Below are positions 1-64,000 of a stretch of DNA of 64,000 nucleotides, one piece after another. This DNA comes from a virus. Within the stretch, counting starts at the first letter, position 1. Each line of letters starts with the position of its first letter. The DNA is taken from IMG/VR virus record IMGVR_UViG_3300028829_002760, positions 32,001-96,000 of that record, one strand, 5' to 3'. The translations under genes and the position numbers were made by a program. The notes under the pieces are model-generated. The model did no database searches and was not told the DNA's origin. It saw only the letters and a list, made by a program, of their open reading frames with translations.

Positions 1-444
1 AAAAGGTAAAAGGTTTCTTAGGTAGATACCTGCTCCTACACCTATAATTAATACTAACCACCACATTCTACCAACAAATCTTAAAAAGGGACTTGATTTG
101 TTTTCGATTTTAGTCTGCTTTGTTTCTTCTTTTACTACTTGTACTTTAGATTTTTCTCTAATTCTAATAGTATCTCTAATTAACCTATTTTCTACTCTAA
201 TTTCTCTAATTGTTTTAGGAACATATATATCTTTATAATATATAACAGTATCTTTTTGAGTATAAAAATGTTCAAATACTATTGTATCATTTTTTATTAC
301 AGGTATTGAGTCAATAGTTGTAATAGTAATTGTTTGAGACTTATCTGTAACTTCTAAACCTTTTTTAATTGCTTTATTGTAATGCCATTTAGCAGAACAA
401 CTAGATAAAAGTATAGATATAAAGATTAAATAAAAAAATTTCAT
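1..444 (-). CDS. Lipoprotein with C-terminal TM helix, candidate unimolecular spanin (3' end runs off window; not in ORF track)
   Basis: Manual translation: MKFFYLIFISILLSSC (lipobox, Cys16) ... MWWLVLIIGVGAGIYLRNLLPF; frame open to position 1; next to holin-like genes. Confidence 0.6.
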   Translation of the reverse strand, partial: MKFFYLIFISILLSSCSAKWHYNKAIKKGLEVTDKSQTITITTIDSIPVIKNDTIVFEHFYTQKDTVIYYKDIYVPKTIREIRVENRLIRDTIRIREKSKVQVVKEETKQTKIENKSSPFLRFVGRMWWLVLIIGVGAGIYLRNLLPF

Positions 445-560
445 ACCTCCCAATATATAAACACTAAGTCACACTCTGATATAATTTCAGTTATTTTTTC
501 ATCCATGTTTAAAAATTAAATATACAAGTATTATAGATAATACTGTTGCATATGATACAA

Positions 561-779
561 TCAATCTTTTTTATTAATCTTAAAAAGATTCATAAACACT
601 CCTTCTAATAAAGTATCTCGAGCAGTTAAAAACACCCATCCTAATATTGCTACTGAAGCAGTTTCCATAATAGAAACATCATATCCTTTGACTTTACTAA
701 GTACATACATAGTAATTGCTGTAAGCATTAATATAGCACCTATTGAAGTTGTTAACCAATTTTGCAAACGTTGTTTCAT
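561..779 (-). CDS. Small 2-TM membrane protein, holin-like
   Basis: Two hydrophobic segments and a basic C-terminus; lysis-like context. Confidence 0.5.
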   Translation of the reverse strand: MKQRLQNWLTTSIGAILMLTAITMYVLSKVKGYDVSIMETASVAILGWVFLTARDTLLEGVFMNLFKINKKD

Positions 780-783
780 GATT

Positions 784-1083
784 TTATTTTTTATTAATTT
801 CTGTAGTTAGTTCATGAATAGCTTTAATTATACGCATTTCCATGTCTCCCATTTCTTTTTTAAGATCTGATACAGAGTTTTCATTTTTTTCTCTATTGTG
901 TTCAACAGTTTTTTTAAGACTAGTAATTCTTAATTGAGCTGTTTTTATATCATCTTCCATGTTTGATATTTTAAGTTGCTGCATTTCTACAGAACCTTTT
1001 AGCTTAAACCACACACCTAACGCACTAACTATTCCAGAGATTAGAGCTATAGTTATTTCCATTGATATTTTAAACCCATCCAT
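784..1083 (-). CDS. TM-anchored coiled-coil protein (lysis-associated?)
   Basis: N-terminal TM (ITIALISGIVSALGVWF) then heptad-rich helix; ATG 1083 preferred over 1137 because it avoids overlap with the upstream gene. Confidence 0.5.
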   Translation of the reverse strand: MDGFKISMEITIALISGIVSALGVWFKLKGSVEMQQLKISNMEDDIKTAQLRITSLKKTVEHNREKNENSVSDLKKEMGDMEMRIIKAIHELTTEINKK

Positions 1084-1097
1084 TTTTAATAATTTTA

Positions 1098-3746
1098 CTA
1101 TTCTCTTACTACAAGTTGATAAGAAGGTATTATACAATCATTAGGACCACCAGAAGCAATTCTTAGTTCTAGCTTATCCCCATTATTAAATAATGTTCCA
1201 TAATTTATAGCAACAGTTGCTTCTTGTAATACAACAGCACCTCCTGAATCAAGTTGTACTGAAACTTCACTACCAGGTAACTCTACAGGACCTGTTCCAG
1301 AATCTTTCCATAATGTTACACTATATGTATCATCATTACCATTACTGTTTATAGTTACTGATGCATGTATTGAACAATATACTTGTTTTGTTCCAAAATA
1401 TTCAATTTCACCACCAGTAGATGTGCCAAATCTTACTGCAGCTTGAGGAGATACGGTAGTAGCAGTTATTGCAATAGGGGTTAAACTTGCAGCTGTTAGA
1501 AGTGCATTATTATTTAATGTAGCAACTATACCACTTGTTGAATTTAATAGTCCTTGATTAGCAAATATATCATAGCCATAAGTTGCACCTATTGAATATT
1601 CAGGTAAACCAGTTAAACCTTGTGGTTTAAATACTTTTCCTGTTGTTAGTCCTACATTTATAAAAGCACTTGATGAAATTGTTCCAAAACCAGTAGTAGA
1701 TGCATTATTAATGTCAATACCTGCTTGTGTCTGTTGTGGATGTATTATTCCACCATTTATATTTACTGCTCCAAATCCAGGACCCCCTGCATTGTCTAAT
1801 AGCTCAATCATTGATGCAGTAGAGTAACTAGCAACTTCCCAATCAACTCCTATTGAAGTGCTTGGTTGAACACCATTATTTGTCAATGCTTTATAAAATG
1901 TTGGCCCTTCTGTTACAATATCTCCTATAGAATAAACAGCAGGAGTCCAAACTCCTAAACTATTAGCTATGTTTGTTTCATCAAACCATCTTACATACTC
2001 ACAAGAGCTTAACTGTAATTTAGATACATTTTTAAATTGACAACCTATGGTAGTGGCTTTAATATACCAAACAAGTGTATTCTGAATATCAACTAAATCA
2101 AATCCTTCTATATACCAAACATCAAAACAGTTTCTAAATTGACAGTTAATAAGAGTTAATACTTTATCTCTTCCTGAATTGTATTCAGCAGCATCATAGT
2201 TAATTGCTCTTAATGCAACTGTACCTGCTGTGTCATTAGTTGATGAAATTTTAAGATTTGACATTTCAAAACTTTCATCTTCAACAGTTATAAGATCACC
2301 AACTGTATTTAGACCTGTAAAATTTAAACTATCTTCATCTCTATTCCAGCCCTTTATAGATATACCAGGACTATCAACTATTAATCTACCAGTTATATTT
2401 ACTGCTCCTCTTACAAAATAAGTAGTATTTGAAGTTAATACTCTTGCACCACCTGGAAAGCCTGGACCAAAATCTGATTCTTGTGAGACCTCAATCATAT
2501 TAGCCCCATTAATTGTTGATGTAAATACACTTCCAGGTATATCAACAGTAACTTCAGGATTAACTCCACCAAGTGAAGTTACTGTACTACCCTCTCCTGT
2601 AAAGTTAATTCCGCTAACAGAAGGTTCTATACCTACACCATCTTCTTTAATTTCTAATAAAGAATCTATAGATACATCAATTTTATTATTTAATGTATCA
2701 TCAACAGCATCTACTTTGGTATTTTTACCATTTAAAAAATTAATTCTTGCCGTATCACCTACTACATTGTCATTTTCTAATATATCTACAGTAGCTACAT
2801 TAGTACTAGGTCCATATCCAGTTGATAATTTTATTTCATCAAATGCTATCTCTACAGGATCAAATCCTGATAAATTTGGCCATAAAGTAAAGTTGATAAA
2901 TCCAATAGTAGTACGAGTTGCCCGATTTGCTGCAAATAAAGCTGTAGGTATACTAACTAACTGCCATTGACCAGTTAGAGTAAAGTCACAATAATTTTCA
3001 AACCTTGCATAACCAATATAGTCTGAACTTGTCACTGAGTTATCAGAATACATAAATATATACCCTCTTTGTTTACCTGCAGCTATTATATTAACTGGTA
3101 AGTAAACCCAAAAACTTAATTGAACATAATCATCTCTATTAACAGGTGTACCTGTAGAAAATCTTATACCACGAGTAGAACCGTACCTACCTATTTCAGC
3201 AAGAACACATTCAGTTCCTTGATATGGAGAAGGTGTTAATGATGAAAAGTTTGCAGTATTATTAGTACCATTAGTAGAAGGAGTCCAATCAGGAGCTGAT
3301 CCTTCTCTATAGATATATTCTGTAACTATATTAGGTGTAGTTGCATTAGTCCCAACTAATATATATTGTACTAAAACTTGATCTTCTCCAATTGCTGGAG
3401 TAATTGGAGTTGCTGCTGGAGTACCTTGAACAACAGAAACTATTTGCGTCTCATCTACAACTATAGCATCAAATCTAGGATTTGCAGGATCACCTACAAG
3501 AAGAGTTACTGAAGTAGGTACAGAATTATACTGTACTCCTGCAATAATATATACTAATGCTGATACATCAAAATCTAATCCTGTACCAGAATAAACAGCT
3601 CCACCAGATATTAATTGATTACCACTAGGAGTTCCAATACTAACATCTGCTAAAGTTGCATATGCATTTGATAATGATGGACTATTGGCAGAAATAGCTG
3701 CCTCATAATTTTCATTAGGTAAATTTCTGTCTATATTAGTCTTCAT
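1098..3746 (-). CDS. Tail fibre/spike-like virion protein (882 aa)
   Basis: G/T/S/N/V-rich beta composition; carbohydrate-binding-like segment (LSFWVY...WQLVSIP...FDEIKL); beta-helix-like region; late module. Confidence 0.6.
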   Translation of the reverse strand: MKTNIDRNLPNENYEAAISANSPSLSNAYATLADVSIGTPSGNQLISGGAVYSGTGLDFDVSALVYIIAGVQYNSVPTSVTLLVGDPANPRFDAIVVDETQIVSVVQGTPAATPITPAIGEDQVLVQYILVGTNATTPNIVTEYIYREGSAPDWTPSTNGTNNTANFSSLTPSPYQGTECVLAEIGRYGSTRGIRFSTGTPVNRDDYVQLSFWVYLPVNIIAAGKQRGYIFMYSDNSVTSSDYIGYARFENYCDFTLTGQWQLVSIPTALFAANRATRTTIGFINFTLWPNLSGFDPVEIAFDEIKLSTGYGPSTNVATVDILENDNVVGDTARINFLNGKNTKVDAVDDTLNNKIDVSIDSLLEIKEDGVGIEPSVSGINFTGEGSTVTSLGGVNPEVTVDIPGSVFTSTINGANMIEVSQESDFGPGFPGGARVLTSNTTYFVRGAVNITGRLIVDSPGISIKGWNRDEDSLNFTGLNTVGDLITVEDESFEMSNLKISSTNDTAGTVALRAINYDAAEYNSGRDKVLTLINCQFRNCFDVWYIEGFDLVDIQNTLVWYIKATTIGCQFKNVSKLQLSSCEYVRWFDETNIANSLGVWTPAVYSIGDIVTEGPTFYKALTNNGVQPSTSIGVDWEVASYSTASMIELLDNAGGPGFGAVNINGGIIHPQQTQAGIDINNASTTGFGTISSSAFINVGLTTGKVFKPQGLTGLPEYSIGATYGYDIFANQGLLNSTSGIVATLNNNALLTAASLTPIAITATTVSPQAAVRFGTSTGGEIEYFGTKQVYCSIHASVTINSNGNDDTYSVTLWKDSGTGPVELPGSEVSVQLDSGGAVVLQEATVAINYGTLFNNGDKLELRIASGGPNDCIIPSYQLVVRE

Positions 3747-3749
3747 ATA

Positions 3750-4349
3750 TTAAGAGTTATATGTTATAACTAAAGATCCACTTGGACCAGCCGTTACTGT
3801 ATCATATTCAAATGTATTTGCAGAATAGAAATTATTAATACTTCCTGCATCCATGCTAATTGTAACACCTGCTGGAATAGTTTCAAATGAAGCACCCGAA
3901 TCAAATGATACTAATGTAGGTACTGAACCATTATTAAAAAATGATATAGAATAAACTGAAACTGCAATAGCTGTAGCTGCATCTCCTGTGGATGCAATAA
4001 AATTAGGAGTTACAGAAATAGGGGTAGCTGAACCAGAAGAACTTAAATAACTAATAGTACATCCAGAATAATCTGCTGGATCTGGAGTAATGCTCCCTGG
4101 TTCATAATATTGAACAGTTGTAAAACCCCCCGTTGTAGTATCAAAAATTCTAACTTCTAATCTAAGTATTTCTCCTGCTGGTGGTACTGGCCCTGCACAA
4201 GTTATACTTACTAACTCAGCTTCATATTCTTTCCCACCTGTTACGATAGAAGAAGCAATTTTATCTAACCCAAGTAATACCTTGTATTGCCAAGGCCAAT
4301 TATTACCTTTGAGACCACTGTTTTTTAAATCTCCAATGCTGTTTGACAT
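3750..4349 (-). CDS. Putative virion structural protein
   Basis: 199-aa beta-rich S/T/G-rich ORF 3 nt from the tail-fibre-like gene. Confidence 0.5.
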   Translation of the reverse strand: MSNSIGDLKNSGLKGNNWPWQYKVLLGLDKIASSIVTGGKEYEAELVSITCAGPVPPAGEILRLEVRIFDTTTGGFTTVQYYEPGSITPDPADYSGCTISYLSSSGSATPISVTPNFIASTGDAATAIAVSVYSISFFNNGSVPTLVSFDSGASFETIPAGVTISMDAGSINNFYSANTFEYDTVTAGPSGSLVITYNS

Positions 4350-4357
4350 AGCTTATA

Positions 4358-4597
4358 TTATTTTATGACTCTTACTTCACCTGTAGGAAGACTATAAAGA
4401 TCTCCTTTTTTTAATCCAGCTGCTAAAGCAGCAGTATCATTTGCATATTCTCTAGCCGATACTTTAATGCCAAAATCAAGCATAAATTTAGCTACTGATC
4501 TATTAAGGTATTGAGATATTTGAGTTAATCTTGATCTATATTCTGGCATTACACCAGTTGCATTATCATCATTTTCAAATTCTTTGAGAGTTGCCAT
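4358..4597 (-). CDS. Small hypothetical (structural?) protein
   Basis: ORF co-oriented within the late operon. Confidence 0.5.
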   Translation of the reverse strand: MATLKEFENDDNATGVMPEYRSRLTQISQYLNRSVAKFMLDFGIKVSAREYANDTAALAAGLKKGDLYSLPTGEVRVIK

Positions 4598-4623
4598 GAT
4601 ATAAATATTTTTTAGTTACTAAT

Positions 4624-4639
4624 ATAATATACAAAAAAA
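4624..4639 (-). promoter_or_regulatory. Candidate late promoter motif TTTTTTTGTATATTAT
   Basis: Near-identical motif at 6416-6432; both lie just upstream of minus-strand gene starts. Confidence 0.45.
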
Positions 4640-4649
4640 TATCTAAATA

Positions 4650-4679
4650 ACAAAATCCCCAGAGTTTAATCTAGGGATT
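4650..4679 (-). terminator. Probable intrinsic terminator
   Basis: Imperfect ATCCC..GGGAT stem followed by T-rich tract on minus strand; related hairpin at ~5428-5453. Confidence 0.4.
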
Positions 4680-4702
4680 CATATCTACAGTATTTAAGTA
4701 AT

Positions 4703-4900
4703 TTATAGTATAGCGGCACCTACAAAAAAGCTTATGATACACATTATTAAAACTATAAATCTAGACATAGTTTTACCATAATGATCTTCCTCATAAACAT
4801 TAGACATTTTATTGTAAATAGGTTTATTCAAAGTATCTTGTATAAAAAACAAAATACATAATATTATAAAGCTTCCTAAAAGAATAATAAATTTTACCAT
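4703..4900 (-). CDS. Small 2-TM membrane protein
   Basis: Two hydrophobic segments. Confidence 0.55.
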   Translation of the reverse strand: MVKFIILLGSFIILCILFFIQDTLNKPIYNKMSNVYEEDHYGKTMSRFIVLIMCIISFFVGAAIL

Positions 4901-5172
4901 ATTATAGCTATTGCATTATCAGGAATAAGAATTTTCATTTTTCCTTCAACCTCTACTTTTTCTCCAGTTTCTAAAGCATAAGACTGAGCATATACCATAT
5001 CCCCCTTTTTAACATCTTCTACTTCATTTCCTACAGCAAATACTTCTAAAGATTGCCATTTCTTCATTGCATCTTGCATCATCATTTCTTCATCTTTTTC
5101 AGAAATTGAAATACTTGATTTTTTTAATTCTGGTATTGTAACCAAAACTCTTTTTCCTCTTAAATTTTTCAT
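4894..5172 (-). CDS. groES: GroES-like co-chaperonin
   Basis: LRGKRVLV...EVFAVGNEVEDVKKGDMV...VEGKMKILI matches the Cpn10 pattern; 92 aa. Confidence 0.75.
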   Translation of the reverse strand: MKNLRGKRVLVTIPELKKSSISISEKDEEMMMQDAMKKWQSLEVFAVGNEVEDVKKGDMVYAQSYALETGEKVEVEGKMKILIPDNAIAIIW

Positions 5173-5187
5173 TTAAATAAATTTATA

Positions 5188-5376
5188 TTAAGCATCATAC
5201 TTTTGAAAAGAGCCTGGTTTAGAAGGTTTTAATTCTTGAGTATTTTCTGTAATTAGTGTGAATTTAATTCTTTCTAGTACACCTACTAAGGCTAGATTAC
5301 CGTAAGCTTCTTCATCAATTTTTATTTCTAAACCTGATTCTGTTGCTTCTACTGATAATAAGATCTTTTCTCCCAT
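5188..5376 (-). CDS. Hypothetical protein
   Basis: ORF with a promoter-like element upstream. Confidence 0.55.
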   Translation of the reverse strand: MGEKILLSVEATESGLEIKIDEEAYGNLALVGVLERIKFTLITENTQELKPSKPGSFQKYDA

Positions 5377-5396
5377 AATGCTATTTGTTGGTTCTA

Positions 5397-5404
5397 CAAA
5401 TATA
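5397..5404 (-). promoter_or_regulatory. Bacteroidota sigma70 -7 element (TATATTTG = TAnnTTTG)
   Basis: Exact consensus match about 20 nt upstream of ATG 5376. Confidence 0.5.
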
Positions 5405-5513
5405 TAAATTTTATTTGTTTAAACTATAAACCCCAGATAAAAATATCTAGGGCTTATATACAGAAATCAGAATGTATGGAAAATTAGATAGTGTAAATCT
5501 AATAAATTTTTTT

Positions 5514-6401
5514 TTAAATAGGAAACAATTTACTATCAACTTTTTTTATAGTCATAGGTTTTGATTCTTTAACTGTAAGCTCTAAAATTCTACCACCTAA
5601 TGGTTTTGGTGGAGCACCTCTCTCAACATGCCACCCTTTACTTCCATCTTCGTATTCTTCTTTATACGTTCCAGTAATGCAATGATGTATTTGTTTATGT
5701 TTTAATCTATATCCTGTATTTGCCCGATATTCTAAATCTTCTCTAACATCATTACGAGATGCATTCTCATGTATATGCCCCATAGAAAAAATATCCATTC
5801 CTTCATACATCTCTAACGCTCTTGTCAAATTAAGAGCCCCCTTGGTAACAACCCCTCCCCCACCAGATCCGTGAAAGTATTTATGTTTAAATGAAGCTGT
5901 CTTAGGTTTTATAGAGTTTTTCCTTCCTATATCAAGGGTATATACAATCCAGCCGCCATATCCTCCCAACTTAATATCTGTATTATGTTTAAGATTCATC
6001 ATTTGCACAAATCTTTTTAATACATCAGTTTCTTGCCACTTAATAATAGCAGTCTCATGATTACCATAACCTATAACTGTAATTAGATGAGCATAGGGGG
6101 CCCACCATTCTACCGCAGTATCCACAACTGAATCTAAGTAATGAGAATTATTATGTTCGGGGAGAATATCACTCTTATTCTTCCTATTATCTCCTCTACC
6201 TTGCATAAGACAGAACATATCCCCTACTATAACAATAGGTATACTCTCTTTCTTACAATAGTTTAAATGTCTTTTTAATAGTTTTCTGTCACACTTAGGG
6301 TTATCCCAATGTATATCTGATAGTATTGCTATGTATGCTTTATTCCCTGTAAGATATATATTGTGGACATTCTTTTGAATTTCTCTAACTTTCATTGCCA
6401 C
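5514..6401 (-). CDS. Calcineurin-like metallophosphoesterase
   Basis: SDIH, VGD, GNHE, FHG and GHIH motifs in canonical order. Confidence 0.85.
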   Translation of the reverse strand: MAMKVREIQKNVHNIYLTGNKAYIAILSDIHWDNPKCDRKLLKRHLNYCKKESIPIVIVGDMFCLMQGRGDNRKNKSDILPEHNNSHYLDSVVDTAVEWWAPYAHLITVIGYGNHETAIIKWQETDVLKRFVQMMNLKHNTDIKLGGYGGWIVYTLDIGRKNSIKPKTASFKHKYFHGSGGGGVVTKGALNLTRALEMYEGMDIFSMGHIHENASRNDVREDLEYRANTGYRLKHKQIHHCITGTYKEEYEDGSKGWHVERGAPPKPLGGRILELTVKESKPMTIKKVDSKLFPI

Positions 6402-6415
6402 TCATTTGATATATA

Positions 6416-6432
6416 ATAATATACGAAAAAAA
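6416..6432 (-). promoter_or_regulatory. Candidate late promoter motif TTTTTTTCGTATATTAT
   Basis: Second copy of the 4624-4639 motif, at the head of the minus-strand block. Confidence 0.45.
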
Positions 6433-6683
6433 GATGAGATTTGCAAAAGTTCTACTTCTATAGGAGGTTTGGTATATGGTCGTGTTGTATATTTGAGGTT
6501 ATGATGAGGCCTTAATAAAAAGACCCCAGGGTTGTACCAGAAGGTTGGTACCCCCCTTTGATTCTATCAGTCTTTTTATGTTTTGTTTCCACAAAACTTT
6601 TTTTTATGCTGAACAAAAAAAAGGTTCTGCATCACAACTAAGCTAACCCAACAACATCATAGTAACATATAAATATTTATACT

Positions 6684-6986
6684 ATGAAATTTAAAAGAAC
6701 AACTTCCAACACTGACTACGTCATTATTGTAAAATGCCCTGTTAAATCTCTTGAAGACAGGATGTACCAGGTAATCCCATCTTCAAATAAATATGATGAA
6801 TTTTTGTTAAATAAGAATTATATAACAAAAATCTTTGGAAAGAAGAAAGACTTCTTGTCCAAATATGAAGATGAATCTTCACACATCATATTTGAAATCA
6901 CCTGGCGTGCATACAAGCAAGGTGATTACAACAACATCAGCATTGATTCATTTGAACTCATTGATGATGAAGAAGAAGACGAATAG
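6684..6986 (+). CDS. Early hypothetical protein, acidic C-terminus
   Basis: First plus-strand ORF; follows a GCTAACCC motif. Confidence 0.65.
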   Translation: MKFKRTTSNTDYVIIVKCPVKSLEDRMYQVIPSSNKYDEFLLNKNYITKIFGKKKDFLSKYEDESSHIIFEITWRAYKQGDYNNISIDSFELIDDEEEDE

Positions 6987-7083
6987 TCTTCTTTTTTTTA
7001 ATCAACATCATTATCATCATCACACCTTCTTTTTGCTAACCCAACACTGAAACTGTAAACTAACATTATAAATACATACTAAG

Positions 7084-7446
7084 ATGGAACAAAAATTTAT
7101 TGACATTAACGGAAATCAGGTTATGGATCTTACACCTGATTATAACAGACCATTAGCATTGGTCGACTTACAAGTTCTCAACAAGTTAACTGATTTACTG
7201 GGTAAGAAACCCTTTAGTACTATCAGACATGAGTTGAGAAGCAAGATCATGAATACTGAAAACTTGGAAGAATTGGTACAGGTTACTGAAGACTTCACAG
7301 CATTTCATCAATCAGTAAACCTCATTAAGAAAGTTACCTCAAATGAAATTACTGAAGAAGAAGTAACTGATGAAGTACCAGATGAAGGGCCAATGGTAGT
7401 AGGTAGGATTGATCTTGATGGTGATATGGTATCTCCCATAGCTTAG
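7084..7446 (+). CDS. Early hypothetical protein
   Basis: ORF following a GCTAACCC motif. Confidence 0.7.
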   Translation: MEQKFIDINGNQVMDLTPDYNRPLALVDLQVLNKLTDLLGKKPFSTIRHELRSKIMNTENLEELVQVTEDFTAFHQSVNLIKKVTSNEITEEEVTDEVPDEGPMVVGRIDLDGDMVSPIA

Positions 7447-7471
7447 AACCACCATCATTATTAACTAAATA

Positions 7472-7505
7472 GAACAGAACAGGGAAATAAATCTCTGTTC
7501 TGTTT
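7472..7505 (+). terminator. Long hairpin AACAGAACAGGGA/TCTCTGTTCTGTT
   Basis: About 13-bp stem after the stop at 7446. Confidence 0.55.
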
Positions 7506-7580
7506 ATCATTCCCCTTTTTTTTGCTAACCCTTACCTGAGACTGAAACATTAATTAAATACATAAATTAAAAACAGAATT

Positions 7581-8039
7581 ATGAATACAAATCTGAAAGC
7601 AAAAAGAGTAGGAAACTACGTAAGAAAAGATGGAGACCATCAAGGGAAAACATTCTACATCTATGAAATCAATGGACCAAAAGATGAACTAGAAAAATTT
7701 GTCAAATCACCATCTCAGAAGAAGTGGCCGAGAAAGAACAAACTAACTGGAGCACCTCAAATCCACACAATGTACATGGACCCATTAAGAAAAGAAAATC
7801 CTCTATATGAGAAACAAGATGGGAACTACACATTAGATAAGTCAGAAACACGTGATGATTTAGGAGTACTATCAGCACTGAGAAATGAAGCACCTGAACT
7901 TGTGGAATCATTCACAAACAACTTAGCAGAAAGATGCTGGGGATCAGGAAAAGCATCATCAGCAACAGGAGCACTAATCTTGGGAACAACACCTGAAACT
8001 GAACCAAGTAAGGAAGCTGACCTGGGTAAGGTAGAGTAA
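7581..8039 (+). CDS. Early hypothetical protein
   Basis: 152-aa ORF following a GCTAACCC motif. Confidence 0.7.
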   Translation: MNTNLKAKRVGNYVRKDGDHQGKTFYIYEINGPKDELEKFVKSPSQKKWPRKNKLTGAPQIHTMYMDPLRKENPLYEKQDGNYTLDKSETRDDLGVLSALRNEAPELVESFTNNLAERCWGSGKASSATGALILGTTPETEPSKEADLGKVE

Positions 8040-8062
8040 AATCAATAACAACATGTTTCACA

Positions 8063-8101
8063 ATAAGGACAGGGTACACATTATGTGTGCTCTGTTCTTA
8101 T
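8063..8101 (+). terminator. Long hairpin ATAAGGACAGGGTACACA/TGTGTGCTCTGTTCTTAT
   Basis: About 18-bp stem with G-U pairs after the stop at 8039. Confidence 0.55.
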
Positions 8102-8443
8102 TATTATCATCATAAACATATCCTCTTATTTGCTAACCCTTCACTACATTTGGGAACAATACTGACGTATTGTTTTTTTTGCAGGATGTAAATAGATTAT
8201 TGTTAAATAATCTTGTGTATATTAATTTACCACAAGGTTATTCCTACAGAAGTAGTTGAAATAAGTTTACTCAAAGAAATTAACAGAAAACAATTGGCAG
8301 AAATCTGTTTATGTGTGTTTATGTTTGTTTGTGAGTACAAACCCCACTCAATATTCATTACTCAATAACATCTAGCATAATCTCATTATTACATATTATA
8401 CTATTAATATATATAGCTAACTTATAACTAAATACAAATAACA

Positions 8444-8671
8444 ATGGCAGGAAAAAACACTTACTATGGTATTGGAGATATTATACCTTTGCATCTTATA
8501 GAGACTATTAAGGATTATTATAATAAAGTAGGAACTAATAGCTTCTGGGATTTTATCTACCACGGAGGATTTGAAAATTATGCAATGGCATATATTCATC
8601 CGTGTGATGAAATGCGTGATACTCCAATGTTTCACGAAATACAACAAGCATATATTAGTGCTTATGTATAG
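8444..8671 (+). CDS. Hypothetical protein
   Basis: A-rich leader; co-oriented with the block. Confidence 0.55.
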   Translation: MAGKNTYYGIGDIIPLHLIETIKDYYNKVGTNSFWDFIYHGGFENYAMAYIHPCDEMRDTPMFHEIQQAYISAYV

Positions 8672-9005
8672 GAGATATTACTTAAAAAGTATCCAGAGAT
8701 TTGTATATAAAAATACTAAATCTAAATAATAGGAGATGTCTTTACTCCTTTCTTTAAAGACAATTAAATCTAATTACTTCATTCTAATATGCTGAATAGA
8801 CCTGACTAGTCTTTAATAAGAATGATTATGTAGTTTACAAATAGTAGGACGTACCGAGAACCTTTAGCAAGTTCTGTAGTCCCTTAGCCTTATATCTTTC
8901 CTATGTTGGTAGCTTAGTGGAAAGATTATATTAATTCCTACGAAGTTCTTTCTTATAGTTTACTAGTAAAGGTTATGCCTGTAGGTGCGTAATCTTTACT
9001 TATAT

Positions 9006-9074
9006 AAATTTATCCTACCTCAATTGTTTAATAGACAATAAATAGCTTGGGGAAGTTAGAGGTAGGATAGATTT
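9006..9074 (+). ncRNA. Predicted three-way-junction RNA element
   Basis: 16-bp closing stem (9006-9021/9059-9074) enclosing hairpins 9023-9039 and 9043-9058, with G-U pairs. Confidence 0.45.
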
Positions 9075-9376
9075 TACATTAGAAAGGCTGTAAGTGTTAT
9101 TTAACACATAGTAGTATTTATACTGCAACAGCGTATACCTAAGCAAGTAGATAAACTGCTTAAACTTCTTAAACCAAAATGTCAGTTCCTACTCTTTAAC
9201 TAAAAGAGAGATAAAACATAGATAATTTTTATAACTGTTATTAAGACAAGTCTACTGACCGTCAACAGTTCTGGTTTATTATCCGTGTTTATCATTTAAC
9301 TTGGAGAGAGATGAATAATAGTAGTCTCTCTCCATAATTAAAACGTTATCATTGAAACCAAATAATACATATATAT

Positions 9377-9619
9377 ATGAATACAGTAATGATTACAACA
9401 GGAAAAGCAGATGCAATTAATGTATTTTGTGAAGAAATGAATACAATTGATTTTAAATTAATTGATTTACAACAAAAGCTCTATAATATAGAGTTAACCC
9501 AAAACCAAATTAATAAGATATGTGCTATGTCTTATTTAGACAAAATTTGGTTAATAGCACAATATAAGAAAGATATTAGAGTGACTGAAACGTCTCCTGA
9601 TTTATCTATTTTATATTAA
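9377..9619 (+). CDS. Hypothetical protein
   Basis: 80-aa ORF. Confidence 0.5.
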   Translation: MNTVMITTGKADAINVFCEEMNTIDFKLIDLQQKLYNIELTQNQINKICAMSYLDKIWLIAQYKKDIRVTETSPDLSILY

Positions 9620-9625
9620 GATCTT

Positions 9626-9849
9626 ACGGACATAAAGAGTTCCTATTAACTATGGTGGTTAGGTGTGGAAACACATCTGATCACTACCTAAAACAGATTA
9701 CTCTTCGTTCGTTTTCAGACACAGAATGTTCCTATTTAACTATAGACAAAAAAGAAATACATTCCGTCTGATTTTTTAAACACAAAGAGACATAGAAAGT
9801 TCCTATTTTAAACCAAGATAGAAAAAATACTTTCCGTCTTTTTGTGTTT
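9626..9849 (+). ncRNA. Tandem array of three covarying stem-loop RNA units (9626-9712, 9715-9771, 9778-9849)
   Basis: Each unit is GAC-AYA-N4GT-TCCTATT-variable loop-T-ACN4-C-GTY; inner stems AAGAGT/ACTCTT, GAATGT/ACATTC and GAAAGT/ACTTTC covary. Confidence 0.75.
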
Positions 9850-9953
9850 TGTTAAAGTACCATTCCAACTTCCCAAGGGTTGGCAGTTTATACTGAGTAC
9901 TGAGGGGCAAACACTTATTTATACATTTATTTATACACTTAAAACAAGAACTT

Positions 9954-11744
9954 ATGAAAGAGATCTTATTGTTCGGCAAAGCACTGAACACAAAAAACGT
10001 TAGTCCAATCACTGTGAATGAATTGGCAATTAGTAAAGGGTATGTAGTTGACCCTGAATGTTGTAATCAAAGAGTTGTAGACTTTTTAAATAGCATTCCA
10101 AATAATTACAATACTACTTTTTATGCATCTGTTGCAAATGTTGTAGCAAAAGATAGAGTTGAATTACTTATGGATCAGCTTTTACACTATGCATCTACGT
10201 ATGGTACTGAATATGCAGGTCAAGTATTTGTTGTTAATGAAAACTTTGGTGTTATTGATGAACCTACAATTGATTTTAATGATTGTAAAGTTATTAAACC
10301 TATTACTCGAACAGAGATTGGTATCAAAGTGCAAGATATGCTTGCTTCTGGTATTGCTCTAAAAAGTGATACACTTGACAATTTATTTAGTCTTATTGAA
10401 GAATACAATTTTCAAATTGATATCAATGTTGTTAAAAACATTGAAGCCAAGATGAAATTGTACTCAATACTTAACATTCTACCTAGTACAGCAGATGAAT
10501 TTGTTAGATATATGGTTTATCAGATTACTGAAGATACTCTTTTAATCAAAAACGATGAGATGATTAATAAAATTGCTCTTCAATCCCATAATCAAGTACA
10601 TATGATTAATATCAATGAACAAATGATAAAATTTGGATTAGAAGAACTATCTAGTGTCTTCTTTAGATACAAACCACTATTTCTTGCATTGAGAAAACAA
10701 GGTGTTATGATGCGTAGAATTACTAACAAGTTGAGAAAGCTTGCTAATAAGCATCACAAACCATTTGTTCCAGGTTATTGGGAAACTATTCTTAGTAAAA
10801 CGAATTTTAATGTTCAAGAACTTATGTCTAAGGTTAAATCTATATCTAACTTTAAGTTAGTAAGATTGATTAAGGCAATTGATGTTAATTCATCAGGTTC
10901 AGACAAAAGATTCTTTTTAATTAGAAATGGTAAGACTTTTATTAAGGAAAATAACAATATCGAAATTCCTTCTGGTCAATTATGGATGAGAGAAATCTTT
11001 ATGCAATCTCTTATTAATAATTTAAAAGAAAAGAACTTAGGTAGAGTTAAACTTTCTACTAATATTAGACTTGCAATACCTACTTCAGAGAAGACATATG
11101 TTGGTAATATTCCATTTGGTAGCTATATCATTCCTTCAAAAAGTAATTCTATTTTTGGAATTAACTGGTTTGGAGAAGATGGAGCTCAAGATTTGGATTT
11201 ATCATACATGAGTCTTGATGGTAATAAGATTGGATGGAACAGTAATTATTATACTGAAAGCAATTCTATTGTTTACTCTGGAGATATGACATCTGCTAGA
11301 CCTGAAGCTTGTGAATATATGTTTTGTAAGGAAGGACTTCGAGATGGTGTTATTTATGTTAATGCATACCATGCACAACCTAACTCTAAATACAGATTCT
11401 TCACTGGTAAAACTGATGATGATTTTACTGTAAGTAGTGAGACTCCATCTGAAGATATGATAGACTTTTCTTCACCAATGGAAATTACAGGTGAAAGCTG
11501 TGTTGGTTTTTATGTAGATGGTCGTATCTATTTCTCTGATCTTAATCAGGGTAATAGCCGTGTGAGTAATGCTAATACAAGAGTACTTGATACAATTAAA
11601 CATTTTATATCTACTAAAGATTCTTTTGTTTATTGGGATGAAATACTAACTCTTGCGGGTTGCAAGATAGTTGTTGATAATGAGGAGTGTGATGTTGATC
11701 TTAGTGACGGAGACGTTTCTACTATGATATCACTCTTATCATAA
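9954..11744 (+). CDS. 596-aa protein: helical N-terminal region plus C-terminal TerD-like domain
   Basis: C-terminal GINW...DLDLS...IGWN...YSGDMT...E resembles TerD motifs; N-terminal NTTFY...DQLLHYASTYG. Confidence 0.55.
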   Translation: MKEILLFGKALNTKNVSPITVNELAISKGYVVDPECCNQRVVDFLNSIPNNYNTTFYASVANVVAKDRVELLMDQLLHYASTYGTEYAGQVFVVNENFGVIDEPTIDFNDCKVIKPITRTEIGIKVQDMLASGIALKSDTLDNLFSLIEEYNFQIDINVVKNIEAKMKLYSILNILPSTADEFVRYMVYQITEDTLLIKNDEMINKIALQSHNQVHMININEQMIKFGLEELSSVFFRYKPLFLALRKQGVMMRRITNKLRKLANKHHKPFVPGYWETILSKTNFNVQELMSKVKSISNFKLVRLIKAIDVNSSGSDKRFFLIRNGKTFIKENNNIEIPSGQLWMREIFMQSLINNLKEKNLGRVKLSTNIRLAIPTSEKTYVGNIPFGSYIIPSKSNSIFGINWFGEDGAQDLDLSYMSLDGNKIGWNSNYYTESNSIVYSGDMTSARPEACEYMFCKEGLRDGVIYVNAYHAQPNSKYRFFTGKTDDDFTVSSETPSEDMIDFSSPMEITGESCVGFYVDGRIYFSDLNQGNSRVSNANTRVLDTIKHFISTKDSFVYWDEILTLAGCKIVVDNEECDVDLSDGDVSTMISLLS

Positions 11745-11751
11745 TACTACT

Positions 11752-11779
11752 GAGCAGGATGTAAAAGTCCTGCTCTTTT
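11752..11779 (+). terminator. Intrinsic terminator
   Basis: GAGCAGGA/TCCTGCTC stem plus TTTT. Confidence 0.65.
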
Positions 11780-11826
11780 AAACTTATTTATTTACTTATT
11801 TATATACTTATTAAAAACTTAAAAAA

Positions 11827-12312
11827 ATGGCAAAAGAATTAGCAATTATTGTTGATGTAGATGGTACATTGGCAGACATGAGAGGTATTAGAGGACCTTT
11901 TGAGTGGGACAAAGTCCACCTTGATAAACCTCATCAAGATGTTATTGACCTTGTTAAAGATTTAGCAGGTGTTGAAGAGATTGATCAATTAAAATATTTT
12001 GATGATGGAACGTCTGGAGAGCGGTTTACAAAAATACCTAAATATAAAATCATCATTACTACAGGTAGAGATGGTGTTTGTGAAGAAGCAACTAGAAAAT
12101 GGTTGAAAGATAATGGAGTATGCTTTTATGATTTTTATATCAGAAAAGCAGGTGACTTTAGGAAAGATAACATCATTAAGTCTGAGATCTATATGGATCA
12201 TATCAGACCTAAGTATGATGTTAAGTTTGTCATTGATGACAGAGACCAGGTTGTTGAGATGTGGAGGTCATTAGGTCTACGTGTCTTACAAGTAGCACCA
12301 GGAAACTTTTAA
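11827..12312 (+). CDS. HAD-family polynucleotide 3'-phosphatase (like the T4 PNKP phosphatase domain)
   Basis: DVDGT, TGR, K and IDDR motifs; C-terminal QVAPGNF. Confidence 0.85.
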   Translation: MAKELAIIVDVDGTLADMRGIRGPFEWDKVHLDKPHQDVIDLVKDLAGVEEIDQLKYFDDGTSGERFTKIPKYKIIITTGRDGVCEEATRKWLKDNGVCFYDFYIRKAGDFRKDNIIKSEIYMDHIRPKYDVKFVIDDRDQVVEMWRSLGLRVLQVAPGNF

Positions 12313-12316
12313 GCTT

Positions 12317-12351
12317 AGGGTAGTGATTGTAAACCTTTCACTACCCTTTTT
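12317..12351 (+). terminator. Intrinsic terminator
   Basis: AGGGTAGTGA/TCACTACCCT plus T-tract. Confidence 0.7.
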
Positions 12352-12366
12352 ATAAATTAATTTAAC

Positions 12367-13209
12367 ATGATTACAATGGAAAAAATTACATTTTTAGCAG
12401 CAAAAGATTTATATGACCAGCAGTATAAATTTATAATAGAGCAAAATACAGATTACCAAAAATTACAATTTTATCAAGGTTCAGTATATAGTTTTAATTA
12501 TACAACTAAAAAAGAAACAGATACTCATATTTATTGGAGCACATCTAATAAAAAACCAATGCTTGAGAATGATAAATTGTTTTTTAAACATAAAAACATA
12601 GAAGGTGCTTCTTATGACAAAGAAACTAAGAAGATTAAAATATGGTTTGGTAAAAAGTTTAATCATATTGACTCTATTATGTCAAGTGATATATTAAAAA
12701 CTTTAGTGCCGTGGTATGAAGTAAATACTAATTTAGATTTTATGAATGGAAATCATAATAGTTATCTTAATATGATGACTAATGAAATACTCAATAAAAT
12801 GGTTAAAGGTACTATTAAAGATACTAAAGGTATTATAGATGCATTTTGTAAGTATAGTCCTTATCGTAACTTTAATTTAAATACTAAAAAAATAGAATTT
12901 ATTATAAATAATTCATCAGGTTATTGGAATATTAGAAATTTTAAATTAATATTTTTAGCATCAAAGGAGCCCAATGATGTGATTAACTATATTCATAAAA
13001 ACCTAAATACACACTACGTAAAATTAGATGAGTTAATTAACATATCTAGAGTAGCTTTGTCTATAGGACAGAATATTGACATTAATTGGAGCCATGAAGA
13101 ATTAGTTGAAAATAAAATGAAAATGTTAGATTGTAGACAAGAATTAAAGAGAATACATAATGGTTTATTAGGTCTTCATTCTGAAGAGGTAGAGGATTTA
13201 CCATTTTAA
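12367..13209 (+). CDS. Hypothetical protein
   Basis: 280-aa ORF. Confidence 0.7.
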   Translation: MITMEKITFLAAKDLYDQQYKFIIEQNTDYQKLQFYQGSVYSFNYTTKKETDTHIYWSTSNKKPMLENDKLFFKHKNIEGASYDKETKKIKIWFGKKFNHIDSIMSSDILKTLVPWYEVNTNLDFMNGNHNSYLNMMTNEILNKMVKGTIKDTKGIIDAFCKYSPYRNFNLNTKKIEFIINNSSGYWNIRNFKLIFLASKEPNDVINYIHKNLNTHYVKLDELINISRVALSIGQNIDINWSHEELVENKMKMLDCRQELKRIHNGLLGLHSEEVEDLPF

Positions 13210-13219
13210 ATTTTGAATT

Positions 13220-13444
13220 ATGGCCGAGAAATTGAAAACAATAGCATGTGTCTTAGGCTTCAACTTAAATTTAAATATTTATGGTATGGACGGAGAGATT
13301 ATTAAGTCTGGGATATGTAAAACTATATATCCTGAGACTTACCGCGAACCTAGTAGTGTTAGATTAGTTGACAAAAAGTGGTTTAATTCTTTTAATCAAG
13401 ATCTCTTGGATAAAATAAGAGATTATCAACATCTTAACAGTTAA
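13220..13444 (+). CDS. Hypothetical protein
   Basis: Tightly packed operon ORF. Confidence 0.6.
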   Translation: MAEKLKTIACVLGFNLNLNIYGMDGEIIKSGICKTIYPETYREPSSVRLVDKKWFNSFNQDLLDKIRDYQHLNS

Positions 13445-13446
13445 AT

Positions 13447-13869
13447 ATGAAAGTTCAAGTAAATTATGAAGATACTGATGTATCTCAAGTATTAGGAAGT
13501 ATTATTAAACATGAAAATAAAGATGAATTTATAAAACTAATTACACCAATGATTTGTAGTAGTAGTAGTGCTGCTACACAGTTATTTAGATTGCTAATAA
13601 GTGGAAATAAATTACCAGATGTAATTTCAAAAGGAACAATTTGTAAGATTCATATTGACAATTTAGGATATGGAGCTAACAAAAGATTAGTACAGAAAAA
13701 GTATGCTGATGCAGATGATAATATAATAGTTAGGGTACACCAATTTAGAGGATATCATGAATATGCAAATTATGAAATACTTTATAATAATGTAAACACA
13801 GACGACAGTGTAACAGAAGAAAAAACATATGTATCTTTTGATAATATAACTGTTGTTGAAGAATTTTAA
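13447..13869 (+). CDS. Hypothetical protein
   Basis: Tightly packed operon ORF. Confidence 0.65.
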   Translation: MKVQVNYEDTDVSQVLGSIIKHENKDEFIKLITPMICSSSSAATQLFRLLISGNKLPDVISKGTICKIHIDNLGYGANKRLVQKKYADADDNIIVRVHQFRGYHEYANYEILYNNVNTDDSVTEEKTYVSFDNITVVEEF

Positions 13870-13903
13870 TGTAGTATATCTGCGATATGCTTTTCCTGTA
13901 AAG

Positions 13904-13938
13904 TGAAAAGAGGGGGGATGAATTTCTCCCCTTTTTCA
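13904..13938 (+). terminator. Intrinsic terminator
   Basis: TGAAAAGAGGGGGGA/TCTCCCCTTTTTCA inverted repeat. Confidence 0.6.
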
Positions 13939-14029
13939 TTGTTAGCTATATATTATTAAATATTATTTATTTAGTTTAAATGTTTTGCTTTAAATGTTTT
14001 ATTTTTATCTAAATATTTATTTACCTAAA

Positions 14030-14284
14030 ATGTTGTATCAACTTCCAAGTGGAAAAGTAGTTTATTTAAGTGTAGAAGAATTTCTAGACTTAACAGATGA
14101 AGATGAGCAATATTTAATGTCTTTAGACTATGGTGATTATATAGTAAATCCTTTTAGTGGATCTGCAATACAAAAAAATACTAAAGAAAAGTATTATGAT
14201 TTTGGGTATATAAACCCAGATGATACAGAAGATAATATGTCAGATAAAGGTGACATAGATTTCCAGAATGATATGGATACATAG
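14030..14284 (+). CDS. Acidic hypothetical protein
   Basis: ATG 14030 (MLYQLPSGK) preferred over 13994. Confidence 0.6.
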   Translation: MLYQLPSGKVVYLSVEEFLDLTDEDEQYLMSLDYGDYIVNPFSGSAIQKNTKEKYYDFGYINPDDTEDNMSDKGDIDFQNDMDT

Positions 14285-14392
14285 TTTATAGTTGCAAATA
14301 TAAACTATCACTTATTCTTAAATGAGTTGCTAAGAATAGAGTACAGAGAACTCAAACAATCAATTATTTATTTATTTATTAAAAATTAAGTT

Positions 14393-14878
14393 ATGAACTC
14401 AAAAATCACAGTATTAGCTGATGAGGCAACAGGAACTGTTGTAAATGTATCACAAAACAACCCTGATTACGGATATATCCGTGTTCAGCAAATTAGAACC
14501 ATGATTGATGATAATGGTTTCTTACGTAGAAAACCAGTATCTGCATTAATCCCAGGAACTGTTGATGAATTAAAAGCAACAGGTTTCTTTGCCAATCAAC
14601 AATTAGATGGTAAAATAGTAGTGGAAGAATCATTAGAGCCATTTAATGATAAAGAACCTACTAGAGATCTTAAAGTTGCTGGTGAAACTGGTATTGTATG
14701 TACTTTAGGAGGATTACCAATCTACCGAAGAACAAAAATGAGCTTTGATGGTACATCTGCTGATACTTTAGTTAAGCACGATAACATTGAAGAATTGCGT
14801 CAAGCATATCAAAATGCTTCTAAAGCAAATTCAGATGTTTTGAAAGAAGCTGGTAAGAATACAGAATTTAGTGTATAA
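14393..14878 (+). CDS. Hypothetical protein
   Basis: 161-aa ORF with A/T-rich leader and its own terminator. Confidence 0.7.
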   Translation: MNSKITVLADEATGTVVNVSQNNPDYGYIRVQQIRTMIDDNGFLRRKPVSALIPGTVDELKATGFFANQQLDGKIVVEESLEPFNDKEPTRDLKVAGETGIVCTLGGLPIYRRTKMSFDGTSADTLVKHDNIEELRQAYQNASKANSDVLKEAGKNTEFSV

Positions 14879-14901
14879 TCACTAATTCTTTATGAGAAGG
14901 T

Positions 14902-14930
14902 TAAAAGGGGGATGTAATGTCCCCCTTTTA
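14902..14930 (+). terminator. Intrinsic terminator
   Basis: TAAAAGGGGGA/TCCCCCTTTTA. Confidence 0.7.
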
Positions 14931-14951
14931 TTATTTATGAATTAAAATTGT

Positions 14952-15443
14952 ATGATTAAAATGGGAAATTTACAAGAGCAGATTAAAAAATATCAATTGC
15001 AAAAAGGTAAAACTTATATGCAATATGAACAAGACAAGTATTCTAAATATCAAAATTATTTGTATAAAAGAGCTTTATATGGAATTAACAGTCTTTCTAA
15101 AGAAGAAGTGACTAAAATGTGTGAAAGAAAAAAGAGAAGAATTAATAGTGTTCATTATAGAGCACAAGGTGTACTTAACATTGCAAAGCAAAAAATTAGT
15201 ATTAACTACACAAACAAGTTCTTTAAAACTTTTTTTCCAGATTCTAATATTACAAATGATATTATATCGTATAACGAAGTTGATAAAAACTTCAAAAACA
15301 AGTTAACTTTTAAAGATTTAAACTTGTCAAAAGACGATATAATTAGTATATTTATTGGTGAAGGAATACTACCAAAAAACTTTTTAAGTTTAAAAGATCA
15401 ACCTATAAGTTTACCAAGTTTAAAAAATGAAAGTAAAGCTTAA
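14952..15443 (+). CDS. Basic hypothetical protein
   Basis: 163-aa ORF. Confidence 0.65.
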   Translation: MIKMGNLQEQIKKYQLQKGKTYMQYEQDKYSKYQNYLYKRALYGINSLSKEEVTKMCERKKRRINSVHYRAQGVLNIAKQKISINYTNKFFKTFFPDSNITNDIISYNEVDKNFKNKLTFKDLNLSKDDIISIFIGEGILPKNFLSLKDQPISLPSLKNESKA

Positions 15444-15837
15444 AGAATGTGATGGTTGTCAAAAGATGACTGTCATATGGAAGAACCATGAGGGATTTAG
15501 ATACTGTAAGTATTGCTGGAGTTGCCATTCTAGTAACAAAAAGTCACAGAAACCAATTAAATCTGTTACCAGAATCCCTCGGGTTTCTTCTAAAAGGAAG
15601 AAGAAAGATCAAGAATATCTTAGATTAAGAGAGAAATATTTAAAAAAAAATCACTTATGTACTGTAAATGTTAAAGGTTGTGCCAATGGTGCAACTGATA
15701 TACATCATACATATGCTGGTAGTAATAGAGAAGCATTTTATTTAGTTCAAAGCACCTGGTTACCAGTGTGTAGGAATTGTCATGATTGGATTCATGCAAA
15801 TCCTAAAGATGCTAGAATTATGAAATGGTTAAAATAG
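15427..15837 (+). CDS. Zn-binding HNH-type nuclease-like protein
   Basis: CxxC pairs; C..C..DIHH...PVCRNCHDWIH. Confidence 0.7.
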   Translation: MKVKLKECDGCQKMTVIWKNHEGFRYCKYCWSCHSSNKKSQKPIKSVTRIPRVSSKRKKKDQEYLRLREKYLKKNHLCTVNVKGCANGATDIHHTYAGSNREAFYLVQSTWLPVCRNCHDWIHANPKDARIMKWLK

Positions 15838-15843
15838 ATTATT

Positions 15844-16941
15844 ATGACAAAAGACGAAGTACAAATAAAAGCCCTTAAAGCAACAGATAATAAACAAAGA
15901 TGTGGAATAGTATTAGGTACTGGTGTTGGTAAAACTTTAGTAGGACTTAATCACATTGAAAACAATACTACATCTTTAATGAAGTGTTTAATTGTAGCAC
16001 CCAAAAAGTCAATAATCCAATCTTGGATAGATGAAGCGGGTAAATTTAATAAAGAACACTTACTAAAAAGAATGACATTTAGTACTTATTTAAGTATTAA
16101 TAAACATGATCCAAATAATTATGATGCTGTTTACTTAGATGAATGTCATAGCTTATTAGATAATCATAGAGGGTTTTTACAACTCTACAAAGGTAAAATA
16201 CTTGGTTTAACTGGTACACCACCTAAAAGAATTTATTCTGAAAAAGGTAAGTTAGTTAATGAATTTTGCCCTATAGTATTTACTTTCAAAGCAGATGATG
16301 CTATTGAAAATAATATACTTAATGATTATCAAATCATTGTACACCAAATAAATCTATCATCAGAAAAGAATTATTGTGTTAAAATGAAAAACAGAAAATC
16401 TTGGATGACTACTGAAGAACAAAATTATACTTATTGGTCACGAAGAATTGATGTTGGATCGGGAAATATGCATATGCTCAGAGTAATGAGAATGAAAGCA
16501 ATGATGGAGTATCCAAGTAAAGAAAAATATACTAAAATTTTACTTAGGAATATTCCTACAAAATGTATTGTATTTGCAAATACTCAAGAACAAGCTGATA
16601 AATTATGTAGTCATAGTTATCACAGTAATAATTCTGATTCAGAAGAAAATCTTATTGCATTTAAGGAAGATAAAATAGATAAATTATCTTGTGTATTACA
16701 ATTAAGTGAAGGTGTAAACATCCCAAATCTTAAGCAAGGTATTATTTTACATTCATATGGTAATGAGAGAAAAGCAAGTCAAAGGATTGGTAGACTTCTA
16801 AGATTAAACCCTAATGATAAAGCTATTGTGCATATATTATGTTATATGAATACAATAGATGAAAAATGGGTTAAAGATGCCTTAGAAGGGTTTGACCAGT
16901 CTAAAATTTTATGGAAAGATTATAAGGTAGGCTTAAGCTAA
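15844..16941 (+). CDS. Superfamily 2 (DExH) helicase
   Basis: GTGVGKT, DECH, TGT and QRIGRLLR motifs. Confidence 0.9.
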   Translation: MTKDEVQIKALKATDNKQRCGIVLGTGVGKTLVGLNHIENNTTSLMKCLIVAPKKSIIQSWIDEAGKFNKEHLLKRMTFSTYLSINKHDPNNYDAVYLDECHSLLDNHRGFLQLYKGKILGLTGTPPKRIYSEKGKLVNEFCPIVFTFKADDAIENNILNDYQIIVHQINLSSEKNYCVKMKNRKSWMTTEEQNYTYWSRRIDVGSGNMHMLRVMRMKAMMEYPSKEKYTKILLRNIPTKCIVFANTQEQADKLCSHSYHSNNSDSEENLIAFKEDKIDKLSCVLQLSEGVNIPNLKQGIILHSYGNERKASQRIGRLLRLNPNDKAIVHILCYMNTIDEKWVKDALEGFDQSKILWKDYKVGLS

Positions 16942-16970
16942 CCTTATAATTTTTTATTATATTATAGTAT

Positions 16971-17225
16971 ATGATTAATGAAAAAACACACAAATTAGTA
17001 TTATTTAATGATGACATGCATGATTTTGCATATGTTACAGCATCTTTAATAAAATACTGTGATCATACAAATTTACAAGCCGAACAATGCGTAGTTATAG
17101 CAGATGGAGTTGGTAATTGTACAGTTAAAGAAGGTAGTTTTTTAGATATGATGGAAATTAAAACCAGTCTAGAAAGATTAGAATTGATAACAGAAATTGA
17201 AGATCATGAAAGTTATATGTATTAA
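16971..17225 (+). CDS. clpS: ClpS-like N-degron adaptor
   Basis: LVLFNDD..F..V...L...C.H...QAEQC......G.C.VK.G matches the Bacteroidota ClpS pattern. Confidence 0.75.
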   Translation: MINEKTHKLVLFNDDMHDFAYVTASLIKYCDHTNLQAEQCVVIADGVGNCTVKEGSFLDMMEIKTSLERLELITEIEDHESYMY

Positions 17226-17514
17226 TTCACAAGGTAAACCTGATAATATATCATTTAATGAATGGATCCAAGAAGGTGCCGTTTATACAGTATATCAAAT
17301 AGATAAAATGGGTTTACAACATGGTAAAATAGGTTTTAAATTAGAAGAAATAGAACTCACAGATGAATCATTTCCTTATGAGTTTTATGATGCTGAAAGA
17401 TTTAAACCTGTCACTCCCGAAATTTTAGAAACACTAAAACAAATGTTTGACTCTTTAACAGAATTAGAACAAACTGATTTTGGAGAAGAAGATGCAGATT
17501 TAAATAAAATATGA
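17197..17514 (+). CDS. Hypothetical protein
   Basis: Operon ORF; true start may be a few codons downstream. Confidence 0.6.
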   Translation: MKIMKVICINSQGKPDNISFNEWIQEGAVYTVYQIDKMGLQHGKIGFKLEEIELTDESFPYEFYDAERFKPVTPEILETLKQMFDSLTELEQTDFGEEDADLNKI

Positions 17515-17960
17515 GAGATTATACTATTGAAGAAGTAGTTAAATCTTTATCAGAAATCAAGAAAAAATCCAGAAAAAGAGTATTAGTAGACCAAAGAAGT
17601 TATTTAATTGGCATTCTTGTACACAGATTTCGTCTTACAGAACATAATGTAGCTAGATTAACTGGTTATAATAGAGATACAATCCATTATAATAAAAAAT
17701 TACCTATAAGATTGTGTTCTGATTCTATATATAAATCAAACGTATGTATTTTTGCAAATTTATATCCGTTTGATTTTGAAATATATTCAAAAACTCTAGA
17801 AGAAGAGAAAGAATTAAAAAAAAATATAAGTGTATCTCTAGTAATAGATGCTAAAACTTATAAAAGACTAAAATCTGCTGGATGGTTGAGAGGACATAAA
17901 GATGTAAGAACTACAATTAAACAATTAATTGATAAAACATTAAGAGTATGGGACGAATGA
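17511..17960 (+). CDS. Putative DNA-binding protein (DnaA-C/TrpR-like HTH)
   Basis: KSRKR..VDQR....LTEHNVARLTGYNRDTIHY helix-turn-helix-like pattern. Confidence 0.5.
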   Translation: MRDYTIEEVVKSLSEIKKKSRKRVLVDQRSYLIGILVHRFRLTEHNVARLTGYNRDTIHYNKKLPIRLCSDSIYKSNVCIFANLYPFDFEIYSKTLEEEKELKKNISVSLVIDAKTYKRLKSAGWLRGHKDVRTTIKQLIDKTLRVWDE

Positions 17961-18205
17961 AAGAATTGTATATAAAAATATTAGAAGCAAATAATGATAA
18001 ATTACCATATAATTTGACCTTATCAGATGTTTCTAAAATGAAAGAATTAGATATTTACGAATGGTATGCATATAATAAAGCTATTTCTAAAGAAAGTAGT
18101 TTTCATATAAAAGACAAATTTGAAGTTTATATAAATGAAGATTCAATAAAAATTAGAAAAGATCATGAATCTAATTTAAGAAGAAAAAATGAGTCTGGTT
18201 ACTAA
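17948..18205 (+). CDS. Hypothetical protein
   Basis: Overlap-coupled ORF. Confidence 0.55.
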   Translation: MGRMKELYIKILEANNDKLPYNLTLSDVSKMKELDIYEWYAYNKAISKESSFHIKDKFEVYINEDSIKIRKDHESNLRRKNESGY

Positions 18206-19055
18206 AGTTACCAGAAAGTCTATGGTAATTAGACCTTCTGGTAGATCTACAGATTTTATTTCACCAAGTTTTGGACACGGCTGTCTTTACAATTGTAACT
18301 ACTGTTATATGAAAAGACACAAACCTGAAGGATTAAACATAGCAAAGAATTATACAGATATATTATCTGAAATAAATTCACATGCTACTTTTGATACTAC
18401 AGAAAAACCTAATCAAACTCATGATGAGTATATTACTTATGATATAAGTTGTAATGAAGATTTTGCATTACATTCTAAATATCATAAATGGAAAAAAATA
18501 TTTGATTTTTTCCTAGAACACCCTAAAGCAATGGGATCATTTGCAACAAAGTATGTTAATAAAGACTTTCTTAATTATGATCCTAAAGGTAAAATTAGAG
18601 TTAGGTTCAGTCTTATGCCTGAAAAATGGAGAAAGATATTAGAGCCAAATACATCTACTACATTTGATAGAATTATGGCAATTGACTATTTTATAGAAGC
18701 TGGTTATGATGTTCATATAAACTTTAGTCCTGTTATAGTAAATAATGATTGGTTAAAAGAATACAAAGTTTTATTTGAAAACATTAATTATTCTGTAAAT
18801 AATAAATACAAAGACAGAGTAAAAGCTGAAGTAATATTTCTTACTCATAATGAAAGTAGACACAAATATAATTTAGATAATAAATTACCTGGAGAAGATT
18901 TAATTTGGGATCCTGAAATACAGGAAACTAAAAAATCTCAATATGGTGGGAAAAATTTAAGATACAAACATGATTTCAAAGCAGAGTATATTAAACAATG
19001 GACAGAGGTTCATAATAATATTATACCCTGGAATACAATAAGATATATATTTTAG
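18189..19055 (+). CDS. Spore-photoproduct-lyase-like radical SAM protein
   Basis: GCLYNCNYCY (CxxxCxxC), ATK, RFSL, LEPNTS, NFSPVI. Confidence 0.8.
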   Translation: MSLVTKVTRKSMVIRPSGRSTDFISPSFGHGCLYNCNYCYMKRHKPEGLNIAKNYTDILSEINSHATFDTTEKPNQTHDEYITYDISCNEDFALHSKYHKWKKIFDFFLEHPKAMGSFATKYVNKDFLNYDPKGKIRVRFSLMPEKWRKILEPNTSTTFDRIMAIDYFIEAGYDVHINFSPVIVNNDWLKEYKVLFENINYSVNNKYKDRVKAEVIFLTHNESRHKYNLDNKLPGEDLIWDPEIQETKKSQYGGKNLRYKHDFKAEYIKQWTEVHNNIIPWNTIRYIF

Positions 19056-19057
19056 TT

Positions 19058-19456
19058 ATGATAACACATTTTAAAGACAAACAATTAAAAAAACTTGTAG
19101 AAGATATAGCAAAAGAACATTATGATATAACTAGTGATTTAGGTTTATCTAATTTATCATATTTATGGTTTATGTACGCTAATGGATCTAAGAAAGGTGA
19201 TTTTAAACCTTTTATATTTTTAGCCGAAGTTAATTTATTAGTTAGATTAAATTATCTAGATAATGAAGAAAAAAGAAACATAATAGGGTTAATGGTTAGT
19301 TCTGATGAAGATAACATATACATAGCAGGCTTATCTATCCTTGAATTAAGGAAACAAAGAATAAAAGATTTGGGAAAATATACTAAAGATAATAAACACT
19401 ATGAGTTAGTAGATTATCATAAAGAAGTAATAAATACTGATGATTTTAAACATTAA
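19058..19456 (+). CDS. Hypothetical protein
   Basis: 132-aa ORF. Confidence 0.65.
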   Translation: MITHFKDKQLKKLVEDIAKEHYDITSDLGLSNLSYLWFMYANGSKKGDFKPFIFLAEVNLLVRLNYLDNEEKRNIIGLMVSSDEDNIYIAGLSILELRKQRIKDLGKYTKDNKHYELVDYHKEVINTDDFKH

Positions 19457-19582
19457 TAATAAAAATTATAATCTAAAATAAAAATGAGTAAAAAACTATA
19501 CATAAAAAGAAGATGGATAAGACATCTAATAAAAGTAAGTAATAAACTCAGTTTTAGATCAAAATTATAAAAAAGTTAAAAT

Positions 19583-19696
19583 ATGGATAAACCTTGTTAC
19601 AGTTGTCATGTTATAAAAGACACATCAGACATGGAAGAACTTGGAGTATGGGTGTGTAAAGATTGTTTAAAGAAAAAAAAGACAAAAAGTAAATGA
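19583..19696 (+). CDS. 37-aa Zn-finger-like microprotein (not in ORF track)
   Basis: MDKPCYSCH...WVCKDC; ATGA overlap with 19693. Confidence 0.45.
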   Translation: MDKPCYSCHVIKDTSDMEELGVWVCKDCLKKKKTKSK

Positions 19697-19884
19697 GCAA
19701 GGGTAGAAAAAAAGGTAGTAAAAATAATGTAAGGAATGCTTCTAAAATAATTAAGAACTCTAAAACTAAGAAAATAGATAAAGAAAAAATTAAAAAGTTA
19801 ATAGAGTTAGCAAATGCTATTATTATTCCAGCATCTGAAATCTTACCTGAAACTTATAAAAAAAATATAAAATATGAGAGATAA
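19693..19884 (+). CDS. Basic hypothetical protein
   Basis: ORF track. Confidence 0.5.
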   Translation: MSKGRKKGSKNNVRNASKIIKNSKTKKIDKEKIKKLIELANAIIIPASEILPETYKKNIKYER

Positions 19885-20209
19885 ACTAATCATTATAATA
19901 GAAAAACATGGTCTATGGTTCTTTGCTTTATGGTGTGTATTTTTAGTAATTGCTTTAACGAGTTGTTCAGAAAGATTTCAAAATTCAGATCAAAGATTAG
20001 AGAAAAGAAATAATGCTGAGGTAATTAATGCAAAGATTTATAAAACTGAGATTCATTCAGACATTATAGAAACATTTGAAATGGATGGCTATAAAGTTAT
20101 ATTATGGCATAACGGATATGGTAGTGATATGGAAGTTATTCCAATTGAAAATTCTACAATTAATAGTAATTGCTTTAACAAGCTAAACCAAAACAAAGAT
20201 GGTGAGTAA
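19874..20209 (+). CDS. Putative lipoprotein
   Basis: Hydrophobic segment ending in LTSC lipobox. Confidence 0.55.
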   Translation: MRDKLIIIIEKHGLWFFALWCVFLVIALTSCSERFQNSDQRLEKRNNAEVINAKIYKTEIHSDIIETFEMDGYKVILWHNGYGSDMEVIPIENSTINSNCFNKLNQNKDGE

Positions 20210-20591
20210 AGAATTTATACCATATGAAGAAGCATTAGCTTTGAAAGAGTTAGGATTTAATGAAAAAGAATGTTTGGGATTTTGGAGTAAAATTCACGGG
20301 TTGTTCATTACCAAAACAACAGGTGAGTTAAATGAAAATGCTGGTGAATGTAAAGCACCACTATACCAACAAGCATTTAGATGGTTTAGAGAAAAACATA
20401 GTCTATTTCATGTTATCACAATAGCAGATCTTGGAAAATATGAGACAGGTGATCCTGACTTTCAGTGTGCTATTTATAGTAAAGATCCTGTAGTAATTAC
20501 AAATATAGATACTTGTAATACATATGAAGAAGCAGAACTTGAATGTCTTAGAAAACTAATTGAAATTGTAAACCAAAACAAAGATGGGTAA
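20199..20591 (+). CDS. Hypothetical phage protein
   Basis: Starts and ends in junction repeats. Confidence 0.7.
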   Translation: MVSKEFIPYEEALALKELGFNEKECLGFWSKIHGLFITKTTGELNENAGECKAPLYQQAFRWFREKHSLFHVITIADLGKYETGDPDFQCAIYSKDPVVITNIDTCNTYEEAELECLRKLIEIVNQNKDG

Positions 20592-20997
20592 AGAAACATT
20601 ATTAGAGTTTAGATTAAGATTAAATAAAGACGTACCAGCGTATCACCAAAAGGGTTATGAAGATACTTTCTATATTAGTATTGAAAGTTTAGCAAGAGTA
20701 CCAATAGATAACCACTGGGATATTATTAGTGTGATGGGTAAACTAATTCTAAAAAGAAAATTAAAAAATTTGTATATAGAAATCCAAAATTACAAGGGGT
20801 ATGATTGTGGGCATAAAATGATGTTAATTATTAGTAGTGACTACTATAATTTAGTAAAGTCATTTAATGACGTAGCAGATAAACTGTCTAAAATGGATAA
20901 AGACTGTCCTAAATTTAGATTTGAATTAGAAGATAGAACTGCTGATATTGATGAAGATATGCCAGGAGAATTTGTAAAAATAAAAGAAGATGAGTAA
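20584..20997 (+). CDS. Hypothetical protein
   Basis: Starts in a junction repeat. Confidence 0.65.
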   Translation: MGKETLLEFRLRLNKDVPAYHQKGYEDTFYISIESLARVPIDNHWDIISVMGKLILKRKLKNLYIEIQNYKGYDCGHKMMLIISSDYYNLVKSFNDVADKLSKMDKDCPKFRFELEDRTADIDEDMPGEFVKIKEDE

Positions 20998-21133
20998 ATT
21001 ATATTTAACAGCAAATAAAGAAGAGTTATTAAAAAAATATCCTAAAATGACACTTAAAGAATTGTATAAAAATAAAATGATACAGGATAAACCATTTATA
21101 GAACAAACAGGTAAACCAATAAAACCAAAATAA
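20990..21133 (+). CDS. 47-aa microprotein (not in ORF track)
   Basis: Fills the gap between junction repeats; manual translation MSKLYL...KPIKPK. Confidence 0.45.
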   Translation: MSKLYLTANKEELLKKYPKMTLKELYKNKMIQDKPFIEQTGKPIKPK

Positions 21134-21135
21134 AG

Positions 21136-21255
21136 ATGAGTGAATTAATAAGTCTTTGTTGTAATGAGGAATTAATTTTAGTTGCATCTATTGATACAAG
21201 AAGATTATATAAATGTAGTAAATGCAAAAACTACACAAAACCAAAACAAAGATGA
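21136..21255 (+). CDS. 39-aa Cys-rich microprotein (not in ORF track)
   Basis: MSELISLCC...YKCSKCK; bounded by two junction repeats. Confidence 0.5.
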   Translation: MSELISLCCNEELILVASIDTRRLYKCSKCKNYTKPKQR

Positions 21256-21335
21256 CTGAATATAAAACAGTATTTAAATTTAACATATTGGGTTATAAAA
21301 TAAGGATCTATAAAAAAAGATATAAAGATGGCTGA
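21252..21335 (+). CDS. 27-aa microprotein (not in ORF track)
   Basis: Starts in a junction repeat and overlaps the start at 21328. Confidence 0.35.
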   Translation: MTEYKTVFKFNILGYKIRIYKKRYKDG

Positions 21336-21678
21336 TAAAGATGTTATAAAAATGTGGACTGATAAAGACATGTTAGATTTTGCACGTATTTCTACTGAAG
21401 GTCCTTACGGTGACTATAGTGGTTGCAGAACAATAGAAAGTAAGTTAAGTAGGTATAAAAAAATACAGAAAGAAATGATTAACAGTGGTAAAGAATGGAA
21501 TTGGATGGATAATTATCCTAATAACTATCTTAAGTTAAAAAAAGAAAAAAAAGAAAAGGAGATAGTTGAACTAGCAGAAGAGATTAGTTTTAGACTATTA
21601 GCTACAAAAAAACATCCAGAACATAAATGGCTAATTAAAAAATTAAGTAAGGTTATTAAATCATTAGAAGATAAATAG
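21328..21678 (+). CDS. Hypothetical protein
   Basis: ORF track. Confidence 0.6.
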   Translation: MADKDVIKMWTDKDMLDFARISTEGPYGDYSGCRTIESKLSRYKKIQKEMINSGKEWNWMDNYPNNYLKLKKEKKEKEIVELAEEISFRLLATKKHPEHKWLIKKLSKVIKSLEDK

Positions 21679-21767
21679 AAGAACACAAAGAAAAAAAGCT
21701 TACTTATTTGCTTGCATTAGTTTATTTTTGAAGATTATTATAATGTATTTAATTTTAACTAGATAGT

Positions 21768-21944
21768 ATGGATGAAATAAAAATAGAAATTCAAATTAAA
21801 CAATTAAAAAGTAAACTAACAGGAAATTTACTTATTGACTCAGAAATTCATCAAGAAATTTATGAGCTAAAGAAAATTTTAAATCCTAAAATTGTTGAAC
21901 AACCCGAGCTAGATGATGATGAATGTCTTTCATGTGGTTCATAA
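21768..21944 (+). CDS. 58-aa protein ending in an RNR-alpha-like tail DDDECLSCGS (not in ORF track)
   Basis: Manual translation MDEIKIE...ELDDDECLSCGS*. Confidence 0.6.
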   Translation: MDEIKIEIQIKQLKSKLTGNLLIDSEIHQEIYELKKILNPKIVEQPELDDDECLSCGS

Positions 21945-21954
21945 TATTTAAAGT

Positions 21955-22347
21955 ATGAGTAAAAATCAGAAATCAAGTAATAAACAATATAATGAGCATG
22001 GTAGAGAATATGCTCCATATAATGATGATATTATTATTGCACATTTAAATGGAATGTCAGATTTAGAAATAGCTAATGTTTTAGAGAGAAAAGTAAAAAA
22101 TCTTTCTAAACAAAGAACAAGAGTAATTCGTGATTTTGTATTAAATAATATAAGATCAATGAACTATTTTGTTTGGATGGCACATAAGCATAAGTTGGAA
22201 AATGATTTATTAATTGAAAAATTAAATGCTGTTGGAATTAAAATTGAAGTTGAAGTTTGTGATAAAGATATATCAGATGATATTAAAAATAATTTTAATA
22301 CTGTTTCAAATGGTAAAAAAATTAAAGATCCAAAATGGGAAGTATAG
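21955..22347 (+). CDS. Hypothetical protein
   Basis: ORF track. Confidence 0.6.
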   Translation: MSKNQKSSNKQYNEHGREYAPYNDDIIIAHLNGMSDLEIANVLERKVKNLSKQRTRVIRDFVLNNIRSMNYFVWMAHKHKLENDLLIEKLNAVGIKIEVEVCDKDISDDIKNNFNTVSNGKKIKDPKWEV

Positions 22348-22595
22348 CAGAAACAGATTTAATTAAACTTGGCTTTGAAAAAATCATAGTTAAGAATGAA
22401 GAAAGTCAAAACGGTTTTGATTACTATTATTATATTAAAGAGGTTTGTAAAAATGTCTTACTACATAGTACAGATAGTAAGGATGTTAAAAATGATAACT
22501 GGGAACTTAAATGTTATGAGATCCCTAGTATTAAAATTTCTAATATTTATAATTTTAATCAATTTATAGAAGTGTTGAACAATATAATTTGTTAA
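22335..22595 (+). CDS. Hypothetical protein
   Basis: ORF track. Confidence 0.6.
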   Translation: MGSIAETDLIKLGFEKIIVKNEESQNGFDYYYYIKEVCKNVLLHSTDSKDVKNDNWELKCYEIPSIKISNIYNFNQFIEVLNNIIC

Positions 22596-22951
22596 TAATG
22601 TTTAGTGGAAAATTTATAAAGAAAGACGGTAAAATTGTATATGATTCCCCAAAAGATAAATTATCCTATGAGATTTTTATAGGTAAGTTAAAAGAGGGTC
22701 AAAAAGTTGAAATGTATATAGATTTGGCTAGTTCAGATAAAAGTACAGCACAACTTGCAAAAGTACATGCGTGTATTAGAGAATTAGCAAAAGAATCTGG
22801 TAATACATTTGACGATATGAAAAATATTATAAAGAAAGAAGCAGGATTTGAAGATAAATCTTTTGCTGACTGTAGTAAAGATGAATTAATGTTTGCTATT
22901 GAAGCTTGTATAGATTTAGGTAAAAATTATTTTAATCTAAACCTTCATTAG
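22589..22951 (+). CDS. NinB/Orf-like recombination accessory protein
   Basis: KSTAQLAKVHACIRELAKESG...K...KSFADCSKDEL pattern. Confidence 0.5.
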   Translation: MLIMFSGKFIKKDGKIVYDSPKDKLSYEIFIGKLKEGQKVEMYIDLASSDKSTAQLAKVHACIRELAKESGNTFDDMKNIIKKEAGFEDKSFADCSKDELMFAIEACIDLGKNYFNLNLH

Positions 22952-23267
22952 ATTCAAGTTTAGGTTCTTCATATCCTTCATCACCAGGTTGAAGAACTTC
23001 TTTTTCTATAAATAAGTTATTTTCAGTAGCTTGTTTTTCTATTTCAGCTAGTAAAAGAACAATAGTATAAAATGCTCGTTGATCATCATCAAGATTTTCA
23101 TATTTATCATTCATGATTTTCTTAAAATACTCATCACCATTTTCTTTATCTGGAATATTCATTCCTTTTAATATTGTGTAAGATGCTGCTTTTGCCATCA
23201 TATAGTAACTTTTATTTACTTTTACGTCAAGCATTGCATCATCTTTTAACTCTTTTACTTTTATCAT
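22932..23267 (-). CDS. Hypothetical protein, lone antisense gene
   Basis: Fills the gap between plus-strand genes; ATG 23267 (MIKVKEL) avoids overlap with UDG. Confidence 0.6.
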   Translation of the reverse strand: MIKVKELKDDAMLDVKVNKSYYMMAKAASYTILKGMNIPDKENGDEYFKKIMNDKYENLDDDQRAFYTIVLLLAEIEKQATENNLFIEKEVLQPGDEGYEEPKLESNEGLD

Positions 23268-23298
23268 AATAATGAATTTTAACAAAAATAATAAAAAT

Positions 23299-23997
23299 AT
23301 GCAATTAGAAGAAATTAAACTTAAATTGTTTGAAAAATTAAAACCTAGTGGGTGGGATAGAGTATTTAAATCTTTTATATTTAGTAGTGACTTTGACAAC
23401 ATAATTAAAAAATTATGGGATCTCAGTCAATCAGATAAAAGATTTACTCCTCCATTAAAACAAGTCTTTAGAGCATTTGAAGAATGTCCTTATAATGATT
23501 TAAAAGTTGTTATGATAGGACAAGATCCCTACCCTCAATTAGGAGTTGCAGATGGTATAGCTTTTTCTTGTTCTAATACAGGAAAAGAAAAACCATCTTT
23601 AAGATATATTTTTAAAGCAGTTGAAGACACTGTTTATCCTGGTGAAGGTCATTCTTGGGATCCAGATCTTAAAAGATGGTCTAATCAAGGTATTCTTATG
23701 TTAAACACAGCGTTAACAGTTGAGGTAGGTAAAATAGGTAGTCATTATGATATATGGAAACCTTTTACTGCTTATTTACTTGATTGGTTAACTAATTATA
23801 ATACTGGATTAATTTATGCCTATATGGGAAAAAAAGCTGAAGAATGGTCTGAACTTACTAATGACAATAATCATAAGTTTTTTGTTAAACATCCTGCTTC
23901 TGCTGCTTATAACGGGTCTAAGTGGGATTGTGATAATCTATTTACTAAAGTATCTAGCTTATCGAATAAATTAAATGGAGAACCTATAATTTGGTAA
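23299..23997 (+). CDS. ung: Uracil-DNA glycosylase (family 1)
   Basis: VVMIGQDPYP, GIAFS, W..QGILMLNTALTV, HPAS. Confidence 0.9.
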   Translation: MQLEEIKLKLFEKLKPSGWDRVFKSFIFSSDFDNIIKKLWDLSQSDKRFTPPLKQVFRAFEECPYNDLKVVMIGQDPYPQLGVADGIAFSCSNTGKEKPSLRYIFKAVEDTVYPGEGHSWDPDLKRWSNQGILMLNTALTVEVGKIGSHYDIWKPFTAYLLDWLTNYNTGLIYAYMGKKAEEWSELTNDNNHKFFVKHPASAAYNGSKWDCDNLFTKVSSLSNKLNGEPIIW

Positions 23998-24587
23998 TTA
24001 TGAATGAAATATTTAATTTATTGATTAAAGAGAATTTAACACCAAATTCTTTTTATATTTTATATTGTATAAAAGAAAATATAGTACCCTCTAAAATAGT
24101 ATCTAAAGAGCTAGAATGTAAGAGGTTAAGTAATCAAGAATGGATTGATGATAATTTGGAATTGACTACGAAAAGTATTATTTTTATGACTAAGATTGAT
24201 GCTTACTTTAAGAAATCTAAGAAGAAAACTTCTAAAATTTTAATGGGTGATAATTTCATGCAGAATATAGATGCATATGTAAAATTATTCCCTAATAAAA
24301 AGTTATCATCTGGTAAATATGCAAGAGTACCTGCTAAAAGTTTGGAAAATGCTTTTAGATGGTTCTTTGAGAATTATGAATATGATTGGCAAACTATATT
24401 TTCTGCAACTCAGAAGTATATTGGTGAATATGAAACTAAGAATTATGATTATATGAGGACATCTCGTTACTTTATTAGAAAACAGAATGTGGATAAATCT
24501 TGGGACTCTGATCTAGCTGTCTATTGTGAGTATTTAAATGATGCTCCTGAAAATGATGAAAACCCTTTTGAAGAATTAATTATATAA
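23991..24587 (+). CDS. Hypothetical replication-region protein
   Basis: Immediately upstream of DnaB. Confidence 0.6.
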   Translation: MVIMNEIFNLLIKENLTPNSFYILYCIKENIVPSKIVSKELECKRLSNQEWIDDNLELTTKSIIFMTKIDAYFKKSKKKTSKILMGDNFMQNIDAYVKLFPNKKLSSGKYARVPAKSLENAFRWFFENYEYDWQTIFSATQKYIGEYETKNYDYMRTSRYFIRKQNVDKSWDSDLAVYCEYLNDAPENDENPFEELII

Positions 24588-24597
24588 ACAAATTAAT

Positions 24598-25605
24598 ATG
24601 CCAAAACTCTTTGATGGTGCTAAGCACTTATTACCAGTTAGTGAAAGAGAGAGTCTAGAAAAAGGTCTTATTAAAATGAAAGCAAGAAGAGAAGGTAAAC
24701 TACCTTCTTTAATAAGTTCTTGGCCTAAATTTAATGATGCTTTTTGTGATGGACTTGAATGGAAAACAATTACTGTAGTGGGTGCAAGACCTGGTACTGG
24801 TAAAACACTTTTTATGGACCAATTAGTTTCAGATATTGTTAAGATAAACACTAATCAAGTGTTTAGAATTCTTAAGTTCCAAATGGAAATGGTAGATGAA
24901 ACTAGTGCTATAAGAAAGTTTGGTCTGATTACAGGTGCTGATTATAATACATTAATGAGTAAAGATGGAAAATTAGTTGATAGAGGTATTTATGACAAGT
25001 GTGTAGATTATTATAAAGAAAGTTCTAGGAATGATATTATAAATGTAATCTATGATGTATGTACTGTTAAAGAGATGTGCGCTTCAATTCATTATGAATT
25101 TGAAAGACATAAAAAATCTAATGGTGCATATCAGAACATGCTAGTTACAATAGATCATTCAGCTTTATTTGCTGTAGACTTTGGTCAGAAAGATAAATTT
25201 GCAATGTTAAATGCATTAGGAGAAGCATTGACTATGATGAAGAAAAACTATCCTGTTGCTTTTGTAGTATTAAGTCAATTAAATAGGAATATTGATGATC
25301 CCAAAAGACAGATAGAAGGTACGTATGGAAACTATGTTTTAGATTCTGATATTTATGGTTCAGATGCTTTATTACAACATGCAGATATAGTAATGGGGAT
25401 AAATAAACCTTCTATAAGAAAAATAAGAAAGTATGGACCTGAAAAATTTATCATTGAAGACCCTGATACTTTAGTGTTTCATTTCTTAAAATCACGTAAT
25501 GGTCTTATTAGAACTAGTTTTTTCAAATTAGATAGAACTACAATGAGAATAGAAGAAATGAATACTCCAGGTAGAGAAACAATAAAAACAATGAACCAAT
25601 ACTAA
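24598..25605 (+). CDS. dnaB: DnaB-like replicative helicase
   Basis: GARPGTGKT, QMEM, IDH, LSQLNR, KSRNG. Confidence 0.9.
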   Translation: MPKLFDGAKHLLPVSERESLEKGLIKMKARREGKLPSLISSWPKFNDAFCDGLEWKTITVVGARPGTGKTLFMDQLVSDIVKINTNQVFRILKFQMEMVDETSAIRKFGLITGADYNTLMSKDGKLVDRGIYDKCVDYYKESSRNDIINVIYDVCTVKEMCASIHYEFERHKKSNGAYQNMLVTIDHSALFAVDFGQKDKFAMLNALGEALTMMKKNYPVAFVVLSQLNRNIDDPKRQIEGTYGNYVLDSDIYGSDALLQHADIVMGINKPSIRKIRKYGPEKFIIEDPDTLVFHFLKSRNGLIRTSFFKLDRTTMRIEEMNTPGRETIKTMNQY

Positions 25606-25615
25606 ATACTATGAA

Positions 25616-26212
25616 ATGAGTAAAAGAAAAGAAAAAGAAAGAGAATTTTATACACAACATATGGATGCTTTTAAAGCAATAGGTATTGCTGATCCATTTT
25701 TTACTATTAAAACAGCCTTTTTTAAGAAAGGTAAATATGGTAGACAATGTCAATTTTTTGAATGGGAATTGAAAAAAGAAGAGGATATATATATTGAGTT
25801 CTATGATAATGTTTATGATGATAATGGGAAGAGTACAGATATGATCCCCATGAATGATGATAGACAGTTATTTAAGCTAAAGTATAATCCGTACTATAAT
25901 GAAGAATATGATTGCATTGAACAATATGATTCTAAAGGTAATCCAGATAAGAAGTTTCTGGTACCCGTAAATGAAATGTCAGTAGTATTAAGAAGTGGGC
26001 AAGAAATTAGTCATAGCTTATATGAAAAAAGAAAAGAAGATGCTAAATCAGAAATTCCTGAACTACAAAAATCTACTACATTGTTTCCTGATTTTGAAGA
26101 AGAGTTTCCATCTAATAAAGTAATAAATGATGATGAATTTAAAAAAGCTTTAATAGATTTTGCACATAATTTGAAAAATGCAAGTGATGAATTAATAAAA
26201 AGAATATCATGA
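25616..26212 (+). CDS. Hypothetical protein
   Basis: 198-aa ORF. Confidence 0.65.
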   Translation: MSKRKEKEREFYTQHMDAFKAIGIADPFFTIKTAFFKKGKYGRQCQFFEWELKKEEDIYIEFYDNVYDDNGKSTDMIPMNDDRQLFKLKYNPYYNEEYDCIEQYDSKGNPDKKFLVPVNEMSVVLRSGQEISHSLYEKRKEDAKSEIPELQKSTTLFPDFEEEFPSNKVINDDEFKKALIDFAHNLKNASDELIKRIS

Positions 26213-26931
26213 GTACAATAGTATTACCAACAAAAAAAGTAAAAGCTGAAAGAGTAAATCCAAAAAGATTATTAGTTTATTCTAAGCCTAAAACAGGTAA
26301 GACAACTGCATTTGCAGGTCTTAAGGATAATTTAATTTTGGATTTAGAAAATGGTGCTGAATATGTAGAAGCATTAAAAATAAAAATTACTGATCTGCAA
26401 GAACTATTAGATACTGGTAAAGCAATTAAAGAAGCTGATAAACCATATAAATATGTAACTGTAGATACTGTAACAGCATTGGAAGAAATGATAATGCCTT
26501 TAGCAATAAAACAATATAAACAAACTCCCATGGGTAAAAACTATAGTGGAGATAATTTAACTACCTTAGCAAATGGTGCAGGATATTTATATATCCGTCA
26601 AGCATTTTTTCAAGTTTTAGATTTTATTGATACTTTAGCACCCACAATTATTTTATCTGGACACATCAAAGACAAAGTTGTTGATGATAAAGGAGAAATG
26701 GTTATGTCTGCTAATATTGATCTTACAGGTAAAATTAAATCTTTAATTTGTGCCAATTCAGATGCAATAGGGTATATGTATAGAAAGGGTAACCAAACTA
26801 TTATGTCTTTTAAGACTAATGATGAAGTTACGTGCGGAGCTCGTCCAGAACACTTACGTAATGAAGAAATAGTAATTACCGAAATGATTGATGGTGTTAT
26901 AAAAACATCATGGGATAAAGTTTTTGTTTAA
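26209..26931 (+). CDS. Sak4/AAA_24-like P-loop ATPase (single-strand annealing)
   Basis: YSKPKTGKTT, LDLENG, VDTVT, LSGH, DAIGY. Confidence 0.75.
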   Translation: MSTIVLPTKKVKAERVNPKRLLVYSKPKTGKTTAFAGLKDNLILDLENGAEYVEALKIKITDLQELLDTGKAIKEADKPYKYVTVDTVTALEEMIMPLAIKQYKQTPMGKNYSGDNLTTLANGAGYLYIRQAFFQVLDFIDTLAPTIILSGHIKDKVVDDKGEMVMSANIDLTGKIKSLICANSDAIGYMYRKGNQTIMSFKTNDEVTCGARPEHLRNEEIVITEMIDGVIKTSWDKVFV

Positions 26932-26954
26932 TAATTAAAAAAAAAGAAAAAAGT

Positions 26955-27632
26955 ATGGCTTTAAGTACAGAAGACTTGGGAACTGGATCTGGATCTGGTT
27001 TACCAAAAACAATTAGTCCAGGAAATAACATTTTAAAAATTAATAGCATTACACTAGATGTATTTAAATTTATTGATAATGCTTATCATTTAATGTTACA
27101 TGTAGAAACTAAACCTATTGATGGGTTTGATGGTTTTTCTATTGATCGTAATAATCCAGATGCAGGAAATTATTCTGGACAAATTGGTAGAGTAAAAGCT
27201 AGTCAATATGCATTTGCAGATGGTGAAACTAAATCTGGGATTAAAATCCAAAGAGATAGATCTATTCTAATATTCCTACAAAATCTTTGTAAGAATTTAG
27301 GTATAAATGATTGGATGGCTAATCAGCATAATGAGCATGAAACAATTGAAGATTTTGTTAAAGCGTTTAATGATGAAGCACCATTTAAAGATAAATATCT
27401 TGAATACTGTGTGGCAGGTAAAGAATATGTAGGTAAAACAGGTTATACTAATTATGACATGTGGTTACCAAAAGCACAAAATGGAAAGTATGCATTTGGT
27501 CAAGTTGAAAATGGTAAAGTTATTACCTATGATGAGAATACTCATTTAAAAAAACTTGAAAATAAACCAGTAGAAAGTTTTGGGGATGACTTTTCTAAAA
27601 AGAAATCTAATAAAGATTTTTCTCTAGACTAA
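26955..27632 (+). CDS. Putative ssDNA-binding protein
   Basis: Lies between the Sak4-like ATPase and primase; C-terminus ending DFSLD; inferred from context. Confidence 0.4.
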   Translation: MALSTEDLGTGSGSGLPKTISPGNNILKINSITLDVFKFIDNAYHLMLHVETKPIDGFDGFSIDRNNPDAGNYSGQIGRVKASQYAFADGETKSGIKIQRDRSILIFLQNLCKNLGINDWMANQHNEHETIEDFVKAFNDEAPFKDKYLEYCVAGKEYVGKTGYTNYDMWLPKAQNGKYAFGQVENGKVITYDENTHLKKLENKPVESFGDDFSKKKSNKDFSLD

Positions 27633-27645
27633 TAAATTAAGTATA

Positions 27646-27669
27646 GAGGGGAATCATATGGTTCCCCTC
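27646..27669 (+). terminator. Hairpin/terminator
   Basis: GAGGGGAA/TTCCCCTC. Confidence 0.5.
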
Positions 27670-27688
27670 AACTTTTAAAATTTAGTCT

Positions 27689-28666
27689 ATGATTTCAACA
27701 AAAATAATTATTAATGACCTTAATCAAATACCTAGAGAATGGGTGTTTGAATTTTATTTAAATCTTACTGAAAGACTTTCTGGTCAGAGTTTAAAGATTA
27801 AATCTGTATTTAGTAGTAAAGATAAAGTACCTTCTATGTGTATCTATATTGATAACAATGGAAGATATAAATTTAAAGATTTTTCATCAGGATATGGTGG
27901 GGACGGTTTAAATTTAGTTATGCATTTATTCAACCTAGAAAATAGAGGTAGAGCTTCTTTTAAGGTAATGGATGATTATAACGAGTATATTTCTAATAAT
28001 ACTTATGTACCTCTTGAATATAAACCTGAAAGTAAATATGCAATTTCTGATTATGAAATTAGACACTGGACAACATTAGATAAATCTTATTGGCAGATTT
28101 ATAAATTAAATTCTACTGTTTTAGGTAATTATAATGTTCATCCGTTGTCTTTCTATAAAATGATTAAAGAAGATGAAGGTAGAATATTAGACTCCTTTAG
28201 TATAAAAGGTAATTTTATTTATGGATATTTTAGAGAAGATGGTTCTTTATATAAGATCTATACTCCTAAAAATAAAGACAACAAGTTTATTAAAGTTTCT
28301 GATTATATACAAGGTAGTGATCAAATAAAATTTGATTTTAAATATCTTATAATACTTTCATCACTGAAAGATTTAATGTGTTTTAAATTATTGCAAATTG
28401 GTAATACTGAATGTATTGCTCCAGATAGTGAGAATAGTATAATCCCTACTAATTTTATGAAAACTTATTTAGATAAGTTTAGTAAAATTATTGTATTGTT
28501 TGATAATGATGAGCCTGGTATTAAATCAGCCAAAAAATATCAAAAACAATATAAGATAGATTATATAAATCTAGAATTATCAAAAGATCTTTCAGATTCT
28601 ATAAAAGATCATGGTATAGATAAAGTTAGATCAGAAGTATTTCAATTACTAAAAAATAAATTATGA
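27689..28666 (+). CDS. DNA primase (TOPRIM)
   Basis: FKDFSSGYGGD, SLKD, LFDNDEPG, KDLSD. Confidence 0.85.
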   Translation: MISTKIIINDLNQIPREWVFEFYLNLTERLSGQSLKIKSVFSSKDKVPSMCIYIDNNGRYKFKDFSSGYGGDGLNLVMHLFNLENRGRASFKVMDDYNEYISNNTYVPLEYKPESKYAISDYEIRHWTTLDKSYWQIYKLNSTVLGNYNVHPLSFYKMIKEDEGRILDSFSIKGNFIYGYFREDGSLYKIYTPKNKDNKFIKVSDYIQGSDQIKFDFKYLIILSSLKDLMCFKLLQIGNTECIAPDSENSIIPTNFMKTYLDKFSKIIVLFDNDEPGIKSAKKYQKQYKIDYINLELSKDLSDSIKDHGIDKVRSEVFQLLKNKL

Positions 28667-29091
28667 GTTGGTTGTATAAAGCAGTAGAATTTACTGATGA
28701 AATGATTCCTGAAGAAGCTATAGGTTTTGTATATGAGATGGAAGCAATTGTTGATGGTAAACCTGTACGTTATATAGGTAAAAAAAACTTTTTTAGTAAT
28801 AGAAAGAAAAAATTTGGTAAAAAGAAATTAGCTGCTGTTAAAGATAAACGTAGTAAAAAGTATGAAATAATTACCAAGTTAAGTTATCAAAACTATTATA
28901 GTAGTAATAAAGTTTTACAAGATGCACATAAAGCAGGAGTCCCGATAAAAAGATATATAGTAAGAATATGTTTTTCTAAAACAGAATTAACATATTATGA
29001 AACTAAATTTCAATTTCAAAGGGAAGTCTTAGAAAAAGAAGAATACCTAAATGGAAACATATTAGGTAAATTTTACAAATTTAAATCATAA
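28663..29091 (+). CDS. GIY-YIG-like nuclease-family protein
   Basis: GFVY...YIGKK...YYSS...E...N. Confidence 0.6.
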   Translation: MSWLYKAVEFTDEMIPEEAIGFVYEMEAIVDGKPVRYIGKKNFFSNRKKKFGKKKLAAVKDKRSKKYEIITKLSYQNYYSSNKVLQDAHKAGVPIKRYIVRICFSKTELTYYETKFQFQREVLEKEEYLNGNILGKFYKFKS

Positions 29092-29097
29092 AAAGTT

Positions 29098-29526
29098 ATG
29101 GAAAAAAAGGTTATAGAAGAAACAGATATTATGGCAATCCTATTTGAACTTCATCAAGCAGGTGTTACAGGAGTAAATATATATTATGAAGGTAGTGGGG
29201 ATAGTGGTTGTATTGAATCTGCAGTGTTTACAAAAAATAAATTAAGTGATGTTGAAGATACGGCATTTGATGAAATAACTCAAATAGATGCGTGGGATGG
29301 TGCAGGAAGTTTAGGTAAAGTATTTCCAGAGATATATGTAAAATTAGAAGAATTTGTTACTGATTGTATCTTAGATGATATTGAAGATTGGTGGAACAAT
29401 GATGGTGGGTATGGTACTTTATGTATAATAGTTCCTTCTGGTAAATATAAAGTATATAATAGTATACGTTATACTAAAACAGAAGACTATTACCATGAAG
29501 GTGAGCTACTTGAAAAAACAAACTAA
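29098..29526 (+). CDS. Acidic protein, DUF6878-like
   Basis: YEGSGDSG and NNDGGYG motifs, recognised from memory. Confidence 0.55.
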   Translation: MEKKVIEETDIMAILFELHQAGVTGVNIYYEGSGDSGCIESAVFTKNKLSDVEDTAFDEITQIDAWDGAGSLGKVFPEIYVKLEEFVTDCILDDIEDWWNNDGGYGTLCIIVPSGKYKVYNSIRYTKTEDYYHEGELLEKTN

Positions 29527-29528
29527 TT

Positions 29529-29870
29529 ATGGCACATCCTAACATACATGCTAAATCCTCTGTAAAAAAATGGGGTGGTAAACCTGAAGATTATATTCAT
29601 ATACACGAATGGTTTGATGCAACTAAAGCCTGGATAGGTCATAGTAAGCATAGAATGTTTAGACATCATTCAGAAGGTATATTTGAATGTGAAGAATATT
29701 TTGGTAAATCATTTACAAATTCAGATGGTAAAACTGTATATACAAGATATGTTGGGGAACAACATGTAAAAGAAGACTGTAATAACTACATACCTTCTGC
29801 AAAAGAATGGGTAGATAATATTAATGAACCTGTTAAATGGATGGTTAAAACACTAAAAATTGAAGATTAA
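29529..29870 (+). CDS. His-rich protein, DUF6915-like
   Basis: HP..HA.SS...WGG..EDY..IH.WFD..K...HR..RHH.EGI...EQHV.ED. Confidence 0.65.
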   Translation: MAHPNIHAKSSVKKWGGKPEDYIHIHEWFDATKAWIGHSKHRMFRHHSEGIFECEEYFGKSFTNSDGKTVYTRYVGEQHVKEDCNNYIPSAKEWVDNINEPVKWMVKTLKIED

Positions 29871-30262
29871 TGATTTTTGACAAAGAAGAAACAAGAAATA
29901 TTTTAAATATGTTAAGATCTCCAGATAAGGAGAATCATACAATTGCATTTGAAACATTAAAAAATGCTGATTTTAATAAATACATGGGAGAGTTAATTGT
30001 GATATACAAGTATAGTGGTCATTTACTTGAGTATTGGCAAGAAGGCTGTCTTGATGCATATAAAATTTTAATTAATACCGTACCTGATCATTCATTAACA
30101 AGTCCTAAAACGTTAAGTCTTGTTAAAGAAATGAAAGGTTCTTCTACTGCAGTAGAAGTTTTTATGGAATATTTTATTAAAGATATGACTAAAATGTTAC
30201 ATGCAATTGGATATCCAACTGATGCGTTTGAAGTTAATATAAAATTAAAAGAAAATGAATAA
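29870..30262 (+). CDS. Hypothetical protein
   Basis: Overlap-coupled ORF. Confidence 0.65.
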   Translation: MIFDKEETRNILNMLRSPDKENHTIAFETLKNADFNKYMGELIVIYKYSGHLLEYWQEGCLDAYKILINTVPDHSLTSPKTLSLVKEMKGSSTAVEVFMEYFIKDMTKMLHAIGYPTDAFEVNIKLKENE

Positions 30263-31436
30263 ACAAAGAAGTTTAAGTAAAGTTAGTAAAGATTTAATGC
30301 TTAAAGAACCTTATTATGGGTTCTTTCTTATTATGCTTAATAAAGTATGGAGTAATAATCTTCCTACAGCAGGTGTAAGTAAACAAAATATAAATTTTCA
30401 ACTTGCAATTAACCCTGAATTTTGGGAAAGTTTATCTGAAAATCATATGATGGGTTTATTAAAACATGAACTACTTCATATTGCTTTTAATCATCTTACT
30501 ACATTTAGTATGTTTCAAGATAAAAAACTTGCTAATATAGCAATGGACATGGAGATCAATCAATATATTGATAAAGACTATTTACCTGAAGGTGGTATTG
30601 ATATAGATACTTATTCACCTGAATTAGATCTTGATAGACGTGCTGGTAGTAGATATTATTATGATAAACTAAAACAATTCCAAGATAAAAAAGATCAAAA
30701 TGGTAGTTGTGGTTGTGAAGATATGGATGGTTTATTAGATGATGTAAAAAATGGTAAAGGTCCTGATCATAGTACTTGGGAAGAATTTGAAGACTTACCA
30801 GAAGCTGAGAAAAAGTTAATTGAAAAACAATTACAAAAAGTTCTTAGTGATGCTAAAGAACAAACTATTAAAAAACAAGGCAATATTCCAGGTGAAATGC
30901 AAGGTAGAATTATTGTAGAAGAAATAATTCCACCCAAATTTGATTGGAGAGGGTTTATTAGGAGGTTTACAGGTGTAAGTACCAAAGTTTTTACTAAAAA
31001 GATTAGAAGAAAAGAGAATCGTAGATTTGACGATAATCCTGGTCTTAAAGTAAAAATGAGACAGCATATGTTATTAGGTATTGATACTTCAGGATCTGTA
31101 AGTAATAATGAACTTAAAGAATTTATGAATGAAATTCATCATATTTATAAATGTGGTGTGGACATAACCATAGTTCAATGCGATACTCAAATTAAATCAA
31201 TTGAACCTTACAAAGGTAAAAATGATTTAGAAGTATTAGGTAGAGGAGGGACTTATTTTGACCCTGTTTTAGAATATTTTAATGCTAATCTAGGCAAGTA
31301 TACAAGTCTTGTATATTTTACTGATGGTGAAGCAACTGCATATGTAAAACCTAGAGGTCATGTGTTATGGGTTCTATCCGAGCAATCTTATTTAAATGAA
31401 GATTTACCAGGTAAAGTAATAAAATTAGAATTATGA
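30255..31436 (+). CDS. Metallopeptidase-like plus vWA domain protein (DUF2201-type)
   Basis: HELLH zincin motif; MIDAS DTSGS...GGT...FTDG. Confidence 0.85.
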   Translation: MNKQRSLSKVSKDLMLKEPYYGFFLIMLNKVWSNNLPTAGVSKQNINFQLAINPEFWESLSENHMMGLLKHELLHIAFNHLTTFSMFQDKKLANIAMDMEINQYIDKDYLPEGGIDIDTYSPELDLDRRAGSRYYYDKLKQFQDKKDQNGSCGCEDMDGLLDDVKNGKGPDHSTWEEFEDLPEAEKKLIEKQLQKVLSDAKEQTIKKQGNIPGEMQGRIIVEEIIPPKFDWRGFIRRFTGVSTKVFTKKIRRKENRRFDDNPGLKVKMRQHMLLGIDTSGSVSNNELKEFMNEIHHIYKCGVDITIVQCDTQIKSIEPYKGKNDLEVLGRGGTYFDPVLEYFNANLGKYTSLVYFTDGEATAYVKPRGHVLWVLSEQSYLNEDLPGKVIKLEL

Positions 31437-31621
31437 TTTGTTGTATATGTGATAATGAATTTGACCAATATGAAGAAACAACTATTGGTCAAATGACAGT
31501 TAGAAATAAAGGTGGACATAATCCTTCTCCTGTTAAAGAAGAAGGAAGATGTTGCACAAAATGTAATTTTGAAGTAGTCATTCCAAAAAGACTAGAAGTA
31601 ATAACTAATACAGAAAAATAA
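31433..31621 (+). CDS. Small Cys-rich Zn-binding protein
   Basis: CCIC...GHNPSP...CCTKCN. Confidence 0.6.
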   Translation: MICCICDNEFDQYEETTIGQMTVRNKGGHNPSPVKEEGRCCTKCNFEVVIPKRLEVITNTEK

Positions 31622-31625
31622 TAAA

Positions 31626-32798
31626 ATGAGTGATCAAACACAATTAAACGTAGGAGAATTAAAAGACTTTATTAAACACATGGTTAAGAATAACCAGCAA
31701 ATACAAGCTGAAGGTAAAGTTCCTGTAGCTATTAATATTGAAGGTGATGCGGGTCTTGGTAAGACTTCTGCTATTATGCAACTTGGTAATGAATTAGAAA
31801 TGCAAGTTGTAAAGTTGAATTTATCACAGTTAGAAGAATTAGGTGACCTTGTTGGTTTTCCTGTAAAAGAATTTCAAATTCAAAATAAAGAAGGTCAAAC
31901 TACTTGGATCAATGAATCTCAAATAAATGCGGCAAGTACAAAAGGTTACAAAGTAATTAGTAAAAGAATGTCTCATGCAGCACCTGAATGGATTGAAGGT
32001 AAAGGTGAAGGTGGGTTTTTAATTCTTGATGATTATACTCGTGCTGATGCAAGATTTATGCAAGCAACTATGGAAATCTTAGATAGACAAGAATATGTCT
32101 CTTGGAAACTTCCAAAGAACTGGCATGTAATCTTAACTACTAATCCAGATAACGGAGACTATAATGTAACAAGTCTTGATGTAGCTCAGAAGACTAGATT
32201 TATATCTGTAGAGTTAAAATATGATGCTGAAATTTGGGCTAAGTGGGCAGAGCATGCAAGTATTGATGGTAGATGTATAAACTTTATGTTAATGCATCCA
32301 GAATTAGTTACTCAAAGAGTAAATCCAAGATCTATTACTACATTTTTTAATGCAATTAGTTCTGTTGGGAAGTTTGATGAAGAACTCCCTCTTATTCAAA
32401 TGATCGGTGAAGGTTCTGTTGGTGTTGATTTTAGTTCAATCTTTACTAGCTTTATTAATAATAAGCTAGATAAGATTATTGGTCCTAAAGACATCCTGGA
32501 AAAAGATGAACAATATGTATTAAATACATTAGTATCTGCTGTGGGTAAAGATGATGCATTTAGAGCTGATATTTCTAGTGTTATTGCTACCCGTGTAATT
32601 AACTATTCTTTAACTTTAGCTGAGAAAGGTTCAATAGGAAAAGACGTAATTGATAGATTAGCATTACTTTCTACAGAATCTGAGTCTTTTACAGATGATC
32701 TAAAATACTATATGATTAAAGAAATAGTAAACGGAAACAAATCTAAATTCCAGAAATTGATGATGAATCAAAAGGTGGTGAAGATGGCTGTAAAGTAA
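31626..32798 (+). CDS. MoxR-like AAA+ ATPase
   Basis: GDAGLGKT, LILDDYTRA, TTNP, TRF, NPRS; next to the vWA gene. Confidence 0.85.
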   Translation: MSDQTQLNVGELKDFIKHMVKNNQQIQAEGKVPVAINIEGDAGLGKTSAIMQLGNELEMQVVKLNLSQLEELGDLVGFPVKEFQIQNKEGQTTWINESQINAASTKGYKVISKRMSHAAPEWIEGKGEGGFLILDDYTRADARFMQATMEILDRQEYVSWKLPKNWHVILTTNPDNGDYNVTSLDVAQKTRFISVELKYDAEIWAKWAEHASIDGRCINFMLMHPELVTQRVNPRSITTFFNAISSVGKFDEELPLIQMIGEGSVGVDFSSIFTSFINNKLDKIIGPKDILEKDEQYVLNTLVSAVGKDDAFRADISSVIATRVINYSLTLAEKGSIGKDVIDRLALLSTESESFTDDLKYYMIKEIVNGNKSKFQKLMMNQKVVKMAVK

Positions 32799-32853
32799 AT
32801 CAACCATAGAAGGTTACCACTTTAAAGAATCAAAATTATAATTAAAAACTAAG

Positions 32854-32882
32854 ATAAAGGGGGGTAATTCCCCCTTTATTTA
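32854..32882 (+). terminator. Intrinsic terminator
   Basis: ATAAAGGGGG/CCCCCTTTAT. Confidence 0.65.
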
Positions 32883-32895
32883 TTAATAAATAAAA

Positions 32896-34212
32896 ATGAC
32901 AAAAGCTTTTAAATTATCTATATCATGTGATTCAGATCTTAACTCTGTTGATTGGATTGAATGTAACACATTTATTATTGAGGATGATAATAAAAACATA
33001 CTCGATATATCTGAAAAAGAATATATTCCTACAAAAGGAGACAAGTTTTATTTCTTACCTGGTGTAAGTATACCAAGAGTAAAACTGAAGGATTTAACAA
33101 AGGATTATGGTATAAAAAGTACCAGATTATTAAAAGATGCAACGCATATATTTGCAGGTAGAAGTACTACAAATAAAGTTTGTGAAAGACTATGGTCATA
33201 TAGAATACCTACATCAGCAATTGAAATGTTATACAATCATCTAAAAGAAAAAGAACTTGATAAGTATTACTTAGAAAAACTTGAAACTGCATTATTATAT
33301 AATGAACATGACTTTGTATATATAGATTATAGTGTAGCTGGAATATTTAGAAATAATCAAACTGAAATTTTTGAAACGATTCGTGAAACACCAGAAATAT
33401 TGAATCTTTTAAAAGGTAGTGATTACATAACTACAATAGACTCTGATTATGTAGAAGATTTACTTGAAATAGAATCTTTGCAAATACCTATTCTAGATGA
33501 ATCAGAACTATTAAAACATATAAATGGTGAAGATGCTACTACTATAGATGAGGATGTGTATTCACAACTTAAAACTATGTTTGATAGTAGTGATACTGAT
33601 AATCATATATTAGCAATGGAAATTCTAGCAAATTCAAATTACATAGATAGTTTGATGTATATAGAAATGTTATTTAAAACTCATGCGTTTTGTATGGAAG
33701 GATCTAGAACTAAAAATCATGTGAATTTTAAAGGTTTATTAGCATTTTTAGGTAAAGATAGAAGTAATATGAGTACATCAATAGATGACATCGTAAATTC
33801 TTTACGTCTTAATAATGTATTAACTATAGATAAGTTAAAGTATTTATTAAATGAATATTCTGATGAAATATCTAACGGGGGTAGTACAGAGGTGTTTAAA
33901 ATTAAAACAATAACTGTTAATGAAGATATACTAAAAGAAATAGATCATAATTTTAAGTATAAATTAATTGATGATTATGTTTCTGAAAATAGTGCTGAAT
34001 TATTTGATGAAAATGCAGAGTATCATAAACTTCAGCCTGAAAATGAAGATGAGATCCTAGAAGAGGTAATTGAAAATAACACTAATGAAGATACTATAGA
34101 TCCATTAGACGTTAATCAAGATACAGTAGACATAATAGAAGTTAATGAAATTACAGGACCGTCCCTGGAAACAAATACAAATAATGATGAACAAAACTTT
34201 GATTGGTTCTGA
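32896..34212 (+). CDS. Hypothetical protein with acidic tail
   Basis: 438-aa ORF. Confidence 0.7.
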   Translation: MTKAFKLSISCDSDLNSVDWIECNTFIIEDDNKNILDISEKEYIPTKGDKFYFLPGVSIPRVKLKDLTKDYGIKSTRLLKDATHIFAGRSTTNKVCERLWSYRIPTSAIEMLYNHLKEKELDKYYLEKLETALLYNEHDFVYIDYSVAGIFRNNQTEIFETIRETPEILNLLKGSDYITTIDSDYVEDLLEIESLQIPILDESELLKHINGEDATTIDEDVYSQLKTMFDSSDTDNHILAMEILANSNYIDSLMYIEMLFKTHAFCMEGSRTKNHVNFKGLLAFLGKDRSNMSTSIDDIVNSLRLNNVLTIDKLKYLLNEYSDEISNGGSTEVFKIKTITVNEDILKEIDHNFKYKLIDDYVSENSAELFDENAEYHKLQPENEDEILEEVIENNTNEDTIDPLDVNQDTVDIIEVNEITGPSLETNTNNDEQNFDWF

Positions 34213-35221
34213 AGAGCTCGACAAGTTCTATAAAGATAAATTTTATTTTAGTTATAGTGGTTTAAATAAACTACTATACTCCCCTACATTGTTTTATACT
34301 CATTATATACTCAGAGAAAGAGAAGATAGTGTTGACCCCCACCTCGTAGGAGGTAGGGTCTTACACTGTTTACTATTTGAGCCTGATAAATATGATGAAA
34401 ACTTTATTTCCTTAAATGGAAAACTGCCAACTGATAGCCAAAGAAAAATTATTGATAATATTTTTAGAAATTACTTAAATATTGAAAATAATTATTTACT
34501 TTTGGAAGACTACTCACAAGATATACTTACAGAATTACTTTACGCAAATCTTTATCAATCATTAAAAGATACCAAAGATGGTACTGGTGATGAGAAACGT
34601 TTAAAAAAGATTCTTACACAAGAAAATAAAGAATACTTTAAATTTCTTATAAATAGTCAAGGTAAAACTATAGTAGATCAGCCAACTTTAGATAGTTCTA
34701 AAGAACGGGTTGAGATACTAAAAAATAATAGTGATGTAAGAGCATTACTACAACTTGACAAAACTACAGAAGATACTCATATAGAAGTTTATAATGAACT
34801 ATTTCATAAAATGGATCACGAAAAGTTACCTTTTGGTTTACACGGTGTTCTAGATAATGTTGTAGTTGACTCAGATTCTAAGACAATATTTATTAATGAC
34901 TTAAAAACAACTGGTAAATCAATTGGAGATTTTGCTGATGCTGTTGAATATTACAAATATTGGATACAAGGTGCTATATATTTTATATTAGCAGGCAACA
35001 AATTTTTAAAAGATTTACCAAACCCTGACACTTGGAATATACAGGTTACGTTTATTGTAATAGATAAATATAATTTAGTGTACCCTTTTCAAGTTTCAGA
35101 AGAAACTATGAGTGTATGGAATACAAATTTTCTTGAAATTATTAATATTGCCACATGGCATTATGATAACAAAAGATATGATCTTCCATATGAATTAGCA
35201 AAAGGTAACTTTAAATTGTAA
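34184..35221 (+). CDS. PD-(D/E)xK exonuclease (RecB/Cas4-like fold)
   Basis: FSYSGL, G...H, GVLD...INDLKTT, YWIQGAIY. Confidence 0.8.
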   Translation: MMNKTLIGSEELDKFYKDKFYFSYSGLNKLLYSPTLFYTHYILREREDSVDPHLVGGRVLHCLLFEPDKYDENFISLNGKLPTDSQRKIIDNIFRNYLNIENNYLLLEDYSQDILTELLYANLYQSLKDTKDGTGDEKRLKKILTQENKEYFKFLINSQGKTIVDQPTLDSSKERVEILKNNSDVRALLQLDKTTEDTHIEVYNELFHKMDHEKLPFGLHGVLDNVVVDSDSKTIFINDLKTTGKSIGDFADAVEYYKYWIQGAIYFILAGNKFLKDLPNPDTWNIQVTFIVIDKYNLVYPFQVSEETMSVWNTNFLEIINIATWHYDNKRYDLPYELAKGNFKL

Positions 35222-35229
35222 AATAAACT

Positions 35230-35826
35230 ATGGCTTTAACTTCTATTTATAGTAAATACTTTCAAAAGTCAAAAGTGTTTTTATATCCACTTTTAGGCAT
35301 TAAACGAGGTTTAAGTGTTGTTCCCAAAGAAACATATATAGCTTGGGAAGGGCACTACAAACCTGAAGATATGAAACTAATATGTGTTTATGATTATAGA
35401 AAAGATGAAGAATATCAAAAGATTGAAAAGAATCTTCTTTTAGAACACAATAGATTATCTGATTATAAAAGAGTTAAAAAAGAAGCTATTATTGTATTTG
35501 ATTTTTCTGATTTAGATGACAACTGGTTTCATTTTATAAATGGTAAGTTTAGTCAGATAGAAATAAAAGTCAAACAGAAAATTTTAGGATTTTTTGATGT
35601 ACATGGTGGAAATTATGCTTATATGCATAGTTATTTAATACCTGAAAAATATTATGATAATTATTCAGAAATTTTAGGTATAGACACTGAAGTATTAAAA
35701 GAAGTTGTAGAATTATGTGACAAACCAAACATTAATAAGGAAACATTGATTTTAGATATTGCTGATTTAAATAACATACAAGAAAATAATTTGTTAAATT
35801 TGACAAAACCAAAAGAAAATGAGTAA
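35230..35826 (+). CDS. Hypothetical protein
   Basis: 198-aa ORF. Confidence 0.65.
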   Translation: MALTSIYSKYFQKSKVFLYPLLGIKRGLSVVPKETYIAWEGHYKPEDMKLICVYDYRKDEEYQKIEKNLLLEHNRLSDYKRVKKEAIIVFDFSDLDDNWFHFINGKFSQIEIKVKQKILGFFDVHGGNYAYMHSYLIPEKYYDNYSEILGIDTEVLKEVVELCDKPNINKETLILDIADLNNIQENNLLNLTKPKENE

Positions 35827-36184
35827 ATCAATGATGCTAGTAAAATCATCTTGGCAAGATGATGAGACATTTAAACTAATGCCTATCACCGAATCATGTC
35901 CATATGTAGAATGTATTTTTGATCCACAATCAAAAGTTTTTGTGGTAATATCAAAAATTGTAAAGTCAAGTCTACACATGCTACCTAAGTTAGATGATTA
36001 TGGTCAACCAATGAGTGGTGCAAAAGGCGGCAAACAAACAAGAAATAAAATAGATGTATTTCAAGAATTTTATATTGGAGATACAGAAGCAATAGAAGAA
36101 ATAATTAATTTATTTGCAATAAATTCAGAAAAATTTGATTATAAGTCTTTTATGAAAAAAAAGAAAATAACAGAAAAAAAGTAA
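35819..36184 (+). CDS. Hypothetical protein
   Basis: ORF preceded by TAAATTTG (-7-like, 35795-35802). Confidence 0.65.
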   Translation: MSKSMMLVKSSWQDDETFKLMPITESCPYVECIFDPQSKVFVVISKIVKSSLHMLPKLDDYGQPMSGAKGGKQTRNKIDVFQEFYIGDTEAIEEIINLFAINSEKFDYKSFMKKKKITEKK

Positions 36185-36202
36185 CTATTTACAGATATAG
36201 TG

Positions 36203-36237
36203 AAAGAGAGGGTAAATTACATACCCTCTCTTTTTTT
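36203..36237 (+). terminator. Intrinsic terminator
   Basis: AAAGAGAGGGTA/TACCCTCTCTTT plus T7. Confidence 0.75.
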
Positions 36238-36275
36238 CACTAAAATTGGGGGAACAGCTTAACTGAACAAATCTT

Positions 36276-38210
36276 ATGAGAACACATTGGGTAATGGACT
36301 ATGAAACTATGGCCAATTTATATGTAGCCGTGTTTCAAGATTATGTTTCTAACGAAACACACATTTTCAAAATACATTCTTCTTTATATAACGATATCAA
36401 ACCTTTAATAAAGTTTCTTAAAAGAAATAAAAGTCTTAAAGAGAAACATATATCTTTTAATGGATTATCATTTGACTCTCAGATAACTGAGTTTATTATG
36501 AGAAATTCTAATAGATTAATTAAAATGGATCAAGCAGATATTGTTGATGAGATTTATGCAACTGCACAAGAAACAATAGAACTAAGTAATAGTGGTGAGT
36601 TTTCTAAGTATCCTGAATGGAAATTAAGTATTGATCAAATTGACGTATTTAAAATTAATCACTGGGATAACCGTAATAAAAGAACAAGTTTAAAATGGAC
36701 TCAGTTTAGTATGGATTGGCCCAACTTACAAGACATGCCAATTCATCATACTACTAAAGTGACTACTATTGAAGAGATAGATATGATTACTGACTATTGT
36801 ATAAATGATGTAGAATCAACTAAAAAGATTTTACATTTATCTAAACCCCTAATTAATGTAAGAAGAAAAATTAAAGAAAAGTATGGTCTTGAATGTATGA
36901 ATTTTTCTAATACTAAACTTGGATCACAATTATTATTAGGACTTTATTGTAATGCAACAGAACGTGAGAAAAGAGAAGTAAAAGATTTAAGGACATATAG
37001 AAATGGCATTCCTATAAAAGATATTTTATTTGATTATATATCATTTCAAACTGCACCTTTTCAAACTTTTCTAGAAAAATTAAAAAATAAAACAATTTAC
37101 AATACTAAAAGTGACTTTAAATTTAAACTTAAATTCAAAGGATATGATTTTTATTATGGTGCGGGTGGTATTCACCAATGCATTAAACCAGATAAATACC
37201 TTGCTGAAGGTGATATTATAATTAAAGACTTAGATGTTGCATCACTATATCCTAGTATTGCTTGTATGAATAACATGTCTCCTGCTCATTTAGGAGATGA
37301 GTTTTTTCAAGTTTATAAAAAAGATATTGTTGATGTCAGACTTGCAGAAAAACAAAAATCTAAAGAAGACAGAGATGTTGCTATTATTGAAGGATTTAAA
37401 GAAGCCGCTAATGCATCTTATGGTAATAGTAATAGTGAATATTCTTGGTTATTTGATCCTCAATATACTATGCAAACAACCATTAATGGTCAGTTGTTAT
37501 TAAGTATGCTTGTTGAAGATATACTAATTAACATACCTGACTCAGTATTATTACAAACTAATACTGATGGTGCAACTTTCCAGTTTGATAAAAAATATAT
37601 AGACAAATACAATCAGATTTGTAAATTATGGGAAGAGAAAACTAAATTAGTTCTTGAGTTTGCAGATTATTCTGCAATGTATATCTGGGATGTAAATAAT
37701 TATATTAGTGTTTATACTAATGGAAATACCAAATGTAAAGGTAGATTTGAGTGGGAAGATTTACAAAATCATAAATACACTCACTTACATAAAAATAAAA
37801 GTCATCTAGTTGTAGCAAAAGCTATTTATAATTATTTTGTAAATGGACTTGATCCTGAAACTTATGTAAAAAAACACAATAATATTTATGATTTTTGCGC
37901 AGGTGTTAAAATTAAAGGAAACTGGACATTTTATAGATCTGCAATTGAAGAAAATAAACATGTATATGAATCTCTACAAAAAACTCTGAGGTATTATGTA
38001 TCCAATAAAGGTTCTAAAATCTTAAAAATTAATAATAGTGATAAAAGAGAAATACAAGTAGAAGCGGGAAGATGGCAACAAACTATTTTTAATAATTACA
38101 TAGAAAAGCCATTTGAAGAATATGATATAAATTATGATTATTATCTAGGAAATATAAAGAAAGAAATAGAAATCCTAGAACCTATATTTAAGCAATTAAA
38201 ATTATTTTAA
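36276..38210 (+). CDS. Family B DNA polymerase
   Basis: Exonuclease DYE, FNG..FD, Y..ND; polymerase DVASLYPS, K...N..YG, NTDG, KG. Confidence 0.92.
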   Translation: MRTHWVMDYETMANLYVAVFQDYVSNETHIFKIHSSLYNDIKPLIKFLKRNKSLKEKHISFNGLSFDSQITEFIMRNSNRLIKMDQADIVDEIYATAQETIELSNSGEFSKYPEWKLSIDQIDVFKINHWDNRNKRTSLKWTQFSMDWPNLQDMPIHHTTKVTTIEEIDMITDYCINDVESTKKILHLSKPLINVRRKIKEKYGLECMNFSNTKLGSQLLLGLYCNATEREKREVKDLRTYRNGIPIKDILFDYISFQTAPFQTFLEKLKNKTIYNTKSDFKFKLKFKGYDFYYGAGGIHQCIKPDKYLAEGDIIIKDLDVASLYPSIACMNNMSPAHLGDEFFQVYKKDIVDVRLAEKQKSKEDRDVAIIEGFKEAANASYGNSNSEYSWLFDPQYTMQTTINGQLLLSMLVEDILINIPDSVLLQTNTDGATFQFDKKYIDKYNQICKLWEEKTKLVLEFADYSAMYIWDVNNYISVYTNGNTKCKGRFEWEDLQNHKYTHLHKNKSHLVVAKAIYNYFVNGLDPETYVKKHNNIYDFCAGVKIKGNWTFYRSAIEENKHVYESLQKTLRYYVSNKGSKILKINNSDKREIQVEAGRWQQTIFNNYIEKPFEEYDINYDYYLGNIKKEIEILEPIFKQLKLF

Positions 38211-38211
38211 C

Positions 38212-39465
38212 ATGCCAAGAAAAATTGAAAATACAACAAAAGCACACTTAATTAGTGTGCCATTACCACAACATGGTGCTACTTATACTGTAATTAGTCA
38301 TCAATTTGTTATGGATTATGCAGTTCAGCAGCTACAAACTGCTGGATTTACTATTTCAGATGCACAGTACAGATGTACTGCTGATGGACAGATTGCTCAA
38401 GGTATCTATAGATTAAGTTATAATCAAGATCCTGAGTTATCAATGATGTTTGCTTGGACAAACAGTTATAACAAACAAGTAAAATTTAAGTGTGTAGTTG
38501 GTGCTTATATAAATAACACAGGATCCGTGATGGTATCAGGTGATATTGGTAATTGGGTTAGAAAACATACAGGTACTGCAGACACTGAAACTAAAGATAC
38601 TATAGATGATTATATTACTAATGCACATATGTATTATAATCAATTATTATCTGATAAAAAAGTTATGGAATCAATAGATCTTAATAGGAGAAAACAATCT
38701 CAATTATTAGGTGTGTTGTTTGCTGAATATGAAATCCTTACTACAGAACAAGCAAGTATGGTTAGAGACCAAATGAAAAAACCTTTACATGTATTTGCAA
38801 GCTCTGATAGTTTATGGGCATTTTATAATTATGTAACCGTAGCTCTTCAGAAATCTCATCCTAGAACTTGGATGGAAGATCAAAGAATTCTACATTTCTT
38901 TATATCTACAATTGGAAAATTTGAAACAATAGCACAGCCTCAAGTTTCACAACCTGTAACGACTCCTGTTATTGAAAATAATACAAATGAAGACACTGAA
39001 GAATTTGTAGACCCAAATCAAACATCAATTTTAGATCAGATTGATTCAGTAGATGTAGAAGAAGCTGACGAAGAAGTTGGTGAACTTATAGTTACTGGAG
39101 ATGCTGTACTTGATACAGAAGAAAATGTAGTTGATCTTGATGCTGAAGAAGATGTTACATCTGATAACGATGATAATTGGGATTTAGAAAACCCCGTATA
39201 TGATGAAGATCAGATTGCAGAACGTATCAGAGAAGATAAAGCAAGAGAACAAGAAGCTACAGAAGTTGTTGTTGAAGAAGCAACAGCAGAAGCTGATTTT
39301 AATGCTGATGTTGAAATGCAAGAGATAAAAACTGAAGAGGTTATTAAAGAAAAAATAACTGAAGATGAAGTTATAGATGAAAAATTTGCAATAAAAGATG
39401 ATTTTAGTCTAGACTTCAATGAAGAAACTGATAGTGATCAGGATAACGTACCTGATTTCTTTTAG
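38212..39465 (+). CDS. DUF932-like protein with long acidic C-terminal tail
   Basis: TY..ISH, NSY..., KHTG, SLW.FYN.VT motifs; D/E-rich last ~170 aa. Confidence 0.55.
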   Translation: MPRKIENTTKAHLISVPLPQHGATYTVISHQFVMDYAVQQLQTAGFTISDAQYRCTADGQIAQGIYRLSYNQDPELSMMFAWTNSYNKQVKFKCVVGAYINNTGSVMVSGDIGNWVRKHTGTADTETKDTIDDYITNAHMYYNQLLSDKKVMESIDLNRRKQSQLLGVLFAEYEILTTEQASMVRDQMKKPLHVFASSDSLWAFYNYVTVALQKSHPRTWMEDQRILHFFISTIGKFETIAQPQVSQPVTTPVIENNTNEDTEEFVDPNQTSILDQIDSVDVEEADEEVGELIVTGDAVLDTEENVVDLDAEEDVTSDNDDNWDLENPVYDEDQIAERIREDKAREQEATEVVVEEATAEADFNADVEMQEIKTEEVIKEKITEDEVIDEKFAIKDDFSLDFNEETDSDQDNVPDFF

Positions 39466-39483
39466 TGTGTAAATTAATGTTTC

Positions 39484-39516
39484 AAAGGGAGCCCTAACGG
39501 GTTCCCTTTTTTTTTT
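39484..39516. terminator. Terminator between convergent blocks
   Basis: AAAGGGAGCCC-TAAC-GGGTTCCCTTT plus long T-tract. Confidence 0.8.
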
Positions 39517-39662
39517 CAGTCCCAATTAAACTGTATACTTATTATTGTAAAGAATAATTCAAAAGTATGATAATTTTCTTCATCGTCAGGTTCTAAGTAA
39601 CTCCAACCTAATAAACATCTTGAATGAGGCCATGTAATATGTATACGTATGTCATATCCCAT
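39516..39662 (-). CDS. 48-aa microprotein (not in ORF track)
   Basis: TAATG coupling to the giant gene; MGYDIRIHITWPH...QFNWD*. Confidence 0.5.
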   Translation of the reverse strand: MGYDIRIHITWPHSRCLLGWSYLEPDDEENYHTFELFFTIISIQFNWD

Positions 39663-42600
39663 TATTGTCCTAATCTAGTTTGTGATTTTATCATATTTTT
39701 TATAGTATATTCTGGATCTTCAGAAGAACCTGTACGTCCAAATACTTTACGGAACTTAGCCCATATTTTAAGGTCTCCTTTTTCTTTCCAACTCATTGTA
39801 CCTACATCTCTCTTGTATCTATCCATCTCAGAAAAAGTTACAAAGTCTAAAACGTCCCCCATTATATCTGCATAAAGAACTATTGTATTATACCAAGCAC
39901 TAGTTGTTTGTGTTATCATTTTAGTATAATCATCCATACCCAGGTTAAGACCTTTTATAGATGGTAGTGGAACAAATGCAGATGACTCAGCTTGAGCACC
40001 CAGTATTAGTAAAAGCATATGGTTAGATAAAAATCCATAAGTATTAAATGTATCTTGTCCATATGCACCTGATCTCTTTTTAATTTTATCCCATTTATCA
40101 TCATCTTCTGGATCAAATCCAAATAACATTAAAGCAAGTAAACTTAATCCTATTACTGCCATTCCTTCCCCAGCCATTTTTCTTAGTGATACTTTTTCTT
40201 CTGTAGATAAGTAAGCTGCATTTCTACCTGCAGATTTTATTGTTTTAACTAAGGCCTGAAATGCTGTAACATAAAAACCTTTACCATATGATGTAGTTGC
40301 CCAATCATATCGTTCCCCTCCACGAGTCCATGTTGCAGTTTTAGAATCAAATCCAAATCTATTCATAAACATTGGAGTAAACCATTTTCTCATAAAGAAA
40401 AACATTTTATAAAGTAGTAACTTATTACCTTCAGCTTGTCCTATTGCATCATATGTACCAAATAGTTTACGTGATGTACCTTGAATTCTATTTTTTAATC
40501 CAAGAAATTTTTCTGACTTAGCAATAATTATTTCTTGACCATCTTCTAACTGTACAGCAGTTTTAATTCTATTTTTAGCTTTAAGTTCTTCTACAGGTAT
40601 GTAATACTTTTTAGCTATCTCTTCTAAAGTTTCCCCTCTTTGATACTCATGAAATACTGGAAGATTACTCCACCCAGGATGTATCCCAGACTTTAATCTA
40701 ATAATACCTTCCGCATCTTTTTCCCAAGCATCTATATATCTCATTGTTTTTTTAGTACCATCAGTAAGAAGTTGATCTATTTTTTGACCAAACATAAAGG
40801 CCCCAAATAGAGAAACAGACACTTGCATCTCACCAAATTTTCTGTGCATATACATCCACTCCCCATTAGCTAGATCTTTTATTAATGATCTTTCTATTTC
40901 TTTACCAAACTGATCTTTAGATTTAAATACAGGATCAAAAAATTGAATTAATTGAGTAGAGATGGCCCCTGGTCCAGTTTGATAAATTCCTTTAGTAGTC
41001 CACTCTAACATGGATTTTTCTGCCCAAGGTCTTGCAAGTGCAAAATCTTTAAGTGTAATAAATTCAGCTCCTAAACCTTCAATAAGAACTTGAACATATG
41101 CTCCATACTTGTTTTTTAAATCCGATGGGATATTAACCGCGAGAGATCCCATTGCAGATAAACCTTGCAAAGTTCCCATCATTTTACCAAACACAGGATG
41201 AGTTTCTTCAATACCTTCTACCAATCTACCAAAGTATTCTCTTTCTATTAAAGATTTAACTTGACCTAATCTATTGTTAGTAGAAAATTTCTTTTTAGCT
41301 TTTTGCAGCTGTCCTTTTAAGTTAAAGATACCTTTATCAAATTTTTCTAATTCTTTAGGAGCATTAGCTGGATCTTCTAATGTATCTAAGATAGAGTTAA
41401 CAAGAGGTAAGCTTTCTAATAATTTAGATTGTGTTTGTACAGACAATGCATATCTAAATAATCCACTGAATGTATCTGCATCAGTAATTTCTTGATCTAT
41501 ATTATATATACCTGAAACAGGAACATAAGTAATTTGATTACCATCAAGATTAGTATTTACTAAGTTATTTTTAGCATCATAATTAAAATCTAATTCAGCA
41601 TCCACTTTTGTTTTTACAAAAGATTGTCTAACCCATTCTTTTACATTTCTACCAAGCTCTCCAAATCTTTTACCATAAGTTCCTTTTTGCATAGCTTGCC
41701 AAATATCACCTCTTTTTAAAGCATATCTAGGCATATCTAAGTAAAGCTTACTATAATTACTTACACCTTCTTGATTAGCTAAATGATATTCTGTAATAGC
41801 ATCAATTAATTTATATTCAGCGTTGTTAGCTGATTTCATCTGGAAGTATTTTTCATTTATAAACCTTCCATCTTTAGCACTATACTTTTGACCTGGTTGA
41901 TATAATCTAGGTAACCATTGATTTTTATTATCTATATACTTACCTACATAATCTGCTTTTTTAGCACCAAATGGTATAGTTCTGTATTCATCTTTAACTT
42001 CATTTCTTGAATGTCTAATACCAGGAGCTCCTTTTAATAAAATTGGCTCACCTGTATTTTTATCAATGATTTCAGTAAACTTAATGTATTTTTCATCAGT
42101 TGGTGATGATACGTTATTTGCAGAGGTTCTTTTAAAATAACTTTCATATGCTTTAGTTTCTCTATTATACTTTTGTATTGTATAATGATTTATTTCAAAC
42201 CACTCTCTAAGCTTTTGATCTTCTTCTAATAGTTCTTGAAACTCATCTCCATTAACTACATCTTCAACTTCATCTTCTGATACTTCTTCTATATCTAATC
42301 TTGATAAATTATAGTTTAATGCTTCCATGTAATATATAGTAGGAAGTTTCTCAGTCATTGATCCTAACTCAGCTATAATTTGATTCATTCTAGTAACATC
42401 CTGTCCAGATATACCAGTCTCTTCTACTTTATCAAGTAAATAAAAATATCTTTCTGCTTCAGGACTTCCACTTTCCAATGCACCGTCCGTGGCTTTTTGT
42501 GATAATCTATTAAACTCATCTGCATCATCTCTAGTTAATCCAGTTCTACTATCTATATTTGCTCTATAATCAGATATTTCTTGTTCTAGATCTCTAACTC

Positions 42601-45600
42601 TTTCAAGTCTATCATTACCCATATCAGAACTGTTTGGTTCTCCAGCTTGATCTTTATAAGTAAAAACTAAGTCTCCAATTATTTTATAAGCACCTGCTAC
42701 ATCAAACTGATTTCTACCAGTTTCTTGTATTCTTTCTTGTATTTCTCTAAGCTCAGTGAGAAGATCATTTTTCATTTCCCAATACTCAGGATCAATATCC
42801 ATTCTTAGGTTTTGTCTTTCCCACATTTTCATTTCACGTTTATACTCTTTATCACCTGGAAGTATGTCTTTAGTAGCTAATAGATCTACAAATTCATTGT
42901 ATGCACTTTGTAGCATTCCTTCCATAGGTCTCCGCTCATAAAATTCTTTTGTAGCTTCTCTGTGTTCTTGAAGTACATTTGCAATACTTAAATCATATAT
43001 ACCTTTAGCTTCATCATCTACTTTAGGTGTGCCATCTTCATATGTTAATGCAAATAATTGTTGGTACTCTCTAAATGCTGCTTTTATAGTTGAGTATTCT
43101 TGAAACCTTTCTAACTCATTTTCCATTGAGTTTACAAGGTTGTTATATGCAGCTAGTTTTTGTTTTCTTACATAGTATGCTAATTTACCTGCTTTAGATT
43201 GTTTAAATATATCATCTTTTTCATAAAACTCTGGAACAAAATCTTGCCACATATAATCTTTTTTAAATGTGTCAAATTCAAATTGTGCATCAGCAATTTT
43301 ATTTACATCTTCACTCTTTTTAGCTTCTTCTAAATTATATTCTAATAGATCGTAATGATATCTATAATCTTTAAAAGCCCCGTGATAAGACCATATTTTT
43401 TTTTCAATAGGTTTACCTTCTTTATCTACCCAAAATACTGTATCTAAAAACCCTAACTTTTCCCTCATAGCAGGAGAATTTAATTTGGAAAATCCTACAG
43501 CAGGTAGTAGTTTTTCAAGTTTTTTTCTAAATTTTAGAGACTTTTCCCAAACAATATTTTCTACCTGTGACTTTTCATTCTCTATAAACATAGATAATGG
43601 GCCCACAACTACATCATTAGAAGAACTATAACTTTCTAACCATCTATTAAACCAAGTTATATCATGTGCTCCTCCAGTAAGTGCTTCAGTTATTTTATCT
43701 TTATCTATAACAATATCTTTGTATTCTTGTAAAAAACCTTTTAGTATATCTTTAGGAACTCCTTTTTCAATTAATGCGTCTATATCAGAATCTTCAATTG
43801 TATTTGTAGTTACTTTATAATAAAGATCATTTACAGCATTTTCTAATTCAACAGGGTTTAATGCTCTTTTTAAAGCTGTACCAAGATTTTCTCTAAGTCT
43901 TTTTTCAACATACTCAGACATGTATCCTGTAATCTCTACATAAAACTGTACGTTGTTAGTTTTTAATAAGTTTGCAATATTAGTATTTACCCTAGTTATA
44001 TTTTGTACAATTTCATTTAGATTGTTATAAAATGGATTTGATGAATCTATTATCTTTCCATCTATACTCAATGCTTCATTTATCTCTTCAACCATCTTTA
44101 ACCAGGCTTTAGAGTTCTGCTTGTACAACATTAATAAAGCTATAGTACTTCTATTATTAATGTTAGACTTATTTATCTTATTAATGTTGGACAGCATATT
44201 TTTTAACATGCTGTTTGTAGTGTCTAAAGTATTTACTAATGCAGTTGCTCGTTGAAGATCTGCATCTAAAGATTCTTTTACGGCATCCAGTGCATTTTGA
44301 ATTTTTTCATTTTCATCAAACTCCTCTACATCCGTGTTAAGGTAATCTTTTAATGTGCTAGTTACTTCTCTTAAGTATCTAGTAGTTCCTTTTTGAAATA
44401 ATGTTTCTTTTAACATTGTTCTAGAAACCTTATCTCCTTTAAAATTTTCAGCCTCAGTTAAAACTCGTTTAGTGGTCTCATAAATCTGATCTATCATTTT
44501 TTGCATAGATTCTTTATCAGAGAACTTATCTAATTCTTTAGCTCTAGCAAGTACATCTCTACCGAACATCACAAGATCTTCCTCTTTTAAGTTATTGGGA
44601 ATATCTATATCTATTTCTTTTTCAAGGAGCATTTCAGATAAATCCTCTATTGAAGTATCCACATCTAGTTTAGAAATTTTTACTTTACTACCAAAAACTT
44701 TTCTAAGTATTTGCTTGATTGCGTTCAGTAATCTATTAATAAAACTATCAAATCCCTCTGTGTTGATTTGATCGTTCATCTTATTGATTGCTTTTAATTG
44801 TAGTGCGTATGCTAATACTTCCTCCTTAAATAGATCAGTATTTTGATCTAGTTCAGGGTATTGAGATTCTACATAAAATTTTATACCTTGACCCTCCTCA
44901 GTTGAGATAGCTTCTTTATAAAGTTTTTGGAATAAGATATTGTTCTTCATTCTTAATCCTTGAAGCAGCGGGTGTGAAAACTCATGTAATACTGTTCTAG
45001 GAGTTATGTTTTCTCCTACTAGATATACAGTACCTGCGTAATAGAAACCAGGTTCACCGTTATATTTGACCTGTCTGTTTTGTAATATCTTTGAGGCTTC
45101 TTCCTTAGTTATATTTTCGTATCTTACATCTAAACCTACCGATAACCTTTGTGCAAGCATTTCAGCTAGTTGTTTTGATCTTTGATTTTGCAATTGTTCT
45201 ACATTTAGTGATACAAAATCTACCCCATAAATAGCAGTATCTGTAACTTCTTTTGTAGTTTCTTTAGATTTAACTTTTTGATTAGCCGATATATCACCTT
45301 TTTTAATTTTAGCTAAAGTTTCATTAGCTTCTTTTAAAGCTTCTTCTTTAGATAGTCCAAGGTCATTTTGAAAACTCATTGTAGCCTGAATAACATCTTC
45401 TAATTGTTCTAATGCATTAGAATAATTATTTATATTAAATAACCTTCTTATAAAGTCTAATAGTTCTTCAAATAAATTAGAAAACTCTTTTTTATTCATT
45501 GGAGGAACTTGTCTTAATAGCTCCTGAAACTCTGGATTTGTTAATGCTTCTGCAAATAATTCATCTGTATTTGTAAACCCATAAGGCATTGAAAACTGAT

Positions 45601-47323
45601 ATGCACCCATTAAAGATTTATCTTGCAATATTATTACTTGATCTTTTAAGTACTTTAAAAACTTATCATAAGGATTTCTATCTGCTCCCTGCAATTTTTC
45701 CCTTCTTGTTTTATTAGGTAGTGCATCAAATTCTTTTTTCTTAAGTGTATCAACTCTATAGGATTCTGCTGCAATTGCAATTGTACTTAGTGAATGAACA
45801 ATTTCATGCATTACTAATCTTTCTGGATCTACTCTAAATCTTTCACTATTATGATGTAGGTTTATATATTGTCCTGTAATATAACTAGCTTCAACATCAG
45901 CTATAAATGTATATTTATCATTTAATCTTTTAACTTTAGCATTATAATATGCTGCAGTACCTTTCTTTTCTTCTGAAAATAAATGTAATACGTTTATAGG
46001 AATATTATTTTTTTCAGCAAATGGAATTAATTTTTTAGCTAAATCTTTATATTCACTATCAGGGTTATTAGCTATGTTTTGTAATATAGTTACAGTATCT
46101 GAAGTAGCAGGAATATGTAGGGATGAGTCATAATCTGGAAATATTTTTTTAATCTTTTCTTTAGCCTCAATAGGAAGTACATCTTTTTTGCTAAACTCTA
46201 TTTCTTGATTCATCCATGTTGAAGCCTGAAACAACTTCCTCATTAAAATAGCCTTCTCTATATTAGGATTTTGTTGTAACTCTCTATTTTTAAATTCTAA
46301 AATTCTTGTTACCTGATTGTCAATTCTATCATTGACTAATTGTTTCCAGTTAGGTATAATTTTTATAAAATTAGATAAGGTTTCAAGTTTTTTAGTTTTA
46401 GATTTTATAGCATTGCTATAAGTAAAAACTTTATTTTTTGTAAATTTAATATTAGATTTTATTTTTTTTACAGCATTTCTACCTAAAAAAGCAATTGCTT
46501 GAGCATCACTTTTGAATTTATTTTCTTCATATAAAGATTTAAAATATTTTTTAATTGTAGCTTGATTCTTTTTTGAATAACTAGATATCTTACTTTTGTC
46601 TTTATATTTAATAAAACCATTTATAACATTTAATTCTAATTCAAGTTCTTCAACTGCTTTTTTAGTATTATCTATTGCTTCTTTTAGATAATAATCATTT
46701 GATTTTATATCTTTTAATGCTTCTTTTATAGCATTTGGAATTTCAGTAGATTTATTAAAAGCTTCTAGTCTTTCAGTAAGAGAAGACTTTCTATCTAATT
46801 GTTGAAGTTTTGTTTGTCTTAAAACTTCTCGACCAAATATATTTTCAAGTAAATTTTCTACTATAGTAGACATAACATAAGCGTCATCGTTATACCAAAT
46901 ATCTCTTTTAATACCTTTTCTATTTCTCATGTAATAAGGTCTTTCTTTTAAAGAAAGCTTATTCATTATCATATTTGATACATCTTCTACTTCATCAAAA
47001 GACATTATAGATCTAACATCTTCTTCAGACATAAACTTAATTCCAGGTGCAATTTTTTGAGATACATTTATAGAATTAAACTGAACTGAATTAAAATTAT
47101 CCTGAAAAATTTCAAAAAGAGCTTCATTGGGAACTGCTTCTGATAATCTTAAATTAAATAGTTTTTCACCAAGTGGTCTTAAACCATACTTTATCTCTGC
47201 TAAAGATGTCATCTTATCATTTAGATCATCAAATAGCTTTTCATCGACTACTTTATTAACTTCATCAATAGCTCCTTGCTTTTGTAGATAGTTTACTGAA
47301 TTTATTTGTACTTCACAGGCCAT
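39662..47323 (-). CDS. Giant virion/ejection protein (2553 aa) with two zincin motifs, LysM domain and C-terminal hydrophobic helices
   Basis: HEIVH (45794-45808), HEFSH (44972-44986), LysM-like at 40520-40651; position next to vRNAP as in crAss-like phages. Confidence 0.75.
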   Translation of the reverse strand: MACEVQINSVNYLQKQGAIDEVNKVVDEKLFDDLNDKMTSLAEIKYGLRPLGEKLFNLRLSEAVPNEALFEIFQDNFNSVQFNSINVSQKIAPGIKFMSEEDVRSIMSFDEVEDVSNMIMNKLSLKERPYYMRNRKGIKRDIWYNDDAYVMSTIVENLLENIFGREVLRQTKLQQLDRKSSLTERLEAFNKSTEIPNAIKEALKDIKSNDYYLKEAIDNTKKAVEELELELNVINGFIKYKDKSKISSYSKKNQATIKKYFKSLYEENKFKSDAQAIAFLGRNAVKKIKSNIKFTKNKVFTYSNAIKSKTKKLETLSNFIKIIPNWKQLVNDRIDNQVTRILEFKNRELQQNPNIEKAILMRKLFQASTWMNQEIEFSKKDVLPIEAKEKIKKIFPDYDSSLHIPATSDTVTILQNIANNPDSEYKDLAKKLIPFAEKNNIPINVLHLFSEEKKGTAAYYNAKVKRLNDKYTFIADVEASYITGQYINLHHNSERFRVDPERLVMHEIVHSLSTIAIAAESYRVDTLKKKEFDALPNKTRREKLQGADRNPYDKFLKYLKDQVIILQDKSLMGAYQFSMPYGFTNTDELFAEALTNPEFQELLRQVPPMNKKEFSNLFEELLDFIRRLFNINNYSNALEQLEDVIQATMSFQNDLGLSKEEALKEANETLAKIKKGDISANQKVKSKETTKEVTDTAIYGVDFVSLNVEQLQNQRSKQLAEMLAQRLSVGLDVRYENITKEEASKILQNRQVKYNGEPGFYYAGTVYLVGENITPRTVLHEFSHPLLQGLRMKNNILFQKLYKEAISTEEGQGIKFYVESQYPELDQNTDLFKEEVLAYALQLKAINKMNDQINTEGFDSFINRLLNAIKQILRKVFGSKVKISKLDVDTSIEDLSEMLLEKEIDIDIPNNLKEEDLVMFGRDVLARAKELDKFSDKESMQKMIDQIYETTKRVLTEAENFKGDKVSRTMLKETLFQKGTTRYLREVTSTLKDYLNTDVEEFDENEKIQNALDAVKESLDADLQRATALVNTLDTTNSMLKNMLSNINKINKSNINNRSTIALLMLYKQNSKAWLKMVEEINEALSIDGKIIDSSNPFYNNLNEIVQNITRVNTNIANLLKTNNVQFYVEITGYMSEYVEKRLRENLGTALKRALNPVELENAVNDLYYKVTTNTIEDSDIDALIEKGVPKDILKGFLQEYKDIVIDKDKITEALTGGAHDITWFNRWLESYSSSNDVVVGPLSMFIENEKSQVENIVWEKSLKFRKKLEKLLPAVGFSKLNSPAMREKLGFLDTVFWVDKEGKPIEKKIWSYHGAFKDYRYHYDLLEYNLEEAKKSEDVNKIADAQFEFDTFKKDYMWQDFVPEFYEKDDIFKQSKAGKLAYYVRKQKLAAYNNLVNSMENELERFQEYSTIKAAFREYQQLFALTYEDGTPKVDDEAKGIYDLSIANVLQEHREATKEFYERRPMEGMLQSAYNEFVDLLATKDILPGDKEYKREMKMWERQNLRMDIDPEYWEMKNDLLTELREIQERIQETGRNQFDVAGAYKIIGDLVFTYKDQAGEPNSSDMGNDRLERVRDLEQEISDYRANIDSRTGLTRDDADEFNRLSQKATDGALESGSPEAERYFYLLDKVEETGISGQDVTRMNQIIAELGSMTEKLPTIYYMEALNYNLSRLDIEEVSEDEVEDVVNGDEFQELLEEDQKLREWFEINHYTIQKYNRETKAYESYFKRTSANNVSSPTDEKYIKFTEIIDKNTGEPILLKGAPGIRHSRNEVKDEYRTIPFGAKKADYVGKYIDNKNQWLPRLYQPGQKYSAKDGRFINEKYFQMKSANNAEYKLIDAITEYHLANQEGVSNYSKLYLDMPRYALKRGDIWQAMQKGTYGKRFGELGRNVKEWVRQSFVKTKVDAELDFNYDAKNNLVNTNLDGNQITYVPVSGIYNIDQEITDADTFSGLFRYALSVQTQSKLLESLPLVNSILDTLEDPANAPKELEKFDKGIFNLKGQLQKAKKKFSTNNRLGQVKSLIEREYFGRLVEGIEETHPVFGKMMGTLQGLSAMGSLAVNIPSDLKNKYGAYVQVLIEGLGAEFITLKDFALARPWAEKSMLEWTTKGIYQTGPGAISTQLIQFFDPVFKSKDQFGKEIERSLIKDLANGEWMYMHRKFGEMQVSVSLFGAFMFGQKIDQLLTDGTKKTMRYIDAWEKDAEGIIRLKSGIHPGWSNLPVFHEYQRGETLEEIAKKYYIPVEELKAKNRIKTAVQLEDGQEIIIAKSEKFLGLKNRIQGTSRKLFGTYDAIGQAEGNKLLLYKMFFFMRKWFTPMFMNRFGFDSKTATWTRGGERYDWATTSYGKGFYVTAFQALVKTIKSAGRNAAYLSTEEKVSLRKMAGEGMAVIGLSLLALMLFGFDPEDDDKWDKIKKRSGAYGQDTFNTYGFLSNHMLLLILGAQAESSAFVPLPSIKGLNLGMDDYTKMITQTTSAWYNTIVLYADIMGDVLDFVTFSEMDRYKRDVGTMSWKEKGDLKIWAKFRKVFGRTGSSEDPEYTIKNMIKSQTRLGQ

Positions 47324-47324
47324 G

Positions 47325-50300
47325 TTATGAACATTTAAATGGATCTTCTTCTAGCTCCAATTGTAATAATATTTCTTCATCGGTGATACCTTGTACGATA
47401 CCAACCATTTTATTTATTTCTTCAAACTTAGTTGAACCAGGGTTTACGAACTGAAAGTCTTCAAACAACCTCTTACTTAAATATACGAATAATTCTTGAG
47501 GCATTGTATTTCTATCTCCTAAACCATACTCAGGAAATGCTATTTTACCATTTTTTTCTTGAATCTTTTTTACAGTGGCAATTCTATTTTCCCAAATCTT
47601 TTTTAGATTATCATATTCACTAGGAGGTAATTCTACTTTACGTCCATCTTTAATATGACTGTATAGATCAGTTGGGAAGTTTATAGACATGTCTCCTACC
47701 TCTGTCATAAAGTATGATGATCCACCTAACACAATTCCATTATCTTTTTGTTCTGGTCTAATCTCAAAAACACTTGTATTATGTAAAAATACTACGTCTG
47801 GATTATTTTTAGATATATTAGAGTAATAGAAGGTATTAGTTGCATTATTATCATTGTAAGTATAAACATCAGTTTCTTCTGTATTTCTCAAACCTAATCT
47901 TCTTTTAACAACTTCAGTATCCATATTAGTAGTGTCTATAACAGTTTTAGCACCTCTATCTAGTAAAGCATTTTGTGCAAGTTTCAATCCTTCTAGAAAA
48001 GCTTTATCAATAACATAATTTGTGTTATGAGTAAATTTTTCATATTGTAATAATTTTGTAGCAGCTTCAGAATTACGATTTTGTAAAAATGATTCTACTA
48101 CAAGATCTTTCATAAGTTGTAAATTATCAAAACTTTTTTTAACCTTTTTACCTCTTATTTTAGTACCGTATCCACCAGCATCAATATATTTATCATATGT
48201 TGATTGATCAAACTCACCTGATTTATTAGATTGATATGCATGCTCTACACTTCCATATTCTCTACCTTCCCAAGTAAATGTTCTTGGTGCAAGATTAGAT
48301 AATATTTTTGTAGAAGTTTTAGATTCAGCTTGACCCCAATATACATTAATAGTTCCTGTTGGTTTAACACCAGTTTCTAATTCAGTTGTTTCAGTTGTTT
48401 CAGTTGATTTAACAGTATCAAGTTCCATATCTGATATATAATCCTTAAATCTGTTTTTATTTTGATTTGTTCTAGCATTAATATCAAGGAACATATCATA
48501 GAAATTACTTAATATACCCTGACCATTTTTTTCTAATGCTGAAATAAAGTCTTTAGATTCATTTTCAAGTATTGATAAAAAGTTATTATAGTCTACTACA
48601 TTTGTAAAGTTTAACTTTGTTTTATTTAAACCTGTTTGTAAAAAAGAATATAAGTTTAAGTAATCAAACATCTTACTTATTCTTAAATTTTCAATTGGAT
48701 CCTCAACTTTAGAATATCCAGGGTTAGCTAATTTTTTTAGATCATCAGTATATAAGTTAGACTTATCACTATCAAAATCTTTATCTGCTAAATATATATT
48801 GTAAACACCATCTTCCTTACCACCATCTAATTTGAATTTCTTAACTACGTTATATGTTCTACCTAGTTCAGGATTATCTTGTAACATAATCATAAATCTA
48901 ATAGCAAATGCATTTTCACTCTCAAATAAATGGAACATATTAAATGAATTATCTAATGCTTCAATAGCTAATAGTTTTTCATAAGCATATCTTACAGCTT
49001 TTTCTTGAGTTAATTCAGGCATTATTTCTTTAGTAAGATTTAACTCATCTTTAAAAGTTTTAGTTTTAGCATAATCTTTAGTAAGAGGGTTTAGATACCT
49101 TAAATATTCACGTTGAGCTACAAATTTTAAGTATTCATCGAAATTTGTTTGAGAATTAGTTCTAAAAGTTGAAGGGTGTAATGGATATAATCCACGATCT
49201 TCATATGAATTTTTCACATCAGAATCTTCTTCCCACGCACTTTTCTTAAATTCTTTTTCAAGTTGTTTCATGTCCATATACAGAACACCATCTTTTATAA
49301 AAGCACCTCTATTAAGCTTTTTAACTAATTTAGTAGGTATTTTAGTTTGAAGATCTAAAGACATAAAACCGTCTTTACTATTATATTTTCTTATAGCATT
49401 TTGTAGTATAAAGCTTACTATATCATTTCTAAATACATTACTAAACATTTCCACATTTTGACCTGGGAATGTATTTTCTAGATCCATTCTAATACTATCT
49501 TTTTTAGATATTAAGAACCTACTGATCTCAGGATGATATCTTAATTCAAATAGTGGTCTACTTACTGCTAATGCTAGTGGTCCATTAAAGAATGATCTTA
49601 ATATTGAGTCATTCCTCATAGCATTTACAACTTCCAAAGGCACTCTTGAATCATAGAATAATTCATCTAAATTAGCTTCAGTTTGCTCTACATCAGATAA
49701 AGTAGTCTTAGTACTTGTATCTGGATTAGATGCCATTTTAAGTTTAGTATATCCACCAATCTGTTGTTCAAGTTCTAAATAATGTAAAAACATTGATTTA
49801 ACTAAATCACTCTCTGTATCATTTTCCTTAATAGCTTTAAGCATTTGAGATTCAGTAAAATGATTTTTTCTTTTTTTACTAAAGAATTTATCAAGTAATT
49901 GTTGACCTTTATTATATCTAGCATCATTTTTACTTCTAGGTGACAACTCATCAAAATCAAAATATTTACGTATTACTTCAGATGCAGCTTTATATTTTGC
50001 TAATCCAGATGCACCAACATCTTTTCCTAATGCTTCAGCAAATGTAGATTTAAATAAACGTTGCTCAGTTACATAATCTCTAACTAGTGGATTAGATACA
50101 AAGTATATTGCTTCTTTAACAGGTACACCAGCTTTAATCATATATAACAATGTTGGAGCTACTTCATAGTTACCTTGTATAAAGAATACCCATGCATCTT
50201 TCTCAACATCAACCCAACCGTTCATCATTTGAGATATAACATCAGCAACTTTATTTACACCATCAACATCATACATATCTGATATAGATATTACTTCATC

Positions 50301-53300
50301 ACCATTTTTACTGGTCATTTTATTATGTCTCAGTCTCATGTTACTTTCCCTTAATACTTCTTTAATTTTATAAGTATTAGGCATGTATGCTCCAATGGCA
50401 TTCATAATAACATTAAATGTATTTTCTATAGCACCAAGACCAAGTGTCTTTTTACCTACAATATTTGACTCATGTTTATATACATTATATAATGCTTCTA
50501 AAACTCTGGTAGGACTCATCTCACCAGTATCTTTAGTCATTTTATTTTTCTTAGGATTGTATTTAGAAACATATTGAGCAAGTTGATCAGCAATACCCTT
50601 TAATATAAAAGTACCGTTAGGCATAATAAGTGATGCGTAGTTATCTGGTAATTCTAAAATTTCTTTAATATCATTTATAAGTTCATTTTCTAATGCTGCT
50701 TTTTGATTTTTCACAGCTCCTAGAAAATTATCTGTACCTCTTAAATCTTTTATAGATTGTAAATCACTATAAGATCTTTTTATAACTGAACCATCTTCAT
50801 CTAAAGTGTTCATAAAAATTGTCAACTTATCAATATCAAAGTCACCCCCTGATTTAGCAACTATTTCTGCTGGAGGTACTATAATATTTCCTGCTTGTGG
50901 AGGTAAGAATTCAAATACTTCAGCAAATTCCATAGAGTTAAGACCCTGAACTGGTATTCTAACACCTACTAATGTTATTGCTTTTCTGTTAGCTCCATTA
51001 TTAGCATCTAACCAAGAATCATCTTTAATTTTTTCATTTAATCTTTCTAAAGATTTGTCCATATTAAGTTCATTATCTTCATTATAAACACCTATACTTT
51101 CATCATTCTCATATTCTAAATTAAATAGATTATAATAAGTACCTTGCATAGCTATCATAACTTTAGCTGCTGCAGTATATCCATCTGATTTTTTATGATA
51201 AGTTGGTAACAAGTAAGATGCTGAAGCCCACTTAGCTATTTCATCTTTAGTTGCTTTTCTTAAATCAGGTTTAGCAAACTGATTTTGGAACATTCCAACT
51301 GAAACTTGTACTAATGGTTCCCCATTTACTTTTTGTTTAATTACTCTCTTATTAATCATAGAGAGAATTAACTTTTCTATTTTACCAGACTCTGGATGGA
51401 AAGATAAATCATGTTGTATTTTACCTGAGTTATCAAATACATCTATAAATTCAATTAAATCATCACTAAGAACATCTTCTCTTTCAAGATTTGTTCTAAT
51501 TATATTTAAAAGCTTAGCTGTACTTGATTTATCTTTTGCTTTATATTGACCTGGGCTTGTTTCTTCATAACCCATTTCTTCTAAAAGCTCAAGCTTTAAT
51601 AGTTCTGTATATTCTTCTACATGATCTATATAACGTTTAACTCTTTCATTTGTAATCTCTTCATACTTAGTAGATTTAATTACACCTCTTTCATAAAGTC
51701 CTTCTAGAATTAATTTACGTAACTGTGTAGAGAATATAGTTTTAAATTTATACTCTGAATTAACTTCTGTCTGATTCTTTAAAAATTCTGCATATATTGT
51801 ATTTACTGTAAACTCAGAGTCTTTATTAAAACTACCATCTTCATTAAGTACTACATCACCTGTTCCTATATGAGATACTTTAGAACCTGATTCCATTAAT
51901 ACATAATCCATTTGATCTTTCATCATTTTTTGATGTAAATCATATAATGGTGTACCAGCTTTTGCTACTCCAGGTATTAATGGTGCAAGTGAAAACTTAT
52001 GAAATGAATTAACAGGTAGTCCTGTAGCCTCTATATTTCCAAAGTATTGCAGCTTATATGATGGGAAAAATTCTACTATATCTTCAGCTGTAATATTTTC
52101 TCCCATAGCAACTCTTCTATATAATTGCTCTTGTTCTGTACTCCAATTACTTTCAAGTTCTTTTAATTGTCTATATGTTTCAAATGAAATCCATCCTTGA
52201 CCATCAGCAATATCCATTTTACCATACTCTTCTATAGCTTTATCTGCTATATTTTTAGCAACAGTTTTACTACCAGTTCTTTCATATACAGAATCATAAA
52301 TAGACTTTCTATATTCGTCAAACATTTCAGACTTTATAGTAATTTCCTTTAAGATTGCTGTTCTAAAAGTTCCGTCATAATTTCTTGACTCATAACCTAA
52401 TCTATCTGCATAATATTTCTTTAAAGAACTTACATATATTTGCGCTCTTTGATCAGCTCTAAATCCTTTTCCACCTGATGCAAGACCTGCATTTCTTTTA
52501 TGAAATTCTTCTTTAGCATGATTATACTGTACTAGATCACCATATGCTAAAGCTACAGTTTCCATTTTATGAATAAAAGAGTTATATGTATATGCTGACA
52601 TTAATGAAGTTTCTATATCCTTTTGAGTTAAACCTGGGTTAATAAGTTCAAATCTTTGATATAATCCTTCGTCTATATATTTAGCTTCTTGTAATCTTTC
52701 ATAATTTTCTTTAGTGTCCTTACTAAAATATTCATAAACATTACTTCTAATTTTTTCTCTTAAATCAAATTGGTCATCTAATTCATCCATTAGATTAAAA
52801 TTATTATTAACATCTTTAGAAGCTTTATCTAATATTTTATATAACTCATCTTGAACGTCTTCCTTTAAAACATCATCAAATGCTGTAAATGCTTGACCTG
52901 CCATTACAGTGGTTTTATTCTCATCTTTTCTTTTAACTTTTCTATTATACCCAGCATAGTTTTTAAACTTATCTTTCTGTTGCTGAAATCTTACTATTCT
53001 ATTAGCTTCTGCAGCAATATATCCTTCAATAATATCATATGCTTTTATTTCACCATCAGAATATCCTACAAAAGATTCTATGTCTACATAAAGTTTATTG
53101 TCTTTTTTACCGTTATATGTTTGGATAGTACCATCTACTGTCATTCCTAATGCAGTATTTTTGGAAGCATGTCTCATAAACTCCTCAACTCCATTCAATA
53201 ACATTGTATGGATTTCTTGTAAAAATTTACTTGTTGCATCCATAGAAGCTGTACTATCACCAGTATAATTTCCTTTAACTTTAGTCTGTGTACCTGCTAC

Positions 53301-56300
53301 ATGTTGTAATGTAATTTTAGTATCAGATAGTTTTTCTCCATATGTACTTGACATTGGATTTAAGTCAAAGATAGAACCAAGTAATTTTGAAAATACACTA
53401 AATGTATTATTAGCTTCATTTAACCACCTCATATGTTTAAACTTACCGTTTAAATCTGCTTCATCAGTAGTTAACTCTTGCCAGTTCTTAGCAGTATTAA
53501 TTGCATTAACAATTCTTGTTACTGAGCTATCTACCATATGTTCCCAAACTCTTGTTCCTTCAGGAGTTTGAACACTAAAATTAGAATAGGAATCAGAAAA
53601 CATACTTTGTATTTCTGCTAGTGTTCTAAGTCTACTAGATACATCTTGACTTTGAGATTCATCTTCTCTTAATGATTCTGGTAAACCAGTCATAAGCATT
53701 GATATAGGATCTTTTTTAAAGTCAAGAGCTGCGGGCTCATCACTTTTATTTACAATCTTAACAACCTCATACATTCTATCTACACCAAACCTGGTACTAA
53801 ATGGGTTTTCAGTGCTTTCTATTATTTCTTCTATGGCTATGGAAGATTCATCTAGTACAATACCAATAGCTTTAAGAAAGTCATTTGCTTTCCTGTAATT
53901 AAATACACCATTTTTTCCAAAGTCTTTTACAACTTTAGCTGTATTTAATATATTAGTTTCAATACCATTTACACGAACCGTTTCTATGTATGGATTTGAA
54001 ATAGGATCAGAAGTAATAAAATTAGATTTCCAATCTCTAGTAACTTGATATGTATCAAAATTAGCTCTACCTAACTTAGCTTTATATTCATTGTCTTCAT
54101 CTTTTTCTAAGTTAAGTTGTATATAAGGTATTCTTGGCTTTTTAAAGTCCTGCCAAAAAGCAGTTTCTAATTTAAACTCTTCTCTTGATGAATATTCTGG
54201 TCCATTTAAAACTCTAAATGGGTTTGGTAATACATCTAGTAATTGTTGAAGCTCTGGATAGTTATCCATATTATCAAATATTCTAATGTACATATCCATT
54301 TCATCATATGAACCTTCTAATATTTTTGCAAGCCTGTTCCAAGTTATATCTACATCTTGAAGTTCAGGTAATCCAAATAAACCTCTTTTTCTTACAGATT
54401 GATCATTTTCTATTTCTGTTTTAAATAAACTAGCTAACAACATCATAGTTTCTTCCTTAGCTAATTTTTTAGCTGAAACACTATTATCATCTTTTAATTT
54501 AAATAAACTACTTTCACTAATATTAGTAGGATCTTCTACTTCAGTATATTGATCTCTTAATACCTTAAATCTAGATTTTTCTAAATGATATGCTATAACA
54601 TTCTCTTTTTCACCGCCTTCAAATACATCATTAGGACCTATATAATTATCTGTAATCTTATCTAATAATTCTAATTCTTCAAGAAATTTAGGATCAGAAA
54701 TTACTTCTATATCCTCCTCAACTTTTTTGATATATGACAATCGAAGTCTTTCAAATTTGTCATAGATATCTCTATAGAGTTCTTTTTTATTATCCTCATC
54801 TTTAAGTAAATCAAATGCTCCTGTTGTAGTATTAAAATCTTGGTTATACTGTTCAAATATAAGAGATGCCATGCTATCCATAGCATCAACTACTTGTTTT
54901 GACTCTTGTATAGAAAAGTTTTCATTAATAGTTTTGGCTCTATTTAATTCACCAAACATTACATTATCCATAGAGGGTGTAAGGTTTGATAATAGTTCAG
55001 GATTCTCAGATGCTCTATATAGTTTATCGTAAAGTTCTTTTACAGATTCTACATTCATTAGATCTGTAGTAACCTCATTCTTAGTTGTCTTACCAAATAA
55101 TCTTTGTAAAAATTTATAAATCTTATCAAAAATTCTAGCTAGGAAACCTTTTACTTTACCTTTACCTTTTGATTTAGCATATGTTCTAAATTGTTCAGCA
55201 AGATCTTCTTCTATTTGAAAGAAGCTTTTGTTTTTGTATTTATCTAAAGATTTTATTTCTTGATATAAATTTACTTTCTCATCTTTAGTTAAAAATAATT
55301 GTGAAAAACCATGCCATGCCTCATGATAAACATCTACTGAAGTACCACCATCTCCTTCAAATAATGTAATACCATAACCAGACCATCTAGCAAATGCATT
55401 AGAGTTTGTTATTTCAGTAATTCTTTCTAGGCTAATATATTTACTTAATGGAGAACTTGCCCACCACTTTTCTGCTGCTTTTCTATCTGCTTTAGATGTG
55501 AATATTTTATCAAGATACATGTCTTTAGCTCTGTCTAATCCTTTTTTCTTGTAACGTGTCTCACTAGACTTACTGTCTTTCAAAACATCATCAAGTAAAT
55601 GATTTCTAGTAGCTGGATTATCTTTTATATCTTGTTCTTTTGCTTGAGATTCAGTTTCATCTTCACTAAGCCTTCTTTTAAAACCTATTTTCTTTTTCTT
55701 TTTAGACTTAGGAGCTACCTTATCTTTATCTGTTTTAGGTTTCCTTTTACGTTTAACTGTAAATCTTTTACCAGTATTTTTCTTTTTAGGTGTAGTCTTT
55801 TTTTCTCTTAGTACCCTTGCTCTACCTACTTCTATATCAGTAACATCTTCTAATAGTCCTTCTGGTATAGTATAATTTAAATATGCATTTAGACCTTTTT
55901 CATAATCTAAAAGATCTTCAGTATATTCTAGTTTAATGTATTTTTTAATTGCATCAAAATGTTTTACAGTTTGTGTTTTAATTACATCACCCTCAAAAAT
56001 ATAATCAGTAAAAGTTTTACCTTTTAATGAATTTTTATAATGTACATTAGCAGGGAAGTATCCATTTTCTCCTTCTTTCTTTTGACCCGCTTTTAATTTT
56101 TTAGGTATTGCATTTAATAAATGATTCTTAATCATTTGTTTACCTTCTTCAGTAAACAAAACATCATTTGAAATTGGTTTACCGTTTATATATACTTTAT
56201 AATCTTTTCTTTTAAGTTTTTCTAAAACCTTAACTTGGATTCTATCTCTATTTATGTTAGAATTTTCTACTCTAGCATTATTGATAAAGATTTCAAAATA

Positions 56301-57698
56301 ATCTTTTCTTTCTTCAGGTGTTAACTCTCTACCTTTTAATTTAGCTGTAGTAGTAAGAACTTCTGCAATTTTATCTGCTAATTGCTCATCCATATCTCCT
56401 CTTTGAAGTTGGAGTTTAAATGGTTCAGTATTTTCAGTTCCAGGTATTTTTCTTTGTACAATAATATATTGACTACCTTGTCTTTTACCTACTGTTTCTG
56501 CAGTATAGTTTTTTAATTCTTCTTCAGTTACATTAGCTTCTTGTAAAGTTACAGCAACCTTTTTACGATTAGATTGTCCTAATGTTCCAGATACAATAGG
56601 TAATATAATAGTCATGTCGTCATTTTCCTCAATCGTTGTTCTTAAAGCATAAAGAGTATTTAACTCTATCTTTTGACGTTCAGCTATTACATCTTCTAAT
56701 TTTTGTAATTGTTTCTCAGTTACTTTACCACCATTATTTTCTATAAGTTCTGCTTGTTGTTGAGCTAATACTTTTGGCTCTACCATATTGTATTTTCTAT
56801 AAGCAGTGTTTGATAATAAAAGTTTACCTTTTTCCTTAACAACTCTTCTAAGATATTGATATACAATTCTTCCCTCTTCTGGATTATCAGTTAAAGTGCC
56901 ATCTTCTCTAAAATAAAGAAAGTTACCTTCTTTATCAGTTATAACAGCAGTAATACCTCGACTTTTAGTCTCTTTGTTAAGATATGCTTCATCCGATGTA
57001 GTTAATAGTTTAGGATCAATATTTCTTGTTTGCATAGCAGTTAATGCTATTTCAACATCCTCATACATAATAGGTTCAGTAATATCACTTCTGTTCCTAG
57101 CTATAAGACCTATTGCCTTTACTACGTCTGAAAATAATTTTTTTTCTGGATCAATTCTATCTTTATCTTCTTCTGAAACAGTTTCTGGATTAGCAGCTAT
57201 AGCAATTTGATATGTGGTTGTCCATGCACTTGTTACTTTTGCACCATTAAATTGATTAAATGACCAAAATAATAATTCGTCAATTGGAGGATTTGGATCT
57301 ATAGATGTATCTTTTCTTGTCTTATTAGCATCTTTTATTTCAGCATCTATTTCATCTTTAGATTTTTTTTTGGTTGCTAATGCTTTACCAACTTCAGTAA
57401 GATCTTTAAAATTTTTCCTTTGTTTATTAAGGGCTGTAAAATCAAAATCTTTATCAACCAGATAATCATTTACTTCTTCATCAAGATTTACTAAGTTAAA
57501 GATGTCTGGAATAGCTTGAGCATAGTACAAAGCTTTTACCTCATCCTCTGAAGCTTCTTTAACTGCAGCATAGATATCTTTTATAGTTTGATCTAAATCA
57601 AACTTAGGCAGTCTGTTATCATTAATTCTATCTATTATTTCTCCATATAGAATTTTATATACATCTCCTACTTGCTTTTCATTTAAACTACAGGCCAT
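47325..57698 (-). CDS. Single-chain virion RNA polymerase (crAss/phi14:2 gp66-type, 3457 aa) with added domains
   Basis: GGDFDIDKL (DFDID at 50829-50843), VRIPVQ, ADGQ; HEAWH zincin at 55311-55325; NADAR-like region at ~47960-48360. Confidence 0.88.
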   Translation of the reverse strand: MACSLNEKQVGDVYKILYGEIIDRINDNRLPKFDLDQTIKDIYAAVKEASEDEVKALYYAQAIPDIFNLVNLDEEVNDYLVDKDFDFTALNKQRKNFKDLTEVGKALATKKKSKDEIDAEIKDANKTRKDTSIDPNPPIDELLFWSFNQFNGAKVTSAWTTTYQIAIAANPETVSEEDKDRIDPEKKLFSDVVKAIGLIARNRSDITEPIMYEDVEIALTAMQTRNIDPKLLTTSDEAYLNKETKSRGITAVITDKEGNFLYFREDGTLTDNPEEGRIVYQYLRRVVKEKGKLLLSNTAYRKYNMVEPKVLAQQQAELIENNGGKVTEKQLQKLEDVIAERQKIELNTLYALRTTIEENDDMTIILPIVSGTLGQSNRKKVAVTLQEANVTEEELKNYTAETVGKRQGSQYIIVQRKIPGTENTEPFKLQLQRGDMDEQLADKIAEVLTTTAKLKGRELTPEERKDYFEIFINNARVENSNINRDRIQVKVLEKLKRKDYKVYINGKPISNDVLFTEEGKQMIKNHLLNAIPKKLKAGQKKEGENGYFPANVHYKNSLKGKTFTDYIFEGDVIKTQTVKHFDAIKKYIKLEYTEDLLDYEKGLNAYLNYTIPEGLLEDVTDIEVGRARVLREKKTTPKKKNTGKRFTVKRKRKPKTDKDKVAPKSKKKKKIGFKRRLSEDETESQAKEQDIKDNPATRNHLLDDVLKDSKSSETRYKKKGLDRAKDMYLDKIFTSKADRKAAEKWWASSPLSKYISLERITEITNSNAFARWSGYGITLFEGDGGTSVDVYHEAWHGFSQLFLTKDEKVNLYQEIKSLDKYKNKSFFQIEEDLAEQFRTYAKSKGKGKVKGFLARIFDKIYKFLQRLFGKTTKNEVTTDLMNVESVKELYDKLYRASENPELLSNLTPSMDNVMFGELNRAKTINENFSIQESKQVVDAMDSMASLIFEQYNQDFNTTTGAFDLLKDEDNKKELYRDIYDKFERLRLSYIKKVEEDIEVISDPKFLEELELLDKITDNYIGPNDVFEGGEKENVIAYHLEKSRFKVLRDQYTEVEDPTNISESSLFKLKDDNSVSAKKLAKEETMMLLASLFKTEIENDQSVRKRGLFGLPELQDVDITWNRLAKILEGSYDEMDMYIRIFDNMDNYPELQQLLDVLPNPFRVLNGPEYSSREEFKLETAFWQDFKKPRIPYIQLNLEKDEDNEYKAKLGRANFDTYQVTRDWKSNFITSDPISNPYIETVRVNGIETNILNTAKVVKDFGKNGVFNYRKANDFLKAIGIVLDESSIAIEEIIESTENPFSTRFGVDRMYEVVKIVNKSDEPAALDFKKDPISMLMTGLPESLREDESQSQDVSSRLRTLAEIQSMFSDSYSNFSVQTPEGTRVWEHMVDSSVTRIVNAINTAKNWQELTTDEADLNGKFKHMRWLNEANNTFSVFSKLLGSIFDLNPMSSTYGEKLSDTKITLQHVAGTQTKVKGNYTGDSTASMDATSKFLQEIHTMLLNGVEEFMRHASKNTALGMTVDGTIQTYNGKKDNKLYVDIESFVGYSDGEIKAYDIIEGYIAAEANRIVRFQQQKDKFKNYAGYNRKVKRKDENKTTVMAGQAFTAFDDVLKEDVQDELYKILDKASKDVNNNFNLMDELDDQFDLREKIRSNVYEYFSKDTKENYERLQEAKYIDEGLYQRFELINPGLTQKDIETSLMSAYTYNSFIHKMETVALAYGDLVQYNHAKEEFHKRNAGLASGGKGFRADQRAQIYVSSLKKYYADRLGYESRNYDGTFRTAILKEITIKSEMFDEYRKSIYDSVYERTGSKTVAKNIADKAIEEYGKMDIADGQGWISFETYRQLKELESNWSTEQEQLYRRVAMGENITAEDIVEFFPSYKLQYFGNIEATGLPVNSFHKFSLAPLIPGVAKAGTPLYDLHQKMMKDQMDYVLMESGSKVSHIGTGDVVLNEDGSFNKDSEFTVNTIYAEFLKNQTEVNSEYKFKTIFSTQLRKLILEGLYERGVIKSTKYEEITNERVKRYIDHVEEYTELLKLELLEEMGYEETSPGQYKAKDKSSTAKLLNIIRTNLEREDVLSDDLIEFIDVFDNSGKIQHDLSFHPESGKIEKLILSMINKRVIKQKVNGEPLVQVSVGMFQNQFAKPDLRKATKDEIAKWASASYLLPTYHKKSDGYTAAAKVMIAMQGTYYNLFNLEYENDESIGVYNEDNELNMDKSLERLNEKIKDDSWLDANNGANRKAITLVGVRIPVQGLNSMEFAEVFEFLPPQAGNIIVPPAEIVAKSGGDFDIDKLTIFMNTLDEDGSVIKRSYSDLQSIKDLRGTDNFLGAVKNQKAALENELINDIKEILELPDNYASLIMPNGTFILKGIADQLAQYVSKYNPKKNKMTKDTGEMSPTRVLEALYNVYKHESNIVGKKTLGLGAIENTFNVIMNAIGAYMPNTYKIKEVLRESNMRLRHNKMTSKNGDEVISISDMYDVDGVNKVADVISQMMNGWVDVEKDAWVFFIQGNYEVAPTLLYMIKAGVPVKEAIYFVSNPLVRDYVTEQRLFKSTFAEALGKDVGASGLAKYKAASEVIRKYFDFDELSPRSKNDARYNKGQQLLDKFFSKKRKNHFTESQMLKAIKENDTESDLVKSMFLHYLELEQQIGGYTKLKMASNPDTSTKTTLSDVEQTEANLDELFYDSRVPLEVVNAMRNDSILRSFFNGPLALAVSRPLFELRYHPEISRFLISKKDSIRMDLENTFPGQNVEMFSNVFRNDIVSFILQNAIRKYNSKDGFMSLDLQTKIPTKLVKKLNRGAFIKDGVLYMDMKQLEKEFKKSAWEEDSDVKNSYEDRGLYPLHPSTFRTNSQTNFDEYLKFVAQREYLRYLNPLTKDYAKTKTFKDELNLTKEIMPELTQEKAVRYAYEKLLAIEALDNSFNMFHLFESENAFAIRFMIMLQDNPELGRTYNVVKKFKLDGGKEDGVYNIYLADKDFDSDKSNLYTDDLKKLANPGYSKVEDPIENLRISKMFDYLNLYSFLQTGLNKTKLNFTNVVDYNNFLSILENESKDFISALEKNGQGILSNFYDMFLDINARTNQNKNRFKDYISDMELDTVKSTETTETTELETGVKPTGTINVYWGQAESKTSTKILSNLAPRTFTWEGREYGSVEHAYQSNKSGEFDQSTYDKYIDAGGYGTKIRGKKVKKSFDNLQLMKDLVVESFLQNRNSEAATKLLQYEKFTHNTNYVIDKAFLEGLKLAQNALLDRGAKTVIDTTNMDTEVVKRRLGLRNTEETDVYTYNDNNATNTFYYSNISKNNPDVVFLHNTSVFEIRPEQKDNGIVLGGSSYFMTEVGDMSINFPTDLYSHIKDGRKVELPPSEYDNLKKIWENRIATVKKIQEKNGKIAFPEYGLGDRNTMPQELFVYLSKRLFEDFQFVNPGSTKFEEINKMVGIVQGITDEEILLQLELEEDPFKCS

Positions 57699-57699
57699 T

Positions 57700-60600
57700 T
57701 TAACATTCTTTAGAATTATCTTTTAAATCATTGAATCTAGAATTAACATCAGAGTTTCTAGAGTCCTCTTTAAGTTTATTAGTTAATTTAGTGTCATTAG
57801 CTAAATCTTTTACAATATCTTTTGACTCATTTGATCCCTCTATATCTACTGGATCTACCTCTACTTCTGGAATAGGTTGAGTTGCTTCTTTTGTTGTTTT
57901 ATCAAAATTATTCATTAGATCTTCTTCTTTAATGGTAATCTGTTCATTACTTAATATATTTCTTAAACGTACAGATTGTTTGTTGACTCTTACAATTTCA
58001 AAAATTGTATTTTCTTCGTTGTCAAAGATAGGATTTTTAAGAATAAGATACTCACCTTTACTCACAGTATCTAAAGACATCTGTGTATTTAATTGCTCTA
58101 TCCTAGCATCATATGCATCTTTAAGAACACCAGCATTTTCTTTATTTTTTAATACCTCTAAAACAGCTGCTTGATAGACTTCTTTAATATTATCTAGGTT
58201 AGCACTATTAATCTTTTCAACTAACTTATCAATGTCTGTCTCTGTTTTTATAGGTTCAGATTCTGTTGATAAAGTTGGATCTACTTGAGTTCTTGCTCCT
58301 TTTACTATCTTTTTGAGTTCTTCTCTTGAAGATTGTCCAGGAACGTCCTCTGGTTTTCCTGATTCAGTCCTTTCATTCTTAGATACACGAGTCCTTTTCT
58401 GTACTTTTTGCTCTCCTGTGAAGATTTTTTGGACTTTTCTGAAGTTTTTGATTTTGCCATCTTTTGTTAATTTAATTAGTTCAAGATCATTTTGTAATTC
58501 TAATAAAGCATTTATTTGATTTTGTATGTCATCAGTAAGATCACCTCTATTTAATATACTATATCCTAATTGATATAGTTGCTCTACTGTATCTTCTATC
58601 CATAATTGAATTTTAAGTAAATCTGTAGAATATACAGGAGACTTAACATTTCCATCTAATAATCTATCTAATGCTTCTGGATAATTCTCTGCTAGTATTT
58701 CAGTAATAGATTTAGATACAGCAGCAGACAAAGATAACTTATCTATTTCTTTTAAGTCTTGTATTTCATCTAGTTTATTAGACTTAGCAGTTAATCTTTG
58801 GAAATTATTAGGTAATCTGTTTAATGCAAAAATATAATTGTCAGCATTAGAACCATATATATATGTTTTCTTATTACTGTCGTATAAAGATTTTCTTCTA
58901 GAACTTAAAGAATCTATTTCAGATTTTAATTCTGATATCCTACTTAAAATTTTATTTCTTTTAAACTCATCTGTTTCGTTCTGAAAATTAGATCTAAGTC
59001 TTCCAATCTTATTACCTAATTCACCAATTTCTTTATCTATTTTAGACATATCAGCATCATTAGACATATATGACAATGCTGTGATTTCTCCTGTTTGATT
59101 TCTTAGTACATCATATCTTACACCATTAATACTTGCTACAGTATCTTCTGCATTAGAAAATGATGCATCTACAACCTCTCCTTCAATAACAGATACTTGA
59201 CCAATATTTTCTACTGGTGCCATTATTTGCAATCCTACATCAGCAAGTGTAAGTTTTTCATTAACTATATTGACATTTAGCTTTTCTATTGGGAATACTT
59301 CAAATAAACCTTCCTGAGACTCAATTGCTTTTTCAAGTTTCTCTATCGTAGAATCAAGTTCATCTAACTCTTCTTTACTTCCATATTCTTGTGCTGCAAT
59401 TCTATCTAATTTAAAAGTATCTAAAGTCATTTGCACTAACTCTAGATCTACTTTAGTAGCAACTTCAATAGCAAATGTTCCATCTGCCATTTGAATAAGT
59501 TTCCCTACACGTCCTTTGTACATTACATTTTTACCTATATTATCTTCTAATGTAAGTTTTGAAGGATCTGTTCCCTCATATCCTGGGGTAGATTTAGTAG
59601 TTTCTTTAGTTCGGACAACAAGATTTTCAGGTTCAGTTTTTACTACACCAAACTCTTCTATTTCAGGTAAGTATTCTAGATCAACTGTATCTTGACCAGT
59701 AGGAACTATACCTGCTAATTCTATATCCTCTATATAACCAACTCTTTTCTTTTTAGTTTTATCTAATGTAAGACTAAAAGGCATTAGTTTCAATTCTGGA
59801 GTAATTCCAGTACTATTATGGAACATATAACCATATATAGATTGCTGTGCCCTAAAATATATAGACTTCTCATATTTACTTTGATCTGGCTTACCAAAAT
59901 TTTGCCACTTTCTTTCAGTACTTGTTTTAATATCTACAATAGCAACTGTACCATCTTCCTTAACAAGAATTAAATCAACCTCACCAGTAATACCATTATC
60001 TCTTAAAGTTCTATCAAATAGTTTTACATTCTCCGATAATATTATATAACTACCATCAACAATACCAAGTCTAAATCTAGTTACAATACCACCACCACTT
60101 TCTGTAGATACTGGAGCAAATAATTTATCAAATGCTTTTCTTGACATAACATCTGATATTTTTGTCATTTTACCTTTTATCTCTAACTCAGAGTCATAAG
60201 TAAATTCACTAAAGTTAGATTTAGTAGATGCATTAGGAGTTAGAAATATTCTTATTAAATCATCAACAACATTACCTGCATCAGAAGATTCCCTAAATGC
60301 TTCTCTTTTTAAGATTTCTTTTAACCCTTTAAAACTACCATCTGTTTCTAATGAATTTCTAATAGCAGCAAGTTTTTCTGGATAAGCAAATGCAGGATAA
60401 CCTGGACTTTCTCTAGTACCTTTACGATAAACTCTTTCTTCAAAAGCTATCATAAATGCATTTACCTTATCTTCTGGAGCTACACTATCATCATTAAAAA
60501 TTTGATCATACAGTTTTTCTATTGGGGACTTTTTAAGAATTTCACCCGTCTCTTCATCTACTTCATCTTTTAACCCTTGGTAGATAAAAGCATCTGTTTG

Positions 60601-63600
60601 TTTTATATCATTCTCAACTTCTTCTGCTACTTTAGTTGTTCTTTCAGGTCGTGCTTCTGAGTCTTTAAACTTTCTCCCAATCTGATTACCATCTTCATCA
60701 TAAATAGGTTCAAGCTCATCTTGCTTGTTAATAATGTTATCTTGTATAAGATTTACAGTTTCCTCTGCAATATTTCTTGGTGCAGCAACATCTACTCTTG
60801 CTTTTAAATATCCTTTTAATGAAGCTAAATCTGATTCAATATCTTTAATATTTGCTTTAGTAAGTTTTACTTTTTTACCTGATTTATTAGGATATGATCC
60901 ATCTTTAAGAAACTTTTCAAATATTTTTATTACTTGAGCTATTTCATATGTAGTATTTTCAGCACCAATCTGTTTATTAATAAACTTTAACTTAGGAGGT
61001 TCAGCTAATCTTTTTGCTTTTTCTTCAGCTTGAAGTTTAGATTTTTCATTGATGTTTGTAATCAATTCTCCCTGACCCTCTAACCAATTTTTTCTTAATC
61101 TTTCATATTGAATCGGATCATTATCTTTAAGTTCTATATCCTCTTCTAAAGTATCTACTAAATACTCATCAAACAGTTTTGTTATCTCATCTTGATACTC
61201 TTGATCAAAATCATCAAATTCTGTTTTAGTAGTATATACTTTAGGAGTAAATTCATCTACACCTTCTTTTTCAAACTCAGCTTTAACATCTGCTATAAGT
61301 TGATCATATTTTTCATTTATTTGATCAACAGCTTCTTGAAACTTAATATAAGGTTCAGTTTCTTCAATGTTAATTGTTTTTTTAGAAGGTTCTTTATTTA
61401 GCTCTAACTCTACTTCAGATAATTTGTTAGCTGCATAATCTCTATATTCTAAAGCCAATAAAGTAGTAGTAACCCTTGTATCAGTATCAGTAATATTTTC
61501 AAATTTTAAACTTAACTCTTGTGCTTCTTTTATTCTTTCTGGATTATTTGCAAACTCACGTTCTTTTTGTGCAAGAAATTCAGGACCTTTTATATTGTCC
61601 TTTCTCATTATTTTATCTGCAATAACGTCAGCAGCTGCTTGTATTTCTACAGCATCAATAGATTCTCGTAATGTTTTTAATGCATCTTCTAAAATCTTTT
61701 TATCAGCTTCAAGTTCTGCTCTCCTATCTTCATTAAGAGTTTCACCTGCAATACGTTTTTTCTCTTCAGACTCATATTCATCTTGAGTTATTCCAAACTT
61801 CTCTTCAAACTCTTTGTTGTATTTATCTGTCTCTTTTTTAATTAAAAGATTTCTTTCATCATTTAATTCTTCAATTTTTTTATCTAACTTTTCTCTTAAA
61901 CTAAGTTTTTCACCAGCAGGTCTTTTTTCATCTAATATTGCAGCACGTCTTAAAACATCCATGTAATCTTCATATAGAAGACTACCTTTATTAATCATTC
62001 TATTAGTCTTTACGTCTATAAAATATTCTGGATAATAATTATGATCCTCAACCCATTTAGCAAATTCTTCTAAGTCTAGATAAATACCTTGGTCAGCCAA
62101 AGTGTTTAAAAGAGTGTTTCTTTCTATGGCAGAAATTTCTTGATTAACTATATCTTTAACGAGATCTTCTCTATTATCGTATAGTTTTTTCATAAACCTG
62201 AAGTTTCTAACTACATGTTCATAAAAACCATTTGGACTAGATAGTAATGTTACATAACTATTTAGTACAGAATTTTCATTTCTTAAAAGAAGACTATCAA
62301 GTAATGCGTCATACATAACATCTATACCACCTTGACTATCAATCTCATTTTGTATGTTAAGTCTATCTTGATTAGTCTCACCTAAACCAATTAATAAATT
62401 TTTAAATGATTCCTTAAATGTATCTTTATTTTTAGTTGATCCTTTTTCAAATTCATCAAGAATTTCTTTAAAGATTTTTAAACTTACTTCTTCATCTTTA
62501 CCTTTAACATCATCAAGCTGTTCAATTTCCTCTATTTTCTTTTTTAGAAGTTCACTACTGGTAAATAGTTTATATGCTCCTTCTAAATTTTCATTATATC
62601 TAGTATATAATTCTAAAAGTTCTCTTTTATTACTTAATTCAGCAATTGCTTCTTGTGTTGTTACAGACTCTAAAGTTTCTATATCAGTTTTTAACATTTC
62701 AATTTCTCTAACTAAACCTTGAGGATCAATTAAAACACTCATGTCATTCATAGGTGTTTGTCCCAAACTAGTTATAGAATTAAACTGTTTATAAAGTGAA
62801 TTAATTCTACCTAAGTTATCATCAAAAGACTCATGTAAAAAAGTATATGTATTCAGCGCAAGACTAAATGCTTTATTATATACTTGAGCCATTCTATATT
62901 CCTCAGTATCTTTCTCATAATTATTAAGATCAATTCTGAGATCTTTCATTTTTTCTTTAGCTGTGTTATATCTAAATGCAGTTTTTTCTGCTTCTTTCAA
63001 TGTTTTACCAAATCTTTCTAAAGCTTTTTCACCTTGTCCTGGTTGTAAATCCCATGCTTCTTCAATATCACGTGCAGAAGCTTGTTCATATTTTTTATAA
63101 TGTTCCAAGAACATATTGAATGTGCCTCTTTCTAAAGATGAATATAATGCAGACTGAAATGCTGCAAACTCAGTATCTCTTATTTCTTTTGTAGTATGTT
63201 CTTCAGGATTATCAATTACTTTGGACATTAGTCCTTGTTGAGCATGATTACTAATTCTAGGATCAAAAAAGAAATTTGCATTTTTATATAGAGTATTTAA
63301 TTCACTTACTATATCATCTGCCATCTGCTCTCTATCATTCATGTAAGTTTTAAACTGAGCATCTTTTTTAAAGTAATCATTATACCCAACTGTAGCATAT
63401 GATTTAATTTTACCAGGAGCTTGTAGTATTGTACCCATTAAAAAACCTGACATAAATACTTCAAATCCTTGAGCACTCCATTGTTTAGCAATAGCATCTC
63501 CTAGTATACCTGATGCATATCTTATGTTTCTAGAATCAGGATTTTTAAAAGCTTCTAAATAATAATGTTGTGTAGCTTCTTGTAAAACATCTTGAGCAAC

Positions 63601-64000
63601 CTCTTGAACACCTTCCATTACATTAGCTTTAAAGTAATTTAAACCTACTTTACCATATGTAGATGGTTTAACTAATGATTTTATAGCATTAACTAAATTA
63701 ATCTTTTGTTTTACAAATTGACCTTCTAAAGCTTTTTTACCAGGTTCAAATAATACTTGATACTCTTTACCTACAGTAGTTATAGTTTTACCAAATGCAA
63801 ACTTAGGTACACCTTTTAAAAAACTAGCTTTTGTTATAGAAGGGAAAACTAACTTATTAGTATAGTATATTAAAGCAGTATTATTATGTGTATTCCACCA
63901 AGATCCTGCTGAAGACTCAAGCATTAACTTTTCCTGCTCTTCTAAATTTGGAGCTCTATTTTCTTTTTCTACAAATGCATTATATAACTTATCATATAAT
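57700..64000 (-). CDS. Giant virion/ejection protein with PD-(D/E)xK nuclease-like domain (5' truncated by window)
   Basis: Frame stays open upstream of ATG 63924 to the window edge; GITGEVDLILV...IVDIKTS...QQSIY at ~59840-60000; coiled-coil-rich. Confidence 0.75.
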   Translation of the reverse strand, partial: LYDKLYNAFVEKENRAPNLEEQEKLMLESSAGSWWNTHNNTALIYYTNKLVFPSITKASFLKGVPKFAFGKTITTVGKEYQVLFEPGKKALEGQFVKQKINLVNAIKSLVKPSTYGKVGLNYFKANVMEGVQEVAQDVLQEATQHYYLEAFKNPDSRNIRYASGILGDAIAKQWSAQGFEVFMSGFLMGTILQAPGKIKSYATVGYNDYFKKDAQFKTYMNDREQMADDIVSELNTLYKNANFFFDPRISNHAQQGLMSKVIDNPEEHTTKEIRDTEFAAFQSALYSSLERGTFNMFLEHYKKYEQASARDIEEAWDLQPGQGEKALERFGKTLKEAEKTAFRYNTAKEKMKDLRIDLNNYEKDTEEYRMAQVYNKAFSLALNTYTFLHESFDDNLGRINSLYKQFNSITSLGQTPMNDMSVLIDPQGLVREIEMLKTDIETLESVTTQEAIAELSNKRELLELYTRYNENLEGAYKLFTSSELLKKKIEEIEQLDDVKGKDEEVSLKIFKEILDEFEKGSTKNKDTFKESFKNLLIGLGETNQDRLNIQNEIDSQGGIDVMYDALLDSLLLRNENSVLNSYVTLLSSPNGFYEHVVRNFRFMKKLYDNREDLVKDIVNQEISAIERNTLLNTLADQGIYLDLEEFAKWVEDHNYYPEYFIDVKTNRMINKGSLLYEDYMDVLRRAAILDEKRPAGEKLSLREKLDKKIEELNDERNLLIKKETDKYNKEFEEKFGITQDEYESEEKKRIAGETLNEDRRAELEADKKILEDALKTLRESIDAVEIQAAADVIADKIMRKDNIKGPEFLAQKEREFANNPERIKEAQELSLKFENITDTDTRVTTTLLALEYRDYAANKLSEVELELNKEPSKKTINIEETEPYIKFQEAVDQINEKYDQLIADVKAEFEKEGVDEFTPKVYTTKTEFDDFDQEYQDEITKLFDEYLVDTLEEDIELKDNDPIQYERLRKNWLEGQGELITNINEKSKLQAEEKAKRLAEPPKLKFINKQIGAENTTYEIAQVIKIFEKFLKDGSYPNKSGKKVKLTKANIKDIESDLASLKGYLKARVDVAAPRNIAEETVNLIQDNIINKQDELEPIYDEDGNQIGRKFKDSEARPERTTKVAEEVENDIKQTDAFIYQGLKDEVDEETGEILKKSPIEKLYDQIFNDDSVAPEDKVNAFMIAFEERVYRKGTRESPGYPAFAYPEKLAAIRNSLETDGSFKGLKEILKREAFRESSDAGNVVDDLIRIFLTPNASTKSNFSEFTYDSELEIKGKMTKISDVMSRKAFDKLFAPVSTESGGGIVTRFRLGIVDGSYIILSENVKLFDRTLRDNGITGEVDLILVKEDGTVAIVDIKTSTERKWQNFGKPDQSKYEKSIYFRAQQSIYGYMFHNSTGITPELKLMPFSLTLDKTKKKRVGYIEDIELAGIVPTGQDTVDLEYLPEIEEFGVVKTEPENLVVRTKETTKSTPGYEGTDPSKLTLEDNIGKNVMYKGRVGKLIQMADGTFAIEVATKVDLELVQMTLDTFKLDRIAAQEYGSKEELDELDSTIEKLEKAIESQEGLFEVFPIEKLNVNIVNEKLTLADVGLQIMAPVENIGQVSVIEGEVVDASFSNAEDTVASINGVRYDVLRNQTGEITALSYMSNDADMSKIDKEIGELGNKIGRLRSNFQNETDEFKRNKILSRISELKSEIDSLSSRRKSLYDSNKKTYIYGSNADNYIFALNRLPNNFQRLTAKSNKLDEIQDLKEIDKLSLSAAVSKSITEILAENYPEALDRLLDGNVKSPVYSTDLLKIQLWIEDTVEQLYQLGYSILNRGDLTDDIQNQINALLELQNDLELIKLTKDGKIKNFRKVQKIFTGEQKVQKRTRVSKNERTESGKPEDVPGQSSREELKKIVKGARTQVDPTLSTESEPIKTETDIDKLVEKINSANLDNIKEVYQAAVLEVLKNKENAGVLKDAYDARIEQLNTQMSLDTVSKGEYLILKNPIFDNEENTIFEIVRVNKQSVRLRNILSNEQITIKEEDLMNNFDKTTKEATQPIPEVEVDPVDIEGSNESKDIVKDLANDTKLTNKLKEDSRNSDVNSRFNDLKDNSKEC

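Follow-up and report, generated by a model that had tools for sequence, protein, structure and literature searches.

Three tandem units ahead of the gene for a 596-aa protein in a viral genome belong to a structured-RNA family that is absent from Rfam 15. In most of the loci that were examined in phages, bacteria and archaea, the same RNA-gene pair recurs; it therefore probably represents an undescribed RNA-protein particle. The reading that we consider rather likely is that the units are small-RNA genes of a family composed of a constant handle and a variable cargo, which would form a predicted particle with the 596-aa protein on a plan resembling that of Ro60 and its Y RNAs. The RNAs would be transcribed on the + strand ahead of the gene and then processed, and the protein, with its helical and TerD-fold parts, would most likely bind the handle, giving a particle organised like Ro60 with Y RNAs. 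The field of action of such a particle is likely to be RNA repair, RNA surveillance or a tRNA-related conflict. The window analysed is a 64,000-nucleotide stretch (positions 32,001 to 96,000) of IMG/VR record IMGVR_UViG_3300028829_002760.

The RNA units and their family

The features of the locus are collected in Table 1. The coordinates and sequences originally predicted for the three units are correct, base for base. Each of the three is built from an outer stem, then an A-N-A/C internal loop and an inner stem of 6 bp, capped by a loop opening with UCCUAUU. In unit 1 (ACGGAC/ATA/AAGAGT/TCCTATT ... ACTCTT/C/GTTCGT), the outer stem (9626-9631/9707-9712) includes one G-U pair, ATA at 9632-9634 faces C 9706, and the inner stem (9635-9640/9700-9705) leads into UCCUAUU at 9641-9647. 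Its apical part is a 15-bp hairpin (9653-9686) that contains four G-U pairs and is capped by GAAA. Unit 2 (TCAGAC/ACA/GAATGT/TCCTATT ... ACATTC/C/GTCTGA) shows no structured cargo in the sequence or fold of 9715-9771. In unit 3, the 14-bp outer stem is followed by ATA and GAAAGT/TCCTATT ... ACTTTC/C, and the U-rich 3′ arm continues into TTTTGTGTTTTGTT.

Table 1. Features of the RNA-protein locus, in positions of the window
Feature	Position	Strand	Description	Basis
RNA unit 1	9626..9712	+	handle with 15-bp hairpin cargo	sequence, fold, model R2
RNA unit 2	9715..9771	+	handle, short A-rich loop	sequence, fold, model R2
RNA unit 3	9778..9849	+	handle, 14-bp outer stem, short A-rich loop	sequence, fold, model R2
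Conserved element	9851..9905	+	directly after the array	kept in relatives, covarying stem
596-aa partner protein gene (predicted partner)	9954..11744	+		AF2 model, fold match, relatives
Helical domain	residues 1-390 (9954-11123)	+		AF2 model
TerD-fold beta-sandwich	residues 395-548 (11136-11597)	+	followed by a short helical tail	fold match
HAD_PNKP 3′-phosphatase domain	11827..12312	+	161 aa, no kinase domain	PF25109

Folding of the + strand returned exactly the three hairpins (-67.6 kcal/mol, z -6.8), and none of 200 shuffles was as good; the - strand of the array gave z -3.1. With covariance model R2, the + strand scored 63.8 bits for unit 3 (E 1e-16) and 61.2 bits for unit 2 (E 7e-16), while unit 1 reached 50.8 bits genome-wide and, matched locally without filters, 32.2 bits. 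The assignment of the units to a plus-strand RNA is upheld by their G-U pairs, by the model score of 64 bits on the + strand against 12 bits on the - strand, and by the orientation of unit matches across the loci, all 230 of which lie on the strand of the protein gene. Across the 110 kb of the genome there are three copies of the 19-nt core pattern, all at the array and on the + strand. A blastn search against 50,697 phage records gave no match, a tRNA/tmRNA scan of the whole window found none, and a scan for sigma-70 promoters and terminators was uninformative, with no terminator found.

Directly after the array, CCAAC and GTTGG pair into a small hairpin around the loop UUCCCAAGG, and GAGGGG comes next. 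This element occurs once in the genome; relatives L123 and L133 have kept it, and its stem covaries. Its fold is no better than that of shuffles, and it gets no match from model R2. Two readings are possible, a minimal unit that has degenerated or a signal for the gene that follows.

An alignment of 106 copies of the handle gave the consensus R-R-C/A-N-A/RRRAGU/UCCU(A/U)U...U/ACUYYY/C/GYY. The outer stem ends in R-R-C, and the 3x1 internal loop sets A-N-A against the bulged C, which is present in 105 of the 106 copies. At the closing end of the 6-bp inner stem stand a G-C pair that hardly varies and a U-A pair that never does. The loop begins with UCCU, found in all 106 copies, continues with (A/U)U and has U as its last base. 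What is conserved is thus a structure and about 20 scattered nucleotides, with no repeat sequence. The covariation of the stems, originally proposed from three units, holds in this larger alignment: 95.7% of the cells are paired and 376 cells have changed on both sides. None of 500 shuffles reached this level, and slid controls gave 36-46% pairing. Nine complementary bases were required in selecting the seed alignment, so covariation at those pairs is inflated; the outer pairs, which were not used in the selection, covary as well.

A match to a described Rfam family would have spoken against new RNAs. Searched over the whole window at gathering scores, Rfam 15 gave no match; at E <= 10, the region 9300-10100 returned noise only, and the YrlA model does not match the units of the window. 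In 934 kb of unrelated virus DNA sharing the 19-nt half-motif, used as a control, there were 0 matches.

Linkage to the protein gene and position of the units

The presence of the motif upstream of homologs of the 596-aa protein, which the original prediction had put forward as a check, was found in most loci. When loci were fetched by the protein alone, units were present within 3 kb in 60 of the 73 virus loci with upstream DNA, and in 76 of the 80 prokaryote loci, where most stand less than 400 nt ahead of the gene. Taken together, about 136 of these 153 loci have RNA and gene linked on one strand; the loci were not de-replicated and contain several near-identical pairs, so that the counts overstate independence. 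The remaining 13 virus loci have the protein and no unit within 3 kb; five unit-less virus records were searched whole and three contained no unit, one of these being 93% complete. In the reverse direction, 9 of 11 records picked by the RNA pattern alone encode the protein, and the other two are fragments (2% and 18% complete). Overall, linkage, strand and covariation give strong comparative support to the claim that plus-strand structured RNAs partner with the 596-aa protein. The literature searched holds no description of the pair; this search excludes the likeliest survey, Burroughs & Aravind 2016 (PMC5062991).

The same linkage could reflect a cis-regulatory leader, that is 5′ UTR hairpins which, bound by the protein or another factor, control translation or mRNA stability. 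Cis-acting autoregulation of this kind is known for ribosomal-protein leaders and T4 translational operators. Such a role would suit the location of the units in most loci, less than 400 nt upstream and on the same strand, and in particular those loci (L011/G001) where about 20 nt lie between them and the start codon. However, the units lie downstream of the gene in L137, L138, L178, L247 and L251, and some are 2.5-30 kb distant from it, inside tRNA clusters (L008; S-CBWM1). Two small ORFs separate array and gene in L123. Finally, arrays of relatives contain up to about ten units with differing cargo, including a tRNA-like domain ending in CCA. We regard a leader as unlikely. Judging from the large arrays, the downstream and distant units and the tRNA-like cargo, the units are probably independent RNAs.

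Cargo, genomic neighbours and the predicted partner protein

The variable apical region of the units, or cargo, includes whole or permuted tRNA-like domains in relatives. These gave sub-threshold matches to the Rfam YrlA model (RF02553), with scores of 32-37 bits, the gathering score being 69, and E values of 9e-5 to 3e-3. In the window, one unit has a 15-bp hairpin capped by GAAA as its cargo and the other two have bare A-rich loops; with so little cargo, a tethering role is not evident here.

In some phage loci the pair is surrounded by tRNA clusters. This location and the tRNA-like cargo of relatives would also be expected if the units were protein-independent decoys or processing modules acting on host factors (tRNA-targeting nucleases, RNase P/Z, modification enzymes), co-inherited with the gene merely through shared tRNA or RNA-repair neighbourhoods. 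Against this, the invariant part is the handle and not the cargo. Moreover, the handle tracks one gene across phages, Bacteroidota, Fibrobacter and archaeal MAGs, which have no other conserved neighbour in common, and the Bacteroidales loci, which have no tRNA clusters, lie in housekeeping surroundings (rplI and gyrB, for example). Decoys of this type therefore appear improbable.

The simple hairpin shape of the units and the U-rich tract ending unit 3 could point to transcript punctuation, with the units serving, without a partner of their own, as terminators, RNase III/E sites or stabilising hairpins. We find this very unlikely in view of the near-invariant loop and bulge, the empty control DNA, the negative terminator scan and the conservation of the handle only where the partner gene is present. 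A DNA-level element (recombination site, origin or attC-like folded single strand) is scarcely credible: imperfect hairpins with extrahelical bases recall attC and IS200/IS605 ends in outline, but the strand asymmetry of the model scores, the G-U pairs, the uniform co-orientation with the gene and the lack of any recombinase or transposase among the conserved neighbours argue against it, and the strand asymmetry rules out DNA hairpins of the attC/IS200 type.

The PNKP-type 3′-phosphatase encoded next to the gene had been proposed as a further component of the system. Its identity was confirmed (150 bits against PF25109), and it matches phrog_505 at positions 160-295 of 295 only. Its membership of the system was rejected because, of 86 loci, only 3 have a phosphatase of this type adjoining the gene, and these are all close relatives. 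The 3′-phosphatase is a lineage-specific neighbour and not a conserved part of the module. The virus loci show no other conserved protein neighbour. In Flavobacteriia, 15 loci have RtcB next to the pair, 14 have a WYL-WCX regulator there and 10 have RlaP. In this phage genome, no Rnl2-type or RtcB ligase was found. A TROVE protein is found neither in this phage nor in five host genomes carrying the pair, which fits a stand-in for Ro60 rather than a Ro60 accessory.

Relatives of the 596-aa protein form more than 1,270 clusters at 50% identity. Searches of Pfam, PHROG and NCBIfam gave no match to the protein, and for six family members neither Pfam TerD (PF02342; E <= 0.1) nor TROVE (PF05731; E <= 0.01-0.1) was matched. 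The AF2 model has a mean pLDDT of 88. Beyond this there is only a lead from the ESM Atlas, a cluster at cosine 0.90 with TerD in 22% of its members. The TerD-like C-terminus that had been predicted is borne out by the fold: in VIA, residues 395-548 match 2qz7_B with Z 8.5 (rmsd 3.1 over 134 residues) and 2kxt with Z 7.4 (136 residues). The D-x-D and S-G-D motifs are invariant in this domain. The full model gave only meaningless Foldseek matches in the PDB (TM about 0.1), and a profile search of the PDB sequences (all solved chains, which should include any Ro60 entries) gave nothing. For the helical N-terminal domain folded alone, the best match in a VIA-wide search, Z 6.4, was to helical hairpins of ribosomal proteins, so that no fold was assigned; Foldseek and VIA returned no recognised RNA-binding fold for it. 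A HEPN Rx4-6H motif around residues 261-268 was dropped, the arginine not being conserved in the wider alignment A4.

Comparison with Ro60/Y RNA and other known systems

Tandem RNA units adjoining a protein gene, with predicted processing to single units, recall CRISPR and ToxI arrays. In contrast with CRISPR, the units vary in stem sequence while keeping their structure, and what varies is a structured insert where a CRISPR has a spacer. No cas or ToxN-like genes are present among the neighbours. The original judgement that the array is not a CRISPR was therefore sound, and nothing points to the type III toxin-antitoxin arrangement that had been drawn on as an analogy. Likenesses to single motifs were also considered. 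A K-turn was dropped since the inner stem begins with Watson-Crick pairs and not G.A pairs, T-loop mimicry by GUUCCUAUU was dropped since R57 and A58 are missing, and the likeness of GAAAGTTCCTATT to an FRT half-site was judged a coincidence.

With the TerD family (PF02342; 2qz7, 2kxt), the protein shares the beta-sandwich. Here, however, a helical domain of 390 residues precedes the sandwich in the same chain, the surroundings of the gene contain no ter operon genes, and the context is RNA rather than tellurite or phage resistance. The phosphatase ORF recalls the T4 Pnkp pathway by its HAD_PNKP domain, a domain with RNA-end healing activity; T4 Pnkp combines an N-terminal kinase with a C-terminal HAD phosphatase, whereas the ORF of the window has the phosphatase half only.

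To our knowledge, Ro60 with its Y RNAs is the sole well-studied particle in which a modular, tRNA-mimicking noncoding RNA gates and tethers an RNA-surveillance protein. The Salmonella operon has the layout rsr-yrlBA-rtcBA, with two Y RNA genes (yrlB and yrlA). The resemblance in plan that had been noticed is supported by the YrlA-like tRNA-mimic cargo and by the RtcB/RlaP/WYL context. As with YrlA and YrlB, modular noncoding RNAs join a conserved bulged stem to a variable module able to mimic tRNA, although such mimicry is seen in the cargo of relatives, that of the window being a plain hairpin or absent. The RNA genes adjoin the protein gene in both systems, the Flavobacteriia pair stands beside RtcB as in the Salmonella operon, and the 596-aa protein, like Ro60, has a helical domain followed by a domain of metal-binding type.

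We also entertain, more tentatively, the broader view that the pair stands for a new and widespread class of RNPs, a convergent counterpart of Ro60/Y RNA in RtcB-centred repair. The handle would present interchangeable cargo (plain hairpins, whole or permuted tRNA mimics). Cells would employ the particle in RtcB-centred RNA repair, and phages would have expanded it to about ten different tRNA mimics inside tRNA clusters, where the arrays might plausibly serve as bait, tether or shield against host defences directed at tRNA. If this is true, the Ro60-like design arose more than once, a large unannotated protein family gains a function, and "pseudo-tRNA" calls as well as doubtful small CDS annotations in phage tRNA clusters are explained. 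It would further tie phage tRNA arrays to RNA repair and to tRNA-targeting defence in a way that can be tested; cultured test systems are cyanophages S-CRM01 and S-CBWM1 and isolates of Chryseobacterium and Flavobacterium, including those with a WYL-RtcB-RNA-protein-RlaP locus. The RNA family, missing from Rfam, would be added to it.

Several differences set the pair apart from Ro60 itself. Homology was rejected at the sequence level, on Pfam and on an hhalign comparison of alignment A1 with seven Bacteroidia Ro60 proteins (probability 0.2%). No Ro60 chain appeared among the Foldseek and VIA matches of the whole and N-domain models, a result that, at a pLDDT of 74 for the N-domain, does not exclude the fold. 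The C-terminal domain is a TerD beta-sandwich and not a vWA domain, and handle arrays reach about ten units against the two Y RNA genes of Salmonella. The handle (R-R-C/A-N-A/6 bp/UCCUAUU...C) is unlike the Ro-binding motifs, which are GNCGAAN0-1G in YrlA and GGUCCGA in animals (Chen et al. 2014, PMC4201824). Overall, the pair is probably an analogue of the Ro60/Y-RNA particle and not its homologue, with predicted binding of RNA and protein, and shares with it a common logic of adjacent genes, a handle with tRNA-like cargo and an RtcB operon context.

RNA units and their conservation

The sequence at 9626-9849 agreed exactly with the three tandem units described in the original prediction. In each unit, the outer stem ends in GAC and is closed by GTC or, in unit 1, by GTT; an A-Y-A internal loop faces a single C, and the apical loop starts with TCCTATT. 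The variable apical region, or cargo, is small here, with one GAAA-capped hairpin in unit 1 and two A-rich loops; the constant part is referred to as the handle. The predicted plus-strand fold of the array consists of precisely these hairpins (z -6.8, 0/200 shuffles equally stable), and the minus-strand fold is weaker (z -3.1). The 109,934-bp virus record contains a 19-nt core three times, always in this array and on the plus strand.

Features of the array and of the surrounding window
Feature	Position	Strand	Description
Unit 1	9626-9712	+	6-bp inner stem AAGAGT/ACTCTT
Unit 1 cargo hairpin	9653-9686	+	15-bp, four G-U pairs, GAAA loop
Unit 2	9715-9771	+	6-bp inner stem GAATGT/ACATTC
Unit 3	9778-9849	+	6-bp inner stem GAAAGT/ACTTTC
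Element directly 3' of array	9851-9905	+	hairpin CCAAC/GTTGG, loop UUCCCAAGG, then GAGGGG
Partner protein ORF	9954-11744	+	596 aa
HAD_PNKP 3'-phosphatase ORF	11827-12312	+
ORF after phosphatase	12367-13209	+	280 aa
AT-rich hairpin	5482-5542	-	weak model match, 23 bits, E 0.004-0.06; contains TTCCTATT
Three giant consecutive ORFs	39662-63999	-	2,553, 3,457 and at least 2,074 aa

The window had no match in Rfam 15 at gathering scores and gave only noise at E <= 10, so that the units correspond to no family described there, as had been anticipated. Scanning IMG/VR with an exact pattern yielded 119 stretches, mostly chance occurrences. At 13 loci, a complementary inner stem, the C and an outer stem closed the half-motif, against a chance expectation of about 0.02 by rough estimate. 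The contigs carrying these loci are unrelated and 9 to 320 kb long, and two or three tandem units are common. In a 25-sequence alignment, pairing was 96% and the three outer pairs unused in choosing the sequences covaried too. A second covariance model of the handle (R2) was built, after a first one (R1), from 106 copies. Its alignment had 95.7% of cells paired, with both sides changed in 376 cells; none of 500 shuffles was as good, and slid partners paired at 36-46%. Covariation, as seen among the three units, therefore holds in a larger alignment. The consensus of the 106 copies comprises a covarying outer stem ending in R-R-C, an A-N-A loop whose A residues reach 95% and 96%, a G-C closing pair (97%) and a U-A closing pair (100%), UCCU (100%) followed by (A/U)-U (U 94%), a U before the 3' arm (93%) and the bulged C (99%).

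R2 scored unit 3 at 63.8 bits and unit 2 at 61.2 bits. For unit 1, the score was 50.8 bits when the whole genome was searched and 32.2 bits for a local match obtained with filters off. The reverse strand of the array reached 12 bits. In 934 kb of unrelated virus DNA sharing the 19-nt half-motif, there was no match at E <= 0.01. The units are a plus-strand RNA structure under selection. Array size varies among close relatives, since L133 (2759-2890), the relative whose gene order is most completely shared (partner protein 65% identical), has only two units and no counterpart of unit 1 with its 15-bp cargo hairpin.

The stem of the element directly 3' of the array covaries in two relatives, L123 and L133 (TCAC/GTGA). 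This element occurs once in the genome, and its loop UCCCAAG loosely recalls the handle UCCUAUU. A degenerate unit or a signal acting on the gene that follows are two possible readings. The AT-rich hairpin sits at the 3' end of a 295-aa minus-strand ORF, does not have the A-N-A/C loop and is probably a chance match or a terminator-like hairpin.

Linkage to the partner gene and the protein family

Linkage was examined at loci fetched by protein alone, a set that was not de-replicated. At least one unit was present within 3 kb of the gene at 60 of 77 virus loci (60/73 of those with upstream DNA) and at 76 of 80 prokaryote loci, two of the four lacking ones having almost no upstream sequence. The motif is thus found near homologs of the protein, as proposed. 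Full-length searches of five records from the thirteen virus loci without a nearby unit turned up a unit elsewhere in two records and none in the other three, one of which is 93% complete. Prokaryote carriers include Bacteroidales, Chryseobacterium, Flavobacterium, Kordia, Fibrobacter, Methanobacterium and Asgard MAGs. All 230 unit matches are on the strand of the partner gene, mostly less than 400 nt upstream, some directly downstream. Conversely, nine of 11 records found by RNA pattern alone encode the protein (E 1e-119 to 1e-181), with units 19-600 nt upstream of the gene in five of the nine; the other two records are fragments (2% and 18% complete). Among 50,697 phage records searched with tblastn, only three distinct cultured phages have the protein (S-CBWM1, S-CRM01 and Phass-1), and all three have units. 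Overall, linkage between the RNA and this gene is near-obligate, and both share one orientation.

Units overlap small "hypothetical protein" CDSs in S-CRM01 (NC_015569.1; locus L207, 3574-3808; g173, opposite strand) and Phass-1 (locus L208, 6982-7393; WIC39680.1), and both annotations are probably spurious.

Relatives of the protein form more than 1,270 clusters at the 50%-identity level, nearly all of 570-650 aa and none annotated. Neither the 596-aa ORF nor five other members matched Pfam, PHROG or NCBIfam; BFVD structural relatives were found in Campylobacter phages IBB35 and CP21 and Lactobacillus phage LpeD. In the AF2 model (46 sequences; mean pLDDT 88, pTM 0.83), residues 395-548 match TerD structures (2qz7, Z 8.5, rmsd 3.1 over 134 residues; 2kxt, Z 7.4), which bears out the TerD-like C-terminus originally suggested. 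D413, D415 and S442-G443-D444 are invariant in the family; from this conservation and the known features of TerD, they would fit a TerD-type metal site. Residues 1-390 are helical apart from two small beta elements and showed no recognised fold, Foldseek returning nothing and VIA reaching at best Z 6.4, against helical hairpins.

Cargo, gene neighbours and a possible particle

At other loci, the same handle carries GNRA- or UUCG-capped hairpins. The cargo of L118 is a whole tRNA-like domain with a CCA end and a tetraloop in place of the anticodon loop; in L070 and L150, the domains are permuted, with the T arm first, then a closed acceptor hairpin and finally the D arm. One 252-kb phage carries a continuous run of about ten different units. 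Several of these cargo domains gave sub-threshold matches to Rfam YrlA (32-37 bits, E 9e-5 to 3e-3; gathering score 69). ARAGORN "tRNA-???" calls with 2- or 4-nt anticodons lie inside units of L118 (7632-7706), L150 (2048-2123) and S-CBWM1 (6099-6275), and are really unit cargo. Two annotated pseudo-tRNAs that closely follow the partner gene (gp22) and gp23 in S-CBWM1 may be the cargo of divergent units unmatched by R2.

Phage copies of the gene and its RNAs are often within tRNA gene clusters, and no other protein is conserved as a neighbour at virus loci. Neighbours in Flavobacteriia are RtcB (15 loci), a WYL-WCX regulator (14) and RlaP (10); in Bacteroidales, housekeeping genes surround the pair. 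This virus genome encodes no RtcB or Rnl2-type ligase. The 3'-phosphatase had been counted as part of the system, a proposal we abandon because it adjoins the gene in three close relatives only.

The 280-aa ORF following it is kept in four relatives (L130-L133) and had no match in Pfam, PHROG or PDB sequences. The 2,553-aa giant ORF had no PHROG match; in layout, the three are reminiscent of the giant virion proteins known from crAss-like phages.

We consider it fairly probable that the handle RNAs and the partner protein form an RNA-protein particle organised like Ro60 with Y RNAs. The units would be released as small RNAs, possibly by tRNA-processing enzymes, to which the flanking tRNAs of other phages point. 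The protein would bind the invariant handle, and the cargo may set the specificity of each particle, by analogy with Y RNA modules. Judging from what lies nearby (RtcB, RlaP and WYL genes, tRNA clusters and, in this virus, the phosphatase), the particle could act in RNA repair or surveillance, or in tRNA-directed conflict. The main alternative, that the units are a cis-acting leader, appears unlikely; it is weakened by downstream and remote copies, by the long arrays and by the tRNA-like cargo.

Comparison with Ro60 and Y RNAs

At the sequence level, the partner protein was rejected as a Ro60 homologue, with no TROVE match and an hhalign probability of 0.2% against seven Bacteroidia Ro60 proteins. 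No TROVE protein was found in this phage or in five host genomes carrying the pair. For the RNA, the protein or the pair, no description was found in Rfam, Pfam, NCBIfam, PHROGs or the literature covered, the most relevant survey (PMC5062991) lying outside that coverage. The predicted analogy with Ro60 and Y RNA stands for the general plan of handle RNAs and partner protein, but not for the defining features of the Ro60 family: no TROVE is found at the sequence level, TerD takes the place of vWA, and the handle differs from the Ro-binding stem of Y RNAs. A protein with a modular tRNA-mimic ncRNA is an already known kind of system; the RNA family and the protein family both appear new.

What the first reader, a model, noticed from the sequence alone, without database searches (positions are those of the whole stretch)
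47325..48360. NADAR-like domain plus a further C-terminal domain fused to the virion RNA polymerase
Seen: after a T/E-rich linker the vRNAP contains ILSNLAPRTFTWEGREYGSVEHAYQSNK, matching the NADAR/YbiA N-terminal signature (SNF...F..dG..y.svEH.yQ..K). A second small alpha/beta domain follows (DVVFLHN...GG...KIAFPEYGLG). Established: NADAR proteins remove guanine ADP-ribosylation made by DarT1, an anti-phage toxin, and crAss vRNAPs are injected with the DNA. Inference: a co-injected eraser or sensor that protects the incoming template. Caveat: the usual C-terminal D..WG..N.LG motif is not evident, so the domain may only bind or be inactive.
Basis: partly seen in the sequence, partly recalled or inferred. 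Interest (0 to 1): 0.72.

Follow-up and report, generated by a model that had tools for sequence, protein, structure and literature searches.

The report
NADAR enzyme cassette on crAss-like polymerase
A crAss-like phage has a small ADP-ribose-removing (NADAR) enzyme domain, of the type phage T4 uses against the DarTG1 defence, spliced between the body and the tail domain of its giant RNA polymerase, which related phages package in the virion and inject. It is probably a ready-made antidote delivered with the DNA, but that is untested.

Summary
ORF 47325..57698 (-) encodes a 3457-aa protein with the DFDID catalytic motif and distant tblastn similarity (22-28% identity) to the RNA polymerases of crAss-like phages.

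**NADAR domain (D1).** Residues 3114-3251 (window 47946-48359) have a NADAR fold:
- AF2 pLDDT 85.
- VIA Z 10.7, 10.0 and 7.1 to YbiA, PnNADAR and GlNADAR; the next hit scores 3.0.

The 'missing' C-terminal motif is not a defect. This is the phage gp30.3/AdfN-type branch, with Glu3152, Lys3159 and His3224 at the three catalytic positions. They are conserved in 92, 91 and 91 of 92 homologue representatives.

**It is a mobile cassette.**
- The closest polymerase (63% identical over 3100 aa) lacks it.
- Another relative carries an AAA_33 kinase in the same slot.
- Copies 60-78% identical sit in giant proteins whose bodies are only 20-30% identical.

**Second domain (D2).** Residues 3268-3457 are not an add-on. 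This is the clade's constant terminal domain, related to Pfam DUF7831. Its function is unknown and it ends in a conserved terminal cysteine.

**Function.** A co-delivered eraser of base ADP-ribosylation is the likeliest role; activity and delivery are untested.

This scan has noted NADAR-on-vRNAP fusions before in at least 39 other genomes, so this is a new variant of a known kind.

The parts
47325..57698 (-). Gene for the 3457-aa crAss-type virion RNA polymerase (P0001); stop codon at 47325-47327
   Evidence: Single ORF. tblastn of aa 1800-2500 hits 94 crAss-like phage records at 22-28% identity, some annotated as RNAP catalytic subunit.
50829..50843 (-). DFDID catalytic motif (aa 2286-2290)
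   Evidence: Read directly. DFDxD is the catalytic signature of crAss-like virion RNAPs (bioRxiv 10.1101/2020.03.07.982082; PMC7886860).
48429..48449 (-). FKDYISD, the last conserved motif of the polymerase body (aa 3084-3090) and upstream edge of the variable slot
   Evidence: Alignment with P0006 and P0107; the anchor motif recurs across the clade.
48360..48407 (-). T/E-rich low-complexity linker (aa 3098-3113) leading into the NADAR cassette
   Evidence: Sequence; AF2 pLDDT below 50-80 here.
47946..48359 (-). D1: phage-type NADAR domain (aa 3114-3251), a cassette insertion
   Evidence: HMM envelope 3114-3251. AF2 model has 132 residues at pLDDT 90 or more. VIA Z 10.7 to 2b3w, 10.0 to 8bau, 7.1 to 8bat. 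Absent from the 63%-identical P0006.
48243..48245 (-). Glu3152 (SVEH), equivalent to PnNADAR E43, E. coli C7 NADAR E88 and T4 AdfN E36
   Evidence: HMMER alignment to 8bau, MAFFT alignment with T4 gp30.3, 92/92 conserved. Role taken from PMC11543638 and PMC11825919.
48222..48224 (-). Lys3159 (QSNK), equivalent to PnNADAR K50, C7 K95 and T4 AdfN K43
   Evidence: 91/92 Lys and 1 Arg.
48027..48029 (-). His3224 (FTHNTN), at the end of the last beta-strand; aligns with PnNADAR E125, the position that is His in phage gp30.3-type NADARs
   Evidence: searches (H aligned to the Glu of ..RLYEA; invariant with T4 gp30.3 ..LKHS..), strand 124-126 of the model, 91/92 conserved. See also PMC11125620.
47898..47945 (-). 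Short linker between D1 and D2 (aa 3252-3267)
   Evidence: Low pLDDT in both models.
47328..47897 (-). D2: DUF7831-like alpha/beta domain (aa 3268-3457), the constant C-terminal domain of this polymerase clade
   Evidence: 41/41 homologous segments lie at the extreme C-terminus. Homologue P0034 hits PF25176 at E 1.3e-10. BFVD Foldseek top hits are DUF7831 proteins, prob 1.0. The same domain type ends the cr1_1 polymerase gene.
47331..47333 (-). Cys3456, the penultimate residue and one of only two cysteines in the protein
   Evidence: 100% conserved in 41 D2 segments. 44 of 63 giant homologues have a Cys in their last 10 residues, against 0.37% of internal 10-residue windows.

Best explanation
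**Shown**
- The gene encodes a crAss-type virion RNA polymerase whose C-terminal region is modular.
- Between the last conserved motif of the polymerase body (FKDY) and a constant DUF7831-like terminal domain lies a variable slot.
- In this phage the slot holds a ~140-aa NADAR domain of the phage gp30.3/AdfN type.
- The domain has the complete catalytic set: Glu3152, Lys3159, His3224.
- It is a horizontally exchanged cassette, not an old part of the polymerase.

**Inferred**
- crAss-like polymerases of this kind are packaged in the virion and enter the cell with the DNA to transcribe early genes.
- The NADAR domain would therefore be present from the first moment of infection, without needing to be expressed.
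- Most likely it works as an N-glycohydrolase that strips ADP-ribose from guanine, or another base, on the incoming phage DNA or its first transcripts. That would undo DarT1-like ADP-ribosyltransferase defences that would otherwise block transcription and replication.

The terminal DUF7831-like domain is probably not part of this chemistry. Its fixed position and invariant last cysteine suggest a role in packaging, docking or ejection of the polymerase.
For: - **Fold.** AF2 mean pLDDT 85.5. Foldseek's top three PDB hits are the three NADAR structures. VIA Z is 10.7, 10.0 and 7.1, against 3.0 for the next chain.
- **Sequence.** Profile E 5.7e-6 to YbiA and 5.4e-4 to PnNADAR. 8 of 21 family members hit Pfam NADAR, best E 9.8e-9.
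- **Catalytic residues.** They were mapped by alignment to 8bau and T4 gp30.3 and are conserved 92/92, 91/92 and 91/92. The papers show these positions are needed for guanine de-ADP-ribosylation and DarT1 rescue (PMC11543638), and that T4 AdfN E36/K43 matter for counter-defence (PMC11825919).
- **Cassette.**
  - P0006 is 63% identical over 3116 aa and lacks exactly this segment.
  - P0107 has an AAA_33 kinase in the same slot, and other relatives have unrelated inserts or none.
  - D1 copies at 60-78% identity sit in proteins with 20-30% body identity.
- **Spread.** 177 IMG/VR contigs carry a relative, and about 63 of 79 examined are embedded in long ORFs.
- **Carrier.** DFDID motif and crAss RNAP similarity. 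Virion delivery of this polymerase class is reported in 10.1101/2020.03.07.982082 and PMC7886860.
Against: - There is no biochemical or proteomic data for this phage, and its host is unknown. Whether the host has DarT1-like enzymes cannot be checked.
- The window's own sequence is below Pfam's NADAR cut-off.
- T4 AdfN could not rescue DarT1 toxicity outside infection (PMC11125620; PMC11825919 reports context dependence). NADAR activity therefore does not guarantee anti-DarT1 function.
- Iyer et al. 2022 (PMC9503650) argue that phage NADARs more often act on soluble ADP-ribose derivatives.
- The closest relatives do without the cassette, so it is accessory.
- Active-site geometry in the model could not be inspected, because no coordinates were available to me.
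Confidence: 0.6

Rival explanations
1. The NADAR domain acts on small soluble NAD+/ADP-ribose-derived molecules rather than on modified nucleic acid. Candidate substrates are immune second messengers of TIR/Thoeris-like systems or by-products of RNA repair. On this reading it blunts signalling-based defence on arrival.
For: - Iyer et al. [quoted passage not shown]
- In relatives, the same slot or neighbouring positions hold nucleotide-handling modules: an AAA_33 kinase and a cpYpsA-SLOG-like segment at a weak E of 0.006.
Against: - Every phage NADAR tested so far acts on guanine-ADPr DNA (PMC11125620, PMC11825919).
- No activity on soluble signals has been shown for the family.
- Fusion in cis to a DNA-bound polymerase fits a template-directed role better.
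Confidence: 0.17
2. The domain protects or repairs RNA rather than DNA. It removes ADP-ribose from the polymerase's own early transcripts or from host tRNA/rRNA modified by RNA-targeting ADP-ribosyltransferases. On this reading it belongs to a nucleic-acid repair theme for the slot.
For: - NADARs have been reported to reverse RNA ADP-ribosylation and cytidine ADP-ribosylation. I read only the titles and abstracts of these papers (PMC11833690, PMC12945103).
- The slot of a relative carries an AAA_33 kinase. From my own knowledge, not from a tool result, AAA_33 includes polynucleotide-kinase-type P-loop kinases.
- The carrier is an RNA polymerase.
Against: - No direct evidence supports it here.
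- The closest characterised relatives by catalytic signature (gp30.3/AdfN type) were assayed on DNA.
- Substrate preference cannot be read from sequence.
Confidence: 0.13
3. The domain is catalytically dead or purely structural: a binding module or spacer retained in the giant protein.
For: - It scores below Pfam's NADAR threshold.
- It lacks the D..WG..N.LG motif of YbiA-type members, and near relatives do without it.
Against: - The three catalytic positions are essentially invariant in 92 representatives spanning 41-79% identity.
- The cassette is far better conserved than its carrier proteins.
- The active T4 AdfN also lacks the YbiA-type motif.
Confidence: 0.05

Closest known systems
T4 gp30.3 / AdfN and other phage NADAR anti-DarTG1 factors (PMC11825919; PMC11125620)
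   Same: Both are phage-encoded NADAR folds. They share the Glu and Lys catalytic residues and the His in the last strand that marks phage NADARs. Both lack the YbiA-type D..WG motif, and both presumably de-ADP-ribosylate guanine.
   Different: AdfN is a free-standing ~150-aa early gene product made after infection. Here the domain is fused into a 3457-aa polymerase of the class that is packaged and injected, so it would be pre-made. Identity to T4 gp30.3 is only about 21% and pairwise profile support is weak (hhalign prob 15%). Activity is untested.
DarG1-type NADAR antitoxins of DarT1-NADAR (DarTG1) systems, and YbiA / PnNADAR structures (PMC11543638)
   Same: Same fold (Z 7.1-10.7) and the same Glu/Lys pair at the ADP-ribose site.
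   Different: The third catalytic residue is Asp in DarT1-linked NADARs and Glu in YbiA/PnNADAR, but His here. There is no adjacent DarT gene. The domain is not free-standing.
Polyvalent proteins of phages and conjugative elements (Iyer, Burroughs, Anand, de Souza, Aravind 2017, as summarised in PMC9503650)
   Same: A giant, virion-associated, multi-domain protein with swappable enzymatic modules predicted to act at the very start of infection. NAD+/ADP-ribose-related domains are a recurrent theme.
   Different: Here the scaffold is the crAss-type two-barrel RNA polymerase, and the module sits in one defined slot in front of a constant terminal domain. PMC9503650 does not contain the term crAss. 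The papers I could search do not describe NADAR on this carrier.
Virion RNA polymerase gp66 of Cellulophaga phage phi14:2 (10.1101/2020.03.07.982082)
   Same: DFDxD catalytic motif in a giant virion protein. tblastn of the core hits Cellulophaga and gut crAss-like phage records.
   Different: It is very divergent: phmmer found no PDB match. This protein is about 1300 aa longer than my recollection of gp66 (about 2180 aa; from memory, not from a tool result). It carries the NADAR cassette and the DUF7831-like end.
Pfam DUF7831 (PF25176) proteins of phages and giant viruses
   Same: D2's predicted fold matches them best (BFVD, prob 1.0, E 2.3e-4 to 4e-3). A D1+D2 homologue (P0034) passes the Pfam cut-off.
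   Different: The window's own D2 does not reach the Pfam model. The family has no known function. Here it is always the last domain of a polymerase and ends in an invariant cysteine.

Membership tests
NADAR superfamily, phage gp30.3/AdfN-type branch | NADAR alpha+beta fold | tested here: met
   AF2 pLDDT 85.5. VIA Z 10.7 (rmsd 3.2, 138 aa) to YbiA 2b3w, 10.0 (132 aa) to 8bau, 7.1 to 8bat; next chain 3.0. Foldseek's top 3 are the same entries.
NADAR superfamily, phage gp30.3/AdfN-type branch | Catalytic Glu in the (S/T)xEH motif (PnNADAR E43 / C7 E88 / T4 E36) | tested here: met
   Glu3152, aligned; 92/92 in homologues.
NADAR superfamily, phage gp30.3/AdfN-type branch | Phosphate-binding Lys (PnNADAR K50 / C7 K95 / T4 K43) | tested here: met
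   Lys3159, aligned; 91/92 Lys.
NADAR superfamily, phage gp30.3/AdfN-type branch | [quoted passage not shown] | tested here: met
   His3224 aligns with E125 of PnNADAR and with the His of T4 gp30.3. It lies at the end of strand 124-126 of the model and is 91/92 conserved. The rule comes from PMC11125620 and PMC11543638.
NADAR superfamily, phage gp30.3/AdfN-type branch | Hydrolysis of guanine-linked ADP-ribose on DNA; neutralisation of DarT1/DarTG1 | not testable with these tools
   Needs enzyme assays and toxicity-rescue or plaque assays.
Pfam PF08719 (NADAR) and PF08010 (Phage_30_3) models | Score above the curated gathering threshold | tested here: not met
   15.4-17.6 bits against 35.1 for NADAR, and 14-15.9 bits against 36 for Phage_30_3. 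I therefore file the domain under the superfamily by fold, catalytic residues and transitive profile hits, not under these two HMMs.
Crassvirales virion RNA polymerase | DFDxD catalytic motif in a giant protein homologous to crAss RNAPs | tested here: met
   DFDID at aa 2286-2290. tblastn hits in 94 crAss-like records, E down to 8e-13.
Crassvirales virion RNA polymerase | Packaged in the virion and delivered with the DNA | not testable with these tools
   Shown for phi14:2 (10.1101/2020.03.07.982082; restated in PMC7886860) and inferred here by homology.
Pfam DUF7831 (PF25176), for D2 | Match to the family model or fold | tested here: inconclusive
   The window's own D2 gives no hit. Homologue P0034 scores 41.5 bits against a cut-off of 27, and 4 of 20 relatives hit weakly. 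BFVD's best fold matches are DUF7831 proteins.
Macro domain, for D2 | Macro fold or Pfam Macro match | tested here: inconclusive
   No Pfam Macro match in the genome at E 0.01. Macro structures score only Z 4.1-4.2. The order of motifs (..VVFxxN.., GGxS, IAFPxxGxG) recalls macro domains by eye only.
Cys-based PTP/DUSP phosphatases (rhodanese-phosphatase superfamily), for D2 | Catalytic C-x5-R P-loop after the last strand | tested here: not met
   The best PDB fold resemblances are DUSP/PTP-like but weak (Z 5.5 or less). D2 has no Cys except the penultimate residue, and the loop reads FPEYGLGDRNTMP.

The most novel reading that the evidence does not exclude
The stretch between the polymerase body and the DUF7831-like end is a dedicated 'payload bay' of injected crAss-type polymerases. 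Phages would swap unrelated counter-defence enzymes in and out of it: NADAR here, an AAA_33 kinase, a SLOG-like module and at least three unassigned modules in relatives. The constant DUF7831-like domain with its terminal cysteine would be the docking or ejection handle that gets any payload into the cell. The unassigned inserts would then be a source of new anti-defence activities.
Probability: 0.3. Interest if true: 0.72.

Novelty: new variant of a known kind. Interest (0 to 1): 0.5.

Why it matters
Known phage answers to DarT-type DNA ADP-ribosylation are proteins made after infection begins. DarT-type enzymes modify phage DNA and thereby inhibit its replication and transcription (PMC11543638). 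An eraser carried on the polymerase that enters with the DNA would be present before any phage gene is expressed.

If confirmed, this would show three things:
- crAss-like phages, a dominant and hard-to-culture group, pre-load enzymatic counter-defences on their injected transcription machine.
- These payloads are exchanged as cassettes at a defined slot.
- The other, unassigned inserts at that slot are good places to look for new counter-defence enzymes.

It also gives a simple, testable domain (about 150 aa) for asking what substrates His-type NADARs prefer.

Tried and rejected
**Searches that gave little or nothing**
- blastn of the region against 50,697 phage records: no match.
- tblastn of the last 360 aa: only Bacillus phage AgentSmith, a 237-aa gene annotated 'toprim' that holds a D1-like segment.
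- phmmer of the C-terminus and of the whole protein against the PDB: nothing useful.
- PHROGs and Pfam give nothing for the polymerase body.
- hhalign of the family profile against T4 gp30.3 alone: only 34 columns, prob 15%. The link to gp30.3 rests on shared signature residues and the common fold, not on pairwise significance.

**D2 as a macro domain: considered and not supported**
- The idea came from the motif order seen by eye.
- There is no Pfam Macro hit.
- Macro structures score Z about 4, below DUSP-like hits.

**D2 as a Cys phosphatase: rejected.** There is no CX5R motif.

**Other leads on D2**
- ESM Atlas gave DUF6270/TviD_N at 0.84-0.88, below the level to trust.
- A profile of D2 against the PDB gave nothing.

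**Recent foreign origin by composition: not seen.** D1 GC is 0.287 against 0.289 +/- 0.019 for the body.

**Pfam on the other slot inserts** (P0005, P0084, P0123, P0089): no assignment. My by-eye impression that the P0123 insert looks like an ADP-ribosyltransferase is untested.

**Literature.** No paper linking NADAR with crAss-like polymerases turned up. The library lacks most subscription journals, so this is not proof of absence.
Full report
**What is there**

The window is bases 32001-96000 of a 109,934-bp IMG/VR virus record estimated 92% complete. On the minus strand, three giant ORFs lie head to tail. The middle one, 47325..57698, encodes 3457 aa (P0001).
- ILSNLAPRTFTWEGREYGSVEHAYQSNK at aa 3132-3159.
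- DVVFLHN at aa 3301-3307.
- KIAFPEYGLG at aa 3385-3394.
- The T/E-rich linker at aa 3098-3108.

**The carrier is a crAss-type virion RNA polymerase**

- P0001 has GGDFDIDKL at aa 2286-2290.
- tblastn of aa 1800-2500 finds 94 phage records, all crAss-like or Cellulophaga phages, at 21-28% identity. Some of the matched genes are annotated 'putative RNAP catalytic subunit'.
- Pfam, PHROGs and phmmer against the PDB see nothing in the body, which fits the extreme divergence described for these polymerases (PMC7886860).
- Packaging and delivery with the DNA are shown for phi14:2 (10.1101/2020.03.07.982082). For this phage they are inferred by homology.

**The C-terminal 360 aa are two independent modules**

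An exhaustive HMMER search of 1.84 billion representatives gave 350 hits. They fall into two non-overlapping sets.

D1 (query residues 15-155):
- It recurs at 41-79% identity in many giant proteins of 1500-7400 aa.
- Its position in those proteins varies.
- Most of the carriers have DFDID or DFDVD.

D2 (query residues 160-360):
- It occurs only at the extreme C-terminus, in 41 of 41 segments.
- Its carriers are ~3260-3620-aa polymerases collinear with P0001, and fragments of them.

**D1 is a NADAR domain of the phage type**

*Sequence*
- The window's own sequence is sub-threshold in Pfam: NADAR E 0.005-0.02 and Phage_30_3 E 0.01.
- It matches phrog_1017 at E 1e-8.
- 8 of 21 aligned relatives hit Pfam NADAR, best E 9.8e-9.
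- A profile that includes the more distant stand-alone relatives reaches YbiA at E 5.7e-6 and PnNADAR at E 5.4e-4 in the PDB.

*Structure*
- The AF2 model is confident: pLDDT 85.5, with 132 residues at 90 or above.
- Foldseek's three best PDB hits are the three NADAR entries.
- VIA-align gives Z 10.7, 10.0 and 7.1 for them, against 3.0 for the next chain.

*Catalytic residues*

| Residue here | PnNADAR | E. coli C7 NADAR | T4 AdfN / phage type | Conserved in 92 full-length D1 segments |
|---|---|---|---|---|
| Glu3152 | E43 | E88 | E36 | 92 |
| Lys3159 | K50 | K95 | K43 | 91 |
| His3224 | E125 | D171 | the His of gp30.3-type phage NADARs | 91 |

- The mapping comes from the alignments. The functional roles come from PMC11543638, PMC11125620 and PMC11825919. 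The counts are; each segment stands for one 50%-identity cluster.
- His3224 sits at the end of the last strand of the model.
T4 AdfN, which is active, lacks it as well. More distant stand-alone members of this family still carry D.G.W(G/A).

**D1 is an inserted, exchanged cassette**

- P0006, the closest polymerase, is 63% identical over aa 1-3116 and 55% over D2. It lacks precisely the segment from the T/E linker to ..LDRG.
- All other full-length clade members, at 41-49% body identity, also lack it.
- D1 copies 60-78% identical to this one lie in giant proteins whose bodies are 20-30% identical or cannot be aligned.
- In P0107 the same slot holds a Pfam AAA_33 P-loop kinase, E 2.7e-15.
- In P0005, P0084 and P0123 the slot holds three further inserts. 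They have no Pfam match and no similarity to each other.
- In fragment P0087 a cpYpsA-SLOG-like segment sits in front of D2. The match is weak (E 0.006).
- Most clade members have only 19-52 aa in the slot.
- Base composition of D1 does not differ from the rest of the gene.
- The genome has a single D1 copy.
- In IMG/VR, two peptide patterns alone recovered 177 contigs with a relative. Of 79 loci examined, about 63 embed the domain in a long ORF and 15 are stand-alone genes of 131-193 codons.

**D2 is the clade's constant end, related to DUF7831**

- The AF2 model (pLDDT 78) is a three-layer alpha/beta domain.
- PDB matches are weak. DUSP/PTP-like chains score Z 5.5 or less and macro domains about 4.1, which is within the range the tool calls common.
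- D2 has no CX5R motif, and Pfam Macro finds nothing in the genome.
- In BFVD the best matches are 'DUF7831 domain-containing proteins' of Caulobacter and Rhizobium phages and of giant viruses, plus chunks of gut crAss giant proteins.
- P0034 carries D1 followed by a D2 relative, and it passes the Pfam DUF7831 cut-off at E 1.3e-10.
- In gut phage cr1_1 (Suoliviridae) the same kind of domain ends the 4551-aa gene that holds the polymerase core. Its tail reads ..EMIHCIKS.
- The invariant D2 residues are mostly Gly, Pro or hydrophobic: IAFPxxGxG....MPxELFVYLSxRL...NPGS. There is no obvious catalytic set, and the last cysteine is 100% conserved.
- I therefore read D2 as a conserved terminal domain of unknown function, more likely structural or for docking than enzymatic.

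**Mechanism and rivals**

*Shown*
- A catalytically intact-looking, phage-type NADAR cassette sits in a variable slot of a crAss-type polymerase.

*Inferred*
- It enters the cell with the polymerase and removes base-linked ADP-ribose from the incoming DNA or the first transcripts.
- That would neutralise DarT1-like defences.

*Rivals*
- Action on soluble ADPr-derived molecules, as argued for phage NADARs in PMC9503650.
- Action on ADP-ribosylated RNA (PMC11833690, PMC12945103).
- An inactive module. This one is disfavoured by the conservation of the catalytic residues.

Sequence alone cannot decide between them.

**Novelty**

- Phage NADARs as anti-DarTG1 enzymes are published, as is the idea of injected multi-domain 'polyvalent' proteins.
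- I found no paper placing a NADAR on crAss polymerases. The searchable library is incomplete.
- This scan has already noted the fusion in at least 39 other genomes.
- One earlier follow-up says the fusion is 'already on record'. I could not confirm that from papers.
- What this window adds is the exact slot, the evidence for cassette swapping at that slot, and the identity of the constant terminal domain.

Noticed in passing
window 47331-47333 and 57690-57692 (Cys3456 and Cys3 of P0001); homologues P0006-P0116: P0001 has only two cysteines, residue 3 (MACS..) and the penultimate residue (..PFKCS). Among 63 giant homologues, 44 have a Cys in the last 10 residues, although only 0.37% of internal 10-residue windows contain one. 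The D2-bearing clade nearly always has exactly two, at residue 3 and at the end.
   Followed up: partly
window 55311-55325 (P0001 aa 792-796): A single HExxH motif (HEAWH) follows a very basic Lys-rich stretch (aa ~630-680). One HExxH is found at a comparable position in 6 of 6 clade members checked. This is probably a zincin-like peptidase module in the polymerase's N-terminal third.
   Followed up: no
homologues P0107, P0005, P0084, P0123, P0087 (slot equivalent to window 47898-48428): The slot that holds the NADAR here holds an AAA_33 kinase in P0107 and three unassigned ~150-aa inserts in P0005, P0084 and P0123. A weak cpYpsA-SLOG-like segment sits there in P0087. The P0084 insert reads ..IFVFGSNPLGINGN..GTGGAAL... 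The P0123 insert reads ..VYHGTGEG..SYFSD.., which looks ADP-ribosyltransferase-like by eye only.
   Followed up: partly
homologues P0043 and P0066: In two giant proteins the NADAR domain is split by an insert of about 125-145 aa between its two halves (HMM positions 2-71 and 56/73-137). This may be a nested domain or an intein.
   Followed up: no
homologues P0121-P0149: A second set of D1-bearing giant proteins (2000-3800 aa) has no cysteine at all, no DFD[IV]D motif and no alignable body. The NADAR cassette therefore also rides on another class of giant phage proteins.
   Followed up: no
window 39662-47323 (-), aa 2228-2267 of the 2553-aa protein; window 57700-63924 (-): The downstream giant protein has a LysM domain (E 3.5e-5, above cut-off). 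The upstream one has a weak PD-(D/E)XK nuclease match (E 0.0016, below cut-off).
   Followed up: no
L002:2195-2908 (Bacillus phage vB_BspM_AgentSmith, MW749006.1 46094-46807): This is the only cultured-phage tblastn match to D1 in the phage collection (45.7% identity over 100 aa). It is a 237-aa gene annotated 'putative toprim domain-containing protein', lying next to tRNA genes.
   Followed up: no
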